Assembly: GCA_036253055.1 (NCBI GenBank)
Contig: GCA_036253055.1_4124.1
DNA length: 64,000 nt
DNA from: a phage
Direction: 5' to 3' (one strand)
Shown here: piece after piece, positions 1-64,000 of the stretch
How positions within the stretch are numbered: the first letter of the stretch is position 1
How the letters are laid out: each line of letters starts with the position of its first letter
Translations under genes and position numbers: made by a program
The notes under the pieces: generated by a model
Seen by the model: the letters and a program-made list of their open reading frames with translations, nothing else
What the model was told of the DNA's origin: nothing
Databases searched by the model: none

Positions 1-23
1 AGTGTCGATGTTTCCTAAAATAT

Positions 24-542
24 CTAACATAACTTCTCCTTTATAGCTGTCATATTTAGAAGAAATTCAGTAAGCAATTCCTCCGTAACATGCTCTGTAT
101 ACCAGAATATCACAATATCTTTTGAAAGACGGGTATTCATAAAAATATCTACTAACTCTTTGTAGTACTCTAAATCATTAAGATCTTTTAAAATCAATGA
201 GTACTGAAAGAGTAATTCTTCAGTTAGATTAAATTCGGGATAGAGTAAATCATTAAATTCATGTGACGCTGTTTGAACTTTAATTTCTTTGAAATCATTT
301 GTTATTCCTCCACATGTTCCATATAAAGCTGCATAGTCCATGAATCTGGCTTTGGGGTTCAAGTCAAGAACCGTTTCCCCTTTATAGGATAAACGATGGA
401 ACGCAGAGAACTTGGTTAATTCCCACGGTTGCTTAATGCCTAATTCATGTATATCAATCCCACTGTACAAAATATCAGTGAATATCTCACCAATCGTCAA
501 TAATAATTTAGTACGTGCTAGTACTGTCATAGGTTCAATCAT
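24..542 (-). CDS. Family-A FQ-core paralog, function unknown
   Basis: Track ORF 172 aa; core TEELLFQYSLI; tandem same-strand packing. Confidence 0.65.
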   Translation of the reverse strand: MIEPMTVLARTKLLLTIGEIFTDILYSGIDIHELGIKQPWELTKFSAFHRLSYKGETVLDLNPKARFMDYAALYGTCGGITNDFKEIKVQTASHEFNDLLYPEFNLTEELLFQYSLILKDLNDLEYYKELVDIFMNTRLSKDIVIFWYTEHVTEELLTEFLLNMTAIKEKLC

Positions 543-955
543 TATACACCTTCATATTCATCAAGGAAATCTTCGATGATCATTTCAGCTTCATCCATAT
601 GCATCGCATCAACTTCAATAATACGAATTTTAGATGTATCCCAAATCATAAAGCTAGGAACATTGTCTGGCTCGTAATCATTTTTGTACTGAACAGCATC
701 ATAACCTTGAGCCGTGCAATTCTCAATAAGTGAACGCCACTCATCATCACTGCCTAAATCTTCACACAGAAGCACGTTATCAACATCAACTTCTAAGGTA
801 TGCAAGTATACTGTACATGCGTCAACAACGTTTAGTGGGCTTCTCAGCTTGCGTAATGCAGCTTCCAAAGCACTGTGTTTGCCTCCCATATGAAGTCCAC
901 CATACGGGATATAAAAGTTATCAATTTTTACAGTACTCGCATGATACAGTTTCAT
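542..955 (-). CDS. Hypothetical protein (137 aa), no FQ core
   Basis: Track ORF; ATGA overlap with upstream gene; in operon context. Confidence 0.55.
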   Translation of the reverse strand: MKLYHASTVKIDNFYIPYGGLHMGGKHSALEAALRKLRSPLNVVDACTVYLHTLEVDVDNVLLCEDLGSDDEWRSLIENCTAQGYDAVQYKNDYEPDNVPSFMIWDTSKIRIIEVDAMHMDEAEMIIEDFLDEYEGV

Positions 956-964
956 ATTTCATTC

Positions 965-1549
965 CTATTTCAGTACTTTAGTCAATGCTTTCACAGCGGT
1001 TTCGAGTTGAGCATAGTCGTTAATTGTAAGGTAATGAATACCATGTGCATTCATTTCAGCATCTATTTTACTATATAAATCAAACATGTCAAGGATATGA
1101 TTGTATGCATATGAAGTATTTGAAACACACAATTCTTGGAACAAACGTTCTTCCAAGTCATTCACAACTTCTCCATGAATGTCAAGTACTACACCATCTT
1201 TGTAAGTGTAGTATTCTTCACTCCACTCTTCAGAAAGTCGGAACAGTAACGGATTCCCGCCGAACACTTCCATGTCATAGGAATTTATCTCACTAAGTAG
1301 TGTTTCACCTGGTTCTGGTGTGAAGTCGAAATATGCGAGTGTTGAACCATCATAGTCCTTGAGTGATATACCAGCATGATTTAAGCTTACTTCACCATAA
1401 TTATTATTCTTGAACTTGATTTTGATATTAATCTCAATGTATTTTATTGTCTCATCATCACTGAAATTGTAATCAATTTTATACTTTTCCCAAAGAAGTT
1501 TGATATCTTTGAAGTACTTTAATTTACTTTCAATTTCTTTAAAGTCCAT
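965..1549 (-). CDS. Family-A FQ-core paralog
   Basis: Core LEERLFQELCV. Confidence 0.6.
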   Translation of the reverse strand: MDFKEIESKLKYFKDIKLLWEKYKIDYNFSDDETIKYIEINIKIKFKNNNYGEVSLNHAGISLKDYDGSTLAYFDFTPEPGETLLSEINSYDMEVFGGNPLLFRLSEEWSEEYYTYKDGVVLDIHGEVVNDLEERLFQELCVSNTSYAYNHILDMFDLYSKIDAEMNAHGIHYLTINDYAQLETAVKALTKVLK

Positions 1550-2141
1550 CTGGAACCACCATTTCTTGAATGTGCTTACATTTTATATTTGCCATATTAG
1601 TATGCAATATAAGGGTGTGATTACGCAATGATTTTACTTTGTAGCACTCATTGAGTACTGAAATAATTCCCCATAACTCTTCTACACTAATAGTGATAGG
1701 TTCACTTGTACTCAGTTGCATTAGTGCTGCTTCAACATCATCTTTGTTATTAATAGTGAACTGAATTCCTCTTTTGAGAATTTTAGTTTTTGGATTGTAT
1801 TCAGCTAATACATCACCTTCTGGATAACCCTCATGAAGTAATAATGTTGTTTCAAAATCACCGCAGTTGAAGTTAATTTCATCATAATCAGGTACACAAA
1901 TGTTTCCTTCCCCGTACTCATTAGGTTCAGATTCTAGTGTTAAAATACGCTGAGTCTCATTGCTCAGGATGATAGAATCATTCCAGTACTGGGTAGTGAA
2001 TGCTCTACGTTTCTTTTGAAAGCACATACTCGACATTGACCCATACTTCTTGTATATGGACTTCTTGAACTCAATAGCAGCAGGAGCCACCTTGATAACT
2101 TCACGAATTAAGTCAATAGCTTCTTGATAACTTTTTCTCAT
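1539..2141 (-). CDS. Family-A-like paralog (degenerate core)
   Basis: Core-like VEAALMQLSTS; 200-aa ORF. Confidence 0.55.
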   Translation of the reverse strand: MRKSYQEAIDLIREVIKVAPAAIEFKKSIYKKYGSMSSMCFQKKRRAFTTQYWNDSIILSNETQRILTLESEPNEYGEGNICVPDYDEINFNCGDFETTLLLHEGYPEGDVLAEYNPKTKILKRGIQFTINNKDDVEAALMQLSTSEPITISVEELWGIISVLNECYKVKSLRNHTLILHTNMANIKCKHIQEMVVPDGL

Positions 2142-2689
2142 TTATCGTATCCATATAAAATATGATCTAGTGTACTTTGGACTTCTTCATGAAAGAATGA
2201 AGGGTAAACTTGTATTAATTTATCTTTAAGTTCAAGGGAATGGCATAGTTCTAATGTTTTGTAACAATCCTCGTACTGTGCCAGAACATGCAATGTACTT
2301 AACTGAAAATGTTGTTCTTCGGAGTACAATAAATCATAAACCATATTATCGGATAAAAGATTAGATTTGATTGAAGGATCAAGTACTGTCTGATGGTGAC
2401 CAACCCAAAAGATAGCTTTGGAGTTAATGTTATTACAACCCCATCCTTTCCCCATCTTTTGGTGAATAGCAAATACACAGGAATCATACAAATTAATGTT
2501 CAGACGTTCTTCGTCTGCATGGATAGTTACACCATCAATAGATAGTGTATATTTGAAATCCATAGCCCCCTCACTTCGTGCACGGGAACTAAAGACGAGA
2601 TATCGATGAATTATGGTATTGATTTTATCTGCCCATCCTTCAACACATTTGGATGCACATAATGTAAAAAGATCATGATTGTAGTTCAT
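2138..2689 (-). CDS. Family-A FQ-core paralog
   Basis: Core SEEQHFQLSTL; SD AAGGAG before ATG. Confidence 0.65.
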   Translation of the reverse strand: MNYNHDLFTLCASKCVEGWADKINTIIHRYLVFSSRARSEGAMDFKYTLSIDGVTIHADEERLNINLYDSCVFAIHQKMGKGWGCNNINSKAIFWVGHHQTVLDPSIKSNLLSDNMVYDLLYSEEQHFQLSTLHVLAQYEDCYKTLELCHSLELKDKLIQVYPSFFHEEVQSTLDHILYGYDK

Positions 2690-2704
2690 AAAATTCTCCT
2701 TGAG

Positions 2705-2740
2705 AACAATGTATCATACAAAAAAACCAGAGTCAACCCC
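2705..2740 (-). terminator. Intrinsic terminator (hairpin ACCAGGGgttgacTCTGGT + T7)
   Basis: Stem-loop followed by TTTTTTTG on minus strand, just after stop of gene 2751-3332. Confidence 0.5.
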
Positions 2741-2750
2741 TGGTACAAAT

Positions 2751-3332
2751 TTAATCCATCATAAGTGGGATGATTGCCCATATCTTTTTCATAATCATAT
2801 CTTCAGTAAAAACAAATGTTTTAGGAGCAGTATATGATATTGACACACCAAATGGAAGTTTGATTGCATCATCAATTATATTATGAATATCAAACCATGT
2901 TTTAACATAATCATATGGTGGAAGTTCATGAATTGTACTTAACTGAAAGTAATGTTCTTCACCAAAATCATTATATTCAATTTCACAAATTTTAGTGAAT
3001 TGTTGATTCCATTTAGATATAATACTATTTTTATTATTGTACATAGTAGTTCTATGCATAAAACCATTTTTGCTAGTATGATTTGATATTATGTTTTCTT
3101 CAATGTCAGTATCTATTTTAAAATTCATATCAAAGTTGTAGTACGGACTCGAAGATTCTTTGAATTTTAAATGTAAATTACGATTGTTATTAATTTCAAT
3201 TTCAATACAAAACACATCTGAATCAAAACGATTAAACTTGTAATCGTTATCTTCCGGTAGATTCTGTATTTTTTTCATAATACTAAGCATAGGGTGTACT
3301 ACACTTTTAATAAAATCATTTGTTATTTTCAT
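2751..3332 (-). CDS. Family-A FQ-core paralog
   Basis: Core GEEHYFQLSTI. Confidence 0.65.
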   Translation of the reverse strand: MKITNDFIKSVVHPMLSIMKKIQNLPEDNDYKFNRFDSDVFCIEIEINNNRNLHLKFKESSSPYYNFDMNFKIDTDIEENIISNHTSKNGFMHRTTMYNNKNSIISKWNQQFTKICEIEYNDFGEEHYFQLSTIHELPPYDYVKTWFDIHNIIDDAIKLPFGVSISYTAPKTFVFTEDMIMKKIWAIIPLMMD

Positions 3333-3825
3333 AGTATTCCTTTAGAACTTTATATGATTCAACAATACTATCTTGTGTATAATTTGAACTATATACAACA
3401 GCACTTGTTTTAGTTGACCATAGATATGACATAAAGGTTATAACACTACTACATGGACTTAATGTATTGTTTTGAAATTCAATTTCTTCAATGTTATCAG
3501 TACTGGTATAGATGAATTGGAAAGTATCCATTGATTTATTGGACAGCGATACTATAGTAGAATCCGTACCAGGACTATACATGAATGTCTCATTGCTAAT
3601 AGTACTATCATTAGTATATGATGGTTTAGGAATATAAATCAAACGCATGATATCACGCTCCAGACCTGACTTATTACTTTCCACCAAAGAAATCATATCT
3701 ATATTTGTTATATGTTCAACACTGACATGGAACTTTTTGTTTAGAATTACATCTTTTGGAGAATTTTTATATGAAGATAAGATCTCATACATCTCAACTA
3801 ATTCTCGTGCATTTAATAAACTCAT
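3316..3825 (-). CDS. Family-A FQ-core paralog
   Basis: Core EEIEFQNNTL. Confidence 0.6.
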   Translation of the reverse strand: MSLLNARELVEMYEILSSYKNSPKDVILNKKFHVSVEHITNIDMISLVESNKSGLERDIMRLIYIPKPSYTNDSTISNETFMYSPGTDSTIVSLSNKSMDTFQFIYTSTDNIEEIEFQNNTLSPCSSVITFMSYLWSTKTSAVVYSSNYTQDSIVESYKVLKEYYENNK

Positions 3826-4250
3826 GTTTTGTCTCTTAATGAAAGAATATCCTTAGTATAAACTGAAACAGAAATATGATTATATTTCATCATTAATTTA
3901 TACACATAAGAAGCTAGTACTAAATCGTAAATTAATTTAGTATTATATAGTACTTGGTATTGTAACGCAAGTGAATCAATATCATCTTTACTTTCAATAT
4001 CCAGAAATGTACCAAAAATTGTAGTACCGTGGAGATGAAAAGTGGAATTAATGCAATCAATGCATTCATTGTCCAACAGAGTAGATGCTGATGCCCTCGG
4101 TGAATCCCAAATAGTCACTGCGTGTATGCCCTCAACGAACAAATCTATCCATATTTTGTGTCGTTGTCTTTTTTTTGTTTTATAATTTTCTGGATTTGAA
4201 AGTGTAGTTTCAATTATATCCCATATGTACAAACAATCATCTCTTGTCAT
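3822..4250 (-). CDS. Hypothetical protein, family-A-like size and context
   Basis: 142-aa ORF, ATGA overlap both sides. Confidence 0.55.
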   Translation of the reverse strand: MTRDDCLYIWDIIETTLSNPENYKTKKRQRHKIWIDLFVEGIHAVTIWDSPRASASTLLDNECIDCINSTFHLHGTTIFGTFLDIESKDDIDSLALQYQVLYNTKLIYDLVLASYVYKLMMKYNHISVSVYTKDILSLRDKT

Positions 4251-4828
4251 TATAGCACCTTATCCATTGCTGCATTTAATGCTGTTAAACGATCTACATT
4301 CAAATTATTGAAGATGTATGTTCCTAACATGTGGAAATCGAACTGGAACTTTTTGTATTCATGATAAATTAAACTACAAAAAATAACAGTACTAAGAACC
4401 TCTTCAGGTATAACAGTGCTCATCTGGAACAGTTCTTCTTCAACTGTACTTGAATCTGGATTGATAGCTTTTAACACATACTCTTCATCACCGAATAGTA
4501 CTTTAATATTATATAAAACACTAATAGTACTAATATGGAATGGGTGGTGTGAAAAACTTCCATCATCCTTAATTTGTATATCGGTTCTAATCTCACACTC
4601 TTCATTACTTTTATTTTTATTTTTTACAATACAAATATTTCTAGCCCCAGAAATAGTAAGAATACCGTGATCGTAATATTCATTGGACCAACATTTAGAT
4701 GAAATTGCTACATCACGGATGAGGTATTGTTTTTCAATTTCTTTTGCACTACTAACAATTGATAACATTTTTGTACTGATATCATATAATAACTGATGGC
4801 GTTCTGTCATATAACTATAAGCGTTCAT
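4250..4828 (-). CDS. Family-A FQ-core paralog
   Basis: Core VEEELFQMSTV. Confidence 0.65.
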   Translation of the reverse strand: MNAYSYMTERHQLLYDISTKMLSIVSSAKEIEKQYLIRDVAISSKCWSNEYYDHGILTISGARNICIVKNKNKSNEECEIRTDIQIKDDGSFSHHPFHISTISVLYNIKVLFGDEEYVLKAINPDSSTVEEELFQMSTVIPEEVLSTVIFCSLIYHEYKKFQFDFHMLGTYIFNNLNVDRLTALNAAMDKVL

Positions 4829-5399
4829 ATTTTTCCTTAACCGATTCTATATTTTGAAGTAGTGTATTCAGAACATCAGTCTTGTAATTGATAAAATCAT
4901 TGTACATAACTAGTTCACCACAATCAAGAACTTTTGCAGTATCGTAACAAAGCATTAAGTACTCGAATTCTTTGTAATTGTCCAACAATGATTTCTGGAA
5001 AATGAATGCATCTCGAATATCTTCACTTTGGTCTAATTCTGGTGGAACATCCAACCCAATAAAACCATCATCTTCACTGAAATCAGATTCTACAATTTTA
5101 TTCATTTTTTCATGTAATGCATTCGCAAATACCATATTAGAAGAAATAGAACCAATACGTTCACGATTTCTGGATGTGCGAATGTACATAGTAATCGTAT
5201 CCCATGAACTTTTAATTTTTTTAGAAAATTCATAAGTTTTATATACATCCAACTGAACTGAACCAAAACGATGTTTGGATTTGTTTTCAATTTTCAGTCG
5301 ATAATCACCAAATTCAACAATTTCTGTAATGTCATGAATCTCTGAAAGTTCTGCAATGTCATGCATGAGTCTCAAAATTTTAGTTCTGATATGGTTCAT
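4815..5399 (-). CDS. Family-A FQ-core paralog
   Basis: Core RDAFIFQKSLL. Confidence 0.6.
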   Translation of the reverse strand: MNHIRTKILRLMHDIAELSEIHDITEIVEFGDYRLKIENKSKHRFGSVQLDVYKTYEFSKKIKSSWDTITMYIRTSRNRERIGSISSNMVFANALHEKMNKIVESDFSEDDGFIGLDVPPELDQSEDIRDAFIFQKSLLDNYKEFEYLMLCYDTAKVLDCGELVMYNDFINYKTDVLNTLLQNIESVKEKYERL

Positions 5400-5962
5400 T
5401 GTGCATCCTCGAATTTAACAGGTACATGTTCATTAATGAAATTCTTAAGAGCCTGTACTAAATCCTCTAATTCTTTTGTACTGTATTTTAAAATAGTTTT
5501 AAAGTGAATCAAATCTTTTCTTTCCATGATCTTTGGAATTTTATATGCTAACTCTAAACAGCGTACAGTACTGGCATCATACAAAAGGTTTGCGTTGAAC
5601 ATTAGCACATTGTATTCATCAGATGAAATTTTATAATTATATGTATCAATCACTTCATGTGTGTATAAATTCTTATACACAATTTTATTCTCACTGAAGT
5701 TTGAGCAAACACACAGATAATCGTTGTAAAATGAAGAACGATAATCTTGTTTACGTTGTACATCTGCTATGATTTGTAATACTGTATATTTTTCTTCAGA
5801 ATCCAACTCAATGTTAGCATAACTGCTCGCAGTTTCAGATACAAGGATATTGATGTTATATTTCTCATTAACTTTAATGTACTGGCGTGAACCAGTATCA
5901 GGAATGAACTTAAAACAATGCTTCAGAAGTAAGGTAACTTCTTTAATTAATTCAGTACTCAT
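5396..5962 (-). CDS. Hypothetical protein (188 aa), family-A context
   Basis: SD CAGGAGAAGA before ATG; own promoter upstream. Confidence 0.6.
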   Translation of the reverse strand: MSTELIKEVTLLLKHCFKFIPDTGSRQYIKVNEKYNINILVSETASSYANIELDSEEKYTVLQIIADVQRKQDYRSSFYNDYLCVCSNFSENKIVYKNLYTHEVIDTYNYKISSDEYNVLMFNANLLYDASTVRCLELAYKIPKIMERKDLIHFKTILKYSTKELEDLVQALKNFINEHVPVKFEDAQ

Positions 5963-5989
5963 ATCTTCTCCTGTACTCTATTAAAAGCG

Positions 5990-6018
5990 ATTATAACACA
6001 TCTGAATGCTACTGTAAA
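5990..6018 (-). promoter_or_regulatory. Sigma70-like promoter (TTTACA-N17-TATAAT)
   Basis: Hexamers read on minus strand upstream of gene 5396-5962. Confidence 0.5.
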
Positions 6019-6027
6019 GACGTAAAC

Positions 6028-6058
6028 ACAAAAAGACCCAATACGGGTCTTTATTTTG
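6028..6058 (-). terminator. Intrinsic terminator (GACCCgtattGGGTC + T-run), bidirectional
   Basis: Hairpin flanked by A5 and T-rich tracts, directly after stop at 6051. Confidence 0.6.
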
Positions 6059-6569
6059 GTAAAACACTGTCAATGTACGCTAGAGCTTCATCTCTGAGGT
6101 ATGTTCCATCTATCGTTAGGTAATAGTTCATGGGAATATCACTCCCAACCTTCTCATAAATTTTCATACATGATATCACATCTTCATCACAAATGGTACT
6201 CAATTGAAAAAGTACTTCATCAGTTAAAGGTACGATATCATGTTTAGATATAGGATTGGTATTTTCATTTAAAACAATATCAAACAAGTTGGGAGTATTC
6301 TTTGACGAAATGTAACGATGTTTACTACGAATTACCATTCTCGATAGTGAAATACTGGAACTCCATCTTGGGTCCACATCTTCGTATGATAATGAAACTA
6401 ACATTTCATAATAATCTTGGAATTTCATTGATGCATAATATGTTTTTTCCTCACCGTACATTCCAAATGATTTGAATTCAATGTCACCTATATTGTGTGT
6501 ATCACTGGCACTATTCACGAAATTTAACAGACTGTTGATTAGTCTAATTAGAATATCATCTTTATCCAT
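6051..6569 (-). CDS. Family-A FQ-core paralog
   Basis: Core TDEVLFQLSTI; start moved to ATG 6569 (SD GGAG, avoids 56-nt overlap). Confidence 0.6.
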   Translation of the reverse strand: MDKDDILIRLINSLLNFVNSASDTHNIGDIEFKSFGMYGEEKTYYASMKFQDYYEMLVSLSYEDVDPRWSSSISLSRMVIRSKHRYISSKNTPNLFDIVLNENTNPISKHDIVPLTDEVLFQLSTICDEDVISCMKIYEKVGSDIPMNYYLTIDGTYLRDEALAYIDSVLPK

Positions 6570-7125
6570 TCTTAAATAACTCCAAGTGCATGTCGTATAA
6601 ATCTCTGAAGTCTTCATAGAAATCTTTTTCTACCAGAATATCCTTTAAACTAGGAAACTCTTCCATAATTTCTTCTATATCCGATTCTATGAAAAACCCT
6701 GATGGTTTATCGTAGTTTTGTAACAGATAACTGAAAGTAATAATGTAAAGAAGTTCATTAGGATTGTGAATTAAACTTAGCTGGAACATAGCTGATTCTA
6801 AATCGGATTCAGTACTAAGATCAACCCAACGTGAATTTCTATAATCAATTCGTACTTGACTTGTATTTGGATTCCATGTGAAGCAATGTGTACCAATATG
6901 ACCTATACAACCAACCCTTGTACTGTCTCCGGTATCAACACTGATATCAACAAATAGTTCAACACAGATATCGGATGATGTTACACGACCTTTTTTCAGA
7001 AATAAATCATTATCCTTACGAAATTGTTTGGATGAAAGAGTGTCAATGATGCACATCAATGTTTTTGCAAATGCAACACAATGACGAAATTCAAGCCTAT
7101 GAAATTGGTAATCATTGATATTCAT
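6562..7125 (-). CDS. Family-A FQ-core paralog
   Basis: Core LESAMFQLSLI. Confidence 0.65.
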   Translation of the reverse strand: MNINDYQFHRLEFRHCVAFAKTLMCIIDTLSSKQFRKDNDLFLKKGRVTSSDICVELFVDISVDTGDSTRVGCIGHIGTHCFTWNPNTSQVRIDYRNSRWVDLSTESDLESAMFQLSLIHNPNELLYIITFSYLLQNYDKPSGFFIESDIEEIMEEFPSLKDILVEKDFYEDFRDLYDMHLELFKNG

Positions 7126-7664
7126 AATTCAACCCCCAATATTTTATCAGCAATTGATATAACCTTATCATTGAATACATTACCAATCTCAATCCTTATA
7201 TACATAGCAGGTGGAATCTTTCCTTGTAGTGAATAATATGTTTGTATACCTAAGTACTCATTATCTGATAATGAAAATTTGATTCTCTCCATATCAATGT
7301 CTGTTACTGGTAAATCAATCATTTCATAATGGTAGTCAACGTTTTCAGTGTATATTTTATCGAAGTAATTTGAATAATCACTACTAATATAGATGCTATC
7401 ATCACGAATAATCACTTTATAATCAGAAGGTTCAAATTTATCTTTAGAAGAAAAGAATGCATCATCTATCTTCTCTTCTCTTATACCGAATAACATTTTA
7501 CCATCATATTTTACATCAAGAATACTACCTAGTATATTAATGGTACAATGCTCATCAATATTATGACGTAAAGAACGAGTCTTGTATTTTGGGTTAATGA
7601 AAATTTTCATTAATTTTATACAAATGTCAGTAATGCATTTTACATTCTCATTTTCTATGTACAT
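7122..7664 (-). CDS. Hypothetical protein, family-A context
   Basis: 180-aa ORF with ATGA overlaps. Confidence 0.55.
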   Translation of the reverse strand: MYIENENVKCITDICIKLMKIFINPKYKTRSLRHNIDEHCTINILGSILDVKYDGKMLFGIREEKIDDAFFSSKDKFEPSDYKVIIRDDSIYISSDYSNYFDKIYTENVDYHYEMIDLPVTDIDMERIKFSLSDNEYLGIQTYYSLQGKIPPAMYIRIEIGNVFNDKVISIADKILGVEL

Positions 7665-8151
7665 TAAAAGCCCTCTTTAATTCTTTTACATTTTTAATGA
7701 ATACTTTCATTGCAGAAATCTCAAAAGATAATGTATTAAATTTGCAGTACTTTTTAAAGTACGACATTATGAATAACATTTTGAGTTCTTTTTCTGTATA
7801 AATTAAACTGTTTTGAAAGTAACTTTCTTCGGAAATGTCCGTAAGAAAAGAATAAAATGTATTTTGCTTGTGCACAATTTTAATACTATCAGACCAAGAT
7901 TTGTATGAAACGTAATCAGTACGTGCAAAATCATATAGTGAATTAGATGTATCTGTGTATGTTTCCGAGAACACAATCTTATATATCTTATCGTGAATTC
8001 GAGAACATATGTACCTATGGTCATCTGTCTCACTTATTGCAATGTATCTATGGAGTAAATCTTTATGAGCATTGATGAACTCAAACACTTCTAAACACTC
8101 CTTAGCGAACTTCATAGTTTCTCTGTACTTTCGGTTCATTAGTCTCTCCAA
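7648..8151 (-). CDS. Family-A FQ-core paralog
   Basis: Core SEESYFQNSLI. Confidence 0.65.
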   Translation of the reverse strand: MERLMNRKYRETMKFAKECLEVFEFINAHKDLLHRYIAISETDDHRYICSRIHDKIYKIVFSETYTDTSNSLYDFARTDYVSYKSWSDSIKIVHKQNTFYSFLTDISEESYFQNSLIYTEKELKMLFIMSYFKKYCKFNTLSFEISAMKVFIKNVKELKRAFNVHRK

Positions 8152-8552
8152 ACTTTACCAGGGAAGTGTTTTTCGTAGTACTCATCATCACTTAACATAT
8201 AATCAGGAGTTTCTACTTCTATGGTTTTGAAGATTGTTTCTGGAATGTGTGTGACTTTATTGGGTTGTACTTTATGTTCGCGTAAAACCTTCTGTATCGC
8301 TCCTAGACGTTGTAAATCGATACATGTAGGAAGAACTAAGCTGTACTGGAATAACTCATCAGGGGTCATTATAGACACATCCTTAGCTTGTTTGATTTTA
8401 TTGTTGGCATCAATGAATATATCAAATCCATGTACAGCATTATAGCTTACATAGGTTGTTTTATTTTTGTCAATAGGAGCACTTAAACGATATCCATATA
8501 CCCCGTGTTGATCAACAAGACAGCGTTGCATAATTTTAATCATTTCTAACAT
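8139..8552 (-). CDS. Family-A FQ-core paralog
   Basis: Core TPDELFQYSLV. Confidence 0.65.
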   Translation of the reverse strand: MLEMIKIMQRCLVDQHGVYGYRLSAPIDKNKTTYVSYNAVHGFDIFIDANNKIKQAKDVSIMTPDELFQYSLVLPTCIDLQRLGAIQKVLREHKVQPNKVTHIPETIFKTIEVETPDYMLSDDEYYEKHFPGKVWRD

Positions 8553-8898
8553 AATTTACCTCATATGTATTGTAACACCACGGTTTAACAATATCTATTT
8601 GTATATCATTTGCTTCATGAAAATGTTTAAGTACCTTTTGGTATTCCATTATTTCGTACACATCTTCAGTACTTATAGTGTTCTCCTGAAACAATTCCTC
8701 TTCTGATAAAGTACTATAATCAGGGATTTTTATTTCTGAATATATATCATTTATCTTTCCATTATTTTGATAAATCTGAATATAAAATTGATTGTACTCT
8801 GGAATATAGGTTACATAATGGTTGTAGTTGATTACATATCTTGAAACAAAGTATTCAGAACCATCAGTCATGTACTGAATTGTTTTCTTATTTTGCAT
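8536..8898 (-). CDS. Family-A FQ-core paralog
   Basis: Core SEEELFQENTI. Confidence 0.65.
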   Translation of the reverse strand: MQNKKTIQYMTDGSEYFVSRYVINYNHYVTYIPEYNQFYIQIYQNNGKINDIYSEIKIPDYSTLSEEELFQENTISTEDVYEIMEYQKVLKHFHEANDIQIDIVKPWCYNTYEVNYVRND

Positions 8899-9358
8899 TC
8901 AAATAATCCACGCATTTATAGTAGACTGCTAAATCTAAAAAGAATCGTTGATTGTATTTGTAATGATTAAGTAGTGCACCATAAAATAACATAGCATTAA
9001 GTACTTTTACATCATGAATACAAGAACCCTGAAAGTACATTTCCTCTGACATGAAGACTAAATCATTATACGGAACAAATACTGCTTCTCTAAATGTATC
9101 AATATTAATCTTCAAATCAGACCCAGGGCAATATGAAATGTATTCGGCTTTGTAATGAAAGTCATTATCATCAAAGTACTCCGCGTAGATTTGATTACCT
9201 CTACCATTAGTAAATGCTAGTCTTCCTTTAGATGAACTGAACTCATCGTATTGAAACATACCACCAAAAGGCTTAGGACTTCTGAACTCCTTTGCAATGC
9301 GATAGATATTTTCTGTAAATTCTAAAACACCATAGTAATCATATTCTGTAGTAATCAT
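8888..9358 (-). CDS. Family-A FQ-core paralog
   Basis: Core SEEMYFQGSCI. Confidence 0.65.
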   Translation of the reverse strand: MITTEYDYYGVLEFTENIYRIAKEFRSPKPFGGMFQYDEFSSSKGRLAFTNGRGNQIYAEYFDDNDFHYKAEYISYCPGSDLKINIDTFREAVFVPYNDLVFMSEEMYFQGSCIHDVKVLNAMLFYGALLNHYKYNQRFFLDLAVYYKCVDYLNAK

Positions 9359-9831
9359 AAACCATTTTTCTCCAGGTACTCAATAATACAATCGACATTG
9401 TTCAGGTCCAAGTAGAAATGATCACTATCGGAATTTAGTTCATTTTTAAGGGCTGTTAAAATCACTGAACTGAAAACAATCCTCTCTGGATACACAGTAC
9501 TGTACTGGAAGAACTCTTCTTCATTGTTAATTACAATCGTATCAAAGTATTCTCCTATGAGAATACTATTGTAGTATTTGAAATTATCTGAACTTGGAAA
9601 ATGGTATGAAATAAAATCTCCGTTTGGTACAGTATCAAGTACTCTAATACCACAAGATGATTCATCTGAACTATAGAGTAACCCATCCATAAAGGAAAGG
9701 TATCCATTTCGTTTAATAACTTTATTTTTATCAATTAAAAAATCTTCAGTAACATTCGCAAGGAATTTATAAACCCTGATAATGTCTTTTGCTATTTTTT
9801 GTGCATTGGTGAATGTGAGTTCGTTGGACAT
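9355..9831 (-). CDS. Family-A FQ-core paralog
   Basis: Core NEEEFFQYSTV; start moved to internal ATG (MSNELTF..., matches N-termini of paralogs). Confidence 0.55.
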   Translation of the reverse strand: MSNELTFTNAQKIAKDIIRVYKFLANVTEDFLIDKNKVIKRNGYLSFMDGLLYSSDESSCGIRVLDTVPNGDFISYHFPSSDNFKYYNSILIGEYFDTIVINNEEEFFQYSTVYPERIVFSSVILTALKNELNSDSDHFYLDLNNVDCIIEYLEKNGL

Positions 9832-9890
9832 TGTGTTATAACCCTTTACAATTAATATAAAGGGATTATAACACAAAGAATCGGTGGGTG

Positions 9891-10427
9891 TCAAGAGGGA
9901 TTGCGAAGTTCTACCATTTCTTTCCAAACTAATTGGTAATCTTCTAAGTCCAGATAGAAGTCTTCATTCCAGTGCTCATGAAAGTACTTATACATGAATA
10001 GAACTCCTAAATCGTATGCAGGAAACAATAATGATAGTTGAAAGTAGTATTCCTGATTTAAAACTATATCAATGAACTCTAATGTACGTATGCCACCTTT
10101 CGATGAACGTATCTCAATGTGTGAGGTATCCTTTATACTGTAACACATGAAACCGCCTCTGAATTCTGGATCATATTCACATTCGAACTGCTCACTGTTG
10201 TTATAGAAATCTCTCCCACTTTCTTGATCTTTCGGTCTACGTACTGATACATGAATATTTTTATCACGGTACATTGAACGATTTAGTATTTTCAAACATT
10301 TGAACTTATCTTCTTTAATGAACTTGATAATATCAATTATATCTTGTGCTGTACTGATAGCTGATTCGAATGTATCCAACTTAAGATGATTATATTGGGT
10401 TCCAGAGTTCATTTTTTTATCTAACAT
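9891..10427 (-). CDS. Family-A FQ-core paralog
   Basis: Core NQEYYFQLSLL; start moved to ATG 10427 (SD TGAGGT). Confidence 0.55.
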   Translation of the reverse strand: MLDKKMNSGTQYNHLKLDTFESAISTAQDIIDIIKFIKEDKFKCLKILNRSMYRDKNIHVSVRRPKDQESGRDFYNNSEQFECEYDPEFRGGFMCYSIKDTSHIEIRSSKGGIRTLEFIDIVLNQEYYFQLSLLFPAYDLGVLFMYKYFHEHWNEDFYLDLEDYQLVWKEMVELRNPS

Positions 10428-10434
10428 ATAAACC

Positions 10435-10770
10435 TCATAATTCATACATTTTTGATTTGAACTGCATATGACCACCTATTTCACATGGATAACAATTCAT
10501 AATTTTGTTCAATAAAATCTGGTATTTTTTAATAACTTCTATATCAATTTTTATATTACTATTAAAAACTAATGATTCTTGAAATAATTCACCCTCGTCA
10601 AGTGAAGTAAAATCATTTATCTTCAACGGTATATTGTTGCATCGCAAGGAGAATGTATTTTCATCACGAATTAAAGTATAGAAATCATTATGTTTTTTAT
10701 TATAATCAAATTTCACAAGTAGTAGTTTAATATGAGTAGCGTACATTACTTTCACTAATTCAGTCTTCAT
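10435..10770 (-). CDS. Family-A short-form paralog
   Basis: Core DEGELFQESLV. Confidence 0.65.
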   Translation of the reverse strand: MKTELVKVMYATHIKLLLVKFDYNKKHNDFYTLIRDENTFSLRCNNIPLKINDFTSLDEGELFQESLVFNSNIKIDIEVIKKYQILLNKIMNCYPCEIGGHMQFKSKMYEL

Positions 10771-11122
10771 AACGGAATAAAATTCTCCTGTACTGCTCCG
10801 GTCCAGTACTCAATCTCTTCACTGGATAATTATCAAAGATTCTTTTCATTTCTTTCTGGATTAAACATAAGAAATCAAAGTTACAATCGTACTTATTATC
10901 CCATACTAAACTTTCTTGGAATAACTCATCCTCTTGCATTAGTGTAGTGTCAATTACATCTTCACGAACATAGCTATATACTTCATAGCTCTTGAAGCCA
11001 TCTTCTGATAATTCTAATTCATATGCAGCCATATCAAACATATCATCATGGTTTGTCTTCAATGATATTAAACAAGTAACTAATTTTTTAGTTGTATAGT
11101 ATGTAATACTTAATGTGTTCAT
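10760..11122 (-). CDS. Family-A short-form paralog
   Basis: Core QEDELFQESLVWD. Confidence 0.65.
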   Translation of the reverse strand: MNTLSITYYTTKKLVTCLISLKTNHDDMFDMAAYELELSEDGFKSYEVYSYVREDVIDTTLMQEDELFQESLVWDNKYDCNFDFLCLIQKEMKRIFDNYPVKRLSTGPEQYRRILFRYED

Positions 11123-11127
11123 TTGTT

Positions 11128-11730
11128 TTATACCTCAGTATAAAGCTTACAATAGCTTTCATCAAAATCACAAACACTTCTCAAGTACTGACACAGGTCA
11201 TTGAAAATATTTACATTTGATATATATACATTATCAAATTCTGTTCGTTGAAAGAATGTATGCATAGAATTTGTAATATATCGCATTGCATCTTCACGTC
11301 CCATAGTTATATCATTTGTGAACATTGCATCTTCATCAGTACTGATGTGTTCTATTTTAAATGATTTCATAAATGGAATACTCTTTCCTAGGGCATAACC
11401 ATCACCATATGATGCTTCTACTGCACCTTTAGAATAAAGGAATTGATATAAGTCCGAATCACGATTATAAAAAGTACGACATACGGAGGAACATAATTTA
11501 TTATCTATATGAAATAAAAATCTTTTAGCATTTTTGTCTAATACTATTCGCAATGCATCACTCTCTAGAAATATATCACCATCAAGCATAAATGAGAACT
11601 GTACTAATGCTTTTTCTAAATCCGCTCGTTTGTGATAAATCATTTCCTGCATATATATAATATCATTTGCTAATTTCTTAAAAAACAAATGCACATCTGC
11701 ACTACAACATTTATTTGCATTTATTGACAT
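11128..11730 (-). CDS. Hypothetical protein (200 aa), degenerate family-A core
   Basis: Core-like EDAMFTNDIT. Confidence 0.5.
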   Translation of the reverse strand: MSINANKCCSADVHLFFKKLANDIIYMQEMIYHKRADLEKALVQFSFMLDGDIFLESDALRIVLDKNAKRFLFHIDNKLCSSVCRTFYNRDSDLYQFLYSKGAVEASYGDGYALGKSIPFMKSFKIEHISTDEDAMFTNDITMGREDAMRYITNSMHTFFQRTEFDNVYISNVNIFNDLCQYLRSVCDFDESYCKLYTEV

Positions 11731-12281
11731 AATAGTTCCTTATACATATGATGTACTTTACAAATCTCATTATAGTATTTCATATCAATGTCATTTGTAT
11801 TAAAAACGGAAACAGACAATACTGCTAACTTATCAATTAAGTAATTATTATCGGCGTACTCTTTTAACTTATTGAACATATAGATGCATTTTATGCTTAA
11901 TTCATCATGCAACACACTGTTCTGAAAAATATTCTCTTCAGTATTAGGAGATAAGTAATCTTCAATTATATACGATAAACTACTATCGCAATCTTTATAG
12001 ATTGAAATTGATGGATGTAATGTGTCATACATTACACTAAACAGAACACCGTCATATGTGGATATTAAACTATTATTGGAAACAGTAGGATGATAATATT
12101 TCAGTACTGAAAACTTTGAACAATCAGTGCAGTAAAAATGATCCATCCCTCGACGACTTTCGTATGAGAATAGTTTACTTGTATATTCAATCCCTTTGGT
12201 GCGACGGATTGTTTCATGCATTTCTGCACATTGCATTAAAATTACCATACGTTCAAACGCAATATCTAAATCATCGTACAT
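11721..12281 (-). CDS. Family-A FQ-core paralog
   Basis: Core TEENIFQNSVL. Confidence 0.65.
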   Translation of the reverse strand: MYDDLDIAFERMVILMQCAEMHETIRRTKGIEYTSKLFSYESRRGMDHFYCTDCSKFSVLKYYHPTVSNNSLISTYDGVLFSVMYDTLHPSISIYKDCDSSLSYIIEDYLSPNTEENIFQNSVLHDELSIKCIYMFNKLKEYADNNYLIDKLAVLSVSVFNTNDIDMKYYNEICKVHHMYKELLCQ

Positions 12282-12462
12282 AACGGATATCCTTCTTCAG
12301 CGAATTAATATATTCCAAAATAACTTGTTCCTGATATTGGGTTCCCAAGTACATCAGGACTTTCAACTCTTTGAATTCAGTACTATATGAGTCTGTTTGC
12401 ATCATTCTAGTAGAATATATATTGAATAGTTTAGCAATGTCATTTTGGTCTATTATTTTCAT
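12271..12462 (-). CDS. Family-B paralog (dispersed copy)
   Basis: Motif YLGTQYQEQV. Confidence 0.55.
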   Translation of the reverse strand: MKIIDQNDIAKLFNIYSTRMMQTDSYSTEFKELKVLMYLGTQYQEQVILEYINSLKKDIRYVR

Positions 12463-12661
12463 ATATTCTCTTCTGGATTAGTTCCTGTAAGTGCTGAATA
12501 TAACCCTTCATTGCAACATCCTGTTTGTTAGAGCCAACGAAGAACAAGAGCTTAAAGTCATGGTAATCCATTTTTGGTTTAGTAGTGAACCATATGTCCC
12601 ACACTGCACTCACAGTTCTCATGTATTCAATTCGATTAAATGTTTTTGAATACTTCATCAA
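12440..12661 (-). CDS. Family-B-like paralog
   Basis: Motif FVGSNKQDVAM...IQKRI. Confidence 0.5.
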   Translation of the reverse strand: MMKYSKTFNRIEYMRTVSAVWDIWFTTKPKMDYHDFKLLFFVGSNKQDVAMKGYIQHLQELIQKRIYENNRPK

Positions 12662-13172
12662 TGTTAATCGCCAATAAGTTAATATACAAATTACTGTTAA
12701 ATGCTATCTGCAATTCCATATAGAACTGAATGATAGCATAGTCAGGGTCAGTACACGATAGTTGAAAACACTGTTCGTCAAATGCATTGTAATTGTACTT
12801 AGGGATGTGAATTTCACGCTTCAAATCAGGTTGACCCCACTTCATCGCATACACACCAATGTTATTGTTCTTTTTCCTTTTCTTAAATGTTAATTGTTGA
12901 ATATTTCCAGCGTTGTCTAGGAAAATAGTATTATTCGACACAGGTGCACCAATAGAAAACAATGATGTATCAATTACGTGTGTCTCACGCACCTCACACT
13001 TCTGGAATGCCCCAGTACCCTGTAATACATAATGAAAATTGTACTTCTCATTAACAACAGTACTAGGATCGATTAAACCAGTACTGCATTTTTTGAGTAC
13101 TGGTACAATGGTGCGAATCTTTTTTGATAAATCTTGTAATGCATCAAAGTCATTGATGTTAACTTTCATCAC
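12636..13172 (-). CDS. Family-A FQ-core paralog
   Basis: Core FDEQCFQLSCT. Confidence 0.6.
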   Translation of the reverse strand: MMKVNINDFDALQDLSKKIRTIVPVLKKCSTGLIDPSTVVNEKYNFHYVLQGTGAFQKCEVRETHVIDTSLFSIGAPVSNNTIFLDNAGNIQQLTFKKRKKNNNIGVYAMKWGQPDLKREIHIPKYNYNAFDEQCFQLSCTDPDYAIIQFYMELQIAFNSNLYINLLAINIDEVFKNI

Positions 13173-13618
13173 TCGAATGTAGCCTCTTCAGTAGTAACAA
13201 AATTGGTTAGTGTATCCAGTTCAGCAGTGTCAAGATAAAATACATCTAGTACAGATTTCTGATATATTACACTGAATGTGCATAGATTGTCAAGTGTCCC
13301 TTGTTCATAAACAGTACTACCCTGGAAGTACCCTTCTTCAGTACTCAGGGATAAAATATCTGAAATTTTAAAAGATTCTTCAGTTGCATGTCTTTCTATA
13401 TTAACTATATTGCCGTTTCGGTTCAATGAAATATAATCGTATGCTAACTCAATTAGACTATAATTATCCGCATTAGTGTCAAATAAAGCGACAATTTTTC
13501 GTCTCAATCTCTCATCGTGATCATGGTTTTCATCAGCTAAGTATTCAGGATTTTCTTTGAAGAATTTAACGACGCGTAGAATATCATTTGCTTTCTTGAT
13601 TGCACTTTCGTAACTCAT
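13169..13618 (-). CDS. Family-A FQ-core paralog
   Basis: Core TEEGYFQGSTV; N-term MSYESAIKKA. Confidence 0.65.
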   Translation of the reverse strand: MSYESAIKKANDILRVVKFFKENPEYLADENHDHDERLRRKIVALFDTNADNYSLIELAYDYISLNRNGNIVNIERHATEESFKISDILSLSTEEGYFQGSTVYEQGTLDNLCTFSVIYQKSVLDVFYLDTAELDTLTNFVTTEEATFE

Positions 13619-13923
13619 AATAATTCAACCACTCCATCTCTAAAGTACATATAACTACCACCATTGGATACTGTGAATTCTATTGTCCCCAATAATATAT
13701 TATATTTTTTTATTTCACATGTAGTACTTGTAGTGTAAGGCTCACCATCTCCTAAGTACATTGACATATGACATAGAACTTTTCTACCAGCATATTTCTC
13801 TTCAAACGATTGTTCAAAACTATGCATAATTTGATTTAAAGCTGAAATGTAATTAATAAAGTCAGGTATTTCTGTCAATGAATTATAAACCGTACAAAGT
13901 GAATCAAATTCATTTTTAGTCAT
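13615..13923 (-). CDS. Hypothetical protein (102 aa)
   Basis: Track ORF, ATGA overlaps. Confidence 0.5.
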   Translation of the reverse strand: MTKNEFDSLCTVYNSLTEIPDFINYISALNQIMHSFEQSFEEKYAGRKVLCHMSMYLGDGEPYTTSTTCEIKKYNILLGTIEFTVSNGGSYMYFRDGVVELL

Positions 13924-14237
13924 TATATTTCTATCTCAATGTAATCCTGTGTGATTAAGTAATTCCAATGATACTTCACCTGCTTTTGTAATTCAATTAA
14001 CGTAAAGAAGTTGATCGATTTATCCCACACGAGCGATTCCTGGAAAATAAATGATTCATGTTCATCGTAATAATCACACTCTAAAAAATCAGGTATATAT
14101 TCACTATCGTGAATGTATTCAACAAATGAACTAGCTTGGCATTTCTTTACTACTAGTAATAATGAATTATCATGATCAAACAGATACAATAAACTAATTT
14201 CACCAGGGACGTACTGAACACTGAATAAGTTTTTCAT
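13923..14237 (-). CDS. Family-A short-form paralog
   Basis: Core HESFIFQESLVWD. Confidence 0.65.
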   Translation of the reverse strand: MKNLFSVQYVPGEISLLYLFDHDNSLLLVVKKCQASSFVEYIHDSEYIPDFLECDYYDEHESFIFQESLVWDKSINFFTLIELQKQVKYHWNYLITQDYIEIEI

Positions 14238-14686
14238 TCTATACCTTCTGGATCTTTACGAAGTTCTTCGAAATCCAAATAAAATCGAGGACAGTTAACA
14301 CTCTTTAAGTACCACATAATAACTAATGCTTCAAGTACTTCATCATCGTAAACAGTACTGTTTTGGAAGTAATACTCTTCACTATCCCACGGACCTTCCA
14401 GTACTTCATAATTCAAAATTAATGGTTTTTTGCGATTAATAAAACGAATGCTACCATTTTCAACATAACTAATAAATTCTGCATCTCTATTGTATTCAGA
14501 AAACGATATAGGACTATTGGAATTCAACCCAAGAATAACCCTTACACCAACGGAGTTATTATACATTTCATCCTTGTAGTAGTTGCCGTTCTCGGCTTTG
14601 TACACTTCTTTGAACTTTCCTGCCTTTATATCGTCAAAGTATCCATGTAGTTCTTTTGCTTTTTCAAGAGCACTTTGTAATGACAT
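14234..14686 (-). CDS. Family-A FQ-core paralog (MSLQSAL subgroup)
   Basis: Core SEEYYFQNSTV; N-term MSLQSALEKAKE. Confidence 0.7.
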   Translation of the reverse strand: MSLQSALEKAKELHGYFDDIKAGKFKEVYKAENGNYYKDEMYNNSVGVRVILGLNSNSPISFSEYNRDAEFISYVENGSIRFINRKKPLILNYEVLEGPWDSEEYYFQNSTVYDDEVLEALVIMWYLKSVNCPRFYLDFEELRKDPEGIE

Positions 14687-15152
14687 TACCTTCTCCTACA
14701 GTATTCTCTACATATTCATAATCAAAATAGAAACTACTGGAGTCAATACTTTTGAAATACCACATAATTACAATAACATCTAATTCTTCTTCATTGTACA
14801 ACGTACTATTCTGGAAGTAATATTCTTCACTATCCCACGGTCCTTCCAGTACTGAATAAGGAATGATAGTGTCATCAGCATCACTATCTGTGTTGTAGAT
14901 GGTAATATCTTCATTACGACAATAACTAATGTACTGATTGTACATATGATATTCACAGTTATCACTGTCACCAGTATCAGTGTGCAGTACTAATGTTTCT
15001 GCACATATCTCGGACTCGTCATAATCGTCACGGTCTTTTACAAAAAATTCAGTATCAGATGTTTTATATACACCTGGTACTGAACCTTCCTGTACCATAA
15101 TCATGTACTCATGAATCTTCTTTGCTTCTTTCAATGCACTTTGTAATGACAT
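14664..15152 (-). CDS. Family-A FQ-core paralog (MSLQSAL subgroup)
   Basis: Core SEEYYFQNSTL. Confidence 0.7.
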   Translation of the reverse strand: MSLQSALKEAKKIHEYMIMVQEGSVPGVYKTSDTEFFVKDRDDYDESEICAETLVLHTDTGDSDNCEYHMYNQYISYCRNEDITIYNTDSDADDTIIPYSVLEGPWDSEEYYFQNSTLYNEEELDVIVIMWYFKSIDSSSFYFDYEYVENTVGEGNVITKCS

Positions 15153-15595
15153 TACAAATCCCCTGTACTTAAATATTCACATGCTCCCCAGTCAAGAAAG
15201 AATGGTTCAAAATTCAATTCCTTAAAGTACCACAACACAACCAAGGAATCAAGAATTTCTTGGTTAAAAATGAGACTCTGTTGGAAGTAATACTCTTCAG
15301 TACCCCACGGGCCATCAAGTACCCCGAAGTCAACAGGTGTATTTGTTGTGTCAAAAGTAATCTTAGTACCTGGAATATATACAAAAAAATTAGTATATTG
15401 ACTACATGAAGAGTACTGTATAGTATTGTCTTTATCCTGTCCCATAAGTAAAATATCATCAGAGTATGTCTTTATACCTGATAGATAATACTCATCACCA
15501 AATGCACTTACTTTATCACCATAGAACCCACTTTTTATGTTATCGTGGAAGTGATGTATTCTGTGTGCTAGTTCAAGTGCACTTGCTAAACTCAT
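15152..15595 (-). CDS. Family-A FQ-core paralog (MSLQSAL subgroup)
   Basis: Core TEEYYFQQSLI. Confidence 0.7.
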   Translation of the reverse strand: MSLASALELAHRIHHFHDNIKSGFYGDKVSAFGDEYYLSGIKTYSDDILLMGQDKDNTIQYSSCSQYTNFFVYIPGTKITFDTTNTPVDFGVLDGPWGTEEYYFQQSLIFNQEILDSLVVLWYFKELNFEPFFLDWGACEYLSTGDL

Positions 15596-16062
15596 ATATC
15601 CTCTTTAATAACTCGTAGTAGATCCAAGTCCAAATAGAAGCTAGGACAATCTGTATTATTAAAGTACCACAGAATGACAAGCTTGTCAAGTACATCTTCC
15701 TCGTAGATAGTATTCTGCTGGAAGTAGTACTCTTCACTTCCCCAGTCATTATCCAGTACTGAATACGGAAGATGTTTCTCTGCTGCACCAGATATAATGT
15801 CAGAATCTTGTATTAAAATATCAGCATCACGACAGAAGTACATGTAATTATCTTCCAAATTAACATCACACCCATTGAGTGTTGTTTCAGAAGAATCTAA
15901 GTTTTCTTCATACATGTGAATGTACTCACTACTGTCATCGTATCTCATTCGACAATATGATTTACCTTCCTTGAATAGATATCCATTAAGACAATTTGCT
16001 ACAATTTCTTTGCTGCATAAATCAATTAACTTCGCAATCTCTAATGCTCTTTCTAAACTCAT
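15592..16062 (-). CDS. Family-A FQ-core paralog (MSLQSAL subgroup)
   Basis: Core SEEYYFQQNTI. Confidence 0.7.
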   Translation of the reverse strand: MSLERALEIAKLIDLCSKEIVANCLNGYLFKEGKSYCRMRYDDSSEYIHMYEENLDSSETTLNGCDVNLEDNYMYFCRDADILIQDSDIISGAAEKHLPYSVLDNDWGSEEYYFQQNTIYEEDVLDKLVILWYFNNTDCPSFYLDLDLLRVIKEDI

Positions 16063-16063
16063 T

Positions 16064-16555
16064 TCAACCCCTGTTAATACCGTTATCTACAGTTTTCTTT
16101 ACGTATTTGTAATCGAAATAGAAGTTCCCAGAACCAATACTTTTAAAGTACCACATAATTATAATAACATCAAGTACTTCATTATCATATACAGTACTTT
16201 GTTGGAAGTAATACTCTTCACTATCCCACGGACCTTCCAGTACTTCACTCGGAATTATAATGTCATTGGAATCGCTGTCAGTACTGTTGATGGTATCTGT
16301 ATCATTAATATAGACCATGTACTCATTATGCATATTAATGAAGCATTCATAATCATTAGGGTCGGTATCTAGTATGCACGTTTCTGTATCCAGTACGCAC
16401 GTTTCTGTATCTGAGCAGTCATTATAAAGGAGGTTATCCGGTACATAATATTGAGTACTTGTGTCTTTGAAAACACCGTAAACTGAACCTTCTTTTGCCA
16501 TATTCATGTACTCATGAATCTTCTTTGCTTTTTCCAATGAACTCTGTAATGTCAT
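16064..16555 (-). CDS. Family-A FQ-core paralog (MSLQSAL subgroup)
   Basis: Core SEEYYFQQSTV. Confidence 0.7.
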   Translation of the reverse strand: MTLQSSLEKAKKIHEYMNMAKEGSVYGVFKDTSTQYYVPDNLLYNDCSDTETCVLDTETCILDTDPNDYECFINMHNEYMVYINDTDTINSTDSDSNDIIIPSEVLEGPWDSEEYYFQQSTVYDNEVLDVIIIMWYFKSIGSGNFYFDYKYVKKTVDNGINRG

Positions 16556-16564
16556 TTTATAATC

Positions 16565-16924
16565 TCATATATTGAAATAATAATTATTCGTTCTTGATGG
16601 GGATGGATTAAATACGTTTTCTTTTTCAAATCTCTTCATTTCATTTTGCAAAGAAACCATTTCTTCAAATGTACAGGAGTACTTATTCTTATCAAACACT
16701 AATGCAGCCTGAAATAGTTCACCATCGTCCAGTACTGTATAATCTATAAGACTCTCAGATTCATAGTCATAGTCGTCATGTGATACATGAATAAATTTAA
16801 AACAAGAATCTTTGTAATGCATATATAAACTCAACTCATGTTCCGAGTCGCCCTTAATAAGATTACAGCACAAGTCCCATCCTTTAGGTAACTTATAATA
16901 GTACATAGAATAATCATATGTCAT
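16565..16924 (-). CDS. Family-A short-form paralog
   Basis: Core DDGELFQAALVFD. Confidence 0.65.
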   Translation of the reverse strand: MTYDYSMYYYKLPKGWDLCCNLIKGDSEHELSLYMHYKDSCFKFIHVSHDDYDYESESLIDYTVLDDGELFQAALVFDKNKYSCTFEEMVSLQNEMKRFEKENVFNPSPSRTNNYYFNI

Positions 16925-17277
16925 TCTTGAATTCCTAAATTGAATTTGTATTCTTGATTAATACTTGCATTGGGTTTATGCAAAGCAGCATACTCTTTCA
17001 TTTCATTTTGTATTGCAATAACTTCTTCAAATGTACACAAGTACTTCTTATCAAATACTAATGATTCTTGGAATAGTTCTGCGGTATCCATTAATGTATA
17101 GTCCGGCATATCTTGGTGTGGATACTGTAATGAACTGTAATCAATGAATGTAAATTTACCCTGAGTGTAATGAATATACTCATTTGCACTGTGCATTAAA
17201 TCACCTTTGTTTAAATTACAAAAGTACTGATAACTGTGCTTGAAAGTATGTACTGATATTAAAAAATCAAATTCCAT
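16921..17277 (-). CDS. Family-A short-form paralog
   Basis: Core DTAELFQESLVFD. Confidence 0.65.
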   Translation of the reverse strand: MEFDFLISVHTFKHSYQYFCNLNKGDLMHSANEYIHYTQGKFTFIDYSSLQYPHQDMPDYTLMDTAELFQESLVFDKKYLCTFEEVIAIQNEMKEYAALHKPNASINQEYKFNLGIQE

Positions 17278-17648
17278 CAGTACTCAACCTCTACATAAAT
17301 AGATTCAGGAAACTTAGTCATATAATCTTCTGGATAGTTCTGCATTACTTTGATCATTTCTGCCTGTGTAGCACGGACGTATTCAATTGGTGCTCCTGGT
17401 AAATTCCAGACAGTACTTTCCTGAAAGAATTCCTCTTCTGACAGTACTGTCAGATTTACAAAATCATTACGGTAATTTTTTGAATCATCATATGTGAAGA
17501 TTTTAAAAGACCCATTTTCATATAGTACAAGAACAAAATGGGAGAATTTTTGTAATGCACCACCAAGGCTTTCCACGACCGCATGATTCAGTGTACAGAT
17601 GACCTCTCTTTTCCTCATACCGAATTGAATTCTAATTTCTTTTTTCAT
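17277..17648 (-). CDS. Family-A short-form paralog
   Basis: Core SEEEFFQESTVWN; SD GAAGGAG. Confidence 0.65.
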   Translation of the reverse strand: MKKEIRIQFGMRKREVICTLNHAVVESLGGALQKFSHFVLVLYENGSFKIFTYDDSKNYRNDFVNLTVLSEEEFFQESTVWNLPGAPIEYVRATQAEMIKVMQNYPEDYMTKFPESIYVEVEY

Positions 17649-17806
17649 AAAATCTCCTTCAGATTAGTACTGAATTTGTACAGAATATTAGAACTGTATA
17701 CAGCCTCTGTATCTGTATCCATAATCAAATCACCTTTGTTTAAATTACAAAAGTACTGATAACTGTGCTTAAAAGAATGTACTGATATTAAAAAATCAAA
17801 TTCCAT
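17645..17806 (-). pseudogene. Truncated duplicate of the 5' end of gene 16921-17277
   Basis: 80-nt direct repeat (17198-17277 vs 17726-17805, 2 mismatches); ORF keeps first ~27 aa (MEFDFLISVH...) then diverges, 53 aa. Confidence 0.5.
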
Positions 17807-18183
17807 CACACTTCCCCTAGATTGAAATGATTACAAAAATCATCTTCACCAGTACTGCACCAGATATCTATACATTCCCTGTGAATACATTTAATTCTAC
17901 GCTGTAATTCAATCATCTCTTCTAATGTACAGATGTACTTCTTATCAAATACTAATGCCGCCTGAAACAGTGCAGCATCATCAAGTACTGTATAGTCCAA
18001 CATCTCGGTTGCTTTACCCCTAAACCCAGTACTAAAATCCATCAAATAAAAGTCAGCATTCCAGTACTTTAAAATCTTGTCCCTAGCGTAGTTTAAATCA
18101 CCCTTGTATAAGTTAGAGTGCGTAACTAACTCACCAGTGTACATCCATGTCCTTGCACAAAATTCATTATATTTTATTTCCAT
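17806..18183 (-). CDS. Family-A short-form paralog
   Basis: Core DDAALFQAALVFD; start moved to ATG 18183 (MEIKYNEF). Confidence 0.55.
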   Translation of the reverse strand: MEIKYNEFCARTWMYTGELVTHSNLYKGDLNYARDKILKYWNADFYLMDFSTGFRGKATEMLDYTVLDDAALFQAALVFDKKYICTLEEMIELQRRIKCIHRECIDIWCSTGEDDFCNHFNLGEV

Positions 18184-18381
18184 CTTAATCTCTACTATAA
18201 TTAATAAGGTAAACTCCAATATAAGGAGCACGTTCGGCGGCGGGGTATTTTTTGTTTAAGGAAACATGAACTGTACTCTGAAAAACACAATATAAAACTT
18301 TATATTAAACATATACCTTAGCATGTTTTTCAGCGGAAATTTTTTTGACCCCCCCCTGCGGCCTGTCAAAATGAAACGTCT

Positions 18382-18618
18382 CTATTTATTCAGCCTAGAA
18401 ACCTTGATTTCTTCAATCCTTTTCAACGCACAAAGCTTGCGACTCGTATTCCTGTACATATTCATTACACGCTGTAATGCATTGTCCTGATATTCCCTCA
18501 CTGTTGCACGCTCAGGATTGTGTACTAAACACGAACTCTTCAAAATCGAATCCATCATGAATTCAAAACCTTTCATCGTATATGGACTCATTGTTTCTGG
18601 TTCTTCAAACGTAATCAT
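18382..18618 (-). CDS. Hypothetical protein (78 aa)
   Basis: Track ORF. Confidence 0.45.
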   Translation of the reverse strand: MITFEEPETMSPYTMKGFEFMMDSILKSSCLVHNPERATVREYQDNALQRVMNMYRNTSRKLCALKRIEEIKVSRLNK

Positions 18619-18835
18619 TATACCAATCCCCTATTCCCTCTAACCTTCTAAGATATCTTGCGTAAATTATTTCGAAATATCGATGCAACGAAATTACGGA
18701 TTGTTCATAATCATCATTCCTGTACATTGTGCATGTAAGAAAATCATTTAAACCGTAATCTAAACTGCACTTAAACTTCTCCTTTGCAATATCACTATTA
18801 CTTGCACTTTTCATAATAAACCCTTTGTACCGCAT
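18605..18835 (-). CDS. Hypothetical protein, family-A C-terminal-like (possible split gene)
   Basis: Degenerate core DDYEQSVISL; upstream out-of-frame ORF 18798-18968. Confidence 0.4.
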   Translation of the reverse strand: MRYKGFIMKSASNSDIAKEKFKCSLDYGLNDFLTCTMYRNDDYEQSVISLHRYFEIIYARYLRRLEGIGDWYNDYV

Positions 18836-18968
18836 TGGTGTACTGTGAACTCAGCACCACCAATAGGTAATCAATATTGTAAGCACGATTTCCTCGTTGA
18901 CAGGCACGACTGGAATAAAGAATATTATCCACATATGTATTGAACTGATCTTCAAATAACTCTTTCAT
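18798..18968 (-). CDS. Small ORF (56 aa), possible N-terminal half of a frameshifted family member
   Basis: Not in track; ATG-initiated, overlaps 18605-18835 in another frame. Confidence 0.3.
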   Translation of the reverse strand: MKELFEDQFNTYVDNILYSSRACQRGNRAYNIDYLLVVLSSQYTNAVQRVYYEKCK

Positions 18969-18989
18969 TAGCATCATCCCATCACAAAA

Positions 18990-19532
18990 TCATACATTAA
19001 CAACTTTATCGATGTAATCTTCTAACATATCAATATATCTGGTATTGGTTCTAACTAAAAGGTATGCAAATCCAGAAAACTCCTGTGTATAATGCTTTAC
19101 AGCGTACATACAACGAAGCTTATCATTGTCATACATTGTACTGTACTGAAACAAACTCTCGTCTGATAGCTCTAATAACGCTTGGGCTTCACTTCTCGTG
19201 AACTTCATAGGGTCATGTACTGCATCACAAAAACAAACCTGTGTCTCGCTATTGAAACCCTGTGATAGATATATACCTTCACACTCGGAACGCACCGATA
19301 CGGCATTATAACTATGTGTTGCCCCCATCATATCTGAACTCAAAACTAAAATCAACCCATTTTTATTTTTAATCAACAAATCTGACTTAAGGGATTTGAT
19401 CTCCGTATGGGAAATATCACCAAATCTTCCGGGAACCTCAAACTTATCAACGTTGTATACAATCTTTTGTACTTGCTCTTTTAAACGCTTAATTGCACTT
19501 CTGTCTTTTTCTAATGTATCTAATAAACTCAT
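18990..19532 (-). CDS. Family-A FQ-core paralog
   Basis: Core SDESLFQYSTM; start moved to ATG 19532 (MSLLDTLEK). Confidence 0.55.
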   Translation of the reverse strand: MSLLDTLEKDRSAIKRLKEQVQKIVYNVDKFEVPGRFGDISHTEIKSLKSDLLIKNKNGLILVLSSDMMGATHSYNAVSVRSECEGIYLSQGFNSETQVCFCDAVHDPMKFTRSEAQALLELSDESLFQYSTMYDNDKLRCMYAVKHYTQEFSGFAYLLVRTNTRYIDMLEDYIDKVVNV

Positions 19533-19542
19533 TGTACTTTCC

Positions 19543-19884
19543 TTACATATTTGTATCGAACAATACGGAACTGCGAACGTCATTGATCGACAATTCATGT
19601 ACATATATATTTTGTCTGAACAAAGGAACTAATTGAACTAAACTTTGTTGCATAATAATATGCATATGTACATTGTCATATGCCGTTTCGTATTGGAAAC
19701 GTGCTGCTTCATCTTCTATGAAATTAGGAACTTGGACTGGATTTTCAAAATTTGTTCTTGAACTGAACTGCACATCATTGTCCTGTACTTTAATACCATA
19801 TGCATTATCATCATCATATACATCTAATTCAATTAAACTACCATCACTTTTTATGTTTACCACACAAACCGAAAATCGACTCAT
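19543..19884 (-). CDS. Family-A-like short paralog
   Basis: Core DEAARFQYETA. Confidence 0.55.
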   Translation of the reverse strand: MSRFSVCVVNIKSDGSLIELDVYDDDNAYGIKVQDNDVQFSSRTNFENPVQVPNFIEDEAARFQYETAYDNVHMHIIMQQSLVQLVPLFRQNIYVHELSINDVRSSVLFDTNM

Positions 19885-20396
19885 AAACCTATTTCCTCTA
19901 AATCTTTGACAAATGTATCATAATCCGATAATGACAAAAATATGTCTGTACTGATGTTCTGACGTAATGTATTAAACAAATTATGTACCTGTAATAAATC
20001 AGGTGAATAAATCAGGGATTGCTGGAAATACGATTCTTCTGTATCTAATATATCCCTGCACTCAATTTCACGAACTCGTTGGTATATTGAATTTAATAAT
20101 ACATTTTCATCTTTGAGCATTGGAAGGTATCGGATGTACATGTTCTCCATCAACTCATCTTGGATTGAACCCCTGAACTGCAACACGTATTCAAAACACA
20201 TCACTACATCTTGTAGGTAATTGGCACTGTACTGATTACTATACACGATTTTATGACAACTGAACTCGGAATCATTTCTGAACCAATTGTTACCCTCTTT
20301 CCTGTACTTATGACTAAGCTTCCCATCCTCCAACGCTCGAATAAACTTCATAATGTTAATTGCAAAATCATATGAATGATGCTTGTGTTGATGCAT
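19881..20396 (-). CDS. Family-A FQ-core paralog
   Basis: Core TEESYFQQSLI. Confidence 0.65.
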   Translation of the reverse strand: MHQHKHHSYDFAINIMKFIRALEDGKLSHKYRKEGNNWFRNDSEFSCHKIVYSNQYSANYLQDVVMCFEYVLQFRGSIQDELMENMYIRYLPMLKDENVLLNSIYQRVREIECRDILDTEESYFQQSLIYSPDLLQVHNLFNTLRQNISTDIFLSLSDYDTFVKDLEEIGL

Positions 20397-20404
20397 TTTT
20401 TACC

Positions 20405-20599
20405 TCAATTCTGTCCGAAAAAATAACCAAAATGTTTAAAGCAAGAAAGCATTACTATGTTCATCACTCTATCATCAAATTCATCTTGTGTTTCTGCACA
20501 TAATGTTCCACTGATATTCATATGTAATAATTCAAGCTGGAAACTATCGGTGAACCAATCAAACTTACGGTATTTTTGTTTAATATCAATTATAAGCAT
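20405..20599 (-). CDS. Hypothetical protein (64 aa)
   Basis: Track ORF. Confidence 0.4.
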   Translation of the reverse strand: MLIIDIKQKYRKFDWFTDSFQLELLHMNISGTLCAETQDEFDDRVMNIVMLSCFKHFGYFFGQN

Positions 20600-20600
20600 A

Positions 20601-30077: not shown

Positions 30078-30336
30078 TCCTAGTACACCTTAGTGGGCGG
30101 GTCATTTGATGAAAGTACAGCTTACCTCTGATTTCCATTAGTAATTCATTTAATACGAGTTGTACCTCTTGTTCTTGATAGTTAGTTCCTAGCATAGCAC
30201 CCATTATCAACTCACGTATCATAATCATCTTCTTGTCGTGTTTGATTTCTTCGCTGTAATAGATTTCGGTGCGTTTAGTTGAGATTTTTGCACGTCGCTC
30301 GTTATATTCATCTTTACTTAAATTGATCATTTTCAT
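30070..30336 (-). CDS. Family-B paralog
   Basis: Motif MLGTNYQEQEV; start moved to internal ATG (MKMINLSKDEY). Confidence 0.55.
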   Translation of the reverse strand: MKMINLSKDEYNERRAKISTKRTEIYYSEEIKHDKKMIMIRELIMGAMLGTNYQEQEVQLVLNELLMEIRGKLYFHQMTRPLRCTRND

Positions 30337-30337
30337 G

Positions 30338-30568
30338 TTAATTACCCTTACATTTATTTTCAATACTATTCATGAGTTCTTTAAGATAGTTTTTTACCTT
30401 ACCTGCCTGATAGTTCGTCCCTAGAAAGTTGCACAACTCTGCTTCTATGATTTTGATTTTCCTGATATCAGGCTTCAATCTTTTGTTATTGAATATTTGA
30501 ATCCTTATATCTCTGGATGCATTTAAACGTTTTTGATATTCATGGTAAGTTAAATTAATCATTTTCAT
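30338..30568 (-). CDS. Family-B paralog
   Basis: Motif FLGTNYQAGKVKNYL. Confidence 0.6.
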   Translation of the reverse strand: MKMINLTYHEYQKRLNASRDIRIQIFNNKRLKPDIRKIKIIEAELCNFLGTNYQAGKVKNYLKELMNSIENKCKGN

Positions 30569-30783
30569 TTACGTTTAACCTCTCGCTGGAGGGAATCAAT
30601 TAACATCAGTACCGCATTCTCTTGATAGTTTGTTCCTAAGACTGAAAGCATCTTTATCTCATTTACTAAAATCAACTTCTTTGAGGGTTCAATAATGTGA
30701 CTATCATAAACGGCCTTACGTGCTGGATAAGTTTTCGCCAGTATAACATAAAATTCGTCTTTACTTAAATTAATCATTTGCAT
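30565..30783 (-). CDS. Family-B paralog
   Basis: Motif VLGTNYQENAVLMLI. Confidence 0.6.
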   Translation of the reverse strand: MQMINLSKDEFYVILAKTYPARKAVYDSHIIEPSKKLILVNEIKMLSVLGTNYQENAVLMLIDSLQREVKRK

Positions 30784-31031
30784 TTACTTTTAACCTCTTT
30801 CTGTAGTGCATCGATCCATAGGTCTACATAAGTGTGTTGATAGTTTGTGCCTAAGAGTGTTAAGACATAAAGTTCAGTTATCATTATATACTTTCGTTCT
30901 TCGGCAATTTTTTTATCCTTTTGAATCATTCTCCTTCTGATTCCACAGGTTTGTAGAAGCTTAACATATTCGAAACCTATTAATTTTCTCATTTTAAACT
31001 CACCGACTTCAGACGTAAGCTGCTTAACCAT
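30774..31031 (-). CDS. Family-B paralog
   Basis: Motif LLGTNYQHTYVDLWI; true start may be internal ATG near 30992. Confidence 0.55.
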   Translation of the reverse strand: MVKQLTSEVGEFKMRKLIGFEYVKLLQTCGIRRRMIQKDKKIAEERKYIMITELYVLTLLGTNYQHTYVDLWIDALQKEVKSKCK

Positions 31032-31249
31032 GCGTCTATGTAGATACTTTGATAGTTTGTCCCAATGAAGAGTAATAGCTTCATTTCAGCTATTATAACA
31101 CATCGGTCCGCTTCTGCAATAGAATTATCTAAAAAAGTCCACGAGACTTTTCCTTGTATAGTTCTTAACCTATTGTAATACTCATGCTCAGTCAGGATTT
31201 TCATTCTCACGTCTCCATATCTCGGTTCTAATGTGTTGGCAGTGTGCAT
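30989..31249 (-). CDS. Family-B paralog
   Basis: Motif FIGTNYQSIYIDAWL; true start may be internal ATG near 31204. Confidence 0.55.
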   Translation of the reverse strand: MHTANTLEPRYGDVRMKILTEHEYYNRLRTIQGKVSWTFLDNSIAEADRCVIIAEMKLLLFIGTNYQSIYIDAWLSSLRLKSVSLK

Positions 31250-31451
31250 CGATGAACATATCTATAGATTTGGTAATTGCTGTTTTATCAGTGCCTGTCA
31301 TCAGTACAAGCATCTCTGCCTCACTATGAATTAAACGCATGATATCATAGGGTAATATTTCAGATACTGTATCATAGTGTTTTTGTCCTAGATTCTGTAA
31401 TAGTTTAAAATACATTTTGTGATTTAGTCTTTGTTGCATTGTCTCTTCCAT
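31188..31451 (-). CDS. Family-B-like paralog (degenerate)
   Basis: Motif MTGTDKTAITKSIDM; start ambiguous. Confidence 0.5.
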   Translation of the reverse strand: MEETMQQRLNHKMYFKLLQNLGQKHYDTVSEILPYDIMRLIHSEAEMLVLMTGTDKTAITKSIDMFIDAHCQHIRTEIWRRENENPD

Positions 31452-31696
31452 TCTCTTTGGGCTTGGCGGGTTTTATCTGATATTTCGTTTCTCAGTGCAG
31501 AGATATATCGTTGAGTGAACAGTTCTTGATAGTTTGTTCCAATGAATTTCATAAGATAAACATCACCGTTGATAACATCCAATTCAGGTGCACCATGTAA
31601 TGCATAGTTTTTTCTAAGGGTGTTAAGAAGAGAGAAGAGGGCAGTCTGATACTCAGTGCTTGATAAAGTCTTCATATTTTTCCACAATTCGTTCAT
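31424..31696 (-). CDS. Family-B paralog
   Basis: Motif FIGTNYQELFTQRYI; start ambiguous. Confidence 0.55.
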   Translation of the reverse strand: MNELWKNMKTLSSTEYQTALFSLLNTLRKNYALHGAPELDVINGDVYLMKFIGTNYQELFTQRYISALRNEISDKTRQAQREWKRQCNKD

Positions 31697-31910
31697 TTAG
31701 TTTTATCTGTATAAGATCCATTAGTTGTTCAAGATAATCGGTACAATATTTCTCTTGATATTGGGTTCCCACAAAGTACAGCAACCATAGCTCATGAACT
31801 TTAACTTTCATCTCGTTCCATGAAAGTTCACCGTCATCGTAGATTAGTCTTGCTTCTGGGGTGAGCTTTCGAATTCTAAGTGAATATTCATCGTTCGTCA
31901 AGTGTTTCAT
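31653..31910 (-). CDS. Family-B paralog
   Basis: Motif FVGTQYQEKYCTDYL. Confidence 0.6.
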   Translation of the reverse strand: MKHLTNDEYSLRIRKLTPEARLIYDDGELSWNEMKVKVHELWLLYFVGTQYQEKYCTDYLEQLMDLIQIKLNERIVEKYEDFIKH

Positions 31911-32065
31911 TTACATTTATCCCTTATTAGATTTGTGAGTGCAACTATGTGTTCATGGACATAAAAATTCTGATGAGAAGTTCCAAGAAAGTACAGCATC
32001 CATCCCTCACTCTGCTCGACTTTTAGTTTAGTATCGAGTTGGTCAGATATGTTAATGAAAACCAT
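31907..32065 (-). CDS. Family-B paralog (52 aa, below track cutoff)
   Basis: Not in track; ORF MVFINISDQL...YFLGTSHQNFYVHEHIVALTNLIRDKCK; stop/start overlaps with neighbours. Confidence 0.5.
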   Translation of the reverse strand: MVFINISDQLDTKLKVEQSEGWMLYFLGTSHQNFYVHEHIVALTNLIRDKCK

Positions 32066-32289
32066 TAGTTCTTTTCCTTTCTTTCTATTTGTTTCATAAG
32101 AACATTGATATACTCACCCGCAAACCTATTCTGATACTGCGTCCCCATGAATTCCAACATCCATACTTCAGCAACCTTTTCTTCAATTTCAGTCCATTGT
32201 AAGTACATCATAGTGAAGTAAATGGTGTTCTCTTTTTTTCTGGCACTCTTAGCACGGGCCTCGTATTCAAAGTTATTAATGATGTTCAT
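32065..32289 (-). CDS. Family-B paralog
   Basis: Motif FMGTQYQNRFAGEYI. Confidence 0.6.
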   Translation of the reverse strand: MNIINNFEYEARAKSARKKENTIYFTMMYLQWTEIEEKVAEVWMLEFMGTQYQNRFAGEYINVLMKQIERKEKN

Positions 32290-32503
32290 TACATTTGTCC
32301 ATTATGTAATTAGTGAGTGCAACGATGTGCTCATGAACATAGCCTTCTTGGAAGTTAGTCCCCAGTACAGCCAACATGCGAATCTCGGTGGTGTTTATCC
32401 TGTGTTCCCTTATAGATAAACATTCTTTTTGTGGAAGTGTAAAATATTTGTTTATTACAGCAATGATAATTTTATTCTTCTCTATATTACTTAAATGTTT
32501 CAT
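32276..32503 (-). CDS. Family-B paralog
   Basis: Motif VLGTNFQEGYVHEHI. Confidence 0.6.
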   Translation of the reverse strand: MKHLSNIEKNKIIIAVINKYFTLPQKECLSIREHRINTTEIRMLAVLGTNFQEGYVHEHIVALTNYIMDKCNEHH

Positions 32504-32715
32504 AGTTTGCTCCTGACGTATTTCTCAAGAGATGACAAATACTTTTCCTCATAATACTCCTGATAGTCTGTTCCCAAGAATGCACCCAAAAGTATTTCAT
32601 TTTCCAATACCTCGGCTAAGTTTAAATCAGAAGTCTCTTCGTATATTATGAGGATTTCAAGTTGTCTGGCAGCGATGCGTTCAGTATATTGATATGATTT
32701 TTCTAGAATAATCAT
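32500..32715 (-). CDS. Family-B paralog
   Basis: Motif FLGTDYQEYYEEKYL. Confidence 0.6.
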   Translation of the reverse strand: MIILEKSYQYTERIAARQLEILIIYEETSDLNLAEVLENEILLGAFLGTDYQEYYEEKYLSSLEKYVRSKL

Positions 32716-32924
32716 AGTTTACTCTTAATGTGGTTCTGAAGTGCAATAAAGTATTCTCCTACATAATACTCCTGAAAGTCTGTATCCAAAAATGCACCCA
32801 TAAGTAAATCCTTCTCCATTACCCTTGATAAGTTAAGATCTGCATTTGAAAGGTATATAAGTAATATTTCAGCCTGGACAGATTTAAAACGTTTCTTATA
32901 TTCTTCAGGTGTTAATATAATCAT
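32712..32924 (-). CDS. Family-B paralog
   Basis: Motif FLDTDFQEYYVGEYF. Confidence 0.6.
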   Translation of the reverse strand: MIILTPEEYKKRFKSVQAEILLIYLSNADLNLSRVMEKDLLMGAFLDTDFQEYYVGEYFIALQNHIKSKL

Positions 32925-33130
32925 AGTTTACTCTTAATATCTTCTATTAAAAATCGAATCCAATCTTGAACATACTCTTCCTGATGGTTTGTGTTCAGTA
33001 CAGCCAACATACGGATCTCTGCTCTTGCAACTTCAATTTCAGTTTTAGGAAGGTCTTTGCTGATATCCACCATTAAGTCCATGTATTTCAAGATAAGACC
33101 GTATGATTGGGTTCGTGTTATAGTTTTCAT
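32921..33130 (-). CDS. Family-B paralog
   Basis: Motif VLNTNHQEEYVQDWI. Confidence 0.6.
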   Translation of the reverse strand: MKTITRTQSYGLILKYMDLMVDISKDLPKTEIEVARAEIRMLAVLNTNHQEEYVQDWIRFLIEDIKSKL

Positions 33131-33327
33131 TGTTTCCTCGTGGACAAAATTTCATTTTTCAATGTATCCACATATTTCGTTACCCATGCATCCTGATAGT
33201 TAGTTCCCAATGTAATCAAAAGGTATAACTCCATTCGTTCTACGTGTGAGTCTGTATTATAAATCTTTGTGAAGTTTTTACGTAACAGTGCTTGATATTC
33301 TTTTTCGGTTAATTTACGCATTTTCAT
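33127..33327 (-). CDS. Family-B paralog
   Basis: Motif TLGTNYQDAWVTKYV. Confidence 0.6.
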   Translation of the reverse strand: MKMRKLTEKEYQALLRKNFTKIYNTDSHVERMELYLLITLGTNYQDAWVTKYVDTLKNEILSTRKQ

Positions 33328-33521
33328 AGTTTACTCGTTACATCTTCAATTAAATACCAAATCCAATCCTTGACATACCTTTCCTGATAGTTAGTCCCAA
33401 TGAATAGTGCCATAATTAATTCACGCTTATAGGCAATACCACGGTCATGTGACTTATACATTATCATAGCCATGTTATTGATAAGTCTTTCGTGGTGTTC
33501 TGCTTGAGTTAAAATACGCAT
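33324..33521 (-). CDS. Family-B paralog (first gene of array)
   Basis: Motif FIGTNYQERYVKDWI; start moved to ATG 33521 (SD AAGGGAG); promoter just upstream. Confidence 0.6.
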   Translation of the reverse strand: MRILTQAEHHERLINNMAMIMYKSHDRGIAYKRELIMALFIGTNYQERYVKDWIWYLIEDVTSKL

Positions 33522-33551
33522 AGGGACTCCCTTGAAAATAATATCAATCAT

Positions 33552-33579
33552 ATAATATATGAATTGTATAAAAAGTCAA
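33552..33579 (-). promoter_or_regulatory. Sigma70-like promoter (TTGACT-N16-TATTAT) heading the family-B array
   Basis: Hexamers on minus strand ~25 nt upstream of SD/ATG at 33521. Confidence 0.5.
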
Positions 33580-33599
33580 TAACATTTTATTCGTAATAC

Positions 33600-33770
33600 C
33601 CCTTTATCGAAGTCGCTAAGGTTACCCGCCCTTTAGCCCCCTACGCATTTTGCCATAGTCCAATCCCTTTTATTTTAAAAAAGTCAAGGGATTACCTATG
33701 CATTTTTTTAACGCATTATTTTAAAAACGCCTTGACTTTTTTCTGAATCAGTACTAGATCCCTTTACGCA
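33600..33770. promoter_or_regulatory. Intergenic control region with 13-bp inverted repeat and repeated ACGCATT motifs
   Basis: AAAAAAGTCAAGG ...(~40 nt)... CCTTGACTTTTTT; ACGCATT-like motif four times. Confidence 0.4.
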
Positions 33771-33980
33771 TTAATCCTTCGTTACGCTAACGATTATCTG
33801 TGTATCCCCGTAGTCCTGCCATACTTCCACGCCATCCGTCGCCCTGGTTAGTCGTGCTGTCATCTGCTTAACAGTCTTAGGCTTTAGTGGAACCTGTTGC
33901 AGTACTGTACGCATAGCATCACTGACGTTATCATGTACGCCAGCAATAGTACCTAGAACGCTGTATACTGTATAGAACAT
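33771..33980 (-). CDS. Hypothetical protein (69 aa)
   Basis: SD AGGAGGG before ATG; perfect hairpin AGGCCGCTctctAGCGGCCT upstream. Confidence 0.55.
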   Translation of the reverse strand: MFYTVYSVLGTIAGVHDNVSDAMRTVLQQVPLKPKTVKQMTARLTRATDGVEVWQDYGDTQIIVSVTKD

Positions 33981-34048
33981 ATGTATGCCCTCCTGATATA
34001 GTTAAGGCCGCTAGAGAGCGGCCTATGATGTTTGGTGATGTGTAATGC

Positions 34049-34450
34049 TTACAGCCCTAAGATAGTGCGTGCTTCGTTACGTTCCGTCCATAGCTGCATG
34101 ATGTGAGCAAGTAAGTCCTTACTAATGTATCCGGTGTTCATAGCTTCACGGATAGATACATCATAAGCACCGAACCCCGTGCGAACGATACGCACATCAT
34201 TTAGGTTAGTGTTATAGATACCGCCAAGATCAACGGCTTCGAATACTGCATCAACTGAATACTCATTGTTACCATCGTTGAAGTTTTCTAGTGCAATAGT
34301 ATTGGATACCGCCCAACGTTTGCAGTTTCCAATGATGCGGCATTGTTCCGGTTGGAGAGTGCCATTACTTACAGCGTACTCCAGTGCATCTTTACCAAAA
34401 GTCCGAGCCAGTACTAAAACGTCAGCGAAGGAAGTGATTGAGAAGGTCAT
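34049..34450 (-). CDS. Hypothetical protein (133 aa)
   Basis: Start set at ATG 34450 (SD AAGGAG); track start 34483 lies in the cassette hairpin loop. Confidence 0.6.
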   Translation of the reverse strand: MTFSITSFADVLVLARTFGKDALEYAVSNGTLQPEQCRIIGNCKRWAVSNTIALENFNDGNNEYSVDAVFEAVDLGGIYNTNLNDVRIVRTGFGAYDVSIREAMNTGYISKDLLAHIMQLWTERNEARTILGL

Positions 34451-34468
34451 GATAAAACTCCTTAATTT

Positions 34469-34532
34469 AGGAGGGAGAACCATTTCCCCCTCTCTATGTA
34501 AAACATTATACTTGATTCTAAGTACAATGCAA
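34469..34532 (-). promoter_or_regulatory. Class-1 cassette: TTGCAT-N16-TATAAT + GTTTTACAT + hairpin
   Basis: Read on minus strand; hairpin abuts SD of gene 34049-34450. Confidence 0.6.
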
Positions 34533-34539
34533 GTACTTT

Positions 34540-34866
34540 TTACATTTTAATTCCTGGATTCAGGTAACGATGTGATCCGTATTCTGGATCGGTTTCGGTC
34601 CAGTACTGTAAATCGATAGTACCTTTAGCGTTAATCTTGTCTACCAGCTTATTCATCTTACTGTAGACTACTTCGCTAGGGATGTAGTGTAATCCTTTAT
34701 TATAGAAGTAGTGGTTAGCTTCACTATCGTTTAAGATATAGCGTGCACCGTTTGCGGTTTGTGCAACAATGAAAGAGTATTCTACTTCCCGATCATTACC
34801 ATCAACAGTAATGCGGTCGAAATTGGTACGGATGAAAGCTTTAACGATAGCGATTGAAGTACTCAT
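34540..34866 (-). CDS. Hypothetical protein (108 aa)
   Basis: SD AGGAG; cassette upstream. Confidence 0.6.
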   Translation of the reverse strand: MSTSIAIVKAFIRTNFDRITVDGNDREVEYSFIVAQTANGARYILNDSEANHYFYNKGLHYIPSEVVYSKMNKLVDKINAKGTIDLQYWTETDPEYGSHRYLNPGIKM

Positions 34867-34886
34867 GGTGAATCTCCTAACTTTGT

Positions 34887-34948
34887 GGGCCGTCGCACCA
34901 TTGCCGCCCTACGAGATACATTATTGCAGTACTGATATACTTTGTCAA
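34887..34948 (-). promoter_or_regulatory. Class-1 cassette (TTGACA-N17-ATAATG + GC-rich hairpin)
   Basis: Minus-strand promoter hexamers with AGTACT in spacer. Confidence 0.5.
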
Positions 34949-34966
34949 TACTTTTTCTATTAAAAT

Positions 34967-35182
34967 TTATTTACAGAACTGTAGCCCGACTGTGTTCGGA
35001 TAGTACACACATCTTTCACGCTTACCGCTAAACGCAGATATCCAGGATAATTTGTATGCCACTGGTTCCGGTGCAAGAGGATTATTTGAATAATCGAGAA
35101 CTTTAACAATTAAACGGTCCCCAACATACCAGCCAGTTGACTCTTTGATACGGTCGATAATTTCTTGTTTGGTTAACGCCAT
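34967..35182 (-). CDS. Hypothetical protein (71 aa)
   Basis: Start moved to ATG 35182 (MALTKQEI); track start is a GTG inside the cassette. Confidence 0.55.
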   Translation of the reverse strand: MALTKQEIIDRIKESTGWYVGDRLIVKVLDYSNNPLAPEPVAYKLSWISAFSGKRERCVYYPNTVGLQFCK

Positions 35183-35204
35183 TTTATATCTCGCTCTTTT
35201 GGAG

Positions 35205-35265
35205 GTGGGCTGCACTATTGCCGCCCTACGAGATACATTATCTCAGTACTGATATACTTTGTCAA
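35205..35265 (-). promoter_or_regulatory. Class-1-like cassette (TTGACA, weak -10, GC-rich hairpin)
   Basis: Near-duplicate of cassette at 34887-34948. Confidence 0.45.
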
Positions 35266-35289
35266 TACTTTTTTTGAAATAGTTTTGAG

Positions 35290-35440
35290 TACTGGCATTA
35301 CATCCACCAGCAGATAGTTACTCACCGTTATTAACTATCTTATAGATACTTCTCTGCACCCTGTGGGCTAGTTTTTGTCTATGCGTATATAATAGCAAAG
35401 GGACTGACCGGAGTCAATCCCTTTTTTTTATTCTTTTTTG
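35290..35440 (-). repeat. Intergenic repeat copy A (conserved element + intrinsic terminator)
   Basis: ~150-nt unit shared with copies at 37.2, 40.1 and 44.1 kb; terminator GGGACTGACcggaGTCAATCCC + T-run. Confidence 0.6.
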
Positions 35441-35641
35441 TTAGATGATTCTCCAATCTTCTACCAGGATTTTAATATACCGTACCAGTGATTCGAGTGA
35501 TTCCACTTCCCGATAATCGGTAGCCGTTTGCACTGTACAAGTACAGCCGATCAAGCCATTGCCAAGCTCTTTGATCTGTACATCGATGCAGTTGGCTTTT
35601 GCTTCATTCAGTACTGCAACCAATTCGTTAGCGATTGACAT
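35441..35641 (-). CDS. Hypothetical protein (66 aa)
   Basis: SD AGGAG; cassette upstream. Confidence 0.6.
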   Translation of the reverse strand: MSIANELVAVLNEAKANCIDVQIKELGNGLIGCTCTVQTATDYREVESLESLVRYIKILVEDWRII

Positions 35642-35661
35642 AATGTTTTACTCCTAAAGGT

Positions 35662-35722
35662 GCGGGAGAACTATTCCCCCGCTCTATGTAAAACATTATA
35701 CATTATCTTGTAGTACTGTCAA
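35662..35722 (-). promoter_or_regulatory. Class-1 cassette (TTGACA-N16-TATAAT + GTTTTACAT + hairpin CGGGGGAAtagTTCTCCCG)
   Basis: Read on minus strand. Confidence 0.6.
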
Positions 35723-35729
35723 ATAGTTT

Positions 35730-35987
35730 TTATGAAATATCTTCGATATAGTCGGCCCATGTCATTTGTTCAGTACTATCTAGTGCACCAGGATTATTTG
35801 GATCAAACCATTCGCCATCCCCTAAGTACATTGCAGCCGCTACCGCTTTATAGCCATTATAGGCGTTATTCCACTGCATAGCACGATAGATACGGCCTTT
35901 GATTGGTGTCTGTACTGGTAATGTTTTATGGTCTTCTACGTAGGCCATAGCTTGAGGATTTACCCGATATTGTGTGAACTGTTCCAT
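35730..35987 (-). CDS. Hypothetical protein (85 aa)
   Basis: Start moved to ATG 35987 (MEQFTQ; SD AAGGGGAA); promoter TTGACA-N17-TGTAAT upstream. Confidence 0.5.
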   Translation of the reverse strand: MEQFTQYRVNPQAMAYVEDHKTLPVQTPIKGRIYRAMQWNNAYNGYKAVAAAMYLGDGEWFDPNNPGALDSTEQMTWADYIEDIS

Positions 35988-36062
35988 TATGTTTCCCCTT
36001 GTAGTTAGTAAAGTTATTACATCAGTACTATCACGCATTGTCAATAGTACTGAAATAAAACT

Positions 36063-36287
36063 TTAGATTAGATTATTGATGCCGTTGATGGTAGACTCGC
36101 TTTCTTCTTTCTCCCATTGGCGGTAATACTTCCATGCTTCATGATAGGTGGCGATCAGTTCATCTTTTTGATCCTGAGTACATGCCAGTACTGAATCACT
36201 GTAAGCGGTGTTATAGATAGAATCAAATGATTTCTTCTCTTCTGCCAGGGTAGCTACTTCCCGCATCAGTTCATCAAAGTTAGCCAT
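36063..36287 (-). CDS. Hypothetical protein (74 aa)
   Basis: SD AAGGAG; cassette upstream. Confidence 0.6.
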   Translation of the reverse strand: MANFDELMREVATLAEEKKSFDSIYNTAYSDSVLACTQDQKDELIATYHEAWKYYRQWEKEESESTINGINNLI

Positions 36288-36306
36288 TTTAGTACTCCTT
36301 ATTAGT

Positions 36307-36363
36307 GGGGGAGGATATCTCCCCCTATGTAAAACATTATACTTTGTTTTACTTACAATGCAA
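36307..36363 (-). promoter_or_regulatory. Class-1 cassette (TTGCAT-N16-TATAAT + hairpin GGGGGAGgatatCTCCCCC)
   Basis: Read on minus strand. Confidence 0.6.
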
Positions 36364-36370
36364 GTACTTT

Positions 36371-36562
36371 TTAAATTTTATTTCCGATATAGTCCGGCCT
36401 GTTCTTTTCGGTCATACGCTTAAGCATTTTTTGCATATGGCTTATTGCTTGTAGTGTATCCTCTTCCAGCGATGAATCAAGATAATCAGGATCATTCTTC
36501 ACCTTACAATGATTATGATAGCGTAGTACTGCCAGTACTTTTTTAACTTCTTCTACTGTCAT
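36371..36562 (-). CDS. Hypothetical protein (63 aa)
   Basis: ATGA overlap with upstream gene, co-transcribed. Confidence 0.5.
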   Translation of the reverse strand: MTVEEVKKVLAVLRYHNHCKVKNDPDYLDSSLEEDTLQAISHMQKMLKRMTEKNRPDYIGNKI

Positions 36563-36831
36563 AATAAGTATTCCACTTCGTTTGCTTTCAGGTTAGTATC
36601 AATCATCAGTGGTTTTTTGTAGTCCACAAAACGATTAGTTTTCTCGATAGCGAAGCCCATATAATCCAGTTTGCTTACAGTACATTCATTCTTAAAAACT
36701 TCTTTCGCTGCATTGATGGCTGATTCAATTGATAACCGCCCATCTAAATTAATGTTACCAAATGATCCACCAGCAGAAGTAGGATTACCGTTCATATCTT
36801 TAATAATCATAGTAGCGGAGTAGCTGGACAT
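36559..36831 (-). CDS. Hypothetical protein (90 aa)
   Basis: SD AAAGGAAA; cassette upstream. Confidence 0.6.
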   Translation of the reverse strand: MSSYSATMIIKDMNGNPTSAGGSFGNINLDGRLSIESAINAAKEVFKNECTVSKLDYMGFAIEKTNRFVDYKKPLMIDTNLKANEVEYLL

Positions 36832-36852
36832 AATTTTGTTTCCTTTTATTGG

Positions 36853-36912
36853 TGGGGAGAGCTATTCTCCCCTTGATGTAAACTATTATACAGTACTGAT
36901 ATACTTTGTCAA
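36853..36912 (-). promoter_or_regulatory. Class-1 cassette (TTGACA-N16-TATAAT + AGTTTACAT + hairpin GGGGAGAgctaTTCTCCCC)
   Basis: Read on minus strand. Confidence 0.6.
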
Positions 36913-36915
36913 TAC

Positions 36916-37137
36916 TTAATTACGTTTAAAATGATATGTACCGTTATCATCCTGTACGCCCCATACTGATTTACCATCAACACCAGTGAAGCCGGATTGT
37001 AATTCAATATGGAAACCGTTAGCATCAACGACGAAAACTTTTTTATTTTCATCCCGATAGCATTGATATTCTTCACCTGCTTTAAATGCTGCATCATTCA
37101 GAAGATTTGAAGCGTGAACGCAGGTCATAGTAGTCAT
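36916..37137 (-). CDS. Hypothetical protein (73 aa)
   Basis: Start moved to ATG 37137 (MTTMTC, SD AAAGGAA); track N-terminus MFYIERG... is translated cassette. Confidence 0.6.
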   Translation of the reverse strand: MTTMTCVHASNLLNDAAFKAGEEYQCYRDENKKVFVVDANGFHIELQSGFTGVDGKSVWGVQDDNGTYHFKRN

Positions 37138-37160
37138 CGTCTTGATTCCTTTTAGTACCA

Positions 37161-37220
37161 GGGAGAACCATTTCCCCCTCTCGATATAAAACATTATACG
37201 CTCATTGAGATAGTTTGCAA
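37161..37220 (-). promoter_or_regulatory. Class-1 cassette (TTGCAA-N16-TATAAT + hairpin)
   Basis: Read on minus strand. Confidence 0.6.
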
Positions 37221-37224
37221 GTAC

Positions 37225-37360
37225 TTTTTATAAAATAGTTTTCAGTACTGAATACTTATATAATAGATACACTTCCGCACCCTATGGGTCAGTGAGTTAT
37301 CTCTCAATGAATATATAATAGCAAAGGGACTGACTGGAGTCAATCCCTTTTTTAATCTTT
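37225..37360 (-). repeat. Intergenic repeat copy B (conserved element + intrinsic terminator)
   Basis: Element CCGCACCCTATGGGTCAGTG; terminator GGGACTGACtggaGTCAATCCC + T6. Confidence 0.6.
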
Positions 37361-37361
37361 T

Positions 37362-37946
37362 TTATCGTGTTATAGTTATCGCGTTAACATCACGTTTTTT
37401 ATAGTACTGATTCCAGATATTGCGGGTTAAACCGTAATCAAGTACTTTAATCAAGCCGTTGCGATCCTGGCCGATATTCTGTTTTCTGATATCTCTTATC
37501 GTTAGTGTGGATAATGTATCATCAACGTGATTGAGAGCATCAGCGAAATGGTGATGGCGTTCTACCGTATTACGTTTAATATTGTACTTTAACTCATTGC
37601 ACGCGTTTACATGCTTTACACTGCCTTTGCTTGCAGTACTCAAACGATCCATAACAATAAACAGATTATCAGGATCGCATAAATGCATATGCACTTTAGC
37701 AAAGTACTGTTTAAGGTGCGGACGGTCATAATCTAAAAAATTCCATACCTTACATTCAGTTTCATTTTGTTCTACACCCGCATCACAATTCGCGACCTTA
37801 ATCACTAACCGATCATTTAAAGCGAATACAATACGGGAAGAACCCGCACCGACGATCTCCAGTCCAGCTAACCGACAAGCTGAAAGGATCTCTTTGTTGG
37901 TTTCCATTGCATGAAGTGAACGGATGAATTTAGTATAGTTACGCAT
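37362..37946 (-). CDS. Putative protein-kinase-like protein (194 aa)
   Basis: Gly-rich loop VGAGSSRIVF, beta3 Lys in LVIKVA, catalytic-loop-like DIRKQN, DFG-like DYG; SD AAGGAG; start at ATG 37946. Confidence 0.5.
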   Translation of the reverse strand: MRNYTKFIRSLHAMETNKEILSACRLAGLEIVGAGSSRIVFALNDRLVIKVANCDAGVEQNETECKVWNFLDYDRPHLKQYFAKVHMHLCDPDNLFIVMDRLSTASKGSVKHVNACNELKYNIKRNTVERHHHFADALNHVDDTLSTLTIRDIRKQNIGQDRNGLIKVLDYGLTRNIWNQYYKKRDVNAITITR

Positions 37947-37977
37947 TGTGTTGACTCCTTGAGTTAATGAAACTATA

Positions 37978-45041: not shown

Positions 45042-45188
45042 CTATTTTTTAGATTTACGCAAACTTTCTACCATCTCAGGAGTAAGGCCAGGCGGGTAGG
45101 AAACCACTTCATCAACGAAACGTAAAGGGAATACCCCAGCGAAAGGTGAACGTGCTTTCTTAGTATTACTCTTTTTTGATGCTTTCAT
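45042..45188 (-). CDS. Small basic protein (48 aa); paralog of 39497-39631
   Basis: Not in track; MKASKKSNTKKARSPFAG...DEVV; SD AAGGAA. Confidence 0.45.
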   Translation of the reverse strand: MKASKKSNTKKARSPFAGVFPLRFVDEVVSYPPGLTPEMVESLRKSKK

Positions 45189-45207
45189 TTCATATTCCTT
45201 AATTAGT

Positions 45208-45267
45208 GGGGAGAATCATTTCTCCCCTTCATGTAAAACATTATACGCGTTTAAAAACTAATTGCAA
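45208..45267 (-). promoter_or_regulatory. Class-1 cassette (TTGCAA-N16-TATAAT + hairpin GGGGAGAAatgaTTCTCCCC)
   Basis: Read on minus strand. Confidence 0.6.
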
Positions 45268-45467
45268 GTACTATTTGAAAGTAAATGCTCATACGCTGCA
45301 TTAACTACGTTTTCAATAACCGACTGTACAGAAAGATCCCCCACGTCCTGGCTATAGTAGAAATCGCTTACAGTGGTGTCATCGTATGCAAATACTTTAC
45401 CAGGTACTGCATCAATCACATACATATTAACCTTTAAGATGTCGATCTTATCCTGTACAGTAAGCAT
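45258..45467 (-). CDS. Hypothetical protein (69 aa)
   Basis: SD AAAGGT. Confidence 0.5.
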   Translation of the reverse strand: MLTVQDKIDILKVNMYVIDAVPGKVFAYDDTTVSDFYYSQDVGDLSVQSVIENVVNAAYEHLLSNSTCN

Positions 45468-45472
45468 ATTAA

Positions 45473-45745
45473 TTAACCTTTTAAGTACTGGCTTAAGTAG
45501 TCTTGTTGATCTTCGGTGATTGCAGCCATCTTCCCTAGTACTGGATTGATGATATAATCCCCTGTAACGTCCTGTAACGCATTCTCAGGCGGTTTAACGG
45601 CTGGGGTAGCCATAGCCATTGCCTGGACTTGTTCGACGCTGTAACGCTCATAAAGGCGGCATTCTTCCGGTGTTAACATAGCATCAGTACGCTTCATCGG
45701 TTTAATGATGCTTTCGATCTCATTCAGTACTTGATTAACGTTCAT
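45473..45745 (-). CDS. Hypothetical protein (90 aa)
   Basis: SD GGGGA. Confidence 0.55.
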   Translation of the reverse strand: MNVNQVLNEIESIIKPMKRTDAMLTPEECRLYERYSVEQVQAMAMATPAVKPPENALQDVTGDYIINPVLGKMAAITEDQQDYLSQYLKG

Positions 45746-45796
45746 GGTATAATCCCCAATATAAGCGGCCTAAATCGACCGCTAACGATGTTTTGA

Positions 45797-46066
45797 TTAA
45801 TAGGTGTATGGTTGACGCTCAAACAATGAATAGACGTTATACGCCCCGCTTATGGGCTTCGCTGGTAAATCAATTTTATATTGTTCACGCTTAAAGATAA
45901 TAAAACGGCAATTGTTTTTAACATCAAAATTGATTGAACGTTCCAGGAGTTTACCATCGTGCACAAATACAAGATAACCGCTTGGTACTTGTTTTGTAGA
46001 ACTGGTTGCAACCATAGACCGACGAACATGTGTACCTGCATCGATTAAAGTACTGATATTTTTCAT
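45797..46066 (-). CDS. Hypothetical protein (89 aa)
   Basis: SD AAGAGGAT; 7-bp inverted repeat ATGCAGA-N15-TCTGCAT upstream. Confidence 0.55.
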   Translation of the reverse strand: MKNISTLIDAGTHVRRSMVATSSTKQVPSGYLVFVHDGKLLERSINFDVKNNCRFIIFKREQYKIDLPAKPISGAYNVYSLFERQPYTY

Positions 46067-46146
46067 TTTACTATCCTCTTAAGTTGATTTAATTTCTTTC
46101 TCCTATGCAGACACTATATCAAAGTATCTGCATAAAGTAAAGCTAA

Positions 46147-46470
46147 TTAAAGATCTTTTTTGCGTTTAACATTCTGTACAGTACAATGCAACGGGATATT
46201 AAGATCATTGCACAAACGATAGAGGGAGGTTTCAACAGTATCAAGCCCGTCTACTGATTCCTTTAAGAGTGATACCGCCGTTTGTTGATATGCATCCTCA
46301 TAGCCATAAGTAAATGATTCAACCGCCAGATCATTCAAGCCGTTATCCAGTTCAACGCTTACATGACAAGAATGATAAGTATTGCCATATGAATCAGTCC
46401 AACGTTTACCGTCAACATTGATTGCATGGATTGCAGCCAGGGAAACGGTGTTGATGATAGTTTTAGCCAT
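46147..46470 (-). CDS. Hypothetical protein (107 aa); paralog of 39086-39409
   Basis: SD AAGGAA; class-2 promoter upstream. Confidence 0.6.
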   Translation of the reverse strand: MAKTIINTVSLAAIHAINVDGKRWTDSYGNTYHSCHVSVELDNGLNDLAVESFTYGYEDAYQQTAVSLLKESVDGLDTVETSLYRLCNDLNIPLHCTVQNVKRKKDL

Positions 46471-46561
46471 TTTAGTATTCCTTAAATTAATATGTGTCGT
46501 CTTGATAAAATCTATTATGCCAGTACTATCAAACTATGTCAATAGTACTGTGATAATATTT

Positions 46562-46774
46562 TTACTTACTTTCTTTCGCTGCTTTATATGTTGCCACTGC
46601 CATAACCACATCAGCACGAACAAAGTTTTTAACCGTGTCACTGTAATAATTGATCGCATCATCTATATCTGCGAACGTCCGATACATACCGCACCAAGAT
46701 ACTTTATAACCTTCTTTCACTTCTACCAGTTTAACGATAGTCTTGTTAACTTTGATTTTAGTAATGATAGCCAT
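46562..46774 (-). CDS. MAII-family small protein (70 aa)
   Basis: Start moved to ATG 46774 (MAIITKIK, SD TGAGGAAAC); track start MVLP is the cassette hairpin. Confidence 0.55.
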   Translation of the reverse strand: MAIITKIKVNKTIVKLVEVKEGYKVSWCGMYRTFADIDDAINYYSDTVKNFVRADVVMAVATYKAAKESK

Positions 46775-46794
46775 TTTAGTTTCCTCATTATCAG

Positions 46795-46852
46795 GGAGAA
46801 CCATTTCTCCCCTTGATGTAATGTATTATACTTTATTCGATTTACTTTGCAA
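46795..46852 (-). promoter_or_regulatory. Class-1 cassette (TTGCAA-N16-TATAAT + hairpin)
   Basis: Read on minus strand. Confidence 0.6.
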
Positions 46853-46861
46853 GTACTTTTT

Positions 46862-47089
46862 TTAATTTAATTCATCCAGGCAAAGGATACGCTCAACGCC
46901 CAAATCAGTTAAACTAATCGACGGCACTTGATAGGTTTCAATGTATGCTACACTTGCCCACTGACCGAACTCATTAACGGCCCAGGTATTCATTGCATTT
47001 TGCAATTCCGCACCTGCCTTGTTAGTAATGACTGCAACTACTTGTTCGTTGCCAGTAGTACCAGATACGCGAGTAATGATAATAGCCAT
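46862..47089 (-). CDS. MAII-family small protein (75 aa)
   Basis: Start moved to ATG 47089 (MAIIITRV, SD AAAGGAA). Confidence 0.55.
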   Translation of the reverse strand: MAIIITRVSGTTGNEQVVAVITNKAGAELQNAMNTWAVNEFGQWASVAYIETYQVPSISLTDLGVERILCLDELN

Positions 47090-47112
47090 TGTTTTGATTC
47101 CTTTGATTTGGA

Positions 47113-47172
47113 AGGAGAACCGTTTCCCCCTCTCGATGTAAAACATTATACGCTAATCTCTTAATCGTGCAA
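47113..47172 (-). promoter_or_regulatory. Class-1 cassette (TTGCAC-N16-TATAAT + hairpin)
   Basis: Read on minus strand. Confidence 0.55.
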
Positions 47173-47216
47173 GTACTTTTTATTACTTTTTGCAAAATAC
47201 TTTAAACGCTCTCAAT

Positions 47217-47307
47217 CGCATTCTAACGACCTTAACGCCACCAGCTAGGGCGATGTATCAGATAATCAGTTTAATGCGTTAGAATCGATTCTAGGCGGTG
47301 CTGGTGG
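47217..47307. repeat. Interleaved inverted repeats (CGCATTCTAACG / CGTTAGAATCG and CCACCAGC / GCTGGTGG)
   Basis: Two inverted-repeat pairs arranged A-B...A'-B' between a terminator and the next promoter. Confidence 0.5.
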
Positions 47308-47324
47308 ACTGGAATACTACAGAC

Positions 47325-47352
47325 ACAAAAAAGCCCACTGTTTAAGGTGGGC
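47325..47352 (-). terminator. Intrinsic terminator (GCCCACcttaaacaGTGGGC + T6)
   Basis: Hairpin then TTTTTT on minus strand, 20 nt after stop at 47375. Confidence 0.7.
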
Positions 47353-47374
47353 TAGTGATTCAGTACTTTAATTG

Positions 47375-47857
47375 TTATGCTTCAACTTTGCGATGAGCTT
47401 CGATCCATTCCTCGCGAGTCATACCGCTTTCTTTGATAGCGTCCAGTACTACCGCAATGCAGTTACCGCGTACAGGAATCAAATGTTCTTCCCCGTTATC
47501 AAGGACAACAGTAACACGTTCTTGAATCCATTTTTTAGGCTTAGATTCCGGCTTATCTTCACCGTACTTAACCGCCAGGGCTTTATGTGCCATTTCAATA
47601 ACCACTTCCAGATCTAAACCAGACACCGCCGCCTGAATACTTTCTATTGTTGCTTGCAGTTCTGCTTCACGGGCTTTTTTCTGTTCTTCCAGTTCTGCTA
47701 CCTTTTTGGCTTGTAGTTCTTTCGCTTCACTGTAAGCAATGTTAAAATTGTTGCGTACTGCTTTCATGGTATCATTATCCAGGTCAGCCAGCAATTCAGC
47801 AGCAATCACAGTATCGTTAGAAATCAGTGCTTTCAGAAATGATTTTACATTAGCCAT
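47375..47857 (-). CDS. Hypothetical coiled-coil protein (160 aa)
   Basis: Start moved to ATG 47857 (MANVKSF, SD GAGGAT); Lys/Glu-rich heptad-like segment; strong terminator downstream. Confidence 0.6.
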   Translation of the reverse strand: MANVKSFLKALISNDTVIAAELLADLDNDTMKAVRNNFNIAYSEAKELQAKKVAELEEQKKAREAELQATIESIQAAVSGLDLEVVIEMAHKALAVKYGEDKPESKPKKWIQERVTVVLDNGEEHLIPVRGNCIAVVLDAIKESGMTREEWIEAHRKVEA

Positions 47858-48049
47858 TTTATAAATCCTCAATTAAAGTTTAAGTTAGTTTATCAAAGTT
47901 TGTTTGACGTGTCCAGTTTTTCATTCGACTTACTGGCGGTCTACTTAATGTTCCCCGTCTTGATGTAATACATTCTACGCTTTTCCCTGGTAATGTCAAC
48001 TACTTTTTTAAAACTATTTTCAAAGTATACCAGTACTACGATACTACAA

Positions 48050-48078
48050 AAACAAAAAAGCCCACTGTATAAGTGGGC
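48050..48078 (-). terminator. Intrinsic terminator (GCCCACttatacaGTGGGC + T6)
   Basis: Near-duplicate of terminator at 47325; follows stop at 48097. Confidence 0.7.
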
Positions 48079-48096
48079 TAGTGATTCAGTACTATA

Positions 48097-48396
48097 TTAT
48101 AAACAATTAATTACGCCAGTGAATGTAACTTTCTCTGTATCCATTACAGTAACCGAACCGCGTTTACTTTTTGCATCGTAATAGATGGTCGTGCTACCCT
48201 GATCATCTTCTTCATGGTACGGGCCATTAGCAAACATTGCAGGGGCCAGTTCCAGGGATTTGGTAACGATCTCAGCCGTTTCCTCGTTAGTCATTGCAAC
48301 AGTGCACTGAATGAATTTTTCTTTCTGTACATCAACGGAAGCGTTAACAGCGAAAGAGGAAACAGATAAAGCCAGGGCGATGATTGCAGTTTTCAT
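48097..48396 (-). CDS. Putative secreted/periplasmic small protein (99 aa)
   Basis: N-terminal signal-peptide-like MKTAIIALALSVSSFAVNA; SD AAAGGAT; own promoter and terminator. Confidence 0.6.
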   Translation of the reverse strand: MKTAIIALALSVSSFAVNASVDVQKEKFIQCTVAMTNEETAEIVTKSLELAPAMFANGPYHEEDDQGSTTIYYDAKSKRGSVTVMDTEKVTFTGVINCL

Positions 48397-48418
48397 TTGT
48401 ATATCCTTTGTTAGTACT

Positions 48419-48474
48419 AGGGAGTATTCCCGATTAGATGTAAAACATTATACGCGTTTAAAAACTATTATCAA
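48419..48474 (-). promoter_or_regulatory. Class-1 cassette (TTGATA-N16-TATAAT + GTTTTACAT)
   Basis: Read on minus strand; weak hairpin. Confidence 0.5.
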
Positions 48475-48507
48475 GTACTTTAATATAAAAGTATTTGAAA
48501 AAAAGTC

Positions 48508-48640
48508 TTGACAACTGCATCCAGTACTGGCATAATATCTACATAAAGACGAGATAGTCACTAACCCACAGGGTGCATAGATCCGTCTATTAAATGATTC
48601 AGTACTGCAAAATAAAGGGGATCGTTTGATCCCCCTGATT
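48508..48640 (+). ncRNA. Candidate plus-strand small RNA (class-2 promoter + CACTAACCCACAGGGTGCA element + terminator hairpin)
   Basis: TTGACA 48508-13, CATAAT 48531-36, element 48559-77, hairpin GGGGATCgtttGATCCCC 48617-34; no ORF; opposite to all local genes. Confidence 0.35.
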
Positions 48641-48641
48641 A

Positions 48642-48863
48642 TTACTTAGTAAGATATAAACAAAAATCACCTTTCTTTGATACTCCGCAAGTGTAACGCG
48701 ATGAATAGTTAGAAACGTCTTGTACTTCTGCAATGACGAGCGTATCATCATTTAACTCATCGCAAAAACATACTGCGGGATCTTCTACGCCGATATTGTC
48801 GGCATGTTCCCGCATAGATTTAACCAGTGCTTCAAGCTGGGAAAGAGTAGTGATATTAGCCAT
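48642..48863 (-). CDS. Hypothetical protein (73 aa)
   Basis: SD AAGGAG; cassette upstream. Confidence 0.6.
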   Translation of the reverse strand: MANITTLSQLEALVKSMREHADNIGVEDPAVCFCDELNDDTLVIAEVQDVSNYSSRYTCGVSKKGDFCLYLTK

Positions 48864-48882
48864 TGTAAAACTCCTTATTAGT

Positions 48883-48941
48883 GGGGAGAACCATTTCCCC
48901 CTTGATGTAAACTATTATATAGTACTGGAAACTATTTGCAA
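48883..48941 (-). promoter_or_regulatory. Class-1 cassette (TTGCAA-N16-TATAAT + hairpin)
   Basis: Read on minus strand. Confidence 0.6.
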
Positions 48942-48947
48942 GTACTT

Positions 48948-49136
48948 TTAATTAAATTCCATAAAATCATTTTCAACGTGCACAACAATCTGATTATTTT
49001 TAAAGGACGCAGAAAACTCTATACAATCATAAACCGCTTTTTCTGTTACCAGACTATGAGCACCAATCGGATTAATTGGGGATTGAATTGTTTCAATCTC
49101 GTTACCCTGCTCATTTACAATTAAAATATTAAACAT
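48948..49136 (-). CDS. Hypothetical protein (62 aa)
   Basis: SD AGGAG; promoter TTGCAA-N16-TATAAT. Confidence 0.55.
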   Translation of the reverse strand: MFNILIVNEQGNEIETIQSPINPIGAHSLVTEKAVYDCIEFSASFKNNQIVVHVENDFMEFN

Positions 49137-49210
49137 TGTCGTTACTCCTGGATAGTGTTAACTCGATGTAAACAATTATACAGTACTGGAAACTAATTGC
49201 AAGTACTTTT

Positions 49211-49414
49211 TTAATTTAATTGCTTTAAAACAAAATCAAAGACACCACGCACATCATTGATCATCGCCTGGCGGTTAGCAGGTAACGCATCAGGATCGCC
49301 ACTATCCCAGGCATTAATGAAGCCACTTAAATCATGGAATACTTTATTCCGTAACCCGATCAACTGCAATTCTTTTTCTTCAAGCTCTTTGATACGTTCA
49401 ATTAAATCACTCAT
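49211..49414 (-). CDS. Hypothetical protein (67 aa)
   Basis: Start moved to ATG 49414 (MSDLIERIK, SD GAGGAT). Confidence 0.5.
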   Translation of the reverse strand: MSDLIERIKELEEKELQLIGLRNKVFHDLSGFINAWDSGDPDALPANRQAMINDVRGVFDFVLKQLN

Positions 49415-49431
49415 TAGATAATCCTCAGTAC

Positions 49432-49716
49432 TCAATTGTAAGATCCACATCGTTCGCAGTAGTGTTCATCTTCCTCATCTTCTACCACTTGCCCGATGAA
49501 ATGATCTACTTTCGCTTTCAGGTTATTATAATCGTTTTCTACTTCCTGTAAACGTTCCTGGTAGTATTCCAGGGCTTCAACAAATGCAGCTTCCTCTGAT
49601 TTTGCTTGCATCGATAAATTCATCCCGCGTGTTTCATCATATAGCCAAAAACCATCGGTGCATTCAGTTATAGATAACGTGTTAGTCAGTACTTTACTAT
49701 TAATTACTTTGCTCAT
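49432..49716 (-). CDS. Hypothetical protein (94 aa), Cys-containing C-terminus
   Basis: SD GAGGAT; C-terminal HYCERCGSYN. Confidence 0.55.
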   Translation of the reverse strand: MSKVINSKVLTNTLSITECTDGFWLYDETRGMNLSMQAKSEEAAFVEALEYYQERLQEVENDYNNLKAKVDHFIGQVVEDEEDEHYCERCGSYN

Positions 49717-49735
49717 TAGATAATCCTCATTAAAG

Positions 49736-49794
49736 GCGGGAACTATTCCCGCTCTCGATATAAAGTATTATACGTTAATCTAATTACTTTGCAA
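49736..49794 (-). promoter_or_regulatory. Class-1 cassette (TTGCAA-N16-TATAAT + hairpin GCGGGAAtagTTCCCGC)
   Basis: Read on minus strand. Confidence 0.6.
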
Positions 49795-49801
49795 GTACTT
49801 T

Positions 49802-50039
49802 TTAGTGCTTTTTATAAAACATCTCAGCGGTGATATTTTTACCCGTTGGTTGTACTTTATCCAGGATCTTTTGGTGTGCACTACGCCCGAAAGAATAAGA
49901 ACCGTAAACCGTTAGCCAGTAGTCGCCATTTTGGTTTACATGTACCGCACAATAAGGAACGCCCCGCGAATCGTCACCAATGAAGTGTGATACTGTACCC
50001 GTTACGTTTGGCGTTGTAGTTTTGATTTGTTCGATCATT
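49802..50039 (-). CDS. Hypothetical protein (78 aa)
   Basis: Start moved to ATG 50039 (MIEQIK, SD AGGAG) downstream of hairpin GGCGGGGAAtggTTCCCGCC. Confidence 0.5.
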
Positions 50040-50096
50040 TCTCTTACTCCTGGGATATAGGCGGGAACCATTCCCCGCCATTGATTCAGTACTGAA

Positions 50097-50708
50097 TTAA
50101 TATTCGATAGATTCTACTACATCGTCGATAACGTTAAATTGATATTCGTTACCCTCAATCAGTCCTACAATGTTTTCAGTAGTAAACTGGTCTTCATAAG
50201 CATTTTCTAAATCACGGTACAGCTTACAAGATAATTCTCGGATAGTATCAGTCAGTAAGTTTTCCAGATCCTCAGCCAATGCAGCCTGTTTTACAGTTAA
50301 ATCAGTGTAGCGAGTATCAACGCAACCGCCTACCGTGTTTTCGTGAGCGTAGCGTGATTGGGAACGTTCTACACTCATTTCCAAATCATCTTCGTTCAAC
50401 AGGTGACGGATGGAACGATATTTCGTTAACGCCTTAACCTTGCGTAAAAACTTCTCAGCGTCAACGTGGTCAGTACTGATTGATGCACCGTCACCTTGCG
50501 ACCAAAAACCACTGTATTGCAATTCAGCTTCATCTATGCCGTATTCTGGCAGTACTGTTTCTTTATAGTATTCCAGTACTGATTCAGCAAAGAAATTATC
50601 CTCACTTGCACGTTCCCGATCCCGAACCAGTTCGATAGCCGCCGCTTGTTGTTCTGCGTTCAGTTCAGAAAAATCCATAACGAAAGTAGTAGTAGTGATA
50701 GTTTTCAT
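50097..50708 (-). CDS. Hypothetical acidic protein (203 aa)
   Basis: SD TGAGGGT; tandem promoters with structured element X copy 2 between them. Confidence 0.65.
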   Translation of the reverse strand: MKTITTTTFVMDFSELNAEQQAAAIELVRDRERASEDNFFAESVLEYYKETVLPEYGIDEAELQYSGFWSQGDGASISTDHVDAEKFLRKVKALTKYRSIRHLLNEDDLEMSVERSQSRYAHENTVGGCVDTRYTDLTVKQAALAEDLENLLTDTIRELSCKLYRDLENAYEDQFTTENIVGLIEGNEYQFNVIDDVVESIEY

Positions 50709-50778
50709 TTTGTAACCCTCATTCAGTAGTTGATGTAAGTATTATACGCTTTTAAAAACAATTGTCAAACTATTTTAT

Positions 50779-50886
50779 CAGGGGAGTTTTTCGTGTGCCT
50801 TACTCCTGGGCTACTTAACGGGAAGTTACTTATTTCGTTCCCCGTCCTGATGTAAAACATTATACGCCTTTAAACATAGTTTGCAA
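50779..50886 (-). ncRNA. Candidate structured leader/sRNA element X (copy 2)
   Basis: About 90% identical to 39968-40074; frame-disrupting differences argue against a peptide. Confidence 0.35.
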
Positions 50887-50931
50887 GTACTTTTTGAAAA
50901 TAGTTTTTATCTCTTTCATATAGATACATTC

Positions 50932-51001
50932 CCGCACCCTATGGGCTATCGCCTTGTGTCCGGCTTGTAAGTATTATCTCACTAAGCCGGATAACGGTCA
51001 A
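50932..51001 (-). promoter_or_regulatory. Class-2-like promoter (TTGACC..TAATAC) + conserved CCCATAGGGTGCGGG element + hairpin CCGGCTT-N17-AAGCCGG
   Basis: Same promoter-to-element arrangement as 42498-42567. Confidence 0.4.
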
Positions 51002-51007
51002 GTACTT

Positions 51008-51274
51008 TTATTCAAGTACTGCAATCTTTTTAGTACTGTACACAGTAACGCGGTTGCCCTTGCGGTCGTGCTTTATTTCTACCACGCGACGCGATACACT
51101 ATCAGGACGCTTTAAAGCAGATAGCCAGTACTGAATTGATCGGGCTGTACTTTGCTTTACTACGGCCCAACGTTTACCACGTTCAGATTGTACGCCCATA
51201 TCTTTAAACGTTGCCCCGTCCTGGCGTGCTGCAATCCGAGCTAGTTCACGCGTCGCAAAATATGTAATAGTCAT
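51008..51274 (-). CDS. Hypothetical protein (88 aa); paralog of 38591-38986
   Basis: Start moved to ATG 51274 (MTITYFATREL, SD AGGGGT). Confidence 0.55.
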   Translation of the reverse strand: MTITYFATRELARIAARQDGATFKDMGVQSERGKRWAVVKQSTARSIQYWLSALKRPDSVSRRVVEIKHDRKGNRVTVYSTKKIAVLE

Positions 51275-51357
51275 GCTGTTACCCCTATCGTTGATGTACA
51301 AAAAGAACTTTATTATAAAGTACTATCACCGTGCAATAGTACTTTTAATCTATTCTC

Positions 51358-51597
51358 TTACATTCCAACCATCGCCGCACGGATCGCAGTAGTACTATAC
51401 TTAAAGCCGTCCGGTGTTTTATCTTGTCCAGTCTGTTCTAAAAATAGCATCATATGACGGGCCGCATCATTACGATTAGTGTTAGCGGCAATAAAGTCCT
51501 GGGCCAACCGGTATAATGATTCGTCGTTATTAATCCAAAGGCTTACATTCCATTGAGTTTTGTTTTTGTGTCCTAAGAACATTTTTGATTTAGCCAT
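51358..51597 (-). CDS. Hypothetical protein (79 aa)
   Basis: Start moved to ATG 51597 (MAKSKMF, SD AAGAGGAT). Confidence 0.55.
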   Translation of the reverse strand: MAKSKMFLGHKNKTQWNVSLWINNDESLYRLAQDFIAANTNRNDAARHMMLFLEQTGQDKTPDGFKYSTTAIRAAMVGM

Positions 51598-51618
51598 TTT
51601 TAAATCCTCTTTATTATA

Positions 51619-51677
51619 GTGGGGAACTATTCCCCACCTGATGTAAAACATTATACGCTTTTAAACTTAGTTTGCAA
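51619..51677 (-). promoter_or_regulatory. Class-1 cassette (TTGCAA-N16-TATAAT + hairpin GTGGGGAAtagTTCCCCAC)
   Basis: Read on minus strand. Confidence 0.65.
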
Positions 51678-51691
51678 GTACTTTATTAAAC

Positions 51692-52054
51692 TTATTCGTA
51701 AATCTTGCCACTGTCAGCCCATACCAGGAAACGAGGCATATTATCCCATGCATCTTGTTTTAAGTTTAAGCCGTGTAATACTTCTGTACTTTCCATTCCT
51801 GGTACTGGCTTGCTATACACTGCAAACATTTCGCCCATGTACTGATAAGCCATCGTTAAATCAGTCTGGATCATCTTATGGATCATTGCATCCAGCATTG
51901 CAGTAGCGGCATACTGTTCACGCTTAAGCGGCAGCATTGCAATCAATTCCCGATAAGCTGCAATGTGAATCCGTACAGTCTCAGCGGGAAGATCTTTCAT
52001 CTCTTCACGGAAAGAAACCAGGTTAAGCATGATAGTATTGATTTGAGTCGCCAT
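51692..52054 (-). CDS. Hypothetical protein (120 aa)
   Basis: Start moved to ATG 52054 (MATQINT); first gene of the middle module. Confidence 0.55.
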   Translation of the reverse strand: MATQINTIMLNLVSFREEMKDLPAETVRIHIAAYRELIAMLPLKREQYAATAMLDAMIHKMIQTDLTMAYQYMGEMFAVYSKPVPGMESTEVLHGLNLKQDAWDNMPRFLVWADSGKIYE

Positions 52055-52077
52055 CGTTTTAATCTCTTTTAAAGTGT

Positions 52078-52137
52078 AGCGGGAAGTGTTCCCGCTCTCG
52101 ATGTAAAACATTCTACACCTTTCCCAATACTTTGCAA
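52078..52137 (-). promoter_or_regulatory. Class-1 cassette (TTGCAA-N16-TAGAAT + hairpin AGCGGGAAcacTTCCCGCT)
   Basis: Read on minus strand; most upstream cassette of the module. Confidence 0.6.
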
Positions 52138-52879
52138 GTACTTTCTACAAATACTTTTAAAATAGTTTTCTTTCTATATAGGGGAACTATCTTTCAGTAC
52201 TGCAACCATCCAGGGGAACTATCTTTCTATATAGTAGTACTATGATTCAGTACTGAATCAATCCACCAAATCATCCCGATACCCCGTAAAACGGCCTCAG
52301 ACGCATTCTAACGCATTAATACACCTAAGCTATACATTTGCACCATTCCAATCATTCCAGGGCTTTACAGGCCGTTTAAACGCGTTAAATTATTTTCAAT
52401 TATTTTGTTTTTAGCTATTGACTCAGTACTAAAAAAGCGTATAATTACTACATAGACGCGAGAAAGCGGATACCCCAGGGGGTGGGAAGATCCGTCCAAA
52501 ATTCAAGATATAAAAAAAGGATACACTCCCGCACCCTAGCAGGTTAACGCACTTTCTCAGTACTGAATTATAGTACCATAGTCCGGCCCAGGATGGCAAG
52601 CAAATTAATTAAAACTTTTTTCATCCAGGGTATTGCTTTATTTTTCCAGTACTGTATAATAGTTCCATCAAGTCGAGAAAGACTCAAGCCCACCGGGTGC
52701 ATAGTTACGCCCAAAATTCAGTACTGAAAAAATTTTTAAAAATATCCGTCCAGGCCGTTGACATTGCCCCCAGTTTATAAGATAATGATTCCAGATTCAG
52801 AAAAATCTAACTCCAGATACTGCGGGGAAACTATCCCCACGCGGTAGGGGAACTATTGGAAAAAACAAAATAAAATTTT

Positions 52880-53040
52880 GATTTAGCCGTCTATACTTCC
52901 AGACGTGTAACCATCTAGCCGTTTAGCCGTCCAAACGTCTAGCAATCCAGCCATCCAGAAATCTAGCCGTTTAGCCGTCTAGATGGATAGCCATCTTTAC
53001 TTCCAGACTTCTGGAGGGCTAGACATATCTACGTCCAAAA
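52880..53040. repeat. GC-richer block of short direct repeats (TAGCCGTTTAGCCGTC x2, CCATCCAG, TCCAGAC) with small hairpins
   Basis: Visible direct repeats; AGATGGatagCCATCT and CCAGActTCTGG palindromes. Confidence 0.5.
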
Positions 53041-53193
53041 TCCACCCAGGGTAACTACGCCCAAAATCCGTCAGTACTATACCATAGATCTATCTTTTGA
53101 AAGGGAGTATTCAGTACTGTCATCATAGCCCTCACTATGTTACCCTAGGAGGATGAAGACTATCATGTAGTACTGAATACTGTTAGAGGGAAT

Positions 53194-53213
53194 CCACCAG
53201 CACAAGCTGGTGG
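53194..53213. repeat. Perfect palindrome CCACCAGCacaaGCTGGTGG
   Basis: 8-bp arms; same CCACCAGC motif recurs at 47.24 kb, 35.30 kb and 40.12 kb. Confidence 0.6.
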
Positions 53214-53700
53214 CATAATGCTTTAGATTAAAATCAGTACTGACACCATTCTGTTAATATCAGTACTGTTATTACGATTTTCATATGAGGTTCAAAAAGA
53301 TGTACCACCACAGGAGGAACTATCTTTTCTGTACTGTCTCACGACAGGAGGTAGAGTAAATGAATTGTTCGCAGCAACTCATCACCCTATGTAGAACATT
53401 ATACAGTACTGAATCATAATGTCAATAGCTTTCTTTCATTATTCAGTACTGAAATCGTATAATCTGTATCGCTACAAAACTCATTATATCCCACAAATCC
53501 TATATGTCCCAACGTAAATTTCAACTTTCGAAGATCCAACTTTTATTTCATAGGTACTCCAAAATTTTTAGGATCGAGATTTAGGATGGAGTACTAACCA
53601 ACTTTTTGCTGGAGCCTCAAGGGGTAATTGAATTTTACCCCGAAGGGTAAAAGGGTAATTGAAATTAAGGTGAAAGTAATAATTCAGTACTAATCATTGC

Positions 53701-53729
53701 GTGATTACTTTTGATTACATTTGATGTAA
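53701..53729. repeat. Iteron cluster 1: TGATTAC-like repeats at exact 10-bp spacing (x3)
   Basis: TGATTACTTT TGATTACATT TGATGTAATT. Confidence 0.55.
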
Positions 53730-53867
53730 TTTGCAAAATGGAAAAGGAGCTTGGAAACTACAAAGTACGGCAGACTTCCTCTGCCTACTTAGTGGCATAT
53801 CAGTACTGCTACGTTCTTGATTAAACGTGAACATTCCTGTACTCTAGTACTCACTACTGATCACTAC

Positions 53868-53929
53868 AGTGATTATAAATGATTACTTAAATGTTTATAT
53901 ATGATTACTTATGACTACCTATGATTACG
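53868..53929. repeat. Iteron cluster 2: ATGATTAC(TT) repeats (x5, 10/22-bp spacing)
   Basis: gtgATTATaaATGATTACTT...ATGATTACTTATGACTACCTATGATTACgg. Confidence 0.55.
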
Positions 53930-53978
53930 GGGTTTAGCCTGGGGAGAATCCTAGTGATCGCATTTGTCCAGGCTGAAT

Positions 53979-54001
53979 TTTAACATATGCAACATATGTT
54001 A
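53979..54001. repeat. Perfect 10-bp-arm palindrome TTAACATATGcaaCATATGTTAA
   Basis: Directly downstream of the last family-C gene; possible operator or terminator. Confidence 0.55.
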
Positions 54002-54044
54002 AAGCCTGTATAATGCTTCCACTACGGAGCTTCCCCTAGCTATA

Positions 54045-54236
54045 TTACTTCCTATATATAATCATTAAGATATAGTAGTACTGATTATACTGTACATTCT
54101 CTTTAATATTATAAGGGTCTATAGCAATCTCGGTACATCTGTTAAATGCATATCTATTAAATGCCAGTGGAATTATAGATCTAATCCATACTTGTTCATT
54201 TTCTTTTAGTTTACTTATATAGAAGTTTTTATACAT
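54045..54236 (-). CDS. Family-C paralog (~60 aa)
   Basis: MYKNFYISKL...YYYILMIIYRK. Confidence 0.55.
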   Translation of the reverse strand: MYKNFYISKLKENEQVWIRSIIPLAFNRYAFNRCTEIAIDPYNIKENVQYNQYYYILMIIYRK

Positions 54237-54251
54237 AGTATTCTCTATTAA

Positions 54252-54434
54252 TTAATATGATAGTACTAGTGTTAGTACTGAGCACAATTGTTCTTTGTAG
54301 TTCTTAGGGTATATAGAATCTTTTATGCACTCATTGAAGTGCCATAGGTATAATCTTGGGTCGCATTCTTTATATATTCTTACGGGGACGAATGTTAGTT
54401 TTCTTATATAGAATTCTTTATGTTCTTTATTCAT
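54252..54434 (-). CDS. Family-C paralog
   Basis: MNKEHKEFYIRKL...LTLVLSY. Confidence 0.55.
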   Translation of the reverse strand: MNKEHKEFYIRKLTFVPVRIYKECDPRLYLWHFNECIKDSIYPKNYKEQLCSVLTLVLSY

Positions 54435-54439
54435 ATTAG

Positions 54440-54625
54440 TTAGTGTCTGTATATAAGTAATAGTAAGAATACGTACTGCACATCTTCATCTTTAGTATTG
54501 AGTACTGTACGTATTGCGTCATTAAACAAGAATATAGTACTTGGGTCATGAGAATTTAAAGGGGTTCTGGGTACGGCATGTTTGTAGTTCCCTTTAACAA
54601 ATTGTGTGTAGTATTCTCTATGCAT
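54440..54625 (-). CDS. Family-C paralog
   Basis: MHREYYTQF...FLLLLIYRH. Confidence 0.6.
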   Translation of the reverse strand: MHREYYTQFVKGNYKHAVPRTPLNSHDPSTIFLFNDAIRTVLNTKDEDVQYVFLLLLIYRH

Positions 54626-54626
54626 A

Positions 54627-54812
54627 TTAGTACCTATATATTAGGGCGAGAATGTAGTACAATTCATATGGAATGTAATTTGGGGTGATCGCACACTGTG
54701 TATGGTAAATGAATTGTTCGGTATTTTTCTTATCCTTGATATCTATTGGGATTAGTGGTATAAGCATTTGGGAGTTTAGATCCAGATGGCTTAAGTAGAA
54801 TTCTTTATGCAT
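54627..54812 (-). CDS. Family-C paralog
   Basis: MHKEFYLSHL...YILALIYRY. Confidence 0.6.
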   Translation of the reverse strand: MHKEFYLSHLDLNSQMLIPLIPIDIKDKKNTEQFIYHTQCAITPNYIPYELYYILALIYRY

Positions 54813-54821
54813 ATTGTTCTC

Positions 54822-55010
54822 TTAGAATACGAAAGCTAGGTACAGGGTATGATACAGTACTCGATGGTAGCTGTCAAAATCTAGTATACATGCTTTAGTG
54901 CACATAGTAAAATACACTTTATCATTTTGTGCATTGATACCGCGAGGTTTATCTAATAGATTAGTTCTGAGGTACATTGGGAAATATTTTGTGTAGTATT
55001 CTTTATGCAT
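54822..55010 (-). CDS. Family-C paralog
   Basis: Start moved to internal ATG (MHKEYYTKYF); ...YHTLYLAFVF. Confidence 0.5.
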   Translation of the reverse strand: MHKEYYTKYFPMYLRTNLLDKPRGINAQNDKVYFTMCTKACILDFDSYHRVLYHTLYLAFVF

Positions 55011-55011
55011 G

Positions 55012-55194
55012 TTAGTACCTGAATATAAGTAGGATAGTGTTATATAGCTGGTCATAACTACTACTATTTTCTATACTTCGTTCTATGCAGTTATTGAATC
55101 CCAGTACTGCCAAATCGTTATCCAGAGGGACTTTATATCTGGCGTAGTGTTCAAAAATGCTGGGGAGAAATTGTGTGTAGTATTCTTTGTGCAT
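55012..55194 (-). CDS. Family-C paralog
   Basis: MHKEYYTQFLP...NTILLIFRY. Confidence 0.6.
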   Translation of the reverse strand: MHKEYYTQFLPSIFEHYARYKVPLDNDLAVLGFNNCIERSIENSSSYDQLYNTILLIFRY

Positions 55195-55195
55195 A

Positions 55196-55381
55196 TTAGT
55201 ACCTATATATTAGTAAAAGGATGTGATACAGTACTCGATTATAGTCTTCAATATATATCGAGGATTTAGTGCACTGAATGAAGTAGTCTTTTTCGTAGTT
55301 TTTTTCTATACCCAATGGTTCTGTTGGTACAAGGTGTTGGAGATACATTGGGAGTTTCTCTATGTAGTATTCTTTATGCAT
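55196..55381 (-). CDS. Family-C paralog
   Basis: MHKEYYIEKLPMYL...HILLLIYRY. Confidence 0.6.
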   Translation of the reverse strand: MHKEYYIEKLPMYLQHLVPTEPLGIEKNYEKDYFIQCTKSSIYIEDYNRVLYHILLLIYRY

Positions 55382-55382
55382 G

Positions 55383-55571
55383 TTAGTACTTAAATGTTAG
55401 GGCGAGGATGTAATACAGTTTATATGTTCTATCCTCATACATTAGGGTGTACTTAGTACATTCCTGGAACATTGTTTTTGCGTCATCTTTTATGCCCAAT
55501 GCAACGTTTGGTATATGGCTCTGTAGATACATTGGGAGTTTCTCTATGTAGTATTCTTTGTGGTTATTCAT
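55383..55571 (-). CDS. Family-C paralog
   Basis: MNNHKEYYIEKLPMYL...YILALTFKY. Confidence 0.6.
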   Translation of the reverse strand: MNNHKEYYIEKLPMYLQSHIPNVALGIKDDAKTMFQECTKYTLMYEDRTYKLYYILALTFKY

Positions 55572-55572
55572 A

Positions 55573-55755
55573 TTAGTACCTGAATGTTAGCATTACTACG
55601 TAGTACAGCATATATGGATTATCATCGTATATGAGCGTGTACTTAGTACATTGTTGGAACATTATCTTTGCGTGATCTTTTATTCCTATTGGTTCTGTTG
55701 GTATATGGTGCTGGAGATGCATAGGGATTTTATCCCTGTAGTATTCTTTGTGCAT
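55573..55755 (-). CDS. Family-C paralog
   Basis: MHKEYYRDKIPMHL...YVVMLTFRY. Confidence 0.6.
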   Translation of the reverse strand: MHKEYYRDKIPMHLQHHIPTEPIGIKDHAKIMFQQCTKYTLIYDDNPYMLYYVVMLTFRY

Positions 55756-55765
55756 GTTGTTCTCT

Positions 55766-55945
55766 TTAGTACTTATATATTAGGAGTAAAATGTTATAGT
55801 ACTGGTTCATTGCGTCATCATTTTCTATAGCACGTTTTACGCTATTCATGTAGTTAGATCGAGCGGCACGAGTTATGAGAAGAACTTTGTATGCAGCAAA
55901 GTATTTTTGCTGCACGGGTAGTTTAGAGATATAGTATTCTTTATA
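55766..55945 (-). CDS. Family-C paralog
   Basis: Start moved to internal ATG (MYKEYYISKLP); ...YNILLLIYKY. Confidence 0.5.
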   Translation of the reverse strand, partial: YKEYYISKLPVQQKYFAAYKVLLITRAARSNYMNSVKRAIENDDAMNQYYNILLLIYKY

Positions 55946-56612
55946 CATAGTTTGTAATATACGTAATGAGGTGATGCATTTTCTTATTAGTACTGATAAT
56001 TTCCTGTACATGTTTTGTCAGATTGTACGCGTTTTTATAGAGTACTGGATTATCGATTACAGTACTGTACATGAATAGTTCTTCTTCCTGTAGTTCTTTG
56101 TGTTCTAGTTCTTTGAGGAAATCTACAATTGATTTAGTTTCTTCTGTACGTTGTGCTTGCCAGAAGTGCATATTCTCGTGTACTTTTTTTGAACCCATAT
56201 TGTATATGCCACCCATTTGGAATTGTGCTGTATTGACATCGTGGGAGGTGTTACAATTCCCGAAGAAGTATGTATTCCCGAAGTATAGCATTAAAGTGCA
56301 CGGGGTATTATCCAACTGCATATGGATGATGAAGGATGCGTTCTTTAGTACCTTTGTGCTCGTATTAGTACTCAATACTTTTAAATCAGTATTATAGATA
56401 TTCATATAATGAACAGCTATATTATTTTTTTTCATATACAAATCAAGGTTCTTTGATACGTTAACACCATTTGTACTGGATTTTTCCTTTTTATTTCGTT
56501 TCTTTAGTACATTCGGGTGATACGTATATGCAGATGTAACTGATTCTGCCTGAATACTATTGAGGTACTTAAAGTGCTTAAGGTATTGTTTGCTGTGTGC
56601 ATTAAGTTTCAT
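55941..56612 (-). CDS. Larger protein (223 aa) embedded in the family-C array, with family-A-like C-terminal core
   Basis: C-terminal EEELFMYSTVIDNPVLY resembles the family-A core (FM for FQ); SD AAAGGAAACC. Confidence 0.6.
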   Translation of the reverse strand: MKLNAHSKQYLKHFKYLNSIQAESVTSAYTYHPNVLKKRNKKEKSSTNGVNVSKNLDLYMKKNNIAVHYMNIYNTDLKVLSTNTSTKVLKNASFIIHMQLDNTPCTLMLYFGNTYFFGNCNTSHDVNTAQFQMGGIYNMGSKKVHENMHFWQAQRTEETKSIVDFLKELEHKELQEEELFMYSTVIDNPVLYKNAYNLTKHVQEIISTNKKMHHLITYITNYV

Positions 56613-56622
56613 TTGGTTTCCT

Positions 56623-56802
56623 TTATATAGATGCCAGGGCGAGGATTTCCCTGTAGGGATTATCTTGTGTTAGTACAGCATAAATGCAGCTATTGAGATT
56701 AATATTTTTAGTACTTTTTGTTCCTAGGTTGTAGTAATCAACGAAGGTGTCGTACATGAAACGGTCTTTTATGGTTATACGTTCTATATAGAATTGTTGC
56801 AT
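56623..56802 (-). CDS. Family-C-like paralog (59 aa)
   Basis: Not in track; MQQFYIERITIKDRF...EILALASI. Confidence 0.45.
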   Translation of the reverse strand: MQQFYIERITIKDRFMYDTFVDYYNLGTKSTKNINLNSCIYAVLTQDNPYREILALASI

Positions 56803-56810
56803 AGTATTCC

Positions 56811-56993
56811 TTAAATAGCGATTAGTTTCATTACTTCTCTGTATGTGTACTTTTCGTTTTGTGCATCTCTTGTGACGACATATAGGAAGGTGTGTTTATC
56901 TTTTTTGTTCCCGCAATTGTAGAAAATATTGAACTTATTGAAGTTGAATCTTTCGGCGTGTTGTAGTTTAGTTAAATAGAATTCTATGTTCAT
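56811..56993 (-). CDS. Family-C-like paralog (divergent)
   Basis: MNIEFYLTKL...YREVMKLIAI. Confidence 0.5.
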   Translation of the reverse strand: MNIEFYLTKLQHAERFNFNKFNIFYNCGNKKDKHTFLYVVTRDAQNEKYTYREVMKLIAI

Positions 56994-57001
56994 TTTCTTC
57001 C

Positions 57002-57187
57002 TTACATTTCAATAAGTTTAAGTACTGCTCGGTACGTGTACTTAGTTGTTAGTGCTTCTTTAATAGAAATACAGAAGTAATGTTGTTTGTCTCTTATACT
57101 GCCGCGTTTGTAGTACCACACATGGGAGTTGTGACTGTACTTGTCTCTGTCGGATAGTTGTTGGTAGTAGTAGCTTATATGATTCAT
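57002..57187 (-). CDS. Family-C-like paralog (divergent)
   Basis: ...TKYTYRAVLKLIEM. Confidence 0.5.
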   Translation of the reverse strand: MNHISYYYQQLSDRDKYSHNSHVWYYKRGSIRDKQHYFCISIKEALTTKYTYRAVLKLIEM

Positions 57188-57239
57188 TATAATGTAATTA
57201 GCCTTACTATATTAAAGTACTCGGTCCCTGGTGTACCTT

Positions 57240-57434
57240 TTAGAACTTAAAGATGAGGTTCAGGATAGAGCGGTACTTAGTTGCAGGGAACGTATGTTCT
57301 ATTGCATCACGTGTCTCCATCCTGAAATCGTAATTGTAATATAGATTATTCTTTCTCATAGGTCGTGCTAAAGAGAATGATAGCTGTTCTTGCTTGTGTA
57401 GTTTACTACAATAGAAATCTTTATGATTATTCAT
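57240..57434 (-). CDS. Family-C paralog
   Basis: MNNHKDFYCSKL...YRSILNLIFKF. Confidence 0.55.
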   Translation of the reverse strand: MNNHKDFYCSKLHKQEQLSFSLARPMRKNNLYYNYDFRMETRDAIEHTFPATKYRSILNLIFKF

Positions 57435-57636
57435 AGAAATATATTAGTCCTATTAAACCTGAGTACTGAATATTTTTGTTATTGCATTCGATTGCTTCTA
57501 GAGTACTACGTATACAATTATTAAAGCAATCTCTGGCGTGTGGTGTATCTATACTTAAAGGTGATACACTCCTTAGAAACAATTGTTCTTCGTTGCTAAG
57601 GTATTTGGTGTAGAATTCTTTATGTTCAGTATTCAT
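57427..57636 (-). CDS. Family-C paralog
   Basis: MNTEHKEFYTKYL...YSGLIGLIYFYE. Confidence 0.55.
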   Translation of the reverse strand: MNTEHKEFYTKYLSNEEQLFLRSVSPLSIDTPHARDCFNNCIRSTLEAIECNNKNIQYSGLIGLIYFYE

Positions 57637-57637
57637 A

Positions 57638-57847
57638 TTAGTACTCGATTAATAGTGTTAAGATGAAATAGTACTGCATAGACTCGTTACCTTCAAGGAA
57701 ATTCCTTATGAGGTTATTTCTGACTGAGTTAAGCAGAAGTGCCGAACGTTTTGCATTTGCAAGTATAATTTGTTGATGCTCTATGCTATTCTGTTCACCT
57801 TTTGACAGAGCACATAGGTAGTACTGCATAATTTGTTCTTGGGTCAT
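57638..57847 (-). CDS. Family-C-like paralog
   Basis: ...MQYYFILTLLIEY. Confidence 0.5.
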   Translation of the reverse strand: MTQEQIMQYYLCALSKGEQNSIEHQQIILANAKRSALLLNSVRNNLIRNFLEGNESMQYYFILTLLIEY

Positions 57848-58089
57848 ATAGATGCCAGTACTAAAAGGTTAATGAATCGTTTACTTTCGTCAGGGTTTTG
57901 AAGTCCCTCAAAGATGTCCTCTATAAAGCAATTCAACATAAGTGCATTTGTTGGGGTAGTACTTTTTTTGAGGGTATTGATTGCACAGAATTTTGAGAGG
58001 AAGAATGCGAAGTCTTCTGCGTTCATGTAGCTCATATAGTTCTTAGTACTTTGGCTAAGTGCTTGGTAGTGATCTATTACATTGTTCAT
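57844..58089 (-). CDS. Family-C-like protein (81 aa), first gene of array
   Basis: SD AGGAG; consensus promoter directly upstream. Confidence 0.55.
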   Translation of the reverse strand: MNNVIDHYQALSQSTKNYMSYMNAEDFAFFLSKFCAINTLKKSTTPTNALMLNCFIEDIFEGLQNPDESKRFINLLVLASI

Positions 58090-58112
58090 GAATTTCTCCT
58101 TATATTTTTTCT

Positions 58113-58142
58113 ATTATAAATGAGTCCAGAAAGGATGTCAAG
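58113..58142 (-). promoter_or_regulatory. Consensus sigma70 promoter (TTGACA-N17-TATAAT) heading the family-C array
   Basis: Read on minus strand; followed by SD AGGAG and ATG 58089. Confidence 0.65.
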
Positions 58143-58190
58143 GGTTTTCTTTTTGTGGTAAATATGATATAACAAATAAAGGAGGGAAAT

Positions 58191-59393
58191 ATGTTACCTT
58201 TTGGAAGAATGATTAAGTACGCAAATATTGCACCAGGTCCAGAACCTGTAGAGTTCTCAGATGTTTTACAACAACATTATACAAACTGTATGTATCTACA
58301 TAACCCAACTAATACTTTATATGGTTATGGTAGTAATAACTTTTATCAATTTGGTCTTGGGAATTCAGCAGCAGTTTCGTCATTTACAGTACTTGCAAGG
58401 AACTGTGCAGCCTTTTGGCTTGGTGTTCAAGGTTCATTGATGATTGATTTGGATAATAAAATATACTACACTGGATCGGTTGGTGCATTTTCTGATTATG
58501 GAGATGCAACACCTGTTAATGGTTTTTTGACAACATGGACTGATGTTACTGTTGCATTTAATAAAATTGGTGTTATGGCTAATATGATCAAGAGTGTATA
58601 TATAGGTGAAAGTACTAGAATATTATTAACCGATGGTAGAGTAATTGCGTGTGGAAGAAATACTAATGGTGAATGTGGCTCTGGTAATAAAAATTCCATC
58701 CCTACACTCACAGTTATGACTAATATGGGTGAAGTTACACATATGGCATGTTCATTACAAGGAACGCACTATATCAAATCAAATAAAGATGCATGGTTTT
58801 GTGGTAAGGATAACTTTGGTGAAAGTGGATGTGGTGGTAGTTCTGTTGTATATTTGAACAAATTCGTGATTAGTAATGTAGAACATATTAGTACTACATA
58901 CGATGTTACTTGGTGGTTTACTACTGGTGGGTCTGTATATTATAGCGGGGCTAACAGTACTGGACAAGCTGGTAATGGTACGACTACATCGGTAAATCAG
59001 CTAACACCAATTAGGAACACATCGGTCACGGTTGATGTAAGTAAGTACAGTACTTTTATTTGTCCAAGTAATATGGGAAATGCATCAATTGGTGCACCTA
59101 TGGCACAATACGCACCATATGTTAGAAGTAGTGGTGCTAACTCATATGGTCAAGAAGGTAATGGAACTAATACATTAGTTAGAACTTGGAATATTTTTAA
59201 TCTTAGTGCAATAAGTGGTGGTTATGACAATGTTCTTATGGCATCTAAAGATTGGAGCAGAACCATAATAATTACTAAAGATTATAAATTATATGCATGT
59301 GGTGGCTGGAATGGAAATGGTGGTAGATTGCCAGATGGCACTTATAGTATTACTACACTAACATTAATGCCAACGCAGTTATGGCAACAATAG
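58191..59393 (+). CDS. RCC1-like beta-propeller repeat protein, paralog 1 (400 aa)
   Basis: Repeated G-x-N-x-x-G-Q/E-x-G-x-G blade signatures; conserved N-terminus MLPFGRMIKYANIAPG; SD AAAGGAGGG. Confidence 0.7.
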   Translation: MLPFGRMIKYANIAPGPEPVEFSDVLQQHYTNCMYLHNPTNTLYGYGSNNFYQFGLGNSAAVSSFTVLARNCAAFWLGVQGSLMIDLDNKIYYTGSVGAFSDYGDATPVNGFLTTWTDVTVAFNKIGVMANMIKSVYIGESTRILLTDGRVIACGRNTNGECGSGNKNSIPTLTVMTNMGEVTHMACSLQGTHYIKSNKDAWFCGKDNFGESGCGGSSVVYLNKFVISNVEHISTTYDVTWWFTTGGSVYYSGANSTGQAGNGTTTSVNQLTPIRNTSVTVDVSKYSTFICPSNMGNASIGAPMAQYAPYVRSSGANSYGQEGNGTNTLVRTWNIFNLSAISGGYDNVLMASKDWSRTIIITKDYKLYACGGWNGNGGRLPDGTYSITTLTLMPTQLWQQ

Positions 59394-59401
59394 GAGGGAA
59401 T

Positions 59402-60511
59402 ATGTTACCTTTTGGAAGAATGATTAGGTATGGAAATATTGTCCCTGGTCCTAAAAAAATAATTAAAGTTGGTGCTTCTACCCAAGGCCAATTCTTATTG
59501 ACTGATTCACATGATTTATATTACATAGGTAGAAATCAAGGTGGTGAATCTGGAAATGGTAATACCAACACGGTATCTTCATGGATATTAGTAAGTGCAG
59601 ATGTTTCTAATTTTTTCGTGGGTGATCGTACACTTGTTATTATTAAAAATGATAATACGATATGGACATCAGGTCAAACGTACTGGTTCTCATCTTCTAC
59701 AACTACTTCTTACAGTACTGTATTAGTTGAAAGAACTAATTGGTTTACCAATGCTATACCAGTAAGTGAAATTGCTAATATTGTATGTACAAATGGTTTA
59801 ATATTTGTACTTAGCACTAATTCAGTACTCTATGGTGCAGGAGATAATGGATATCGTGGTTCTTTGGGTATTGGTTCCTCATCAATTTACACATTAACTC
59901 AATGTGCTACGAACGTTCGTAAAGTAATGACCAATGCGAATGATAGTATGTATCTTACATTAGATAATAAGCTATATAGTTCTGGATGGAATAGTAGTGG
60001 GCAGCATGGTACGGGGAACCAAACACAAATTAACACTTGGGGATTGCGTAGTTCTGGTGTAATCGATGCAGCCATTGGTGGTAATGCATTAAATTACTAT
60101 AATGGTACATCATATTTCGTATGTGGTCAAACTCCAAACTTTCTTAGTTCAGGTACGACTACATTCCGTGCAGTTCCTGTAAGTACTTTGCCTAATAGTT
60201 CTCCATTGTTTATGACGAATTCACCTGCCTTAAATACTGCTACACAAATGGTAATTACTAGTACATATCAGAAGGGTGTTGGGGCGAACCGTGGTTTGGG
60301 ATTAAACAATTCTCAAACTGGTGCTATATATAGTGCTACCAATTTACAATTACCCGTTGAAGTTAGTGAGATTAGGGATGTTCTTTTTAGTGATGGTTTG
60401 ACATCGATATTAACCAAAAATGGAGATGTGTATAGTACTGGATCGTATTACGCCATTCCAGGTGCAATCGAGGATGTTGCAGTCTTTACTAAAATTGATT
60501 TACCAAAATAA
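59402..60511 (+). CDS. RCC1-like repeat protein, paralog 2
   Basis: Start at conserved MLPFGRMIRYGNIVPG (SD TAGGAGGGAA overlapping upstream stop); blade motifs. Confidence 0.7.
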   Translation: MLPFGRMIRYGNIVPGPKKIIKVGASTQGQFLLTDSHDLYYIGRNQGGESGNGNTNTVSSWILVSADVSNFFVGDRTLVIIKNDNTIWTSGQTYWFSSSTTTSYSTVLVERTNWFTNAIPVSEIANIVCTNGLIFVLSTNSVLYGAGDNGYRGSLGIGSSSIYTLTQCATNVRKVMTNANDSMYLTLDNKLYSSGWNSSGQHGTGNQTQINTWGLRSSGVIDAAIGGNALNYYNGTSYFVCGQTPNFLSSGTTTFRAVPVSTLPNSSPLFMTNSPALNTATQMVITSTYQKGVGANRGLGLNNSQTGAIYSATNLQLPVEVSEIRDVLFSDGLTSILTKNGDVYSTGSYYAIPGAIEDVAVFTKIDLPK

Positions 60512-60517
60512 CATAAT

Positions 60518-60546
60518 GCCAGTACACTGTACTGGCTTTCTTATTT
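60518..60546 (+). terminator. Intrinsic terminator (GCCAGTACactGTACTGGC + TTTCTTATTT)
   Basis: Perfect 8-bp stem and T-rich tail after stop of paralog 2. Confidence 0.7.
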
Positions 60547-60581
60547 GTATTAAATATAGTATAACAAATAAAGGAGGGAAT

Positions 60582-64000: not shown

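Follow-up and report, generated by a model that had tools for sequence, protein, structure and literature searches.

Chi is the sequence at which RecBCD, meeting it from its 3' side, stops degrading DNA and loads RecA on the 3' tail. The Chi of Pseudomonas, GCTGGCGC, is unlike the enteric octamer. In enteric bacteria Chi is GCTGGTGG (PMC12315714; PMC13181404), and it is active when RecBCD, having entered at a double-strand end, reaches its 3' side first (PMC12315714). Terminal clusters of Chi sites have already been described in phage P1 (Subramaniam & Smith, bioRxiv 10.1101/2021.07.08.451572) and in the lambdoid phage LLS, which belongs to a 'no Rec module, high Chi' class (Genome Res 2025, PMC12315714), and the island reported here, in the direct terminal repeat (DTR) of a jumbo phage, adds another case. 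The other system to be compared is the left terminal repeat of T5, which contains 'inverted repeat B/B'' and Repeat Region 3, a candidate for the injection stop signal (Davison, bioRxiv 10.1101/866236; AY587007, NC_005859).

The stretch of DNA that was analysed (64,000 nucleotides, hereafter the window) comes from a PBECO4-like Asteriusvirus jumbo phage, a coliphage. BLAST against vB_Ec-M-J, whose DTR as annotated is 1-21525, placed position 53789 of the window at record position 1 and position 33619 at the record end (378573), and the G17 record begins at the equivalent of 33619. On this basis the window holds one collapsed copy of the DTR (33619-53789, ~20.2 kb), the right genome end of the virion DNA being 33619 and the left one 53789. 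The DTR of fEgEco12 measures 20,993 bp, as PhageTerm and restriction digests have established (PMC13070987). The DTR is composed of repeated promoter/gene cassettes (repeat families D1-D6), and other short repeat arrays cluster near the termini. In the relative vB_Ec-M-J, the annotated products include a UvsX-like recombinase, UvsY, SbcCD-like proteins and exonucleases, and the hosts given in related records are E. coli, Salmonella and Klebsiella.

The segment 47217-47307, which a preliminary description had selected for its interleaved inverted repeats, is a non-coding spacer inside the DTR, located between a terminator and the next early promoter. The gene upstream (47375-47857, minus strand, from the ORF list) encodes a 160-aa protein of phrog_27871 (PHROG match 5.6e-92). 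The C-terminus of this protein resembles the H-NS DNA-binding domain (BLASTP against residues 74-134 of E. coli H-NS, 27% identity, E = 0.001), and its homologue in phage Muenster is annotated as 'putative DNA-binding protein'; Pfam and PDB sequence searches with the genes flanking the spacer returned nothing significant. A terminator scan located the intrinsic terminator of this gene at 47326-47353 of the minus strand (AGCCCAC-loop-GTGGGCT followed by T6; hairpin 47353-47332, T-run to 47326); it is annotated as a terminator at the same site in G17, and its stem is kept in 10/10 genomes of the Asteriusvirus alignment. On the other side of the spacer, the minus strand carries a sigma-70-type early promoter (47145-47172, TTGCAC-16 nt-TATAAT, with the -35 element at 47172-47167 and the -10 element at 47150-47145), recognized from the repeat families and as an invariant block of the alignment. 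It is one of ~19 cassettes of promoter plus 5'-UTR hairpin in the DTR, and it serves a small early gene (46862-47089, minus strand, 75 aa, phrog_13850) present in the ORF list and annotated in equivalent form in relatives. The earlier suggestion of binding sites upstream of a promoter was therefore near the truth, this promoter being directly downstream of the segment.

Arm A (47204-47237, plus strand, core CGCATTCTAACG at 47217-47228) was identified by element comparison as a degenerate copy of a terminal-repeat element. Arm A' (47273-47285) is an inverted partial copy of the 3' half of the same element, matching ATTCTAACGCATT on the minus strand, and shares 15 nt (ATTCTAACGCATTAA) with the element copy at 52305-52319. 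Arms B and B' match the Chi octamer: B (47238-47245) is GCTGGTGG on the minus (gene) strand, reading CCACCAGC on the plus strand, and B' (47300-47307) is GCTGGTGG on the plus strand. Inspection of the sequence also revealed a perfect 14-bp palindrome, TAGAATCGATTCTA, at 47280-47293, overlapping A'. The inverted repeats first reported are thus present, with coordinates a few bases off. A and A' are perfectly complementary over 9 bases (ATTCTAACG at 47220-47228 with CGTTAGAAT at 47277-47285), or over 11 if a one-base bulge is allowed, so that the partner of 47217-47228 lies at 47277-47287 and not at 47275. The B-B' complementarity is perfect over 8 bp (47238-47245 with 47300-47307), but the 'CTAG' by which it had been extended is not collinear, being placed directly after B and 5 nt before B'. 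What had been missed is that CCACCAGC/GCTGGTGG is the Chi octamer, and that the locus is within the terminal repeat. The interleaved A-B-A'-B' geometry is in itself not unusual: the window has 19 loci at which perfect inverted-repeat pairs of at least 8 bp within 100 bp interleave, compared with 3-10 in 20 simulations under a first-order Markov model.

Exact copies of GCTGGTGG occur 10 times in the window, compared with 0.50 +/- 0.67 expected (none of 100 shuffles reached 10), and all ten lie inside 33619-53789 (P ~1e-5). The 24 single-mismatch neighbours of Chi total only 3 occurrences in the DTR, in which Chi is the sole GC-rich octamer at its count. In addition to B and B', the island includes six sites on the minus strand, intergenic at 35304-35311, 40117-40124 and 42846-42853 (the last one overlapping a terminator-like stem) and in coding sequence at 36767-36774, 38175-38182 (in a different frame) and 41385-41392, as well as a bidirectional pair, CCACCAGC-N4-GCTGGTGG, at 53194-53213, 0.58 kb from the left genome end. 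This pair had been taken for a perfect palindrome at 53194; it is indeed an inverted repeat, reading CCACCAGC-acaa-GCTGGTGG, but its arms are split by a 4-nt spacer. Seven of the ten sites are intergenic, and the three coding ones are in different genes, one of them in a different reading frame. An origin of the octamers as by-products of one repeat family or protein motif was rejected, in view of their unrelated contexts and of the different genes and frames of the coding sites.

Eight of the sites, including B, are oriented for RecBCD entering from the end at 33619 and lie 1.7, 3.1, 4.6, 6.5, 7.8, 9.2, 13.6 and 19.6 kb from it, and two face the end at 53789, namely B', 6.5 kb from it, and one member of the pair 0.58 kb from it; any Chi must face one of the two ends, so that only bias and proximity are informative, and because the 8:2 bias matches the direction of transcription and the G-rich coding strand, orientation alone cannot prove an end-directed function. 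The same distribution was observed in relatives. In vB_Ec-M-J, the 21.5-kb DTR contains 11 Chi, compared with 23 in the other 335 kb (P = 3e-6), i.e. 11/34 Chi in 6% of the genome; outside the DTR (335 kb), the one-mismatch neighbours average 11 each. Two Klebsiella phages of other jumbo-phage lineages gave 14 Chi in the DTR and 2 in the next 30 kb (fENko-Kae01), and 8 in the DTR and 0 in the next 25 kb (Muenster), and the orientation pooled across the three lineages is 28:5. The single Chi of Muenster that faces the left end is found in the syntenic spacer, downstream of the homologue of 47375-47857, and this spacer also has an A-family element upstream of the next promoter. The 20-bp bidirectional pair is present at 588/600 in vB_Ec-M-J, at 20064/20076 in G17 and, with different spacer and flanks, at 484/496 in the distant fENko-Kae01; when IMG/VR was scanned for CCACCAGC-N(0-30)-GCTGGTGG, unrelated contigs were among the matches listed. 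At orthologous sites, the octamers are kept in four Asteriusvirus genomes and the flanking 60 nt on each side diverge. Considered together, the exact octamer, the enteric host, the orientation, the over-representation and the conservation (the last two indicating that selection maintains the sites) agree, at the level of sequence, with what is expected of Chi.

Conservation of the spacer was evaluated on ten related Asteriusvirus genomes aligned at this position. B is invariant in all ten, and B' is intact in six, the other four having GCTAGTGG or GCTGACGG. The core of A is intact in 6/10 and mutated in the remaining four, in which A' is unchanged; CGTTAGAAT of A' is kept in 9/10 and deleted in G17. 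Considering that B' is lost in 4/10 and A is degenerate in 4/10, this particular pair is dispensable. The palindrome TAGAATCGATTCTA is perfect in five genomes, carries a point mutation in four and is deleted in G17, which is not the conserved dyad expected of a palindromic operator.

The arms A and A' belong to a ~23-nt element, AAACGYCCT-N4-CGCATTCTAA. The core CGCATTCTAACG has three exact copies in the window, compared with ~0 expected. The best copy of the element, AAACGTCCTGTAACGCATTCTAA, is at 42774-42796 (plus strand) and shares bases with the ribosome-binding site of gene 42572-42769 on the minus strand; two more plus-strand copies are at 45565-45587 (2 mismatches, inside the coding sequence 45473-45745) and at 52289-52311, the latter with 4 mismatches and 1.5 kb away from the left genome end. 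The copy at 45565 is preceded on the plus strand by a perfect extended -10. The copy in arm A (47204-47226) has 5/23 mismatches with the CGCATTCTAA half exact and, since it was used in building the element profile, its own profile score is not independent. All four copies in the window are inside the DTR, and no convincing copy was found in the other 335 kb of vB_Ec-M-J. As to the ACGCATT motif emphasized in the preliminary description, it does recur (42786, 52301, 52311, 33643, 33711 and 33766), with the reported positions 42795 and 52293 ~9 nt off. Motif counts in the window put Chi and CGCATTCTAACG far above chance; neither motif type recurs at random, and relatives conserve both. ACGCATT alone is only marginally enriched (13 occurrences against 6.97 +/- 2.38 expected, 13 being reached by one of 100 shuffles), and was discarded as a motif in its own right.

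When 465 kb of held-out DNA were scanned with the profile, which had been built from the copies of the jumbo phages, the first match was T5 9345-9376 (E = 2.2e-6), which validates the family, and the next T5 6265-6291; the 435 kb of jumbo-phage DNA outside the repeats gave no significant match. In the T5 record AY587007, the copies correspond to 9273-9295, identical to the best window copy at 20/23 positions, and to 6189-6211, which is the annotated IR B' of T5. The exact element pattern matched 31 stretches in IMG/VR, mostly in contigs of ~104-122 kb, the size of T5-like phages, with T5 itself represented twice; of the rest, two belong to phage 121Q and a few come from other contigs. In the DNA examined, the element appears confined to the terminal repeats of these jumbo phages and of T5-like phages, and in T5 it is found in inverted repeat B' and in the candidate injection-stop region. 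The settings of its other copies differ widely (a ribosome-binding site, the interior of a coding sequence, a 5' UTR, untranslated repeat regions of T5), and some of them begin at promoter-like -10 elements. A conserved hairpin or 5'-leader RNA was considered and rejected: RNAalifold over 18 copies gave no consensus structure, AAACG...CGTTT stems are present in only some copies, and the genera differ in how the copies are oriented relative to genes. The idea of CGTT[AT] units arrayed in 10-bp phase was likewise abandoned, with only one strict cluster (42778-42807). The element is most likely a sequence-specific binding site, as yet putative, for a protein.

The arrangement of the arms had been read as an alternative-structure switch with two mutually exclusive pairings. 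The exclusion is not strict, the order A-B-A'-B' being also compatible with a pseudoknot, and we regard it as extremely unlikely that A-A' or B-B' pairing, in RNA or single-stranded DNA, toggles the downstream gene. The complementary arms do exist, the A/A' helix is present in minimum-free-energy folds, and the plus-strand DNA folds with z = -2.06. Against this, the RNA folds no better than shuffles (z = -0.74 for the gene strand and -0.59 for the plus strand), the B/B' pairing never appears in predicted folds, and interleaved 8-bp inverted repeats are common by chance. Moreover, the segment follows an intrinsic terminator and precedes the next promoter, and is therefore not a leader. In the ten-genome alignment, the arms mutate independently of their partners, with compensatory changes in 0/19 pairs and eight pairs that vary only by breaking. 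Searches of Rfam at gathering and permissive thresholds, together with a tRNA/tmRNA scan, returned only partial terminator-like matches. The repeats are most likely DNA signals read by proteins, and for annotation the 'structure-like' feature resolves into two sets of linear DNA signals.

Which proteins read them is a matter of several readings. The palindrome and the A/A' half-sites might form an operator of the adjacent early promoter, bound by a dimeric regulator of phage or host, e.g. the H-NS-like protein encoded just upstream, with the presence of Chi here incidental. The perfect dyad of TAGAATCGATTCTA, its location ~60-150 bp upstream of the transcription start, the similarity of the neighbouring gene product to the H-NS DNA-binding domain and the A-family element at the same position before the orthologous Muenster promoter are all consistent with this, but the dyad is perfect in just half of the relatives and deleted in G17, A is degenerate in four, and A-family copies elsewhere occupy varied positions; because an operator would also leave unexplained the invariant Chi at 47238 and the DTR-wide enrichment, we consider it unlikely. 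The octamers might otherwise be recognized by the phage's terminase or by its replication or recombination proteins, acting on the terminal repeat, their identity with the host Chi being a coincidence. Their confinement to the terminal repeat and the clustering of other short repeat arrays near the termini would fit, and the conserved 20-bp palindromic pair ~0.5 kb from the left end suggests a dimer site and could, instead of Chi, be the target of a dimeric phage protein. Yet three phage lineages, with hosts among E. coli, Salmonella and Klebsiella, carry exactly the enteric Chi, the sites mostly stand alone, scattered and in one orientation, like those of the P1 and LLS islands, and one-mismatch variants are as rare in the DTR (three) as expected for strict recognition by RecC, which makes such a coincidence improbable. 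Finally, the locus could be a chance juxtaposition devoid of function, left over from duplicated intergenic cassettes. The interleaved geometry is common, the DTR is made of repeated cassettes, B' and A are lost in some relatives, and the Chi at 35304 and 40117 adjoin copies of one repeat family. The contexts of the other Chi are unrelated, however, B is invariant, Chi and the A element recur in the syntenic spacer of Muenster, from a genus whose DNA is not alignable with the window, and the enrichment statistics of both motifs speak against chance, so that this explanation appears very improbable.

We conclude that the spacer probably combines oppositely oriented Chi sites of a DTR-wide island with an independent, putative protein-binding element. 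According to this proposal, B and B' would not pair, each being read separately by the host RecBCD. The enzyme would travel in from either end of the injected linear genome, meet Chi, halt degradation and load RecA on the 3' tail. Because RecBCD stops degrading and loads RecA at Chi, the island may limit the destruction of the entering genome, and/or drive RecA recombination between the terminal repeats, which would yield circles or concatemers, as proposed for P1. A and A' would be a degenerate copy and an inverted half-copy of the second element, acting independently of Chi, presumably through a bound protein. Relatives have genes of their own for a UvsX/UvsY-like recombinase and an SbcCD-like nuclease, so that dependence on host recombination is not obvious, and a literature search found no data on RecBCD/RecA dependence of phage growth. 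In addition, should entry begin with the left end, as it does in T5, the longest exposure would fall to the end that has the fewest active Chi, which counts against the proposal.

The island is similar to those of P1 and LLS in that many exact GCTGGTGG are concentrated at the ends of packaged DNA, with a density far above expectation and above the E. coli average and a strong bias to the orientation read by RecBCD entering from the end; the role proposed there, i.e. RecBCD/RecA recombination of terminal repeats or end protection, may by analogy apply here. The differences are that the host of the island is a virulent jumbo myovirus of ~350 kb with fixed DTRs of ~20 kb rather than a headful (pac) or cos phage, that the island coincides exactly with the repeat, and that both Chi orientations occur as close pairs at two places. 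Unlike the class of LLS, the jumbo phage has its own UvsX/UvsY-type recombination genes, as judged from the annotation of vB_Ec-M-J, and is therefore outside the 'no Rec module' class, though it may work similarly. With the E. coli chromosome, the island shares the octamer, its strand-specific logic and its co-orientation with the main direction of transcription or replication; in contrast, the DTR has 1 Chi per 2 kb, compared with 1 per ~4.6 kb in the chromosome, despite a G+C content of 38%, and Chi is much scarcer in the remainder of the phage genome. With T5, the phage shares the ~23-nt family of the A motif, which in both is restricted to a long terminal repeat crowded with small early genes. 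It differs in that a protein search gave no significant match between the T5 repeat and the jumbo-phage repeats, that neither the DnaA-box pairs nor the large IRC/IRD repeats of T5 were seen here, that the arm A copy is degenerate (5 mismatches), and that two-step injection, a feature of T5, is a hypothesis for these jumbo phages.

Rak2/PBECO4-like phages are under development for therapy, and our results bear on how such giant linear genomes survive RecBCD and what use they make of their ~20-kb repeats. An island found in three lineages gives this question a testable answer, namely that the host RecBCD is exploited and not only evaded. The model predicts effects of rec alleles on host range, and a further consequence of the island might be that fewer CRISPR spacers are acquired from the phage ends. 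The A element, for its part, ties the jumbo phages to the conserved repeat regions of T5, and provides a short probe for the factor acting there. It is tempting, although rather doubtful at present, to see in the spacer a node of a terminal-repeat architecture, made of Chi islands and the A element, that is common to Rak2-like jumbo phages and T5-like phages, two groups with long direct terminal repeats and otherwise unrelated. If this were true, the Chi islands, including the bidirectional pairs, would hand entering ends to the host RecBCD/RecA, and the A element would be a defined sequence for work on the long-standing question of the injection-stop mechanism of T5; if the function of the element were the same in both groups, DNA entry of Rak2-like phages would be staged as in T5, or it would involve a common host factor that recognizes terminal repeats.

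Read on the gene strand (minus), the segment 47217-47307 lies downstream of a gene encoding a 160-aa protein (47375-47857). The stop codon (47375-47377) is followed by an intrinsic terminator (stem 47353-47332, T-run to 47326; annotated in phage G17 also), arm B' (47307-47300), a 14-bp palindrome (47293-47280), arm A' (47285-47273), a block that is invariant in an alignment of ten Asteriusvirus genomes (47277-47259), arm B (47245-47238) and arm A within a longer element (47237-47204). An A/T-rich stretch upstream of the -35 leads to the minus-strand promoter (-35, 47172-47167; -10, 47150-47145) of the next gene (75 aa, 47089-46862, minus strand). From the order terminator, arms, promoter, it follows that the segment is spacer DNA separating two transcription units. 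The 160-aa protein gave no match in a Pfam search; its N-terminal part is coiled-coil-like, its C-terminus aligns over 66 aa with the domain of E. coli H-NS that binds DNA (27% identity; pairwise E = 0.001), and its homologue in Klebsiella phage Muenster is annotated as 'putative DNA-binding protein'. In several relatives (JP4, slurp01, 121Q and G17), the 1.1-kb region around the segment contains some 200 bp of additional DNA; in 121Q and G17 this is apparently a further gene of 153 nt, located after the spacer and before the gene downstream.

The preliminary description had seen here two interleaved inverted repeats, A with A' and B with B', and had proposed either an alternative-structure switch or a set of binding sites. 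The arms are present, although their coordinates had been slightly off, and the A-B-A'-B' geometry is not unusual: when loci with interleaved, perfect inverted repeats (8 bp or longer, within 100 bp) were counted, the window had 19 and simulated sequences had 3-10. RNA folding is weak (z = -0.74 for the gene-strand and -0.59 for the plus-strand RNA; -2.06 for the plus-strand DNA), and in the ten-genome alignment the arms vary independently. Arm B shows no variation, while B' is altered in four genomes (GCTAGTGG three times, GCTGACGG once); arm A has 1-5 substitutions in four genomes in which A' is unaltered, and a 12-nt deletion in G17 takes out A'. Formal counting over the same genomes found changes on both sides in none of the 19 pairs, and 8 pairs vary solely through pair breakage. 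Given also that an Rfam search matched no family, the switch was rejected.

The binding-site proposal comes closer: the arms are two sets of linear DNA signals, most probably read by proteins. The recurring motif ACGCATT is present in 13 copies versus 6.97 ± 2.38 expected, which taken alone is only marginal; in motif enumeration across the window, GCTGGTGG and CGCATTCTAACG stood out as unusual. The original observation is real, but the geometry is incidental. What looked like two 'helices' are unrelated sets of linear signals, two in number, which by coincidence occur in both orientations within one spacer.

Around the segment, the window shares 97.6% identity with Escherichia phage PBECO4; it matches 46 jumbo-phage records, the majority assigned to the genus Asteriusvirus. 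The reference for the genome ends was vB_Ec-M-J, whose genome is complete and end-resolved (378,573 bp, with annotated direct terminal repeats at 1-21,525). In BLAST comparisons, its position 1 corresponds to 53789 and its final base to 33619; therefore, the window spans a concatemer junction, with a single collapsed copy of the direct terminal repeat (DTR) at 33619-53789, and the source assembly must be circularly permuted or have its repeat collapsed. Unique DNA flanks this copy on both sides. The placement agrees with the start of the G17 record, which is equivalent to 33619. It also agrees with a terminal redundancy of about 20 kb that the authors of G17 saw in their sequence coverage (PMC6563267), and with fEgEco12, for which PhageTerm and restriction digests both confirmed a repeat of 20,993 bp (PMC13070987).

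The genes of the DTR are all small and all on the minus strand, each preceded by an early-gene cassette (about 19 copies, 34468-53444) that combines a promoter of sigma-70 type with a hairpin in the 5' UTR, in the order TTGCAA or TTGACA, 16-17 nt, TATAAT, GTTTTACATC, the hairpin GGGGAGAA...TTCTCCCC and a ribosome-binding site. AGTACT, present 256 times in the whole window versus 21.5 expected (e.g. 47174-47179 and 47361-47366), often adjoins the -10 as AGTACTG-TATAAT (extended -10 TGnTATAAT) or sits just upstream of the -35, and is plentiful in the repeats of Muenster and of Klebsiella phage fENko-Kae01 (Kae01) too; CAGTACTG occurs 52 times versus 0.6 expected. The motif GCACCCTGTGGG(C/T)TAG recurs on both strands of the DTR (35337-35372, 37257-37284, 40124-40159, 44143-44181, 48558-48598 and others) and, as ACCCTGTGGG, is also found in the repeats of Kae01 and of Muenster (4-6 copies in each). 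Near the left genome end there are a tandem array with a period of 8 bp (52884-52983, 0.8-0.9 kb into the repeat, with about 12 copies of the unit TAGCCGTC) and, either side of the terminus 53789, 10-bp GATTAC-type repeats (53702-53725 and 53870-53928); these short arrays may be packaging or terminase signals. Just outside the repeat, a further array (54607-55752, period about 190 bp, 2.3-5 copies, 63-86% identity) corresponds in relatives to a series of small paralogous genes, each encoding about 60 aa. At the right end (33619-33790), three ACGCATT copies lie at most 150 bp from the terminus (33643, 33711 and 33766), two of them conserved in G17, SP27 and vB_Ec-M-J; the copy at 33711 has an 11-bp inverted repeat, AAAAGTCAAGG / CCTTGACTTTT, on either side.

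The octamer of the B arms, GCTGGTGG, is the enteric-bacterial Chi sequence. It or its complement occurs 10 times in the window versus 0.50 ± 0.67 expected, and all 10 copies are inside the DTR (P ~1e-5); seven are intergenic, and the three coding copies are in different genes, one of them in a different reading frame. No other GC-rich octamer reaches this count in the DTR, where the 24 one-mismatch variants of Chi total 3 occurrences. In a whole-genome control, the DTR of vB_Ec-M-J makes up 6% of the unique sequence and has 11 of the 34 Chi sites (P = 3e-6); outside it, Chi exceeds its neighbour octamers in frequency by a factor of only about two. Four Asteriusvirus genomes retain the orthologous octamers, although the flanking sequence (60 nt on either side) has diverged. 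The same enrichment is seen in Kae01 (14 Chi in its 19.7-kb DTR versus 2 in the following 30 kb) and in Muenster (Alcyoneusvirus, 31% G+C; 8 in its 20-kb DTR versus 0 in the following 25 kb), independent lineages with an average nucleotide identity of about 29% or without any DNA similarity. Because of this distribution, octamer specificity, whole-genome control, conservation and recurrence in independent lineages, Chi appears to be under selection in the terminal repeat, a reading well supported by statistics and comparison of sequences. The finding belongs to the already known class of phage terminal Chi islands. Literature searches found no paper on Chi in jumbo-phage repeats.

By the rule applied here (PMC12315714), RecBCD that enters at an end recognizes Chi on the strand whose 3' terminus is at that end, and approaches it from the 3' side of Chi. 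Eight sites of the window face the end 33619, the nearest at 1.7 kb, and two face the end 53789, at 0.58 kb and, as arm B', at 6.5 kb. The asymmetry is 9:2 in vB_Ec-M-J, 12:2 in Kae01 and 7:1 in Muenster (28:5 pooled over these three lineages). The sole left-facing Chi of Muenster lies in the spacer just downstream of its homologue of the 160-aa gene, syntenic with the finding. The site nearest the left end belongs to a 20-bp bidirectional pair, CCACCAGC-acaa-GCTGGTGG (53194-53213), and the arrangement recurs in vB_Ec-M-J, G17 and distant Kae01 (484/496), where the spacer is ttaa and the flanks differ. Of the four Asteriusvirus genomes compared, three have such a pair, CCACCAGC-N4-GCTGGTGG, at about 0.5 kb from the left end, as does Kae01; the exception is SP27, with a mutation in one octamer (CCACCAAC). 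In T5 (NC_005859), the 10.2-kb terminal repeat has two Chi sites, 8127 and 8689, both on the plus strand and in the orientation class of the jumbo-phage majority, with none in the following 20 kb.

Action of these sites through RecBCD is inferred from established Chi behaviour and from proposals for P1 and LLS (PMC12315714; bioRxiv 10.1101/2021.07.08.451572). RecBCD would load at the ends of the injected linear DNA and degrade inward until it met a correctly oriented Chi, after which it would produce a 3' tail coated with RecA. This would protect the ends and/or let the tail invade the other copy of the repeat, yielding circles or concatemers. If RecBCD is assumed to recognize Chi at about 30-40% per site, 8-12 sites would convert >94% of the enzymes within the repeat, and two sites about 50-64%.

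The A arms belong to the second set. The three exact copies of the 12-mer CGCATTCTAACG in the window are the 3' half of a longer element of about 23 nt, AAACGYCCT-N4-CGCATTCTAA, with copies at 42774-42796 (the best, AAACGTCCTGTAACGCATTCTAA), 45565-45587 and 52289-52311; arm A is a degenerate copy at 47204, weakly constrained in the ten-genome alignment, and A' has 15 nt in common with the 3' part of the 52289 copy. In the region 45540-45600, a perfect extended -10 (TGaTATAAT) lies on the plus strand 6 nt upstream of the 45565 copy, within minus-strand coding sequence, and could be an antisense promoter. Every copy in vB_Ec-M-J is within the DTR, and related copies are present in the repeats of Muenster, RaK2 and Kae01; in Muenster, one copy occupies the spacer that corresponds by synteny to that of the finding, where it precedes the next promoter and reads on the non-gene strand, as in the window. 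The A element is a genuine family confined to terminal repeats. No consensus secondary structure was found for it, and its orientation relative to genes is variable; it is therefore read as a putative sequence-specific protein site.

A profile of nine jumbo-phage copies, run against 465 kb of held-out DNA, had its best match in T5 (9345-9376, E = 2.2e-6) and its second there too (6265-6291); 435 kb of jumbo-phage DNA outside the repeats gave no significant match. An exact-pattern scan of IMG/VR returned 31 stretches, most of them in contigs of T5-like size (about 104-122 kb; T5 itself twice), the remainder being two in phage 121Q and a few in other contigs. In the coordinates of the T5 record AY587007, the best of these T5 copies (9273-9295) is inside Repeat Region 3, a candidate injection-stop region, and the other (6189-6211) is annotated as 'inverted repeat B''. 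According to Davison (bioRxiv 10.1101/866236), the T5 repeat regions are extremely conserved and their function is unexplained. Rak2/PBECO4-like jumbo phages and T5-like phages share the A element in their terminal repeats, an unexpected link from the jumbo phages to the T5 repeat regions.

What the first reader, a model, noticed from the sequence alone, without database searches (positions are those of the whole stretch)
48097..48396. Small secreted/periplasmic protein with dedicated promoter and terminator
The 99-aa product starts with a typical signal peptide (MKTAIIALALSVSSFAVNA followed by a polar mature region) and is bracketed by a class-1 cassette and a strong terminator. Small exported phage proteins are frequently superinfection-exclusion or envelope-modifying factors.
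Basis: inference. Interest (0 to 1): 0.4.

Follow-up and report, generated by a model that had tools for sequence, protein, structure and literature searches.

The report
Small exported early jumbo-phage protein
This is a real, self-contained early gene of a 121Q-like giant coliphage that makes a small protein very probably exported to the space between the host's two membranes; it belongs to an uncharacterised phage-only family, it is not a relative of the T4 "Spackle" protein as one database record claims, and its suggested job of blocking further phage attack is plausible but unproven.

Summary
A 99-codon ORF lies on the minus strand at 48097-48396. It is 100% identical to Escherichia phage 121Q gp276. 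It has a near-consensus sigma-70 promoter, a Shine-Dalgarno site, and an 8-bp hairpin with a U-tract as terminator.

The promoter is one of 17 copies of a cassette in the window; none is expected by chance. Pairwise dN/dS is 0.04-0.2, so the gene is under purifying selection.

Export is well supported by sequence:
- The N-terminus has n, h and c regions and a VNA|S cleavage site.
- Two cysteines are invariant across the family.
- Distant homologues carry a lipoprotein signal peptide on the same domain.

AlphaFold2 gives a confident six-strand all-beta mature domain. It has no significant match to any solved structure and no Pfam, NCBIfam or PADLOC family; its only family is PHROG 31669, of unknown function.

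Homologues occur in 51 phage records. They lie in early small-gene arrays, inside the terminal repeat in the two records where repeats are annotated. They also occur in prophages and mobile islands.

The "protein spackle" label in phage fEgEco12 rests on signal-peptide similarity alone. A superinfection-exclusion or envelope role remains an inference.

Verdict: an ordinary exported early protein of unknown function; modest interest.

The parts
48434..48501 (-). Early-type promoter cassette. The -35 hexamer TTGATA is at 48474..48469 and the -10 hexamer TATAAT at 48452..48447, with a 16-nt spacer, an A/T-rich upstream stretch and the conserved GTTTTACATC start region.
   Evidence: 11 of 12 consensus positions. 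(17 cassette copies in the window, all on the minus strand, 0 expected by chance). (families D1-D3, D6).
48397..48446 (-). 5' untranslated region. It holds a weak 4-bp hairpin GGGA-AUAC-UCCC at 48431..48420 and the Shine-Dalgarno AAGGA at 48408..48404, 7 nt before the ATG.
   Evidence: sequence; the hairpin is -5.3 kcal/mol with z = -0.09, no better than shuffles. Sister cassettes carry a stronger GC hairpin at this place (D3 and D7).
48340..48396 (-). Codons 1-19, MKTAIIALALSVSSFAVNA: a Sec-type signal peptide with a predicted SPase I cut after VNA.
   Evidence: hydropathy and the -3/-1 rule; no lipobox. This segment is almost invariant among close relatives.
48100..48339 (-). Mature protein of 80 aa, about 8.8 kDa, pI about 4.5. 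A short linker is followed by a six-strand all-beta domain (residues 29-98) bracketed by the invariant C31 and C98. Conserved motifs are MT(D/N)ExTG, YHEEDxxGSTT and (K/R)GS(V/I)T(V/I)MD.
   Evidence: two AlphaFold2 runs; pLDDT averages above 90 for residues 31-99 except one block at 88 in the first run; identical strand layout. (conservation). (mass, pI, cysteine count).
48097..48099 (-). TAA stop codon.
48049..48079 (-). Intrinsic terminator: an 8-bp stem with 5 G-C pairs, a 5-nt loop and the tract TTTTTTGTTTT. It is part of a repeated terminator module at 48041-48096.
   Evidence: (-17.9 kcal/mol for the 61-nt stretch containing it, z = -3.8)., D12 and D16 (91-96% identical to 47314-47370).

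Best explanation
Shown from sequence: this is an autonomous transcription unit of a 121Q-like (Asteriusvirus) jumbo phage, with a host-type sigma-70 promoter, a ribosome-binding site, a 99-codon ORF and an intrinsic terminator.

Strongly inferred: the host RNA polymerase reads it early. The product is exported by Sec and cut by signal peptidase I after Ala19. It folds in the periplasm into an acidic mini beta domain of about 8.8 kDa, with six antiparallel strands in a meander. A C31-C98 disulfide would tie the first strand to the last.

Inferred mechanism: the protein has no catalytic signature, so it most likely works as a stoichiometric binder of another envelope protein. The likely contact surface is the strongly conserved central strands beta3-beta5 (YHEED, GSTT, GSVTVMD) and the beta1-beta2 turn. 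The most probable outcome is protection of the infected (or, for prophage copies, lysogenic) cell against further phage attack at the envelope. That could happen by neutralising a tail-borne cell-wall hydrolase or penetration device, as T4 Spackle does. It could also happen by jamming a receptor or channel from the periplasmic side, as T5 Llp does.

It is a functional analogue candidate, not a homologue, of those proteins.

Confidence by part: a real exported early protein, about 0.9; the exclusion role, about 0.35-0.4. The overall figure reflects the whole statement.
For: Gene reality:
- 100% identical to 121Q gp276.
- Homologues in 51 phage records.
- dN/dS of 0.04-0.2.

Early expression:
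- Near-consensus sigma-70 promoter, one of 17 cassette copies.
- Homologues lie 6 kb inside the 21.5-kb direct terminal repeat of vB_Ec-M-J, and inside the 20-kb terminal repeat of Klebsiella phage Muenster.
- In the related phage CBB, RpoD-like promoters concentrate in arrays of short ORFs that the authors suspect are early genes, continuing into the terminal repeat (PMC5259590).

Export:
- Signal peptide anatomy.
- C31 and C98 are invariant in 17 and 14 diverse sequences.
- Relatives carry a lipobox instead (P0013, P0020, P0022, P0023), with A, S or T at position +2.
- The Muenster homologue is annotated from SignalP, and its homology is confirmed by hhalign at E = 1.3e-42.

Binder rather than enzyme:
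- A 70-residue all-beta domain.
- No match to any enzyme family in Pfam, NCBIfam, PADLOC or by PDB sequence search.
- Conservation is concentrated in beta3-beta5.
- The domain's net charge is -6 here and negative in 16 of 17 members.

Benefit to a resident phage: relatives sit as accessory genes in E. coli and E. fergusonii prophages just upstream of the terminase genes. In Leclercia and Enterobacter they sit in islands next to an Xre-type repressor and serine recombinases.

Precedents: T4 Spackle is an early, periplasmic, disulfide-bonded 75-aa inhibitor of the gp5 lysozyme (PMC7677548). T5 Llp is a small disulfide-bonded periplasmic lipoprotein that jams FhuA (PMC9586334).
Against: - No sequence or fold similarity to any protein with a proven exclusion function.
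- No neighbouring gene points to a target. In lytic phages the neighbours are all small hypothetical genes. The gene is not next to receptor-binding or lysis genes.
- The prophage form is rare: 2 of 5426 complete E. coli genomes.
- Export was judged by hand rules and by a homologue's annotation, not by a predictor run here.
- The disulfide and the clustering of conserved residues are deduced from topology; model coordinates could not be inspected.
- Early timing is inferred from promoter type and position only.
Confidence: 0.4

Rival explanations
1. It is a true homologue of T4 Spackle (gp61.3), as the GenBank record of phage fEgEco12 labels its orthologue, and it inhibits the tail lysozyme in the same way.
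For: The fEgEco12 orthologue (79% identical) is annotated 'protein spackle'. There is a weak PHROG hit to phrog_1586 'spackle periplasmic', E = 0.021. The two proteins share size (99 vs 97 aa), a signal peptide, two cysteines and an acidic character.
Against: - The PHROG hit covers residues 1-40 only, meaning the signal peptide plus a few residues.
- BLASTP against T4 Sp gives E = 2.4.
- Profile comparison aligns only residues 1-14.
- A sequence search of the PDB does not recover the Spackle entries 6x6o or 7cn6, which T4 Sp itself finds at 1e-62.
- Spackle is an alpha-helical bundle (PMC7677548); this domain is all-beta in two confident models.
Confidence: 0.03
2. It is exported but has nothing to do with exclusion. 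It adjusts the host envelope for the phage's own cycle. Examples would be inhibiting a host periplasmic hydrolase or protease, binding a metal through the His/Glu/Asp motif, or setting lysis timing as a periplasmic holin regulator in the manner of T4 RI.
Against: The prophage neighbours matched no PHROG family, lysis families included. Lipoprotein homologues hit Rz-like spanin PHROGs only over the signal peptide. In the jumbo phages the gene sits among early genes rather than late or lysis genes. Carriage by prophages and non-phage islands is easier to explain by a benefit in the resident state.
Confidence: 0.3
3. It is a counter-defence factor. It neutralises a host- or prophage-encoded envelope barrier, such as a periplasmic or outer-membrane exclusion protein, so that infection can proceed.
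For: The predicted early expression from the end of the genome presumed to enter first suits a takeover or anti-defence role. The N-terminal half of the mature domain evolves 2-3 times faster than the C-terminal half: dN is about 0.33-0.47 against 0.10-0.27 in the divergent pairs.
Against: A protein made only after DNA entry is too late to counter barriers to adsorption or injection of the same genome. There is no PADLOC or other defence-related match. dN/dS stays well below 1 in every segment.
Confidence: 0.1
4. The N-terminus is not a functional signal peptide: the protein is cytoplasmic or a membrane-anchored stub, or the ORF is not expressed.
For: No dedicated signal-peptide predictor could be run. 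The 5' hairpin of this cassette copy is weak. The -35 hexamer departs from the family's usual TTGCAA.
Against: The n, h and c regions are canonical. Cysteine pairs are invariant, and homologues swap in a lipobox. A homologue carries a SignalP-based annotation. Selection is purifying. The Shine-Dalgarno site is strong, and the promoter matches 11 of 12 consensus positions.
Confidence: 0.04

Closest known systems
PHROG 31669 / Escherichia phage 121Q gp276 (AIT14166.1) and its relatives
   Same: Full-length match at E = 3.4e-63 and 100% identity to 121Q gp276. All 14 diverse relatives tested hit this PHROG.
   Different: None; this is the family the protein belongs to. The family has no assigned function. 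This work adds more distant members: Alcyoneusvirus and Salmonella or Erwinia jumbo phages, Vequintavirinae, prophage lipoproteins and island copies.
T4 Spackle (gp61.3; PDB 6X6O, 6XC0, 7CN6)
   Same: A small early phage protein with a Sec signal peptide, two cysteines and an acidic mature domain of 75-80 residues. It is a plausible model for how this protein might work, by inhibiting an incoming tail's lysozyme (PMC7677548).
   Different: No sequence similarity beyond the signal peptide. The fold is all-beta rather than an alpha-helical bundle. It is not a family member.
T5 Llp and the Cor lipoproteins of T1 and phi80
   Same: Small phage proteins facing the periplasm, with an internal disulfide, that act by binding a host envelope protein (PMC9586334). 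Several distant relatives of this protein are lipoproteins with an outer-membrane-type +2 residue.
   Different: The window protein has no lipobox. Matches to the Cor PHROG are limited to residues 1-36 of the lipoprotein relatives. The gene is not next to a receptor-binding protein gene. No fold match was found.
Bacterial beta-sheet lysozyme inhibitors (Ivy, MliC/PliC, PliG, PliI)
   Same: Small periplasmic or lipoprotein all-beta proteins. They work by inserting a conserved loop between strands into a lysozyme active site (as summarised in PMC7677548).
PeSL promoter/stem-loop cassettes of T4-type phages (PMC2839356, PMC4122927)
   Same: Repeated modules of early promoter plus stem-loop flank small, variable ORFs. 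Gene content between cassettes differs among close relatives: for example, an extra 231-nt gene lies beside the orthologue in fEgEco12 and vB_Ec-M-J but not in the window, 121Q or PBECO4.
   Different: The phage lineage and the cassette sequence are different. Here the hairpin follows the promoter, in the 5' untranslated region, and a separate repeated terminator module closes the unit. Recombination at these cassettes was not tested.

Membership tests
PHROG 31669 (121Q gp276 family, function unknown) | Full-length profile match | tested here: met
   E = 3.4e-63 over residues 1-99 of 99. 100% identical to 121Q gp276.
Sec/SPase I-exported periplasmic proteins | A positively charged n-region, a hydrophobic h-region of 10-15 residues, small residues at -3 and -1, and no lipobox | tested here: met
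   K2; hydrophobic core at residues 4-17; V-N-A|S; no L-x-x-C motif. This is a hand rule only, because SignalP was not available. A homologue carries a SignalP-based annotation.
Sec/SPase I-exported periplasmic proteins | Actual processing and periplasmic location | not testable with these tools
   Needs cell fractionation, PhoA fusions or mass spectrometry.
T4 Spackle (gp61.3) | Sequence similarity of the mature domain | tested here: not met
   BLASTP E = 2.4. hhalign aligns residues 1-14 only. The PHROG 1586 hit is E = 0.021 over residues 1-40 only. A PDB sequence search finds no Spackle entry.
T4 Spackle (gp61.3) | Compact alpha-helical bundle fold | tested here: not met
   Two AlphaFold2 models give six beta strands and one 4-residue helix. 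Spackle is helical (PMC7677548). No fold match.
T4 Spackle (gp61.3) | Early expression, signal peptide and periplasmic disulfide | tested here: inconclusive
   The promoter type, signal peptide and invariant cysteine pair are present. Timing and oxidation state are only inferred.
T4 Spackle (gp61.3) | Binds and inhibits the tail-associated lysozyme | not testable with these tools
Needs a binding or activity assay.
Llp/Cor exclusion lipoproteins | Lipobox and an acylated Cys+1 | tested here: not met
   The window protein has no lipobox. Only distant relatives (P0013, P0020, P0022, P0023) have one.
Llp/Cor exclusion lipoproteins | Sequence similarity to Llp or Cor | tested here: not met
   The window protein has no PHROG hit to them. 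Cor PHROG 1119 hits of relatives cover residues 1-36 only.
Llp/Cor exclusion lipoproteins | Gene adjacent to the receptor-binding protein gene | tested here: not met
   The neighbours are small hypothetical early genes in every phage examined.
Ivy / MliC-PliC / PliG / PliI lysozyme inhibitors | Family profile match or shared fold | tested here: not met
PeSL-like mobile regulatory cassettes | Repeated early promoter plus stem-loop modules that flank variable small ORFs | tested here: met
   17 promoter cassettes in the window, 0 expected by chance. Hairpin and terminator modules are repeated. Gene content between cassettes varies among relatives. Sequence relationship to T4-type PeSLs was not tested.

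The most novel reading that the evidence does not exclude
The protein founds a previously unrecognised family of disulfide-stapled periplasmic mini beta domains. The family is shared by Rak2-like jumbo phages, rV5-like phages, enterobacterial prophages and mobile islands. It occurs in a soluble periplasmic form and as an outer-membrane-type lipoprotein. On this reading, it blocks phage entry at the envelope by a mechanism and a target different from those of Spackle, Imm, Llp/Cor or Sim. It would use the conserved acidic YHEED/GSTT/IMD surface to bind a tail-tip enzyme or a host envelope protein.
Probability: 0.3. Interest if true: 0.55.

Novelty: new member of a known kind. Interest (0 to 1): 0.3.

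Why it matters
If the exclusion role were confirmed, this would be a new structural class of envelope-level phage-exclusion protein, found in therapy-relevant jumbo coliphages and also carried by prophages. That bears on phage-cocktail design, because phages carrying it could exclude each other. It also offers a small, well-folded probe for whichever envelope step it blocks. As things stand, the practical results are a corrected annotation (not Spackle) and a defined family with testable motifs.

Tried and rejected
Rejected explanations:
- Spackle homology. The similarity is confined to the signal peptide and the fold class differs.
- Cor or Rz-like relationships of the lipoprotein relatives. 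These are also signal-peptide-only matches.
- Pfam DUF4949. The hit has E = 0.026 and 15 bits against a cut-off of 31, and only 1 of 17 members shows it, so I treat it as noise.
- The exported neighbour genes in the prophage (125 aa) and in the Leclercia island (101-aa lipoprotein) looked like paralogues by eye. Profile comparison did not support that: probability 1.5% in one case, a signal-peptide-only match in the other.

Searches that gave nothing useful:
- PDB sequence search, best E = 0.67.
- Foldseek against the PDB, best E = 0.025 with TM-score at most 0.38.
- NCBIfam and PADLOC.
- Rfam and tRNA scans around the gene. The only hits were Trp_leader matches below threshold, which are simply the terminators.
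- Literature searches on 121Q-like phages found no mention of this gene.

Technical dead ends:
- The afdb50 fold library was not available.
- The 17-sequence alignment was too diverse for locus scans.
- A megablast of the prophage region found only 2 of 5426 E. coli genomes, all annotated as hypothetical.

Full report
**1. What is there**

The minus strand of 48097-48396 carries a 99-codon ORF.
- A Shine-Dalgarno AAGGA lies 7 nt before the ATG.
- Upstream is a sigma-70-type promoter, TTGATA-16 nt-TATAAT, at 48474..48447, matching 11 of 12 consensus positions.
- 17 nt after the stop codon comes an 8-bp hairpin with 5 G-C pairs, followed by TTTTTTGTTTT. The 61-nt stretch that contains it folds at -17.9 kcal/mol, z = -3.8 against shuffles.

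A 42-nt pattern, GTACTTGCAA-N16-TATAATGTTTTACATC, occurs 17 times between 34.5 and 52.1 kb with at most 3 mismatches. Every copy is on the minus strand, and none was found in 100 shuffles (families D1-D3). The terminator is also a repeated module, 91-96% identical to the one at 47314-47370 (D12 and D16).

In sister cassettes a GC-rich hairpin follows the promoter. In this copy it has decayed to 4 bp and folds no better than shuffled sequence.

**2. Source and reality of the gene**

The region is 97.4% identical to Escherichia phage 121Q (Asteriusvirus, 348.5 kb) and 84-89% identical to about 36 other giant coliphages and Salmonella phages. The protein is 100% identical to 121Q gp276, which is annotated as hypothetical. 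tblastn finds relatives in 51 phage records. Among five Asteriusvirus orthologues the ORF keeps its length, and pairwise dN/dS is 0.04-0.2. The N-terminal half of the mature part changes 2-3 times faster than the C-terminal half. This is a real gene under selection.

**3. Export**
- The N-terminus has K2, a hydrophobic core at residues 4-17, and V-N-A before the predicted cut. There is no lipobox.
- A crude scan of all ORFs in the 64-kb window finds this kind of N-terminus on no other ORF of the array's coding strand; the other three ORFs it passed are short and lie elsewhere.
- The mature protein is 80 aa, about 8.8 kDa, with pI about 4.5 and exactly two cysteines.
- C31 and C98 are invariant in alignments of 17 and 14 diverse relatives.
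- Several relatives replace the SPase I signal with a lipoprotein signal (LSGC or LTGC, with A, S or T at +2) in front of the same domain. Swapping one export signal for another on a conserved domain is good evolutionary evidence that the domain works outside the cytoplasm. By the Asp+2 rule (general knowledge), these relatives would go to the outer membrane.
- The Klebsiella phage Muenster relative (hhalign E = 1.3e-42) was independently annotated "putative secreted protein" from SignalP.
- I could not run a signal-peptide predictor myself.

**4. Fold**

I ran AlphaFold2 twice: once with 7 close sequences and once with 14 diverse ones. Both runs give the same result. Residues 1-23 or 1-24 are disordered, consistent with a signal peptide and linker. 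Ten-residue block averages of pLDDT for residues 31-99 are above 90, except one block at 88 in the first run. The strands are 29-37, 43-50, 60-64, 67-74, 79-85 and 90-98, with one short helix at 52-55.

By topology this is an antiparallel meander. C31 starts the first strand and C98 ends the last, so a disulfide could staple the two edges together. I could not check this against coordinates.

Conservation is highest in strands 3-5 (YHEED, GSTT..., GSVTVMD) and in the turn between strands 1 and 2 (T-D/N-E-x-T-G). The domain is acidic in 16 of 17 members.

**5. Comparison with known proteins**
- Pfam shows only a sub-threshold DUF4949 hit. It is seen in 1 of 17 members.
- NCBIfam and PADLOC return nothing for the window protein and no family match among the 17 members beyond scattered weak hits (best E = 0.0021, mostly lipoprotein families).
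- PHROGs places the protein in phrog_31669, function unknown, at E = 3.4e-63.
- A PDB sequence search gives nothing better than E = 0.67.
- Foldseek against the PDB gives nothing better than E = 0.025 and TM 0.38.
- BFVD returns only family members and other uncharacterised phage proteins.
- An exhaustive profile search of 1.84 billion representative proteins found 15 at E <= 1e-3. The 13 retrieved (96-149 aa) all start with a signal peptide or lipobox.

**6. The "spackle" label**

The fEgEco12 orthologue is deposited as "protein spackle". I fetched T4 sp and compared the two proteins.
- BLASTP gives E = 2.4.
- Profile comparison aligns only residues 1-14.
- The PHROG spackle hit, E = 0.021, spans residues 1-40.
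- Spackle is an alpha-helical bundle (PMC7677548), whereas this protein is all-beta.

The label is an artefact of signal-peptide similarity. The same applies to the Cor and Rz-like spanin PHROG hits of the lipoprotein relatives, which cover residues 1-36 to 1-49.

**7. Context**

In lytic phages the gene always sits in arrays of small hypothetical genes. The two records examined that annotate genome ends place it inside the direct terminal repeat: 6 kb into the 21.5-kb repeat of vB_Ec-M-J, and 15.5 kb into the 20-kb repeat of Muenster. For the related phage CBB, RpoD-like promoters concentrate in such arrays, which the authors suspect are early genes, and continue into the terminal repeat (PMC5259590). 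Early expression by host polymerase is therefore a reasonable inference, but it is not shown.

Gene content between cassettes differs among close relatives. This resembles the PeSL cassettes of T4-type phages (PMC2839356, PMC4122927).

Outside lytic phages:
- Relatives of 152-153 aa are lipoproteins in E. coli and E. fergusonii prophages. They lie just upstream of the terminase genes and directly after another gene for an exported protein.
- A 124-aa relative lies in Leclercia and Enterobacter islands, beside an Xre-type repressor, a lipoprotein gene and serine recombinases.
- The prophage neighbours match no PHROG family and are not demonstrable paralogues.
- The prophage form is rare, found in 2 of 5426 complete E. 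coli genomes.

**8. Mechanism**

The domain is small, non-enzymatic, conserved, acidic and exported. It is probably made early by a lytic phage, and it is also carried by resident elements. The best reading is a stoichiometric binder of an envelope protein.

Protection against further phage attack is the most economical single explanation for both settings. Spackle (lysozyme inhibition) and Llp (receptor jamming from the periplasm; PMC9586334) are working models, not relatives. I put the exclusion role at about 0.35-0.4. The main alternative, at about 0.3, is some other envelope role: inhibition of a host enzyme, metal binding, or lysis timing. Nothing computed here separates these.

**9. Verdict**

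The export interpretation is well supported, and the functional suggestion remains open. The gene is already in databases as a hypothetical protein. What is new here is the wider family, its conserved cysteines and motifs, its confident and unmatched small beta fold, its terminal-repeat position, and the correction of the Spackle annotation. Interest is modest.

Noticed in passing
window 48508-48600, 52417-52510 and 52632-52725 (+ strand): Three copies of a sigma-70-like promoter (TTGACA, TTGACT or TTGCTT, then 17 nt, then C/TATAAT) point opposite to the early genes. Each is followed by a conserved segment of about 55 nt. Its first hairpin keeps the loop GAGA(A/T)A while the stem co-varies: GAC/GTC, CGC/GCG, AGTC/GACT. 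There is no Rfam or tRNA match (D8, 62, 63, 85). This may be a short divergent or antisense RNA family. The first copy lies between this gene's promoter and the upstream gene's terminator.
   Followed up: partly
L002 3044-3343 (Escherichia phage fEgEco12, XBS49092.1): The orthologue is deposited as 'protein spackle'. The only similarity to T4 Spackle is the signal peptide, and the predicted fold is all-beta rather than helical. This is a likely annotation error that could spread to other records.
   Followed up: yes
window 47314-47370 and 48041-48096: The terminators of two neighbouring genes belong to one repeated module that is 91-96% identical, with AAAAAAGCCCACTGT.TAAGTGGGCTAGTGATTCAGTACT on the + strand. 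Both the promoter and the terminator of these small genes are therefore reusable cassettes (D12 and D16).
   Followed up: partly
window 52888-52999: A run of degenerate 8-nt units (CGTCTAGC, CATCCAGA, CGTTTAGC and similar) forms at least 7 overlapping repeat copies spaced 8 or 16 nt apart (D5). Its nature is unknown.
   Followed up: no
L013 5699-6375 and L012 5606-6375 (Leclercia and Enterobacter chromosomes); L003 7624-8462 (E. fergusonii prophage): In bacteria the family member always directly follows, with overlapping stop and start codons, another gene for a small exported protein that has a cysteine near each end of its mature part. In the islands this is a 101-aa lipoprotein; in the prophage it is a 125-aa periplasmic protein. 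Homology between the partners is not statistically supported. They may form a two-gene module. No such partner exists next to the window gene.
   Followed up: partly
window 46147-46470 (- strand) and L014 7189-7572: The 107-aa product of a nearby early gene (...GKRWTDSYGNTYHSCHVSV...NVKRKKDL) visibly resembles a 127-aa ORF (...GKRWVDSAGNTYHSVSV...DVRRKKDL). That ORF lies 2 kb from the family member in an unrelated 153-kb viral contig. Distant large phages may share more than one gene of this early array. This was judged by eye only.
   Followed up: no
window 48340-48396: Among Asteriusvirus orthologues the signal-peptide codons change much less at synonymous sites than the rest of the gene (dS 0.21 against about 1.0 when the window gene is compared with fEgEco12, vB_Ec-M-J or PBECO4). 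This hints at a constraint on the nucleotide sequence at the 5' end, such as translation initiation or recombination between cassettes.
   Followed up: no

Follow-up and report, generated by a model that had tools for sequence, protein, structure and literature searches.

A promoter-linked structured RNA module family in the terminal-repeat early region of Rak2-like jumbo phages, and a member predicted to be a stand-alone non-coding RNA gene

Introduction

What is encoded by an intergenic stretch in which a near-consensus promoter points against every gene around it? The locus considered here occupies positions 48508-48640 of a 64,000-nucleotide stretch of phage DNA (hereafter the window), and a sequence-only reading had proposed it as an antisense-orientation small RNA gene with a product of about 90 nt. 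Comparison with related phages indicates that the spot is very probably a real non-coding RNA gene of about 98 bases, and that it is a flipped copy belonging to a family of about ten modules per genome, each a promoter with a folded RNA, in a 21-kb terminal repeat. Within Rfam and the literature searched, the family appears to be previously undescribed. The early programme of Rak2-like phages is essentially uncharted, with hundreds of ORFans, and the family offers a concrete handle on that programme. The question then becomes what such an RNA would do: act by itself, act on the polymerase that makes it, pair with other transcripts, or be the by-product of a DNA element.

Results

The locus lies in the early terminal-repeat region of a jumbo phage

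By its sequence, the window is part of a 121Q-like Asteriusvirus jumbo phage, as the 501 bases around the locus share 97.8% identity with Escherichia phage 121Q; for some 35 further Asteriusvirus jumbo phages, with genomes of 320-385 kb, the identity is about 86%. The 141-base unit itself reaches further, with 77-80% identity in the Klebsiella Alcyoneusvirus phages RaK2, K64-1, Muenster and KP13-7 and partial matches in Salmonella phages Munch and 7t3 and Klebsiella phage fENko-Kae01. In the Muenster record the orthologue falls within the annotated direct terminal repeat (1-20,030), and in that of vB_Ec-M-J the unit (5,523-5,645) falls within a direct terminal repeat of 1-21,525; for Asteriusvirus fEgEco12, restriction digestion confirms a repeat of about 21 kb (PMC13070987). 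Positioned by offset from the coordinates in these relatives' records, a terminal repeat of about 21 kb would cover roughly 33-54.5 kb of the window, with the flagged locus inside.

This repeat region holds early, ORFan-rich genes and many intrinsic terminators. The genes on either side of the locus (48097-48396 and 48642-48863) are both on the minus strand, and so are all the neighbours, as had been noticed before. The proteins encoded nearby belong to PHROGs families with function unassigned, and the only Pfam match among them is DUF1033, in the gene at 49432-49716. Chi sites, iteron-like repeats and a GC-skew switch at about 54 kb are also found in the region. A scan of the window for tRNA and tmRNA genes returned none.

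Non-coding RNAs have been described in the direct terminal repeat of a distant relative from the same jumbo-phage clade, the Pseudomonas phage PA5oct, where ncRNA1 and ncRNA2, of 236 and 451 nt, are highly transcribed by RNA-seq and were reported without similarity to GenBank sequences except isolate MIJ3 (PMC7318152). They are longer than the RNA predicted here, and the matches to the unit included no PA5oct or MIJ3 record.

A promoter, a folded module and a shared terminator

The elements of the locus are collected in Table 1. The promoter is where the sequence-only reading had put it, scores 11/12 together with the TG of an extended -10, and has an A-run upstream. Single promoter-like matches are at background in this A/T-rich DNA (11 found vs 9.4 expected in 3 kb). 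Taken together with the repeated module behind it, however, the promoter goes far beyond what chance would give: at the same phased position, 65 of 71 family members have a promoter of at least 10/12, against 3.6% of control slices. The CAT that provides the predicted start is aligned in nearly all of the 64-73 units.

Table 1. Elements of the flagged locus and paralogous units, in window coordinates
Feature	Position	Strand	Details
Sigma70-type promoter	48508..48536	+	-35 TTGACA 48508-48513; 17-bp spacer containing CCAGTACTGG; -10 CATAAT 48531-48536
Extended -10, TGgCATAAT	48528-48536	+	TGg at 48528-48530
Predicted transcription start	A48543	+	7 nt after the -10; from spacing and as the A of the conserved CAT
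Covariance-model match, flagged copy	48539..48598	+	62.5 bits, E~1e-13
P1 hairpin	48548..48559	+	GAC 48548-50, loop GAGATA, GTC 48557-59
19-mer CACTAACCCACAGGGTGCA	48559-48577	+	
Conserved core CTAACCCACAGGGTGC	48561..48576	+	contains P2
P2 hairpin	within 48561..48576	+	ACCC 48564-67, loop ACA, GGGT (GGGU in RNA) 48571-74
3' tail ATCCGTCTAT (also given as AUCCGUCUAU)	48581..48590	+	variant of the family tail GTGTATCTAT; position and sequence conserved
A/U-rich spacer	48591..48616	+	contains palindrome CAGTACTG 48600-07; TTCAGTACTG kept in orthologues
Shared terminator hairpin	48615..48644	both	GGGGATC 48617-23, gttt, GATCCCC 48628-34
Paralogous unit, 'linear' class	35334..35388	-	with genes; -35 inside terminator hairpin
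Paralogous unit	37255..37314	-	with genes
Paralogous unit	40122..40176	-	with genes
Paralogous unit	42477..42536	-	closest paralogue of the flagged copy; same promoter type
Paralogous unit	44141..44200	-	with genes
Paralogous unit	50912..50972	-	with genes
Paralogous unit, weak	52448-52507	+	non-coding terminal region
Paralogous unit, weak	52509-52571	-	non-coding terminal region
Paralogous unit	52663-52722	+	non-coding terminal region

The terminator hairpin, the only G-C hairpin of the flagged copy, is found at the place proposed earlier, 75-92 nt downstream of the predicted start. Its service to the convergent gene 48642-48863 is borne out by a scan of both strands, in which the minus strand is the better side (9 pairs, then TTTATTTTG), and the same hairpin is annotated as a terminator in the G17 and Muenster records. 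On the plus strand 7 pairs are followed by the U-poor CTGATTATTA, and because of this tail termination may leak; in this phage plus-strand termination is only plausible. A good T tract, TTTGTTTTAT, follows the hairpin on the plus side in RaK2 and K64-1; the window lacks one. With the start at A48543 and the end at about 48640, the predicted RNA is about 98 nt long, somewhat above the 90 nt first given.

The region does not appear to encode a protein. As had been claimed, 48540-48640 contains no plus-strand ORF with a Shine-Dalgarno sequence. A small ORF starting from ATG 48594 was rejected, the Klebsiella phage orthologues having no ATG there, and a minus-strand CDS placed over the unit in the SD-6_S16 record only was judged spurious, as it overlaps the promoter of the neighbouring gene. 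Apart from this one doubtful CDS, the phage records examined carry no annotation of the unit.

Nine orthologues of the flagged copy, from two genera (Asteriusvirus and Alcyoneusvirus) and from phages of E. coli to those of Klebsiella, keep its orientation against the genes, and in all nine the predicted RNA is 97-99 nt long. Invariant throughout are TTGAC, CAGTACTGG, CATAAT, CAT, the core, TCTATT, AGTACT and the GGGG...CCCC ends of the terminator stem. Changes between orthologues can be compensatory: P1 switches from GAC/GTC to GCC/GGC, and the terminator stem of G17 reads GGGGAG/CTCCCC. The proposal of a small RNA gene is thereby partly supported, in the sense of a stand-alone plus-strand unit, backed by the orientation and length kept in the nine orthologues.

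A pairing antisense role is not favored by the layout

The word antisense suits the orientation of the unit and should not be taken to imply a mechanism of pairing. The predicted RNA overlaps the convergent mRNA only in the terminator hairpin of about 30 nt (the stop codon is at 48642-44 and the hairpin ends at 48634), a hairpin that lies in the 3' UTR; complementarity to the coding part of that mRNA is absent unless there is read-through. The well-known comparison is the OOP RNA of phage lambda, a 77-nt antisense RNA convergent with cII, single-copy, with its own sigma70 promoter and an intrinsic terminator, which overlaps about 55 nt of the coding end of cII. The predicted RNA would resemble OOP in being short, in coming from a strong and conserved sigma70 promoter of its own that points towards a gene, and in stopping at an intrinsic terminator, whose stem is conserved although its plus-strand U tract is weak in this phage. 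It differs from OOP in overlapping only the shared hairpin and in being one of about ten paralogous modules.

An RNA that regulates by base pairing, whether OOP-like against gene 48642-48863 or as an Hfq-type trans-acting sRNA on phage or host mRNAs, has therefore to be weighed, and we give it a slim chance. The convergent layout, the short predicted transcript, the A/U-rich stretch and the terminator hairpin all speak for it, as do the 5' leader and linker, which are rich in A-R-N triplets. Of the features expected of an Hfq-type RNA, the A/U-rich spacer and the hairpin are present; a good U tail is seen in RaK2 and K64-1, and the one in the window is poor. However, the complement of the tail, ATAGATAC, is not enriched on the early mRNA strand, its three minus-strand occurrences in the window being about the number due to chance. 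A pairing antisense RNA is unlikely on these two grounds, the overlap confined to the terminator hairpin and the lack of enrichment of the tail complement. Ten near-identical 'seeds' per genome, most of them in 5' leaders, would also be unusual for a base-pairing regulator. A blastn search of the unit against 5,426 E. coli genomes likewise gave no match, although such a search detects similar sequence and not complementary sites; on the same result, mimicry of a host sequence was rejected.

The element is the core of a clade-specific family

At up to three mismatches, the 19-mer occurs six times in the window against 0.00 expected, five times on the minus strand and once, in the flagged copy, on the plus strand, and each copy is preceded, at a distance of about 20 nt, by a strong sigma70 promoter of the same strand. 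The conserved element that had been pointed out is thus real, and what the sequence-only reading missed is that it forms the core of a structured-RNA family of about ten copies, most of which are oriented like the genes and immediately precede an ordinary early promoter. A relaxed pattern of the core finds 8 copies each in the window, G17 and RaK2 and 9 in Munch. The covariance model, built from an alignment of 64 distinct units, finds ten copies in the window, all within 35.3-52.7 kb and none in the other ~42 kb, and nothing beyond these ten at E<0.1. Across 17 sources the model identifies 73 units, and relatives in several genera have 8-10 copies each. A second set adds 46 further units, with loci only from contigs of 305-378 kb or short fragments.

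In IMG/VR, two exact-pattern scans followed by the model as a filter recovered units only in contigs of 305-378 kb, which include RaK2, 121Q, GAP32, CBB and fHe-Yen9-04, or in pieces of 5-109 kb, which probably are partial genomes of the same kind. In complete genomes the exact-pattern matches fall in this one region (7/7 in RaK2, 5/5 in 121Q). Together, the restriction in IMG/VR and the one-region matches indicate that the family is confined to the Rak2-like jumbo phages of Enterobacterales and, within these, to the early region of the terminal repeat. A looser pattern gave about 28 other IMG/VR loci, which the covariance model rejected as chance.

No family in Rfam 15 matched anywhere in the window at the gathering threshold, and at E<=10 on 48530-48650 only noise matches to the terminator hairpin, none to the core, were obtained. 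The motif strings are absent from the relevant papers in the literature searched, and the CBB, Sharanji and fEgEco12 papers cover promoters, terminators or terminal repeats but not this motif; a transcriptome report for an Asteriusvirus or Alcyoneusvirus phage was likewise not found in that literature. Beyond phages, the 16-mer core has 105 matches in 596 Gb of bacterial genomes, against about 277 expected by a rough estimate for a random 16-mer at equal base frequencies, and these were treated as coincidence. Those inspected were mostly a REP-like hairpin repeat and tRNA genes on the reverse strand, in Chloroflexi, and belong to no Rfam family.

P1 covaries in the transcribed sense

Units share the order sigma70 promoter, CAT start, purine-rich 5' segment, P1, CUA(R), P2, GC, linker and tail; the linker, which follows P2 and (U)GC, has six bases, mostly purine, and the tail is usually GUAUCUAU. 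P1 is present in 48 of the 69 distinct units as a helix of 3-5 bp with a loop of 6-8 nt (e.g. AGAUAA, AGAACAA, GAGAAA), and in the other 21 the 5' arm is absent and the segment is linear (CAUAGAAACAA). P2 has the form RCCC-AYN-GGGU, with CCC/GGG throughout the 69 units except for one compensatory CCU/AGG and with a closing pair that is A-U in 34 units and G-U in 34. Its loop of 3-4 nt is variable (ACA, AUA, ACC, ACG, ACU, AUC, AUU, UCAA, UAGA, UUUA).

All four P1 pairs change on both sides, in 18, 11, 26 and 19 cells and with up to six pair types. On the model-guided alignment the covariation of P1 is 0.286 vs 0.131+-0.011 in shuffles, none of 500 being as high, and it falls to 0.068 or less when the partner is slid by 1-3 columns. 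A plain MAFFT alignment, which is not fitted to the structure, gives a P1 signal that also beats every control, and an unbiased scan of all column pairs places P1 pairs at the top (mutual information 1.16 and 0.89) with no other long-range partner. RNAalifold alone recovers P2 and the terminator. Because many of the pairs are G-U, which on the opposite strand would be A-C mismatches, the structure belongs to the transcribed sense, and the pattern would fit only RNA, or single-stranded DNA, of that sense. P2, being invariant, says little on whether structure or sequence is recognized.

Further pairing may exist outside these two hairpins. In the minimum free energy fold the 3' tail of the flagged copy can pair with the 5' AGACG, and no covariation was detected for this pairing. 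Similarly, the 3' UAUCU might form a closing helix or pseudoknot with either the 5' AUAGA or the P1 loop AGAUA, a pairing that was rejected as evidence: the two sides pair in 59-66% of cases vs 54% or less when slid, which is no better than column shuffles, with mutual information of at most 0.19, and the helix is unproven because conservation of both sides explains the pairing equally well.

The strand-specific structure also bears on whether the element could be a double-stranded DNA site, such as the operator of an early repressor downstream of the start or an R-loop origin like oriF/oriG of T4. ACCC-N3-GGGT is an inverted repeat at +20 to +32, and the Chi sites, iteron-like repeats and skew switch of the region could be in keeping with such a site. 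However, half of the copies have a G opposite the symmetric T, a mismatch in a palindromic duplex, the flanks are asymmetric, the module is always oriented with the promoter, and P1 covaries without conservation of sequence. A duplex site is accordingly highly improbable in our judgment.

Orientation and layouts of the units

The core sits at about +18 from the start in a fixed, promoter-proximal position. About 80% of units point with the genes and about 18% face them. Directly behind the tail of gene-directed units comes a gene with an ordinary early promoter, which consists of a UP element, AGTACTTGCAA, 16 bp and TATAAT. In one promoter subfamily, to which the four paralogues at 35334, 37255, 40122 and 44141 belong, the hairpin that terminates the gene block before the unit has A and T runs and includes the -35 (AAAAAAGGGATTGACTccggTCAGTCCCTTT).

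The flagged copy belongs to a second, stand-alone layout and faces the genes. Thirteen of 71 units are of this type and are followed, on the strand of the unit, by a G-C hairpin and a T-rich tail. The stems show no relation in sequence, and in 12 of the 13 a fixed 17-18 nt (once 14) separate the 60-nt module from the start of the hairpin. Gene direction is known for four loci, and in these the stand-alone units face against the genes. A third layout, with two units facing each other about 45 nt apart, is found in G17, 121Q, Munch, CBB and others and at 52448-52571 of the window. For the copies that face the genes, the terminators in RaK2, K64-1, Munch and others have a good T tract on the unit's own strand. 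Inversion together with a phased terminator recurs in several lineages.

Discussion

The function that fits these layouts best is, in our reading, that of an independent early non-coding RNA unit whose module is a platform for protein recognition and acts in trans, and we give this an even chance of being right. Under this scenario, the sigma70 RNA polymerase of the host would start at about A48543 and make a non-coding RNA of about 98 nt, with its end at the hairpin that also terminates the convergent gene. The module would take up the first 50 nt or so: P1, whose pairing is kept while its sequence is free, CUA, P2, UGC, the purine-rich linker and a tail of the GUAUCUAU type. Produced in bulk in the first minutes of infection, the module would be recognized by a phage or host protein, and the flagged copy would act in trans as a decoy or sponge. 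What the sequences show directly is the anatomy of the locus, its membership of the family, a structure tied to the RNA strand, the kept orientation and length, and confinement to one clade and one part of the genome; transcription, plus-strand termination, protein binding and trans action are what we infer.

Two features suggest that the RNA itself is the product: the module is kept in either orientation at the boundaries of gene blocks, and the gene-facing copies are capped by terminators at a fixed distance. As both orientations occupy the site between a terminator and the next promoter, it would be the product rather than the downstream gene that matters, at least for the flipped and capped copies. 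A recognition surface is suggested by the pattern of constraint, since the P2 stem is invariant and CUA/UGC and the tail are conserved and unpaired, while the P2 loop and the sequence of P1 are free. Counting against this reading, most members lack a terminator and continue into the promoter and gene that come next, and this terminator-less majority would fit a role in cis at least as well.

The main rival is such a role in cis, in which the module would act on RNA polymerase in the manner of nut, put or ops. The nut sites of phage lambda (boxA/boxB) and the put sites of HK022 are promoter-proximal elements of nascent RNA, made of hairpins and single-stranded boxes, that occur in more than one operon per phage. 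By analogy, the nascent module might act on the transcription complex like nut/boxB or put, causing processive antitermination or a regulated pause, or, as DNA, the 11-nt P2 hairpin might be read on the non-template strand in an ops-like manner. For the gene-facing copies, a modified polymerase would then read through the hairpin and make antisense RNA across the upstream early genes, for example for shut-off. Such a signal would be expected close to the promoter in a region with many intrinsic terminators, and the core is indeed fixed at about +18 among them; about 80% of copies point with the genes, heading gene blocks just after a terminator, the small hairpins and conserved single-stranded boxes would give an architecture like that of nut and put, and the plus-strand terminator is weak in the window. 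Yet gene-facing copies are conserved together with a terminator at 17-18 nt, which ill fits a signal for ignoring terminators, and each gene is already served by a promoter of its own. No factor resembling N, Q or RfaH was found. Unlike nut and put, to which it has no sequence or Rfam similarity, the module has hairpins much smaller than those of put and copies followed by conserved terminators. On this evidence a cis signal is unlikely.

A different starting point is offered by a type of cassette described from T4-like phages, the promoter-early stem-loop or PeSL (Arbiol et al. 2010, PMC2839356; Comeau et al. 2014, PMC4122927). Like the units described here, PeSLs are repeated intergenic cassettes in ORFan-rich early regions and the best-conserved DNA between related phages; in both, an A/T-rich stretch lies upstream of a near-consensus sigma70 promoter, and the terminator, a G...C stem-loop, is able to overlap the -35. 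The family shares their strong promoters (11/12 with an A-run in the flagged copy, at least 10/12 in 65 of 71 units) and their repetition (ten copies in about 18 kb of small ORFan genes). The published stem-loops take five positions, from upstream of the -35 to just before the start (PMC2839356, PMC4122927); a stem-loop at the promoter is found in four paralogues and not in the flagged copy, whose stem-loop comes 75 nt after the start.

It is accordingly conceivable, if improbable, that the units are DNA cassettes of the PeSL type for regulation and recombination, which insulate gene blocks and shuffle modules, with the plus-strand copy inverted and its RNA a by-product. The subfamily with the -35 inside the terminator hairpin (AAAAAAGGGATTGACTccggTCAGTCCCTTT) matches published PeSL subclasses (PMC2839356, PMC4122927), and the region is ORFan-rich and hyperplastic. 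For PeSLs an association with indels or mini-circles between close relatives would be expected; at one unit site, at about 50.9 kb, the arrangement of the window differs from that of 121Q. When the repeat is aligned between genera by blastn, the aligned segments are mostly modules and promoters, not genes, which makes these the main DNA segments common to the genera. However, PeSLs are defined by promoter and terminator only and lack a conserved transcribed domain, whereas here the promoter is followed by a covarying transcribed domain of about 50 nt after the start, with G-U pairs and compensation in P1. Homogenisation by recombination fails as an explanation because copies within one genome have diverged outside functional positions. 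Some copies, moreover, are inverted with a downstream terminator of their own, a combination of inversion and phased terminator that was acquired in several lineages.

A larger role can tentatively be imagined. Fired from about ten of the strongest immediate-early promoters in the terminal repeat, dedicated structured RNAs with a 5'-triphosphate, both free (about 98 nt) and leader-borne, might be a device of Rak2-like phages for takeover of the host or counter-defence, which is possible though rather less than probable. Their target might be a host RNA-binding protein, a nuclease or an immune sensor, which they would titrate, or else RNA polymerase, which they would reprogramme. If this is true, they would form a class of phage regulatory RNA that is new and confined to the giant phages of enterobacteria. 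The promoters ahead of the modules are the strongest early ones, and the DNA that carries them is likely to be expressed first. The 55-nt module is a defined bait for a protein partner. The family is a candidate for a new Rfam entry and broadens the PeSL idea from promoter/terminator cassettes to cassettes carrying an RNA product. For annotation, it would allow at least 10 intergenic 'gaps' per genome to be labelled in more than 50 sequenced phages.

RNA anti-CRISPRs (Racr), which are solitary repeat units, are likewise small RNAs that phages make from a dedicated promoter; they have a short G-C hairpin and sometimes occur in several copies. Mimicry of a CRISPR repeat was considered for the family and rejected on a comparison by eye with type I-F and I-E repeats, in which agreement with I-F reached about 17 of 26 positions in some copies only, and the register of the stem and the handle of the CRISPR repeat are not conserved across the 69 distinct units.

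The origin of the module may be sought in the ordinary early leaders of the window, which have the same 5' scaffold as the unit. The leader of gene 48642-48863, for example, reads AUCAAG-hairpin-ACUAAUAAGGAG-N8-AUG (the reverse complement of 48864-48945), and the unit begins AUAAAG-P1-ACUAACCC. Given this shared scaffold, the module may have evolved from a normal leader in which the ribosome-binding site and gene were replaced, and P1 may be a generic 5' stabiliser.

Layout of the RNA module and occurrence of its core elsewhere

The 5' end of the structured-RNA module has the same layout as the leader scaffold common to ordinary early genes, as seen at 48864-48945 and 48397-48480 (minus strand) of the window. 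In these leaders an AUC start is followed by a G-C hairpin no more than about 8 nt from the 5' end, then ACUAA(U/C)AA and then the Shine-Dalgarno sequence. An exact match to a 16-mer of the conserved core, CTAACCCACAGGGTGC, also lies within a multi-copy REP-like hairpin repeat, the outer stem of which covaries (NNNNAC...GUNNNN), in four loci (L081, L062, L058, and L040) and about 30 further Chloroflexi/Anaerolineae loci. Some Anaerolineales tRNA genes contain its reverse complement, and no Rfam family was found for the Chloroflexi/Anaerolineae loci. The occurrence of the 16-mer in this group is probably a coincidence.

Palindromes and Chi sites around the units

The AGTACT palindrome is present 256 times in the whole window versus about 45 expected, and CAGTACTG 52 times versus about 2. 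Promoters incorporate the palindrome, as AGTACTTGCAA at the -35 position and as CCAGTACTGGCATAAT in spacers, and it recurs about 10 nt past each unit, that is, each copy of the promoter and RNA module. The palindrome may serve as a site for some regulator.

The Chi sequence GCTGGTGG is likewise in excess, with about 0.2 sites expected and 10 observed, all confined to the terminal-repeat region (35304-53206). Several are directly 3' of units or within promoter spacers. This bias suggests that the linear ends are shielded from RecBCD.

Chi sites of the window and near-consensus Fur boxes of related phages
Feature	Location	Strand	n
Chi GCTGGTGG	35304, 36767, 38175, 40117, 41385, 42846, 47238, 53194	-	8
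Chi GCTGGTGG	47300, 53206	+	2
Near-consensus Fur box	L003 (Salmonella phage Munch) ~7415-7450		
Near-consensus Fur box	L021 ~6070-6100		
Near-consensus Fur box	L005 ~1270-1300		
Near-consensus Fur box	L002 ~22800-22830		

The inferred end of the terminal repeat

Placed by offset, the stretch at 52112-54044 (~1.9 kb) lies where the terminal repeat physically ends. ORFs of at least 45 aa are absent from it except for two short overlapping ones on the minus strand (52429-52714), and it holds three to four units and iteron-like repeats (AGCCGTCTA, CGTCCAAAAT, and CCAGA); its counterpart in the related phage G17 is 19040-20934. Immediately outside the repeat boundary, at 54045-55571, are at least eight tandem minus-strand ORFs of near-equal size (~60 aa each), matched by G17_00056-00069, which suggests a paralogous array. 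The GC skew changes sign at about 54 kb, where the cumulative skew is also at its minimum, and GC content is 0.36-0.41 at 34-54 kb versus 0.29-0.36 elsewhere in the window. Minus-strand ORFs run past this switch to at least ~55.6 kb, and the equivalent G17 genes extend to about 58 kb by offset.

Convergent unit pairs and a local rearrangement

In relatives, a near-consensus Fur box, such as GATAATGATAATCATTT, lies between or adjoining convergent unit pairs; in the window, the best matches to a Fur box were no closer than 4-5 mismatches. Phage 121Q has a convergent pair (826-940 of its retrieved locus, L011) at the site equivalent to 50912-50972, where the window instead has a lone unit followed by an ordinary promoter. 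The two genomes, which are otherwise 94-98% identical, differ here by a local rearrangement involving a unit.

Follow-up and report, generated by a model that had tools for sequence, protein, structure and literature searches.

A widespread acidic protein family behind a conserved two-promoter cassette in an Asteriusvirus jumbo coliphage

We find that a minus-strand open reading frame at 50097..50708 of a 64,000-nucleotide stretch of phage DNA (the window, meaning the whole stretch analysed) encodes a stand-alone copy of a very widespread acidic domain, PHROG 5162, and that its gene lies behind two promoters flanking a highly constrained leader, element X. The best explanation for the 203-aa product, which we put forward tentatively, is an establishment-phase factor, expressed early from σ70 promoters, that interferes with the host or counters its defences. 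The window is part of the genome of an Asteriusvirus, a jumbo coliphage of Escherichia coli. The coding sequence runs from an ATG at 50708 through its stop codon, with a Shine-Dalgarno (SD) sequence, GAGGG, read from the sequence 7 nt 5' of the ATG (50716..50720, minus strand); its ortholog in Escherichia phage 121Q, gp271, shares 97.5% amino-acid identity. It is a genuine, strongly conserved gene: comparison with six orthologs gives dN/dS of 0.09-0.16, indicating purifying selection, at dS of up to 0.89, and the family alignment backs M1 as the start. An initial annotation of this DNA had proposed the ORF, the two promoters and element X, and all four are recovered where it placed them, far above chance. 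All 20 neighbouring window genes tested either belong to PHROGs with no assigned function or are RCC1-like.

Assignment to phrog_5162 is unambiguous (E=7e-80, residues 4-198 aligned to positions 3-198 of a 201-position profile), and a family HMM built in this analysis scores the protein at 235 bits. Profile searching places 10,093 representatives of 50%-identity clusters in the family, 2,285 of them at E≤1e-30, together with 6,854 clusters at 90% identity, and its members range over jumbo phages, rV5-like phages and alphaproteobacterial conjugative elements. Three hallmark motifs are present in the 203-aa protein, SGFWSQGDGA at 66-75, YxHENT at 120-125 and, at 164-168, the Y..L(E) part of a helix motif, LYxxLE, and the invariant family columns are Q71, G72, D73, G74, A75, H122, Y164 and L167. 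Databases offered no function. No member of the family has an experimental or curated function, the names in use being 'hypothetical' or an unsupported 'antitoxin'; searches of NCBIfam and PADLOC with the family were empty, the PDB held no match by sequence or by profile, and nothing of relevance came to light in the literature on the family and its motif, on its 'YeeU-like antitoxin' label or on Asteriusvirus promoters. The Pfam library, which includes models for Ocr, ArdA and ArdB (Antirestrict) as well as LPD and MPTase families from work on polyvalent proteins, was searched with the protein and with 60 relatives, none of which matched at E ≤ 1, and it had no match for the plasmid versions either.

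The product had initially been described as rich in Asp and Glu and likened to DNA-mimic antirestriction proteins. The compositional part of that description holds well: the pI is 4.32 and the net charge −24, with 43 acidic residues (D+E, 21.2%) and 19 basic ones (K+R, 9.4%). Ranked among the 123 minus-strand window ORFs of at least 70 aa, a pI this low is found in about 7% and a D+E content this high in about 3%, so the protein is markedly acidic without being extreme. Acidity is kept across the family, where 302 relatives have a median pI of 4.5 and a median net charge of −20.5, and 93% lie below pI 5. Charge is conserved family-wide at positions that include 42/46/50, 168/170/172, 177/178/182 and 188, whose i/i+4 spacing falls on predicted helices. 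Conservation extends to basic residues as well, with K89, R98 and R115 forming a conserved basic stretch; in the 203-aa protein itself residues 81-100 carry a charge of +4.

One reading, that of the initial annotation, is a DNA mimic like Ocr or ArdA, whose surface carboxylates would imitate phosphates and so titrate type I R-M, BREX or other DNA-binding enzymes. Besides the family-wide acidity and the charge-conserved helical positions, this reading draws on the ArdC and SSB genes that adjoin relatives in conjugative elements. Ocr (T7 gp0.3) and ArdA, like the 203-aa protein, are small, acidic and stand-alone; their genes are among the first that a mobile element switches on, as is proposed for the 203-aa protein, whose relatives adjoin anti-restriction functions (ArdC and an annotated methyltransferase/helicase). 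We nevertheless judge it distinctly unlikely. There is no sequence, profile or fold relation to either protein: the Pfam search was empty, alignment of profiles by hhalign gave T7 Ocr a probability of only 0.4%, and Foldseek found no neighbour in the PDB, with no solved DNA mimic among the matches listed, so that the structural resemblance to DNA mimics that the initial annotation had looked to was not found, as far as computation reaches. The charge per residue, −0.12 with 19 K+R and the +4 patch, is half that of T7 Ocr (−0.24; −28 over 117 aa with 6 K+R), and the strongest conservation falls on non-acidic residues, a G/F/S/Q/D/G/A hairpin plus Tyr, His and Tyr, which is atypical of pure mimics and is shared with neither Ocr nor ArdA. 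DNA mimics have unrelated, heterogeneous folds. A missing structural neighbour is therefore not fatal to the idea and only makes mimicry less probable.

An AF2 model of the protein (pLDDT 92, pTM 0.83) has the element order β1-α1-α2-β2-β3-α3-α4-β4-β5-α5-α6-β6-β7, with SGFWSQGDGA forming the β2/β3 hairpin, YxHENT in the β4/β5 loop and LYxxLExEY on the long helix α5. Judged from its sequence conservation, the hairpin/Tyr/His cluster resembles a dedicated pocket or interface more than an all-purpose imitation of phosphate. Searched with Foldseek against 350,542 PDB chains, the model has no neighbour (best E=1.1, TM≤0.21), and the GAF- and LuxR-like rows are meaningless because their TM scores fall below 0.22 at E above 1; significant neighbours in BFVD are all uncharacterised proteins, headed by phage homologs of the protein itself. 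The cluster can also be read as that of an enzyme or of a protein that binds a small molecule, for example a hydrolase or a 'sponge' for a host immune-signal nucleotide, in which the SQGDG hairpin, the YxH loop and the helix Tyr would form an active site or pocket and acidity would be secondary. Its appeal lies in a polar and aromatic constellation that stays invariant across more than 10,000 diverged clusters, in the compact α/β domain of a high-confidence model, in the occurrence of the domain within a multi-effector polyvalent protein, a class rich in catalytic domains (PMC5512222), and in an Acb2/Tad1-hairpin gene found in the same small-gene array as the family gene at one phage locus. 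We consider it unlikely, though not negligibly so: the domain resembles no known catalytic or ligand-binding family by sequence or fold, and it has no recognisable metal-binding or nucleophile motif.

Among the 80 best bacterial loci, a gene for a Strawberry-notch helicase (1,444 aa) lies 3' of the family gene on the same strand in 65, at a median gap of 143 bp, and within 6 kb Toprim_3 occurs in 26, ParB_N in 26 and ArdC (called as ArdcN plus MPTase-PolyVal) in 10, the ArdC/Strawberry-notch association being that of one alphaproteobacterial subfamily favoured by the scan pattern and the ranking. PGAP labels the plasmid Strawberry-notch homolog a bifunctional methyltransferase/helicase. Conjugative plasmids of Rhodobacterales add SSB, H-NS, DUF932, RadC and DUF6878 to this block, and at least 38 of the bacterial loci have a 139-aa partner gene overlapping the family gene upstream. 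In the single fusion examined, the polyvalent protein P0180 (1,479 aa), a Doc/Fic domain at 17-134 is joined to the family domain at 779-960. In phages, no neighbour is conserved across 79 viral loci, the most frequent reaching 15 of 79 in contigs that appear to be interrelated, and DUF932 lies 0.5-1.8 kb from the family gene in 15 phage contigs, mostly of jumbo size (about 350-380 kb).

The bacterial linkage might mean that the protein works with the machinery that processes DNA at entry (the Strawberry-notch helicase, a primase or ParB), as an accessory subunit or a regulator, and is no inhibitor of defence, the phage copy then acting on a phage or host counterpart. Same-strand linkage to the helicase, the nearby Toprim and ParB genes and the overlapping upstream partner all fit such a role. 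The phage loci do not: copies there stand alone amid unrelated small genes, and the window contains neither the 139-aa partner nor DUF932 and has no Strawberry-notch-like gene among the annotated neighbours. We regard this role as improbable.

Polyvalent proteins and the genes beside them (ArdC, the methylase-helicase dyad, Toprim primases) serve phages and conjugative elements as modules for conflict and establishment (Iyer et al. 2017, PMC5512222). Anti-defence genes are over-represented in the leading regions of plasmids, as are orphan methyltransferases, SSBs and families that lack a characterised member (Samuel and Burstein 2024, PMC11541004). The PHROG 5162 domain was not found named in either paper. 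It shares with the modules they describe the ArdC, ParB, Strawberry-notch, Toprim and SSB neighbourhood, a distribution over both phages and conjugative elements, and one fusion to a Doc/Fic polyvalent protein; it differs in the window phage, where the family gene is free-standing, the linkage being seen for relatives and not at this locus. Guilt by association of this kind supports an establishment or counter-defence role. The antirestriction idea of the initial annotation gains indirect support in its general form, counter-defence, from the relatives' ArdC/SSB/ParB/helicase blocks and the Doc/Fic fusion, and not as DNA mimicry as such.

Under the counter-defence reading that we tentatively prefer, the protein would bind a host target in a stoichiometric manner, the target probably being a basic or nucleic-acid-binding protein. 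Its conserved acidic helical faces may supply electrostatic attraction and the invariant hairpin/His/Tyr cluster specificity, and mobile elements would carry the domain among the genes needed just after entry into a new cell. Several observations sit less easily with this proposal: the ArdC and Strawberry-notch linkage belongs to one subfamily, phage loci share no conserved neighbour, and the neighbours tested in the window have no assigned function or are RCC1-like. The polar invariants S66, S70, Q71, D73, Y120, H122 and Y164 would equally fit an enzyme or a small-molecule pocket, and the charge density is moderate and accompanied by the conserved basic stretch.

Some relatives carry record names such as 'antitoxin of toxin-antitoxin stability system', 'YeeU-like antitoxin' and 'Antitoxin of the YeeV-YeeU system', which would make the protein a YeeU/CbeA-like type IV antitoxin neutralising a phage or host toxin. 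The position of the family gene in DUF932-RadC islands is comparable, resembling the E. coli CP4-44 order RadC-DUF987-CbeA-CbtA. Against the label, no NCBIfam model stands behind the name; the family profile aligned by hhalign to E. coli CbeA gave a probability of 0.13%; the Pfam model CbeA_antitoxin (PF06154), which as a positive control finds CbeA at 6e-52, finds no family member, not even the plasmid relatives that bear the 'antitoxin' label; and no toxin-like (CbtA-like) partner is conserved across the 79 viral loci or present in the window. CbeA/YeeU is moreover a 122-aa protein with a toxin partner, whereas members of this family have about 200 aa and none. On the hhalign and Pfam results we reject membership among YeeU-like antitoxins, and an antitoxin function of this type is very improbable. 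By sequence, then, the 203-aa protein falls outside the Ocr, ArdA, ArdB and YeeU families.

The gene's upstream region, which the initial annotation had called unusually elaborate, bears that description out, with two promoters flanking the conserved element X on the minus strand. The distal 'class-1' promoter, AAAAAGTACTTGCAA-N16-TATAAT (50859..50895; -35 at 50886-50881, -10 at 50864-50859), matches 10 of 12 consensus positions as TTGCAA-16-TATAAT (50886..50859). It belongs to a promoter+hairpin+SD cassette repeated 10-15 times in the 44-56 kb region; the window has 11 exact GTACTTGCAA-N16-TATAAT sites, each of them on the minus strand, against an expectation of none. The proximal promoter, TTGACA-16-TATAAT (50741..50768), is a perfect σ70 consensus (12/12) followed by a conserved initial transcribed sequence, ACTTACATCAA. 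Its hexamers are invariant in relatives and its spacer is variable, and seven Asteriusvirus genomes agree at every one of the 40 nt that separate its -10 from the ATG; the window contains exactly two copies of the extended motif TTGACA-N16-TATAATACTTACATCAA, one at this promoter and one at 39919-39957, again with none expected. Host σ70 RNA polymerase most likely transcribes the gene early in infection, a timing that we infer only from the σ70-like promoters. In the arrangement we propose, a cassette of about 190 nt would comprise the distal promoter, X beginning at about its transcription start, the proximal promoter and a 34-nt leader bearing GAGGG. From the two promoters, two mRNA species are to be expected, one with X at its 5' end and one without.

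Element X, the 89-nt leader between the promoters (50766..50854, minus strand; covariance-model score 117 bits), is under very strong constraint by the measure of sequence comparison. Only 9 of its 89 columns vary over seven orthologous loci, next to a coding sequence whose synonymous divergence reaches 0.89, and it is matched at 103 places in 45 phage records, always with at least 88.8% identity. Rfam 15 contains no match (best E=6-7, far below gathering scores), and 5,426 E. coli genomes contain neither X nor the whole cassette. A candidate fold has a closing stem (50851-50846/50782-50777), a hairpin (50845-50818) and a small pseudoknot around an SD-like CCAGGAGUAAG (50809-50799). All predicted pairs are kept with almost no variation; one pair, 50808/50796 in the window (the C of GTAGCCC and the G of AAGGCA), shows a compensatory change, reading C-G in 5 distinct sequences and U-A in 7. 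Because the helices hardly vary, covariation neither proves nor disproves them, and folding of the single sequence shows no unusual stability (z=-1.35).

Several other accounts of X were rejected. It lacks the U-tract of a terminator. A 31-aa ORF spanning it, which starts inside the -10 TATAATG and has no SD, is not coding, since indels of 1, 2, 3 and 4 nt (in E9.1, EJP2/UE-S1, muut, outra and CMSTMSU) break its frame. Pairing of a GTAGYCC motif in X with the downstream SD as an anti-SD fits both window copies, including a C-G to U-A change, and misfits in muut and EJP2. Most likely, X acts in cis as an RNA element that either stabilises the 5' end or targets polymerase or ribosome. The put RNA of phage HK022 is a cis-acting, polymerase-binding antiterminator RNA, and there, as in the proposal for X, a structured RNA of about 75 nt lies just 3' of an early promoter, under strong constraint, in phages of one host. 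X differs in having no Rfam or sequence match and in the absence of any sign of terminators that would need override.

The cassette is not tied to this gene. A second complete copy (class-1 promoter, X and consensus promoter) lies at 39900..40090 on the minus strand, with X at 40043..39955 (120 bits), and drives an unrelated 66-aa gene at 39699-39899 (PHROG 7744). Across phages under three taxa different genes stand behind the promoter-X-promoter cassette, and its conservation far exceeds that of the adjacent CDS: phages that share only 80% identity in the CDS (dS≈0.85) share about 99% in the cassette. Homology between the window and 121Q stops at 50907. T4-type phages reportedly carry promoter-early stem-loop (PeSL) cassettes, which Arbiol, Comeau and Krisch are said to have described in 2010. 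Those cassettes likewise are short repeated promoter-plus-hairpin modules before many small early genes, with boundaries at mosaic breakpoints, as the end of homology at 50907 and the 99% against 80% identities suggest here. The cassettes of the window phage differ in that the hairpin follows the promoter, and the X version adds a second promoter and the ultra-conserved 89-nt leader.

Should the counter-defence reading prove correct, it would open a family of more than 10,000 clusters that has no Pfam model, solved structure or PDB neighbour, and the coupling of its relatives to ArdC and Strawberry-notch offers a testable hypothesis of plasmid and phage establishment. The cassette, for its part, is a candidate new regulatory RNA or DNA element and may also be a recombination module by which early genes pass from one phage lineage to another. 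The most far-reaching combination, to which we give little credence, would have the protein represent a counter-defence family of new fold, among the largest without a Pfam model, used at entry by phages and conjugative elements, and X be a new pseudoknotted leader that works in cis as RNA, by engaging RNA polymerase, the ribosome or an RNase of the host, and is exchanged among coliphages under three taxa within a portable two-promoter cassette. If neither the protein nor the cassette reading holds, what is left is a hypothetical early gene of the ordinary kind under a strong promoter.

At its 3' end the gene runs into a compact junction (50043..50095, minus strand). A palindrome, TCAGTACTGA (50086-50095), comes right after the stop codon, followed by a hairpin, GGCGGGGAA-TGG-TTCCCGCC, at 50079-50060 and by a 12-mer, CCCAGGAGTAAG, at 50054-50043, which serves here as the SD region and is an exact copy of a 12-mer in X (50799-50810). 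No promoter-like site lies between 50097 and 50038, which makes co-transcription with the next gene likely. That small gene (49802..50038, minus strand), probably part of the same transcription unit, is a homolog of 121Q gp272 (PHROG 9227), annotated in 121Q as a 237-nt gene; the PHROG 9227 match begins at residue 12 of the longer downstream ORF.

The window phage is an Asteriusvirus (Rak2/121Q-like) jumbo coliphage, with 96.9% identity to Escherichia phage 121Q over 1.3 kb around the gene for a 203-aa protein (50708→50097, minus strand), whose counterpart is 121Q gene 271, annotated 'hypothetical protein'. This is a real and conserved gene, with an acidic product and a nearby promoter: a GAGGG Shine–Dalgarno (SD) sequence lies 7 nt ahead of its ATG, and the coding sequence is under purifying selection (dN/dS 0.09–0.16 against six orthologs, with dS up to 0.89). 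Calculation bears out the marked acidity noted in the initial annotation (pI 4.32, D+E 21.2%, net charge −24); among minus-strand ORFs in the window, ~7% are equally acidic by pI and ~3% by D+E content. Acidity is also a trait of the family (median pI 4.5, median net charge −20.5, pI <5 in 93%), with charge kept at positions including 42/46/50, 168/170/172, 177/178/182 and 188.

No match to the protein was found in Pfam, NCBIfam or PADLOC; PHROG 5162, a family of unknown function, matches it over its full length (E=7e-80). At 90% clustering, a single-sequence search returned 186 homologs and a profile search 6,854, while an exhaustive HMMER scan gave 10,093 representatives of 50%-identity clusters, 2,285 of them with E≤1e-30. 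Phage carriers comprise Asteriusvirus, rV5-like Vequintavirinae, Klebsiella K64-1/RaK2-like phages, jumbo phages of Erwinia, Yersinia and Pectobacterium, ~100 kb Acinetobacter phages and Caulobacter CcrPW. The 'Campylobacter phage' records MG065647, MG065659, MG065661, MG065672 and MG065690 hold rV5-like homologs with 58% identity to the query, the same level as those of E. coli Vequintavirinae, and are probably mislabelled or contaminated.

The acidic product had been likened to DNA-mimic antirestriction proteins. Using the Pfam library, which we take to include models for Ocr, ArdA and ArdB, we found no match to these in the 203-aa protein or 60 relatives; hhalign against T7 Ocr gave 0.4%, and Ocr differs from the 203-aa protein in net charge per residue (−0.24 vs −0.12) and in basic residues (6 vs 19). 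The mimic mechanism, although possible, is unsupported, and antirestriction activity as such is plausible by association. In some records relatives go by the name 'YeeU-like antitoxin', in others by 'antitoxin of toxin-antitoxin stability system'. We rejected YeeU/CbeA identity and treat the label as a propagated, unsupported annotation, because the family profile scored 0.13% against E. coli CbeA in hhalign, Pfam CbeA_antitoxin matched no family member (CbeA itself scoring 6e-52), and no NCBIfam model stands behind the name.

Gene context in other genomes is the main functional clue. Of 471 relatives detected in 185,579 species genomes, the best 80 loci, mostly from Alphaproteobacteria, were examined. 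In 65 of these 80 the next gene on the same strand encodes a 1,444-aa Strawberry-notch helicase (median gap 143 bp); 26/80 have Toprim_3/DUF7146, 26/80 a 725-aa ParB_N protein and 10/80 ArdC (ArdcN + MPTase-PolyVal). A block on Rhodobacterales conjugative plasmids unites H-NS, SSB, DUF932, RadC, DUF6878, a 139-aa overlapping partner and the family gene with a methyltransferase/Strawberry-notch helicase, Toprim and DUF2493. The partner, a conserved ~139-aa acidic gene (MADYFTHFSCLLDVGT...WGFQYA.TCSRPRL) without a Pfam or NCBIfam match, runs into the beginning of the family gene in alphaproteobacterial conjugative elements, at 8589–9008 of locus L002 and in 38 of loci L021–L100. Another relative (P0180), of 1,479 aa, has the family domain in its interior (residues 779–960) and a Doc/Fic domain at its N terminus. 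These neighbours match the polyvalent-protein and conflict-system parts of phages and conjugative elements described by Iyer et al. (PMC5512222), and SSB, an orphan methyltransferase and uncharacterised genes are the usual mix in plasmid leading regions rich in anti-defence genes (PMC11541004). The relatives are embedded in establishment and anti-restriction neighbourhoods. Among 79 viral loci there is no fixed partner gene: DUF932 is the commonest neighbour (15 loci), on contigs that are mostly jumbo-sized (about 350–380 kb), and family genes otherwise have small unknown genes around them, in one case with an Acb2/Tad1-hairpin gene nearby. The window has neither DUF932 nor the alphaproteobacterial 139-aa partner. 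From these comparisons we infer that the 203-aa protein may work early in counter-defence or host interference, by binding a target.

The family has invariant columns at Q71, G72, D73, G74, A75, H122, Y164 and L167 and near-invariant ones at S66, G67, F68, S70 and Y120, to which an alignment of 190 non-redundant sequences adds conserved E15-L16, G57, T125, Y171, N187, F191 and G196. An AF2 model built from a 60-sequence alignment is confident (pLDDT 92, pTM 0.83), with the order β1-α1-α2-β2-β3-α3-α4-β4-β5-α5(36 aa)-α6-β6-β7; in it the SGFWSQGDGA motif corresponds to the β2-β3 hairpin and YxHENT to the β4-β5 loop, and α5 bears Y164/L167. Structural resemblance to known proteins did not emerge: Foldseek gave no neighbour in the PDB (E 1.1 at best, TM≤0.21), and significant BFVD matches were uncharacterised proteins only, phage homologs of the 203-aa protein on top. 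The family is huge and uncharacterised, and its modelled fold is confident and novel-looking. Because the invariant cluster is polar and aromatic, an enzymatic or ligand-binding role is a serious rival to target binding in counter-defence or host interference. In broad kind, we place the gene, as an uncharacterised new type, with the proteins that serve mobile elements in early establishment or counter-defence.

Upstream control is as elaborate as first described. On the minus strand, a distal class-1 promoter (AAAAAGTACTTGCAA-N16-TATAAT, 50895..50859) is followed by element X (50854..50766), a perfect TTGACA-16-TATAAT proximal promoter (50768..50741) and a 34-nt leader to the coding sequence. 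In seven Asteriusvirus genomes, pairwise identity is 96% over the 195 nt that precede the ATG, against 80–88% in the coding sequence and 59% in the 100 nt downstream; variable columns number 21/195 upstream vs 142/612 in the coding sequence (Fisher p=9e-5). Upstream variation is concentrated in promoter spacers, which points to functional constraint. The window's 195 nt are closest (98.5–99%) to those of E9.1, SD-6_S16 and Ecwhy_1, the phages with the most distant coding sequences (only 80%), whereas its coding sequence is closest to that of 121Q (96.9%), where the cassette is only 93.8% identical. Because cassette and coding sequence have different nearest relatives, and homology to 121Q stops at 50907, the cassette (50709–50907, compared with loci L010–L015) is a mosaic boundary, which implies recombination where it joins the coding sequence. 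The gene preceding the cassette is a PHROG 8127 member (51008–51301, minus strand), where 121Q has another gene; its paralog at 38591–38995, also minus, shares FATRE.ARI.AR..G.TFKDMG...GKRWAV...IRHDRKGNRVTVYS.

Element X is real and strongly constrained, occurring at 103 places in 45 phage records with identity always at least 88.8%. Asteriusvirus genomes have 2–4 copies each, and single copies occur in Justusliebigvirus (muut, outra) and in phages of 137–145 kb classified under Vequintavirinae (A73, W70, A7_1); E. coli genomes lack X, and no Rfam family matched it. A second full cassette in the window (40090..39900, minus strand), with diverged promoter spacers and X ~93% identical to the copy at 50766–50854, precedes an unrelated 66-aa gene (39699–39899, minus; PHROG 7744). 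A degenerate X-like leader (47962..47895, minus; covariance model 23.8 bits, E≈0.001) has an upstream TTGACA-16-TAGAAT promoter and no second one. Genes after X differ among the copies checked (two in the window, muut, EJP2, A73 and outra), with apparently the same gene in muut and EJP2. Some annotations put a 31-aa ORF on X, but indels disrupt it in several copies.

Our best guess is that X acts as a 5′ RNA element. Its predicted RNA has a closing stem from approximately the distal transcription start, a hairpin with an indel-tolerant loop and a GGAG/CUCC helix; all of these pairs are preserved across 12 distinct sequences, with hardly any variation. Perfect covariation at one pair (C-G in 5 sequences, U-A in 7) defines a 3-bp stem; since this stem encloses GGAG in its loop, an H-type pseudoknot is suggested. 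The covariation score, from this single pair in two haplotypes, was reached by 2/500 shuffles. The interest of the locus lies in the family's size and obscurity and in the promoter–X–promoter cassette, which is unusually conserved and portable.

The window has 11 exact class-1 motifs where 0 are expected, all of them minus-strand. Within 44–56 kb (44000–56000, minus) a cassette of 50–110 nt recurs 10–15 times, preceding small genes in succession (for example at 49753–49804, 51636–51687 and 52096–52147): AAAAAGTACTTGCAA-N16-TATAAT, then GTTTTACATCGAG, a 5′ hairpin of the GGGGAGAA-NNN-TTCTCCCC type, and an SD. It is reminiscent of the mobile promoter/stem-loop cassettes known from T4-type phages. 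Against an expectation of 0.11, the window has 13 copies of the palindrome TCAGTACTGA (for example at 50086–50095, 50470–50479, 52247–52256 and 53443–53452), of which one comes directly after the 203-aa gene's stop codon and another lies within that gene; the upstream block of the class-1 promoter also contains AGTACT. The 25–57 kb region is a leftward array of small genes, and a PHROGs scan of 20 neighbours gave unknown function for all except four tandem RCC1-like paralogs (PHROG 4219; 58191–62941, plus strand) at the right end of the window. In the left third (1–24500) the minus strand is filled with ORFs of like size, ~140–220 aa. Repeat units every ~190 nt at 54600–55760 (63–86% identity) probably represent small paralogous genes in tandem, leaders included. 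The intergenic stretch 52884–52983 holds ~12 tandem copies of the 8-nt unit TAGCCGTC (62% matches), alternatively read as 3 × 24 nt, and looks iteron-like.

What the first reader, a model, noticed from the sequence alone, without database searches (positions are those of the whole stretch)
52150..54040. 1.9-kb gene-free, repeat-dense block between two gene arrays: candidate origin of replication or packaging/control site
In an otherwise tightly packed genome this block has no SD-supported ORF. It contains helical-phase iterons (TGATTAC-type repeats at exact 10-bp spacing at 53701-53729 and 53900-53929), a GC-richer field of TAGCCGT/CCATC/TCCAGAC direct repeats (52880-53040), perfect palindromes (CCACCAGCacaaGCTGGTGG at 53194; TTAACATATGcaaCATATGTTAA at 53979; GGGGTAAttgaattTTACCCC at 53621), many TTCAGTACTGAA sites and half-copies of the cassette hairpin (GGGGAACTAT). 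Iterons with 10-bp periodicity beside AT-rich DNA are the classic signature of a replication origin or a DNA-bending protein array.
Basis: partly seen in the sequence, partly recalled or inferred. Interest (0 to 1): 0.7.

Follow-up and report, generated by a model that had tools for sequence, protein, structure and literature searches.

The report
Genome-end control region of a jumbo phage
The gene-free, repeat-rich 1.9 kb is the inner end of this giant coliphage's 20-kb terminal repeat: it holds the exact point where the packaged chromosome ends, plus conserved non-coding RNA units and protein-binding repeats. This makes it a packaging and early-control region, with no evidence so far that it is a replication origin.

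Summary

The window is an Asteriusvirus, a PBECO4/121Q/G17-like jumbo coliphage of about 350 kb. Seven independently deposited relatives end or begin at the nucleotide homologous to window 53789|53790. These ends come from PhageTerm or read coverage, and in one phage from restriction digests. So the block is the last 1.6 kb of a 20,171-bp direct terminal repeat (33619-53789) plus about 250 bp of unique DNA.

Both repeat boundaries carry the same cut motif, 5'-CTA^AG, on opposite strands. The motif is kept in three genera. The right cut lies at the base of an 11-bp palindrome and is flanked by 10-bp-phased TGATTAC arrays.

The rest of the block is a module conserved in order across at least five genera of RaK2-like jumbo phages:
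- sigma-70 promoters that drive ORF-free, structured transcripts with covarying stems;
- these transcripts converge on an 8-bp iteron field.

Among close relatives the block is 95-100% identical, more than the flanking genes (86-93%).

Whole-genome GC skew gives no origin signature and the block has no DnaA boxes. An origin is not excluded.

Closest analogues are T5 repeat region 3 and the T7 concatemer junction. Verdict: the packaging/control reading is supported, the origin reading is not. I rate it a new variant of a known kind.

The parts
33619..53789 (.). Direct terminal repeat (20,171 bp in this window). It is packed with small minus-strand early genes, and its last 1.6 kb is the block.
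   Evidence: G17 record: positions 1..20668 equal 350150..370817. G17 position 1 maps to window 33619. DTR lengths of 20,668 to 21,525 bp are reported by PhageTerm or annotated in relatives.
52110..52137 (-). Sigma-70-like promoter (TTGCAA-16-TAGAAT) for the last early gene, 51692..52111. It marks the left edge of the block.
   Evidence: Repeat family D9.
52169..52265 (.). Two 44-nt degenerate cassette copies (TCTTTCTATATAGGGGAACTATCTTTCAGTACTG...). G17 lacks 40 nt of this stretch, roughly one copy.
   Evidence: Repeat family D6. 40-nt gap in G17.
52418..52445 (+). Promoter P1 (TTGACT-16-TATAAT), preceded by an A/T-rich tract.
   Evidence: The promoter is kept in all 10 sequences from the RaK2-like genera aligned.
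52452..52552 (+). Candidate non-coding RNA 1. It has a near-invariant 5' part (AUAGACGCGAGAAAGCGG) and a long imperfect hairpin with an invariant GGGUG/CACCC core.
   Evidence: Found by blastn in RaK2, K64-1, Muenster, XbC2, Munch, fENko-Kae01, Serratia BF, pEa_SNUABM_12 and others. Alignment and consensus fold. 84% of cells paired against 33-47% when partners are slid; covariation score 0.232 against 0.184, reached by 8 of 500 shuffles. Folding z-score -2.8. No conserved ORF and no in-frame start codon.
52633..52660 (+). Promoter P2 (TTGCTT-16-TATAAT, with CAGTACTG in the spacer). A diverged copy of the RNA-1 5' part follows at about 52667-52735.
   Evidence: The similarity to 52452 onward and to 48545 onward is from reading the sequence.
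52758..52786 (+). Promoter P3 (TTGACA-17-GATAAT).
   Evidence: Kept across genera.
52793..52880 (+). Candidate non-coding RNA 2. It has a two-part hairpin at 52809-52837, then a conserved stretch (GGUAGGGGAACUAuUGGAAAAA), then an A-rich tract.
   Evidence: The same fold is predicted in 7 lineages, with upper stems that differ and stay complementary (for example CTGGT/ACCAG, CTAGT/ACTAG, CGGAATA/TATTCCG, CAGGG/CCCTG). The lower stem shows A-U to U-A and U.G to G.U exchanges. Folding z-score -3.2. The wobble pairs fit only the plus strand.
52884..53040 (.). Iteron field: TAGCCGTC-type 8-bp repeats (about 12 copies) with embedded inverted repeats. Related CGYCCAAAAT sites lie at 52497, 52709, 53032 and 53058.
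   Evidence: The same motif sits at the same place in XbC2, Kaldavass and Serratia BF. A different, Fur-box-like motif sits at the same place in fENko-Kae01, Hallingskeid and Muenster.
53185..53391 (-). Candidate leftward non-coding transcript from P4. It forms five hairpins and ends at the CCACCAGC..GCUGGUGG palindrome (53194-53213), which ARNOLD called a terminator in G17.
   Evidence: Minimum free energy -65.2 kcal/mol, z-score -5.6 on the minus strand, against -55.5 and z-score -2.9 on the plus strand. 99-100% identical in four Asteriusvirus genomes. G17 terminator feature.
53398..53425 (-). Promoter P4 (TTGACA-16-TATAAT, 12 of 12 matches, with CAGTACTG abutting the -10 hexamer).
53483..53512 (-). 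Promoter P5 (TTGGGA-18-TATAAT).
   Evidence: Both hexamers are kept in G17, ECO103 and 121Q.
53553..53595 (.). Box conserved across genera: GGTACTCCAAAATTTTTAGGATCGAGATTTAGGATGGAGTACT. Relatives carry AGATTTAGG-type repeats here.
   Evidence: blastn hits near the record starts of XbC2, Munch and fENko-Kae01, and an internal hit in Hallingskeid. Alignment.
53702..53729 (+). Inner TGATTAC array, three units at 10-bp spacing, 60-87 bp inside the end.
   Evidence: 100% conserved in the relatives examined. vB_Ec-M-J has one extra unit.
53763..53790 (.). Terminal palindrome AAGTAcGGCAGActtccTCTGCCTACTT. The chromosome end, 53789|53790, lies at its 3' base. GACTTC sits 11 nt before the cut.
   Evidence: G17 ends at ...CTGCCTACT. 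BF17, vB_Ec-M-J, ELP-22, E9.1, CRJP21 and fEgEco12 start with its reverse complement. DNA fold. GACTTY followed by 11 nt is also seen in XbC2, Serratia BF and Muenster.
53790..53808 (-). Conserved 19 nt just outside the repeat. On the bottom strand it reads 5'-CAGTACTGATATGCCACTA^AG, which I take to be the cut-recognition sequence.
   Evidence: Identical in four Asteriusvirus genomes, after which similarity collapses. Identical in Klebsiella phage Muenster of another genus. The left boundary reads GTCGCTA^AGG. fENko-Kae01 and Muenster boundaries.
53870..53929 (+). Outer TGATTAC array, 5-6 units at 10-bp spacing, 81-140 bp outside the end.
   Evidence: The three rightmost units are conserved and the first two vary.
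53937..54001 (.). Hairpin GCCTGG..CCAGGC (53937-53973) and palindrome TTAACATATGcaaCATATGTTAA (53979-54001), just downstream of the stop codon of the first gene of the roughly 60-aa paralogue array (54045..54236, minus strand).
   Evidence: 53935-53975 is identical in four genomes. The palindrome is not kept in ECO103 or 121Q.

Best explanation
The block is the inner, right-hand end of the phage's roughly 20-kb direct terminal repeat (DTR), plus about 250 bp of the adjoining unique DNA. It has two jobs.

(1) It holds the right physical end of the packaged chromosome.
- The end is made by site-specific cleavage just 3' of CTA on the bottom strand: 5'-CAGTACTGATATGCCACTA^AGTAGGCAGAGG.
- This mirrors the left-end cut on the top strand: 5'-GAAGTCGCTA^AGGTTACC, at 33618|33619.
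- Two identical nick motifs on opposite strands, 20 kb apart, are what Watson-type staggered nicking and fill-in need. That mechanism would give each packaged genome its own copy of the repeat.
- I infer that three features position the T4-like terminase for the end cut when the head is full: the palindrome at the cut, the 19 nt conserved outside it, and the flanking 10-bp-phased TGATTAC arrays.

(2) The other 1.5 kb is an ORF-free cluster of early transcription units read by host RNA polymerase.
- Three units point rightward (P1-P3) and two point leftward (P4, P5).
- They give small structured RNAs and converge on an 8-bp iteron field that probably binds a phage protein.

Shown: the position of the end, the shared cut motif, the conservation of the module across genera, the stems that covary, and the absence of conserved ORFs.

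Inferred: which motifs the terminase reads, that the promoters fire, and what the RNAs and iterons do.
For: End position. The G17 record's right end and the starts of six other independently deposited records (BF17, vB_Ec-M-J, ELP-22, E9.1, CRJP21, fEgEco12) fall on the same nucleotide. The window is identical to them from 53676 to 53808. Ends or repeats were determined by read coverage (G17, PMC6563267), by PhageTerm (Sharanji, 20,668 bp, PMC11895373), and by PhageTerm plus restriction digests (fEgEco12, 20,993 bp, PMC13070987).

Cut motif. All six mapped boundaries in three genera read CTA^, and five of the six read CTA^AG. The 19 nt outside the right end are identical in Asteriusvirus and Muenster.

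Module conservation. The same order of elements is seen in fENko-Kae01, XbC2, Serratia BF and Muenster: RNA-1 unit, RNA-2 hairpin, iteron field, conserved box, end. RNA-1 lies about 1.07-1.4 kb from the record start in many of these records.

RNAs. A covariance model finds further copies in relatives.

Selection. The block is 95-100% identical among close relatives, against 86-93% for the flanking repeat genes.

Precedent. The relative PA5oct has a 39-kb terminal repeat transcribed early, with two abundant non-coding RNAs inside it (PMC7318152).
Against: The ends of this particular isolate were not measured. They are inferred from identity with relatives.

No transcript data exist for any Asteriusvirus in the library searched, so the promoters and RNAs are predictions.

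Support for RNA-1 covariation is moderate. Only 8 sequences were used, and 41 of 500 shuffles reach the observed number of pairs with a change on both sides.

The TGATTAC arrays are specific to the genus. Other genera carry different 10-bp-phased repeats there. Their role in end recognition is therefore an inference.

Apart from CTA^AG and AGTACT-type words, the left and right boundary regions share no motif.

A five-base match between the two boundaries could be partly chance.
Confidence: 0.75

Rival explanations
1. Replication origin. Untranslated transcripts from P1-P3 and/or P4-P5 would form primers or R-loops next to an iteron field bound by a phage initiator. This is the pattern of the T4 R-loop origins (oriF, oriG), the iteron-bearing T4 oriE and the T7 primary origin. 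This reading is compatible with the end function above.
For: The block has gene-less strong promoters, structured transcripts, a G-rich segment followed by an A-rich tract (52838-52885) and then about 12 iterons. The motif of the iteron field differs between genera while its position is kept, as expected for a site that co-evolves with its binding protein. GC skew changes sign at the block, about 4 kb before the genes change strand. These phages have T4-type replication proteins (PMC5259590, PMC7247149).
Against: The whole-genome skew of a relative shows no V shape. The positive stretch lasts only about 23 kb, and the net skew is negative throughout. The block has no DnaA box. The iteron field is the most GC-rich part of the block, at 0.45-0.48. 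No adjacent initiator gene was identified. In T5, the nearest architectural analogue, the origins lie mid-genome and not in the repeat (bioRxiv 10.1101/866236).
Confidence: 0.2
2. DNA-entry control. One version is a pause site for staged genome injection, like the T5 injection stop signal. Another version is T7-like: inward-pointing strong host promoters (P4, P5) at the first-entering end let RNA polymerase pull the co-oriented early genes into the cell.
For: The architecture matches T5 repeat region 3. That region is an untranslated 1.2-kb repeat- and palindrome-dense stretch at the inner end of the long terminal repeat. It overruns into unique DNA by 270 bp (about 250 bp here). It is more conserved than the repeat's ORFs (bioRxiv 10.1101/866236). 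All predicted genes of the repeat point away from the block on the minus strand, the same direction as P4 and P5.
Against: The paired DnaA boxes that define the T5 region are absent. There is no sequence relationship to T5. It is not known which end enters first in these phages. No two-step injection has been reported for them in the papers read.
Confidence: 0.15
3. The block encodes several very small proteins missed by gene callers, as some automatic annotations suggest.
For: Some relatives' annotations hypothetical proteins here. Two micro-ORFs of 19 aa with Shine-Dalgarno-like sequences lie in tandem at 53301-53420. Muenster annotates a 50-aa ORF over RNA-1.
Against: G17 has an 8-nt insertion that truncates the second micro-ORF to 9 aa. 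Over RNA-1, no reading frame or strand stays open in all genera. The most widely open frame begins directly after a stop codon and has no start codon. Insertions and deletions of 40, 16 and 8 nt occur among close relatives.
Confidence: 0.05
4. Decayed remnants of early-gene cassettes with no function.
For: The left edge (52150-52270) consists of degenerate cassette copies with copy-number variation.
Against: The block is more conserved than the neighbouring genes. Its module order is kept across at least five genera, with compensatory changes in the stems.
Confidence: 0.03

Closest known systems
Bacteriophage T5 untranslated 'Repeat Region 3' of the left terminal repeat (contains the injection stop signal)
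   Same: Both are gene-free regions of 1.2-1.9 kb, dense with direct repeats, inverted repeats and palindromes. Both sit at the inner end of a long direct terminal repeat full of early host-takeover genes. Both cross the repeat boundary by about 250-270 bp. Both are better conserved among relatives than the repeat's ORFs (bioRxiv 10.1101/866236).
   Different: There is no sequence homology. The paired DnaA boxes are absent. This block has conserved promoter-driven non-coding RNA units and an 8-bp iteron field. Two-step injection is not known for these myoviruses.
Bacteriophage T7 concatemer junction (terminal repeat flanked by short-repeat arrays SRL/SRR, gene-less promoters phiOL/phiOR, hairpin intermediate). 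Recalled from established literature, not checked here.
   Same: Both have fixed ends with a direct repeat. Both have arrays of short repeats beside the repeat boundary, promoters with no gene near the end, and a palindrome at the processing site. Both need to duplicate the repeat during packaging.
   Different: The T7 repeat is 160 bp, against about 20 kb here. T7 uses its own RNA polymerase promoters, while these are sigma-70 type. The terminase here is T4-like (PMC7247149).
pac sites of P1 (hexamer clusters on both sides of the cut) and SPP1 (pacL-pacC-pacR). Recalled from established literature.
   Same: Clusters of a short repeated motif lie on both sides of the cleavage point, in helical phase, and would suit binding by a small terminase subunit.
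   Different: P1 and SPP1 package by the headful and give permuted genomes, whereas the ends here are fixed. TGATTAC has no GATC, so Dam control as in P1 is not possible. The arrays differ between genera.
Non-coding RNAs ncRNA001 and ncRNA002 in the terminal repeat of Pseudomonas jumbo phage PA5oct (PMC7318152)
   Same: Both are ORF-free regions inside a long terminal repeat that is transcribed early, in the same broad phage group. In PA5oct transcription was measured.
   Different: The PA5oct RNAs lie mid-repeat, not at its boundary. No sequence similarity was tested or is known. Here transcription is only predicted.
Promoter-early stem-loop (PeSL) cassettes of T4-type phages. Recalled from literature.
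   Same: Sigma-70 early promoter plus stem-loop units recur between the small early genes of the repeat (for example 51620-51677). Half-copies of them occur in the block.
   Different: Most of the block is not built from these cassettes. The RNA units, the iterons and the end signals are distinct elements.

Membership tests
Boundary of a direct terminal repeat (fixed physical genome end) | The same sequence is present at both ends of the linear virion genome, and the repeat stops at this point. | tested here: met
   G17: positions 1..20668 are repeated at 350150..370817, and the record ends at the homologue of window 53789. vB_Ec-M-J annotates 'Direct Terminal Repeats' at 1..21525 starting at the same nucleotide.
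Boundary of a direct terminal repeat (fixed physical genome end) | Independent isolates give the same end nucleotide. | tested here: met
   Seven records agree on the nucleotide: G17, BF17, vB_Ec-M-J, ELP-22, E9.1, CRJP21 and fEgEco12.
Boundary of a direct terminal repeat (fixed physical genome end) | Read-start pile-up, doubled coverage or restriction fragments show the end in virion DNA. | not testable with these tools
   Reported for relatives: G17 by coverage (PMC6563267), Sharanji by PhageTerm (PMC11895373), fEgEco12 by PhageTerm plus digests (PMC13070987). No reads are available for this isolate.
Replication origin (oriC-like or iteron type) | DnaA boxes | tested here: not met
   TTWTNCACA has 0 sites in 52150-54040. 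The window has 12, as expected by chance.
Replication origin (oriC-like or iteron type) | Genome-wide switch of cumulative GC skew at the site | tested here: not met
   In OR844650.1 the skew is negative almost throughout. The positive segment that starts at the block lasts about 23 kb.
Replication origin (oriC-like or iteron type) | Iterons next to an AT-rich unwinding element | tested here: inconclusive
   Iterons are present. Only a roughly 30-nt A-rich tract (52855-52885) adjoins them, and the field itself has GC 0.45-0.48.
Replication origin (oriC-like or iteron type) | Supports initiation or autonomous replication | not testable with these tools
   This needs marker-frequency sequencing or a cloned-fragment assay.
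T5-type injection stop region (Repeat Region 3) | Untranslated repeat-dense region at the inner end of the terminal repeat that crosses the boundary | tested here: met
   52112-53789 lies inside the repeat and 53790-54044 lies outside it.
T5-type injection stop region (Repeat Region 3) | Paired DnaA boxes in conserved inverted repeats | tested here: not met
T5-type injection stop region (Repeat Region 3) | Two-step DNA transfer that halts at the site | not testable with these tools
   None of the papers read reports this for these phages.
Known RNA families (Rfam 15) and tRNA/tmRNA | Match to a curated covariance model, or a tRNA fold | tested here: not met
   No match at gathering score anywhere in the window. 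In the block only chance-level matches appear, with E-values of 0.33 or more and scores of 20 bits against cut-offs of 44-70. ARAGORN finds no gene.
Structured non-coding RNA (new family) | A conserved promoter, no conserved ORF, and a secondary structure kept through compensatory changes across lineages | tested here: met
   RNA-2: 7 lineages have differing, complementary stems. RNA-1: moderate support. ORF test. Expression itself was not tested.
P1/SPP1-type pac site | Headful packaging series from the site, giving permuted ends | tested here: not met
   Both boundaries are fixed. The motif clusters that flank the cut are only similar in form.

The most novel reading that the evidence does not exclude
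RaK2-like jumbo phages share an undescribed 'end organiser'. In this reading a T4-type terminase does not cut by the headful. It nicks 5'-CTA^AG on opposite strands about 20 kb apart, and the repeat is then duplicated by fill-in, as in the Watson model. A conserved cluster of early non-coding RNAs and an iteron-protein complex beside the cut takes part in end duplication, in replication priming, or in controlling genome entry. The RNAs would form new families with a cis role in chromosome-end biology.
Probability: 0.3. Interest if true: 0.75.

Novelty: new variant of a known kind. Interest (0 to 1): 0.55.

Why it matters
How giant phages with T4-like terminases make fixed ends with 20-kb terminal repeats is unknown. 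One published analysis of this genus even assumed headful packaging (PMC7247149).

This block gives concrete, testable cis elements:
- a cut motif shared by both repeat boundaries;
- a palindrome at the cut;
- phased repeat arrays on both sides of it.

It also points to at least two conserved non-coding RNA candidates and an iteron field. These are kept across at least five genera that infect Escherichia, Klebsiella, Salmonella, Serratia, Erwinia and Xanthomonas.

In practice it tells annotators where these genomes start and end. It also warns that automatic gene calls in this stretch are probably false.

Tried and rejected
- tRNA/tmRNA and Rfam scans found nothing.
- DnaA boxes: none in the block.
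- Whole-genome GC skew of an unannotated relative: no origin-type V shape.
- CAGTACTG as a fixed element of early promoters: rejected. It abuts the -10 hexamer in about 8 strong promoters, but only 15 of 52 sites have any promoter-like context, against 6.6 +/- 2.4 at random positions. Many sites lie inside genes.
- Shared recognition motif at the left and right boundaries beyond CTA^AG: none of 9 nt or more apart from AGTACT-type words.
- Micro-ORFs at 53301-53420 and the minus-strand ORF over RNA-1: not conserved.
- My idea that the apical loop of RNA-1 co-varies with the iteron type: rejected. Serratia BF combines TAGCCGTC iterons with the other loop motif.
- Exact-match scan of IMG/VR for the terminal 21-mer returned only the 121Q contig, so metagenomic breadth could not be added.
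- MAFFT put the short RNA-2 hairpins out of register. I therefore rely on per-sequence folds and did not make a pair-count table for RNA-2.
- The covariance model of RNA-1 did not recover the diverged copies I read by eye at 52667 and 48545 in the window. Those remain unconfirmed.
Full report
**Identity of the window.** The block and its flanks match 44 phage records at 80-96% identity. Nearly all are Asteriusvirus, jumbo coliphages of about 350 kb such as PBECO4, 121Q, G17, phAPEC6 and Sharanji. Genes left of the block (up to 52111) and right of it (54045-58089) are all on the minus strand. Plus-strand genes start at 58191.

**Check of the observation.**
- The 1.9 kb has no ORF of 60 aa or more. 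The curated G17 annotation leaves the homologous 19041-20933 empty.
- Tandem Repeats Finder confirms 10-bp arrays of TGATTAC-type units at 53702-53725, 53870-53907 and 53900-53928. It also confirms an 8-bp TAGCCGTC array of 12.4 copies at 52884-52982.
- The three palindromes and the GGGGAACTAT half-cassettes are present.
- CAGTACTG occurs 11 times in the block and 52 times in the window, against 0.77 expected.
- The block is not AT-rich.

**The key fact: a chromosome end lies inside the block.**
- The G17 record is linear (370,817 bp), and its first 20,668 bp recur at 350,150-370,817.
- Its last bases...GGCAGACTTCCTCTGCCTACT, are window 53769-53789.
- Six other records from different laboratories start with the exact reverse complement, AGTAGGCAGAGG. 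They are BF17, vB_Ec-M-J (annotated 'Direct Terminal Repeats' 1..21525), ELP-22, E9.1, CRJP21 and fEgEco12.
- The literature gives the basis. Read coverage was used for G17 (PMC6563267). PhageTerm gave 20,668 bp for Sharanji (PMC11895373). PhageTerm gave 20,993 bp for fEgEco12, confirmed by restriction digests (PMC13070987).
- G17 position 1 maps to window 33619.
- So in the window the repeat is 33619-53789 (20,171 bp). The block is its last 1.6 kb plus about 250 bp of unique DNA.
- The window is identical to these relatives from 53676 to 53808. That identity is the basis for transferring the end to this isolate.

**The cut sites.**
- Left boundary, top strand: GAAGTCGCTA^AGGTTACC.
- Right boundary, bottom strand: CAGTACTGATATGCCACTA^AGTAGGCAGAGG.
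- Both 5' ends therefore arise by cutting CTA^AG, on opposite strands.
- The same holds in other genera with PhageTerm-annotated repeats. fENko-Kae01 reads GGTGGCTA^AGGCATG and CTTCCGCTA^TATCTTC. Muenster reads AAGTGCTA^AGCCTAAT and CAGTACTGATATGCCACTA^AGTCCG.
- The 19 nt outside the right end are identical in Asteriusvirus and Muenster, although the two genera share only about 70% identity even in their best-conserved non-coding stretch.
- Within Asteriusvirus, similarity collapses directly after these 19 nt.
- The cut lies at the 3' base of an 11-bp imperfect palindrome, 53763-53790. fENko-Kae01 also ends at the base of a palindrome.
- GACTTY sits 11 nt before the end in four of five genera.
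- TGATTAC arrays lie 60-87 bp inside the cut and 81-140 bp outside it. One relative has an extra unit. Other genera have different 10-bp-phased repeats at that place.
- Identical nick motifs on opposite strands at the two repeat boundaries fit staggered nicking followed by fill-in. That step is my inference.

**The rest of the block is a conserved non-coding module.** Reading rightward, the elements are as follows.
- P1 (TTGACT-16-TATAAT) is followed by a roughly 100-nt element with a near-invariant 5' part and a long hairpin.
- blastn finds this element in RaK2, K64-1, Muenster, RCIP0023, XbC2, Kaldavass, Hallingskeid, Munch, 7t3, SE_PL, PHA46, fENko-Kae01, Serratia BF and four Erwinia phages. 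In many of these records it lies 1.07-1.4 kb from the record start.
- On 8 sequences, 84% of cells pair, against 33-47% when partners are slid. Seven of 20 pairs show changes on both sides. The covariation score exceeds all but 8 of 500 shuffles. I rate this as moderate support.
- No frame or strand stays open across genera, and the most widely open frame has no start codon.
- P2 drives a diverged copy.
- P3 (TTGACA-17-GATAAT) is followed by a two-part hairpin at 52809-52837. All 7 lineages examined keep the same predicted fold, with upper stems that differ and stay complementary. The lower stem shows A-U/U-A and U.G/G.U exchanges. The wobble pairs fit only the plus strand, which points to an RNA.
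- The iteron field follows. TAGCCGTC-type repeats are also found in XbC2, Kaldavass and Serratia BF. fENko-Kae01, Hallingskeid and Muenster have a Fur-box-like repeat at the same place.
- From the right, P4 (a perfect TTGACA-16-TATAAT) and P5 point leftward. The P4 transcript folds at -65.2 kcal/mol (z-score -5.6), 10 kcal/mol better than the opposite strand. It ends at the CCACCAGC..GCTGGTGG palindrome.
- A 43-nt box at 53553-53595 is conserved across genera near the end.
- Among four Asteriusvirus genomes the block is mostly 95-100% identical. 53185-53384 and 53576-53775 are 98-100% identical. The flanking repeat genes are 86-93% identical.

**Origin hypothesis.**
- I fetched a whole unannotated relative, OR844650.1, and profiled its skew.
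- Skew is negative nearly everywhere. It turns positive at 135-155 kb and from the block for about 23 kb, then becomes negative again. This is not an origin-type V.
- The local switch does start about 4 kb before the genes change strand. That remains unexplained.
- The block has no DnaA boxes.
- The layout of promoters, structured transcripts, an A-rich tract and iterons still resembles transcription-primed phage origins. I keep this rival at about 0.2.

**Comparison with known systems.**
- The closest architectural match is T5 repeat region 3. It is untranslated, 1.2 kb long, repeat- and palindrome-dense, mostly inside the terminal repeat, overruns it by 270 bp, and is better conserved than the repeat's ORFs (bioRxiv 10.1101/866236). 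Its defining DnaA boxes are absent here, and two-step injection is untested.
- The T7 concatemer junction and the P1 and SPP1 pac sites share individual features. I recall these from the literature and did not test them.
- PA5oct provides measured non-coding RNAs inside a long terminal repeat that is transcribed early (PMC7318152).
- None of the papers read on these phages mentions this region, its promoters or its RNAs. One assumed headful packaging because the terminase is T4-like.

**Verdict.**
- Of the interpretation, the packaging/control part is supported and the origin part is not.
- The end position itself is implicit in public records.
- Three things appear undescribed: the organisation of the region, the cut motif shared by both boundaries, and the conserved non-coding units.
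- I rate it a new variant of a known kind, with moderate to good interest.

Noticed in passing
whole window; densest at 33619-53808: The palindrome CAGTACTG occurs 52 times, against 0.77 expected. It lies in coding as well as non-coding DNA. 30 of the 52 sites fall at 33619-53808, that is in the terminal repeat or immediately next to it. The motif also recurs in the repeat ends of other genera. Only 15 sites have a promoter-like context, so it looks like a genome-wide DNA-level signal of unknown function.
   Followed up: partly
54045-58089 (minus strand): This is an array of about 20 tightly packed paralogous genes of about 60 aa; it includes a 190-bp tandem repeat at 55323-55752. Its GC skew (+0.14 to +0.23 on the plus strand) is opposite to that of all other minus-strand genes in the window. 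The skew flips exactly at the block, not where the genes change strand (58.1 kb).
   Followed up: partly
33619-53789 compared with its flanks: The terminal repeat has higher GC (0.35-0.42 per kb) than the neighbouring unique DNA (0.27-0.36). The same step is seen in the relative OR844650.1 (300-320 kb).
   Followed up: no
L019 (Klebsiella phage Muenster) 538-562, 1660-1678, 1887-1911, 2078-2197; L009 (fENko-Kae01) about 700-800: In these genera the iteron field and the RNA-1 loop consist of repeats that match the E. coli Fur box (GATAATGATAATCATTATC) at 14-16 of 19 positions. This hints at binding or titration of the host iron regulator. Such sites are absent from this window's block.
   Followed up: partly
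48497-48660: A plus-strand promoter (TTGACA-17-CATAAT) lies between two minus-strand early genes. It is followed by a sequence resembling the 5' part of RNA-1 (GACGAGATAGTCACTAACCCACAGGGTGCATAGATCCGTC) and by a two-way hairpin. It may be an antisense or small RNA unit inside the repeat. The covariance model did not recover it.
   Followed up: partly
51620-51677, and similar sites such as 34927, 35244, 36891, 42546, 49181: Cassettes recur between the small early genes. Each has a sigma-70 promoter, often with CAGTACTG abutting the -10 hexamer, followed by a short GC-rich stem-loop and then the ribosome-binding site. They resemble the promoter-early stem-loop cassettes of T4-type phages.
   Followed up: no
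33643-33772 and 52301-52317: ACGCATT-type repeats cluster just inside the left repeat boundary (3 copies) and at the left part of the block (2 copies, 10 bp apart). The window total is 13, against 7 expected.
   Followed up: no
relative OR699183.1 (Salmonella phage SD-1_S14), 130305-133628: The homologue of the block spans 3.3 kb and not 2.2 kb, so it carries an insertion of about 1.1 kb that I did not examine.
   Followed up: no
literature (PMC7247149) compared: The phAPEC6 paper inferred headful packaging and 'no real physical ends' from the T4-like large terminase. Later data for the genus show fixed ends with a roughly 20-kb repeat. Terminase phylogeny is therefore misleading for this clade.
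   Followed up: partly
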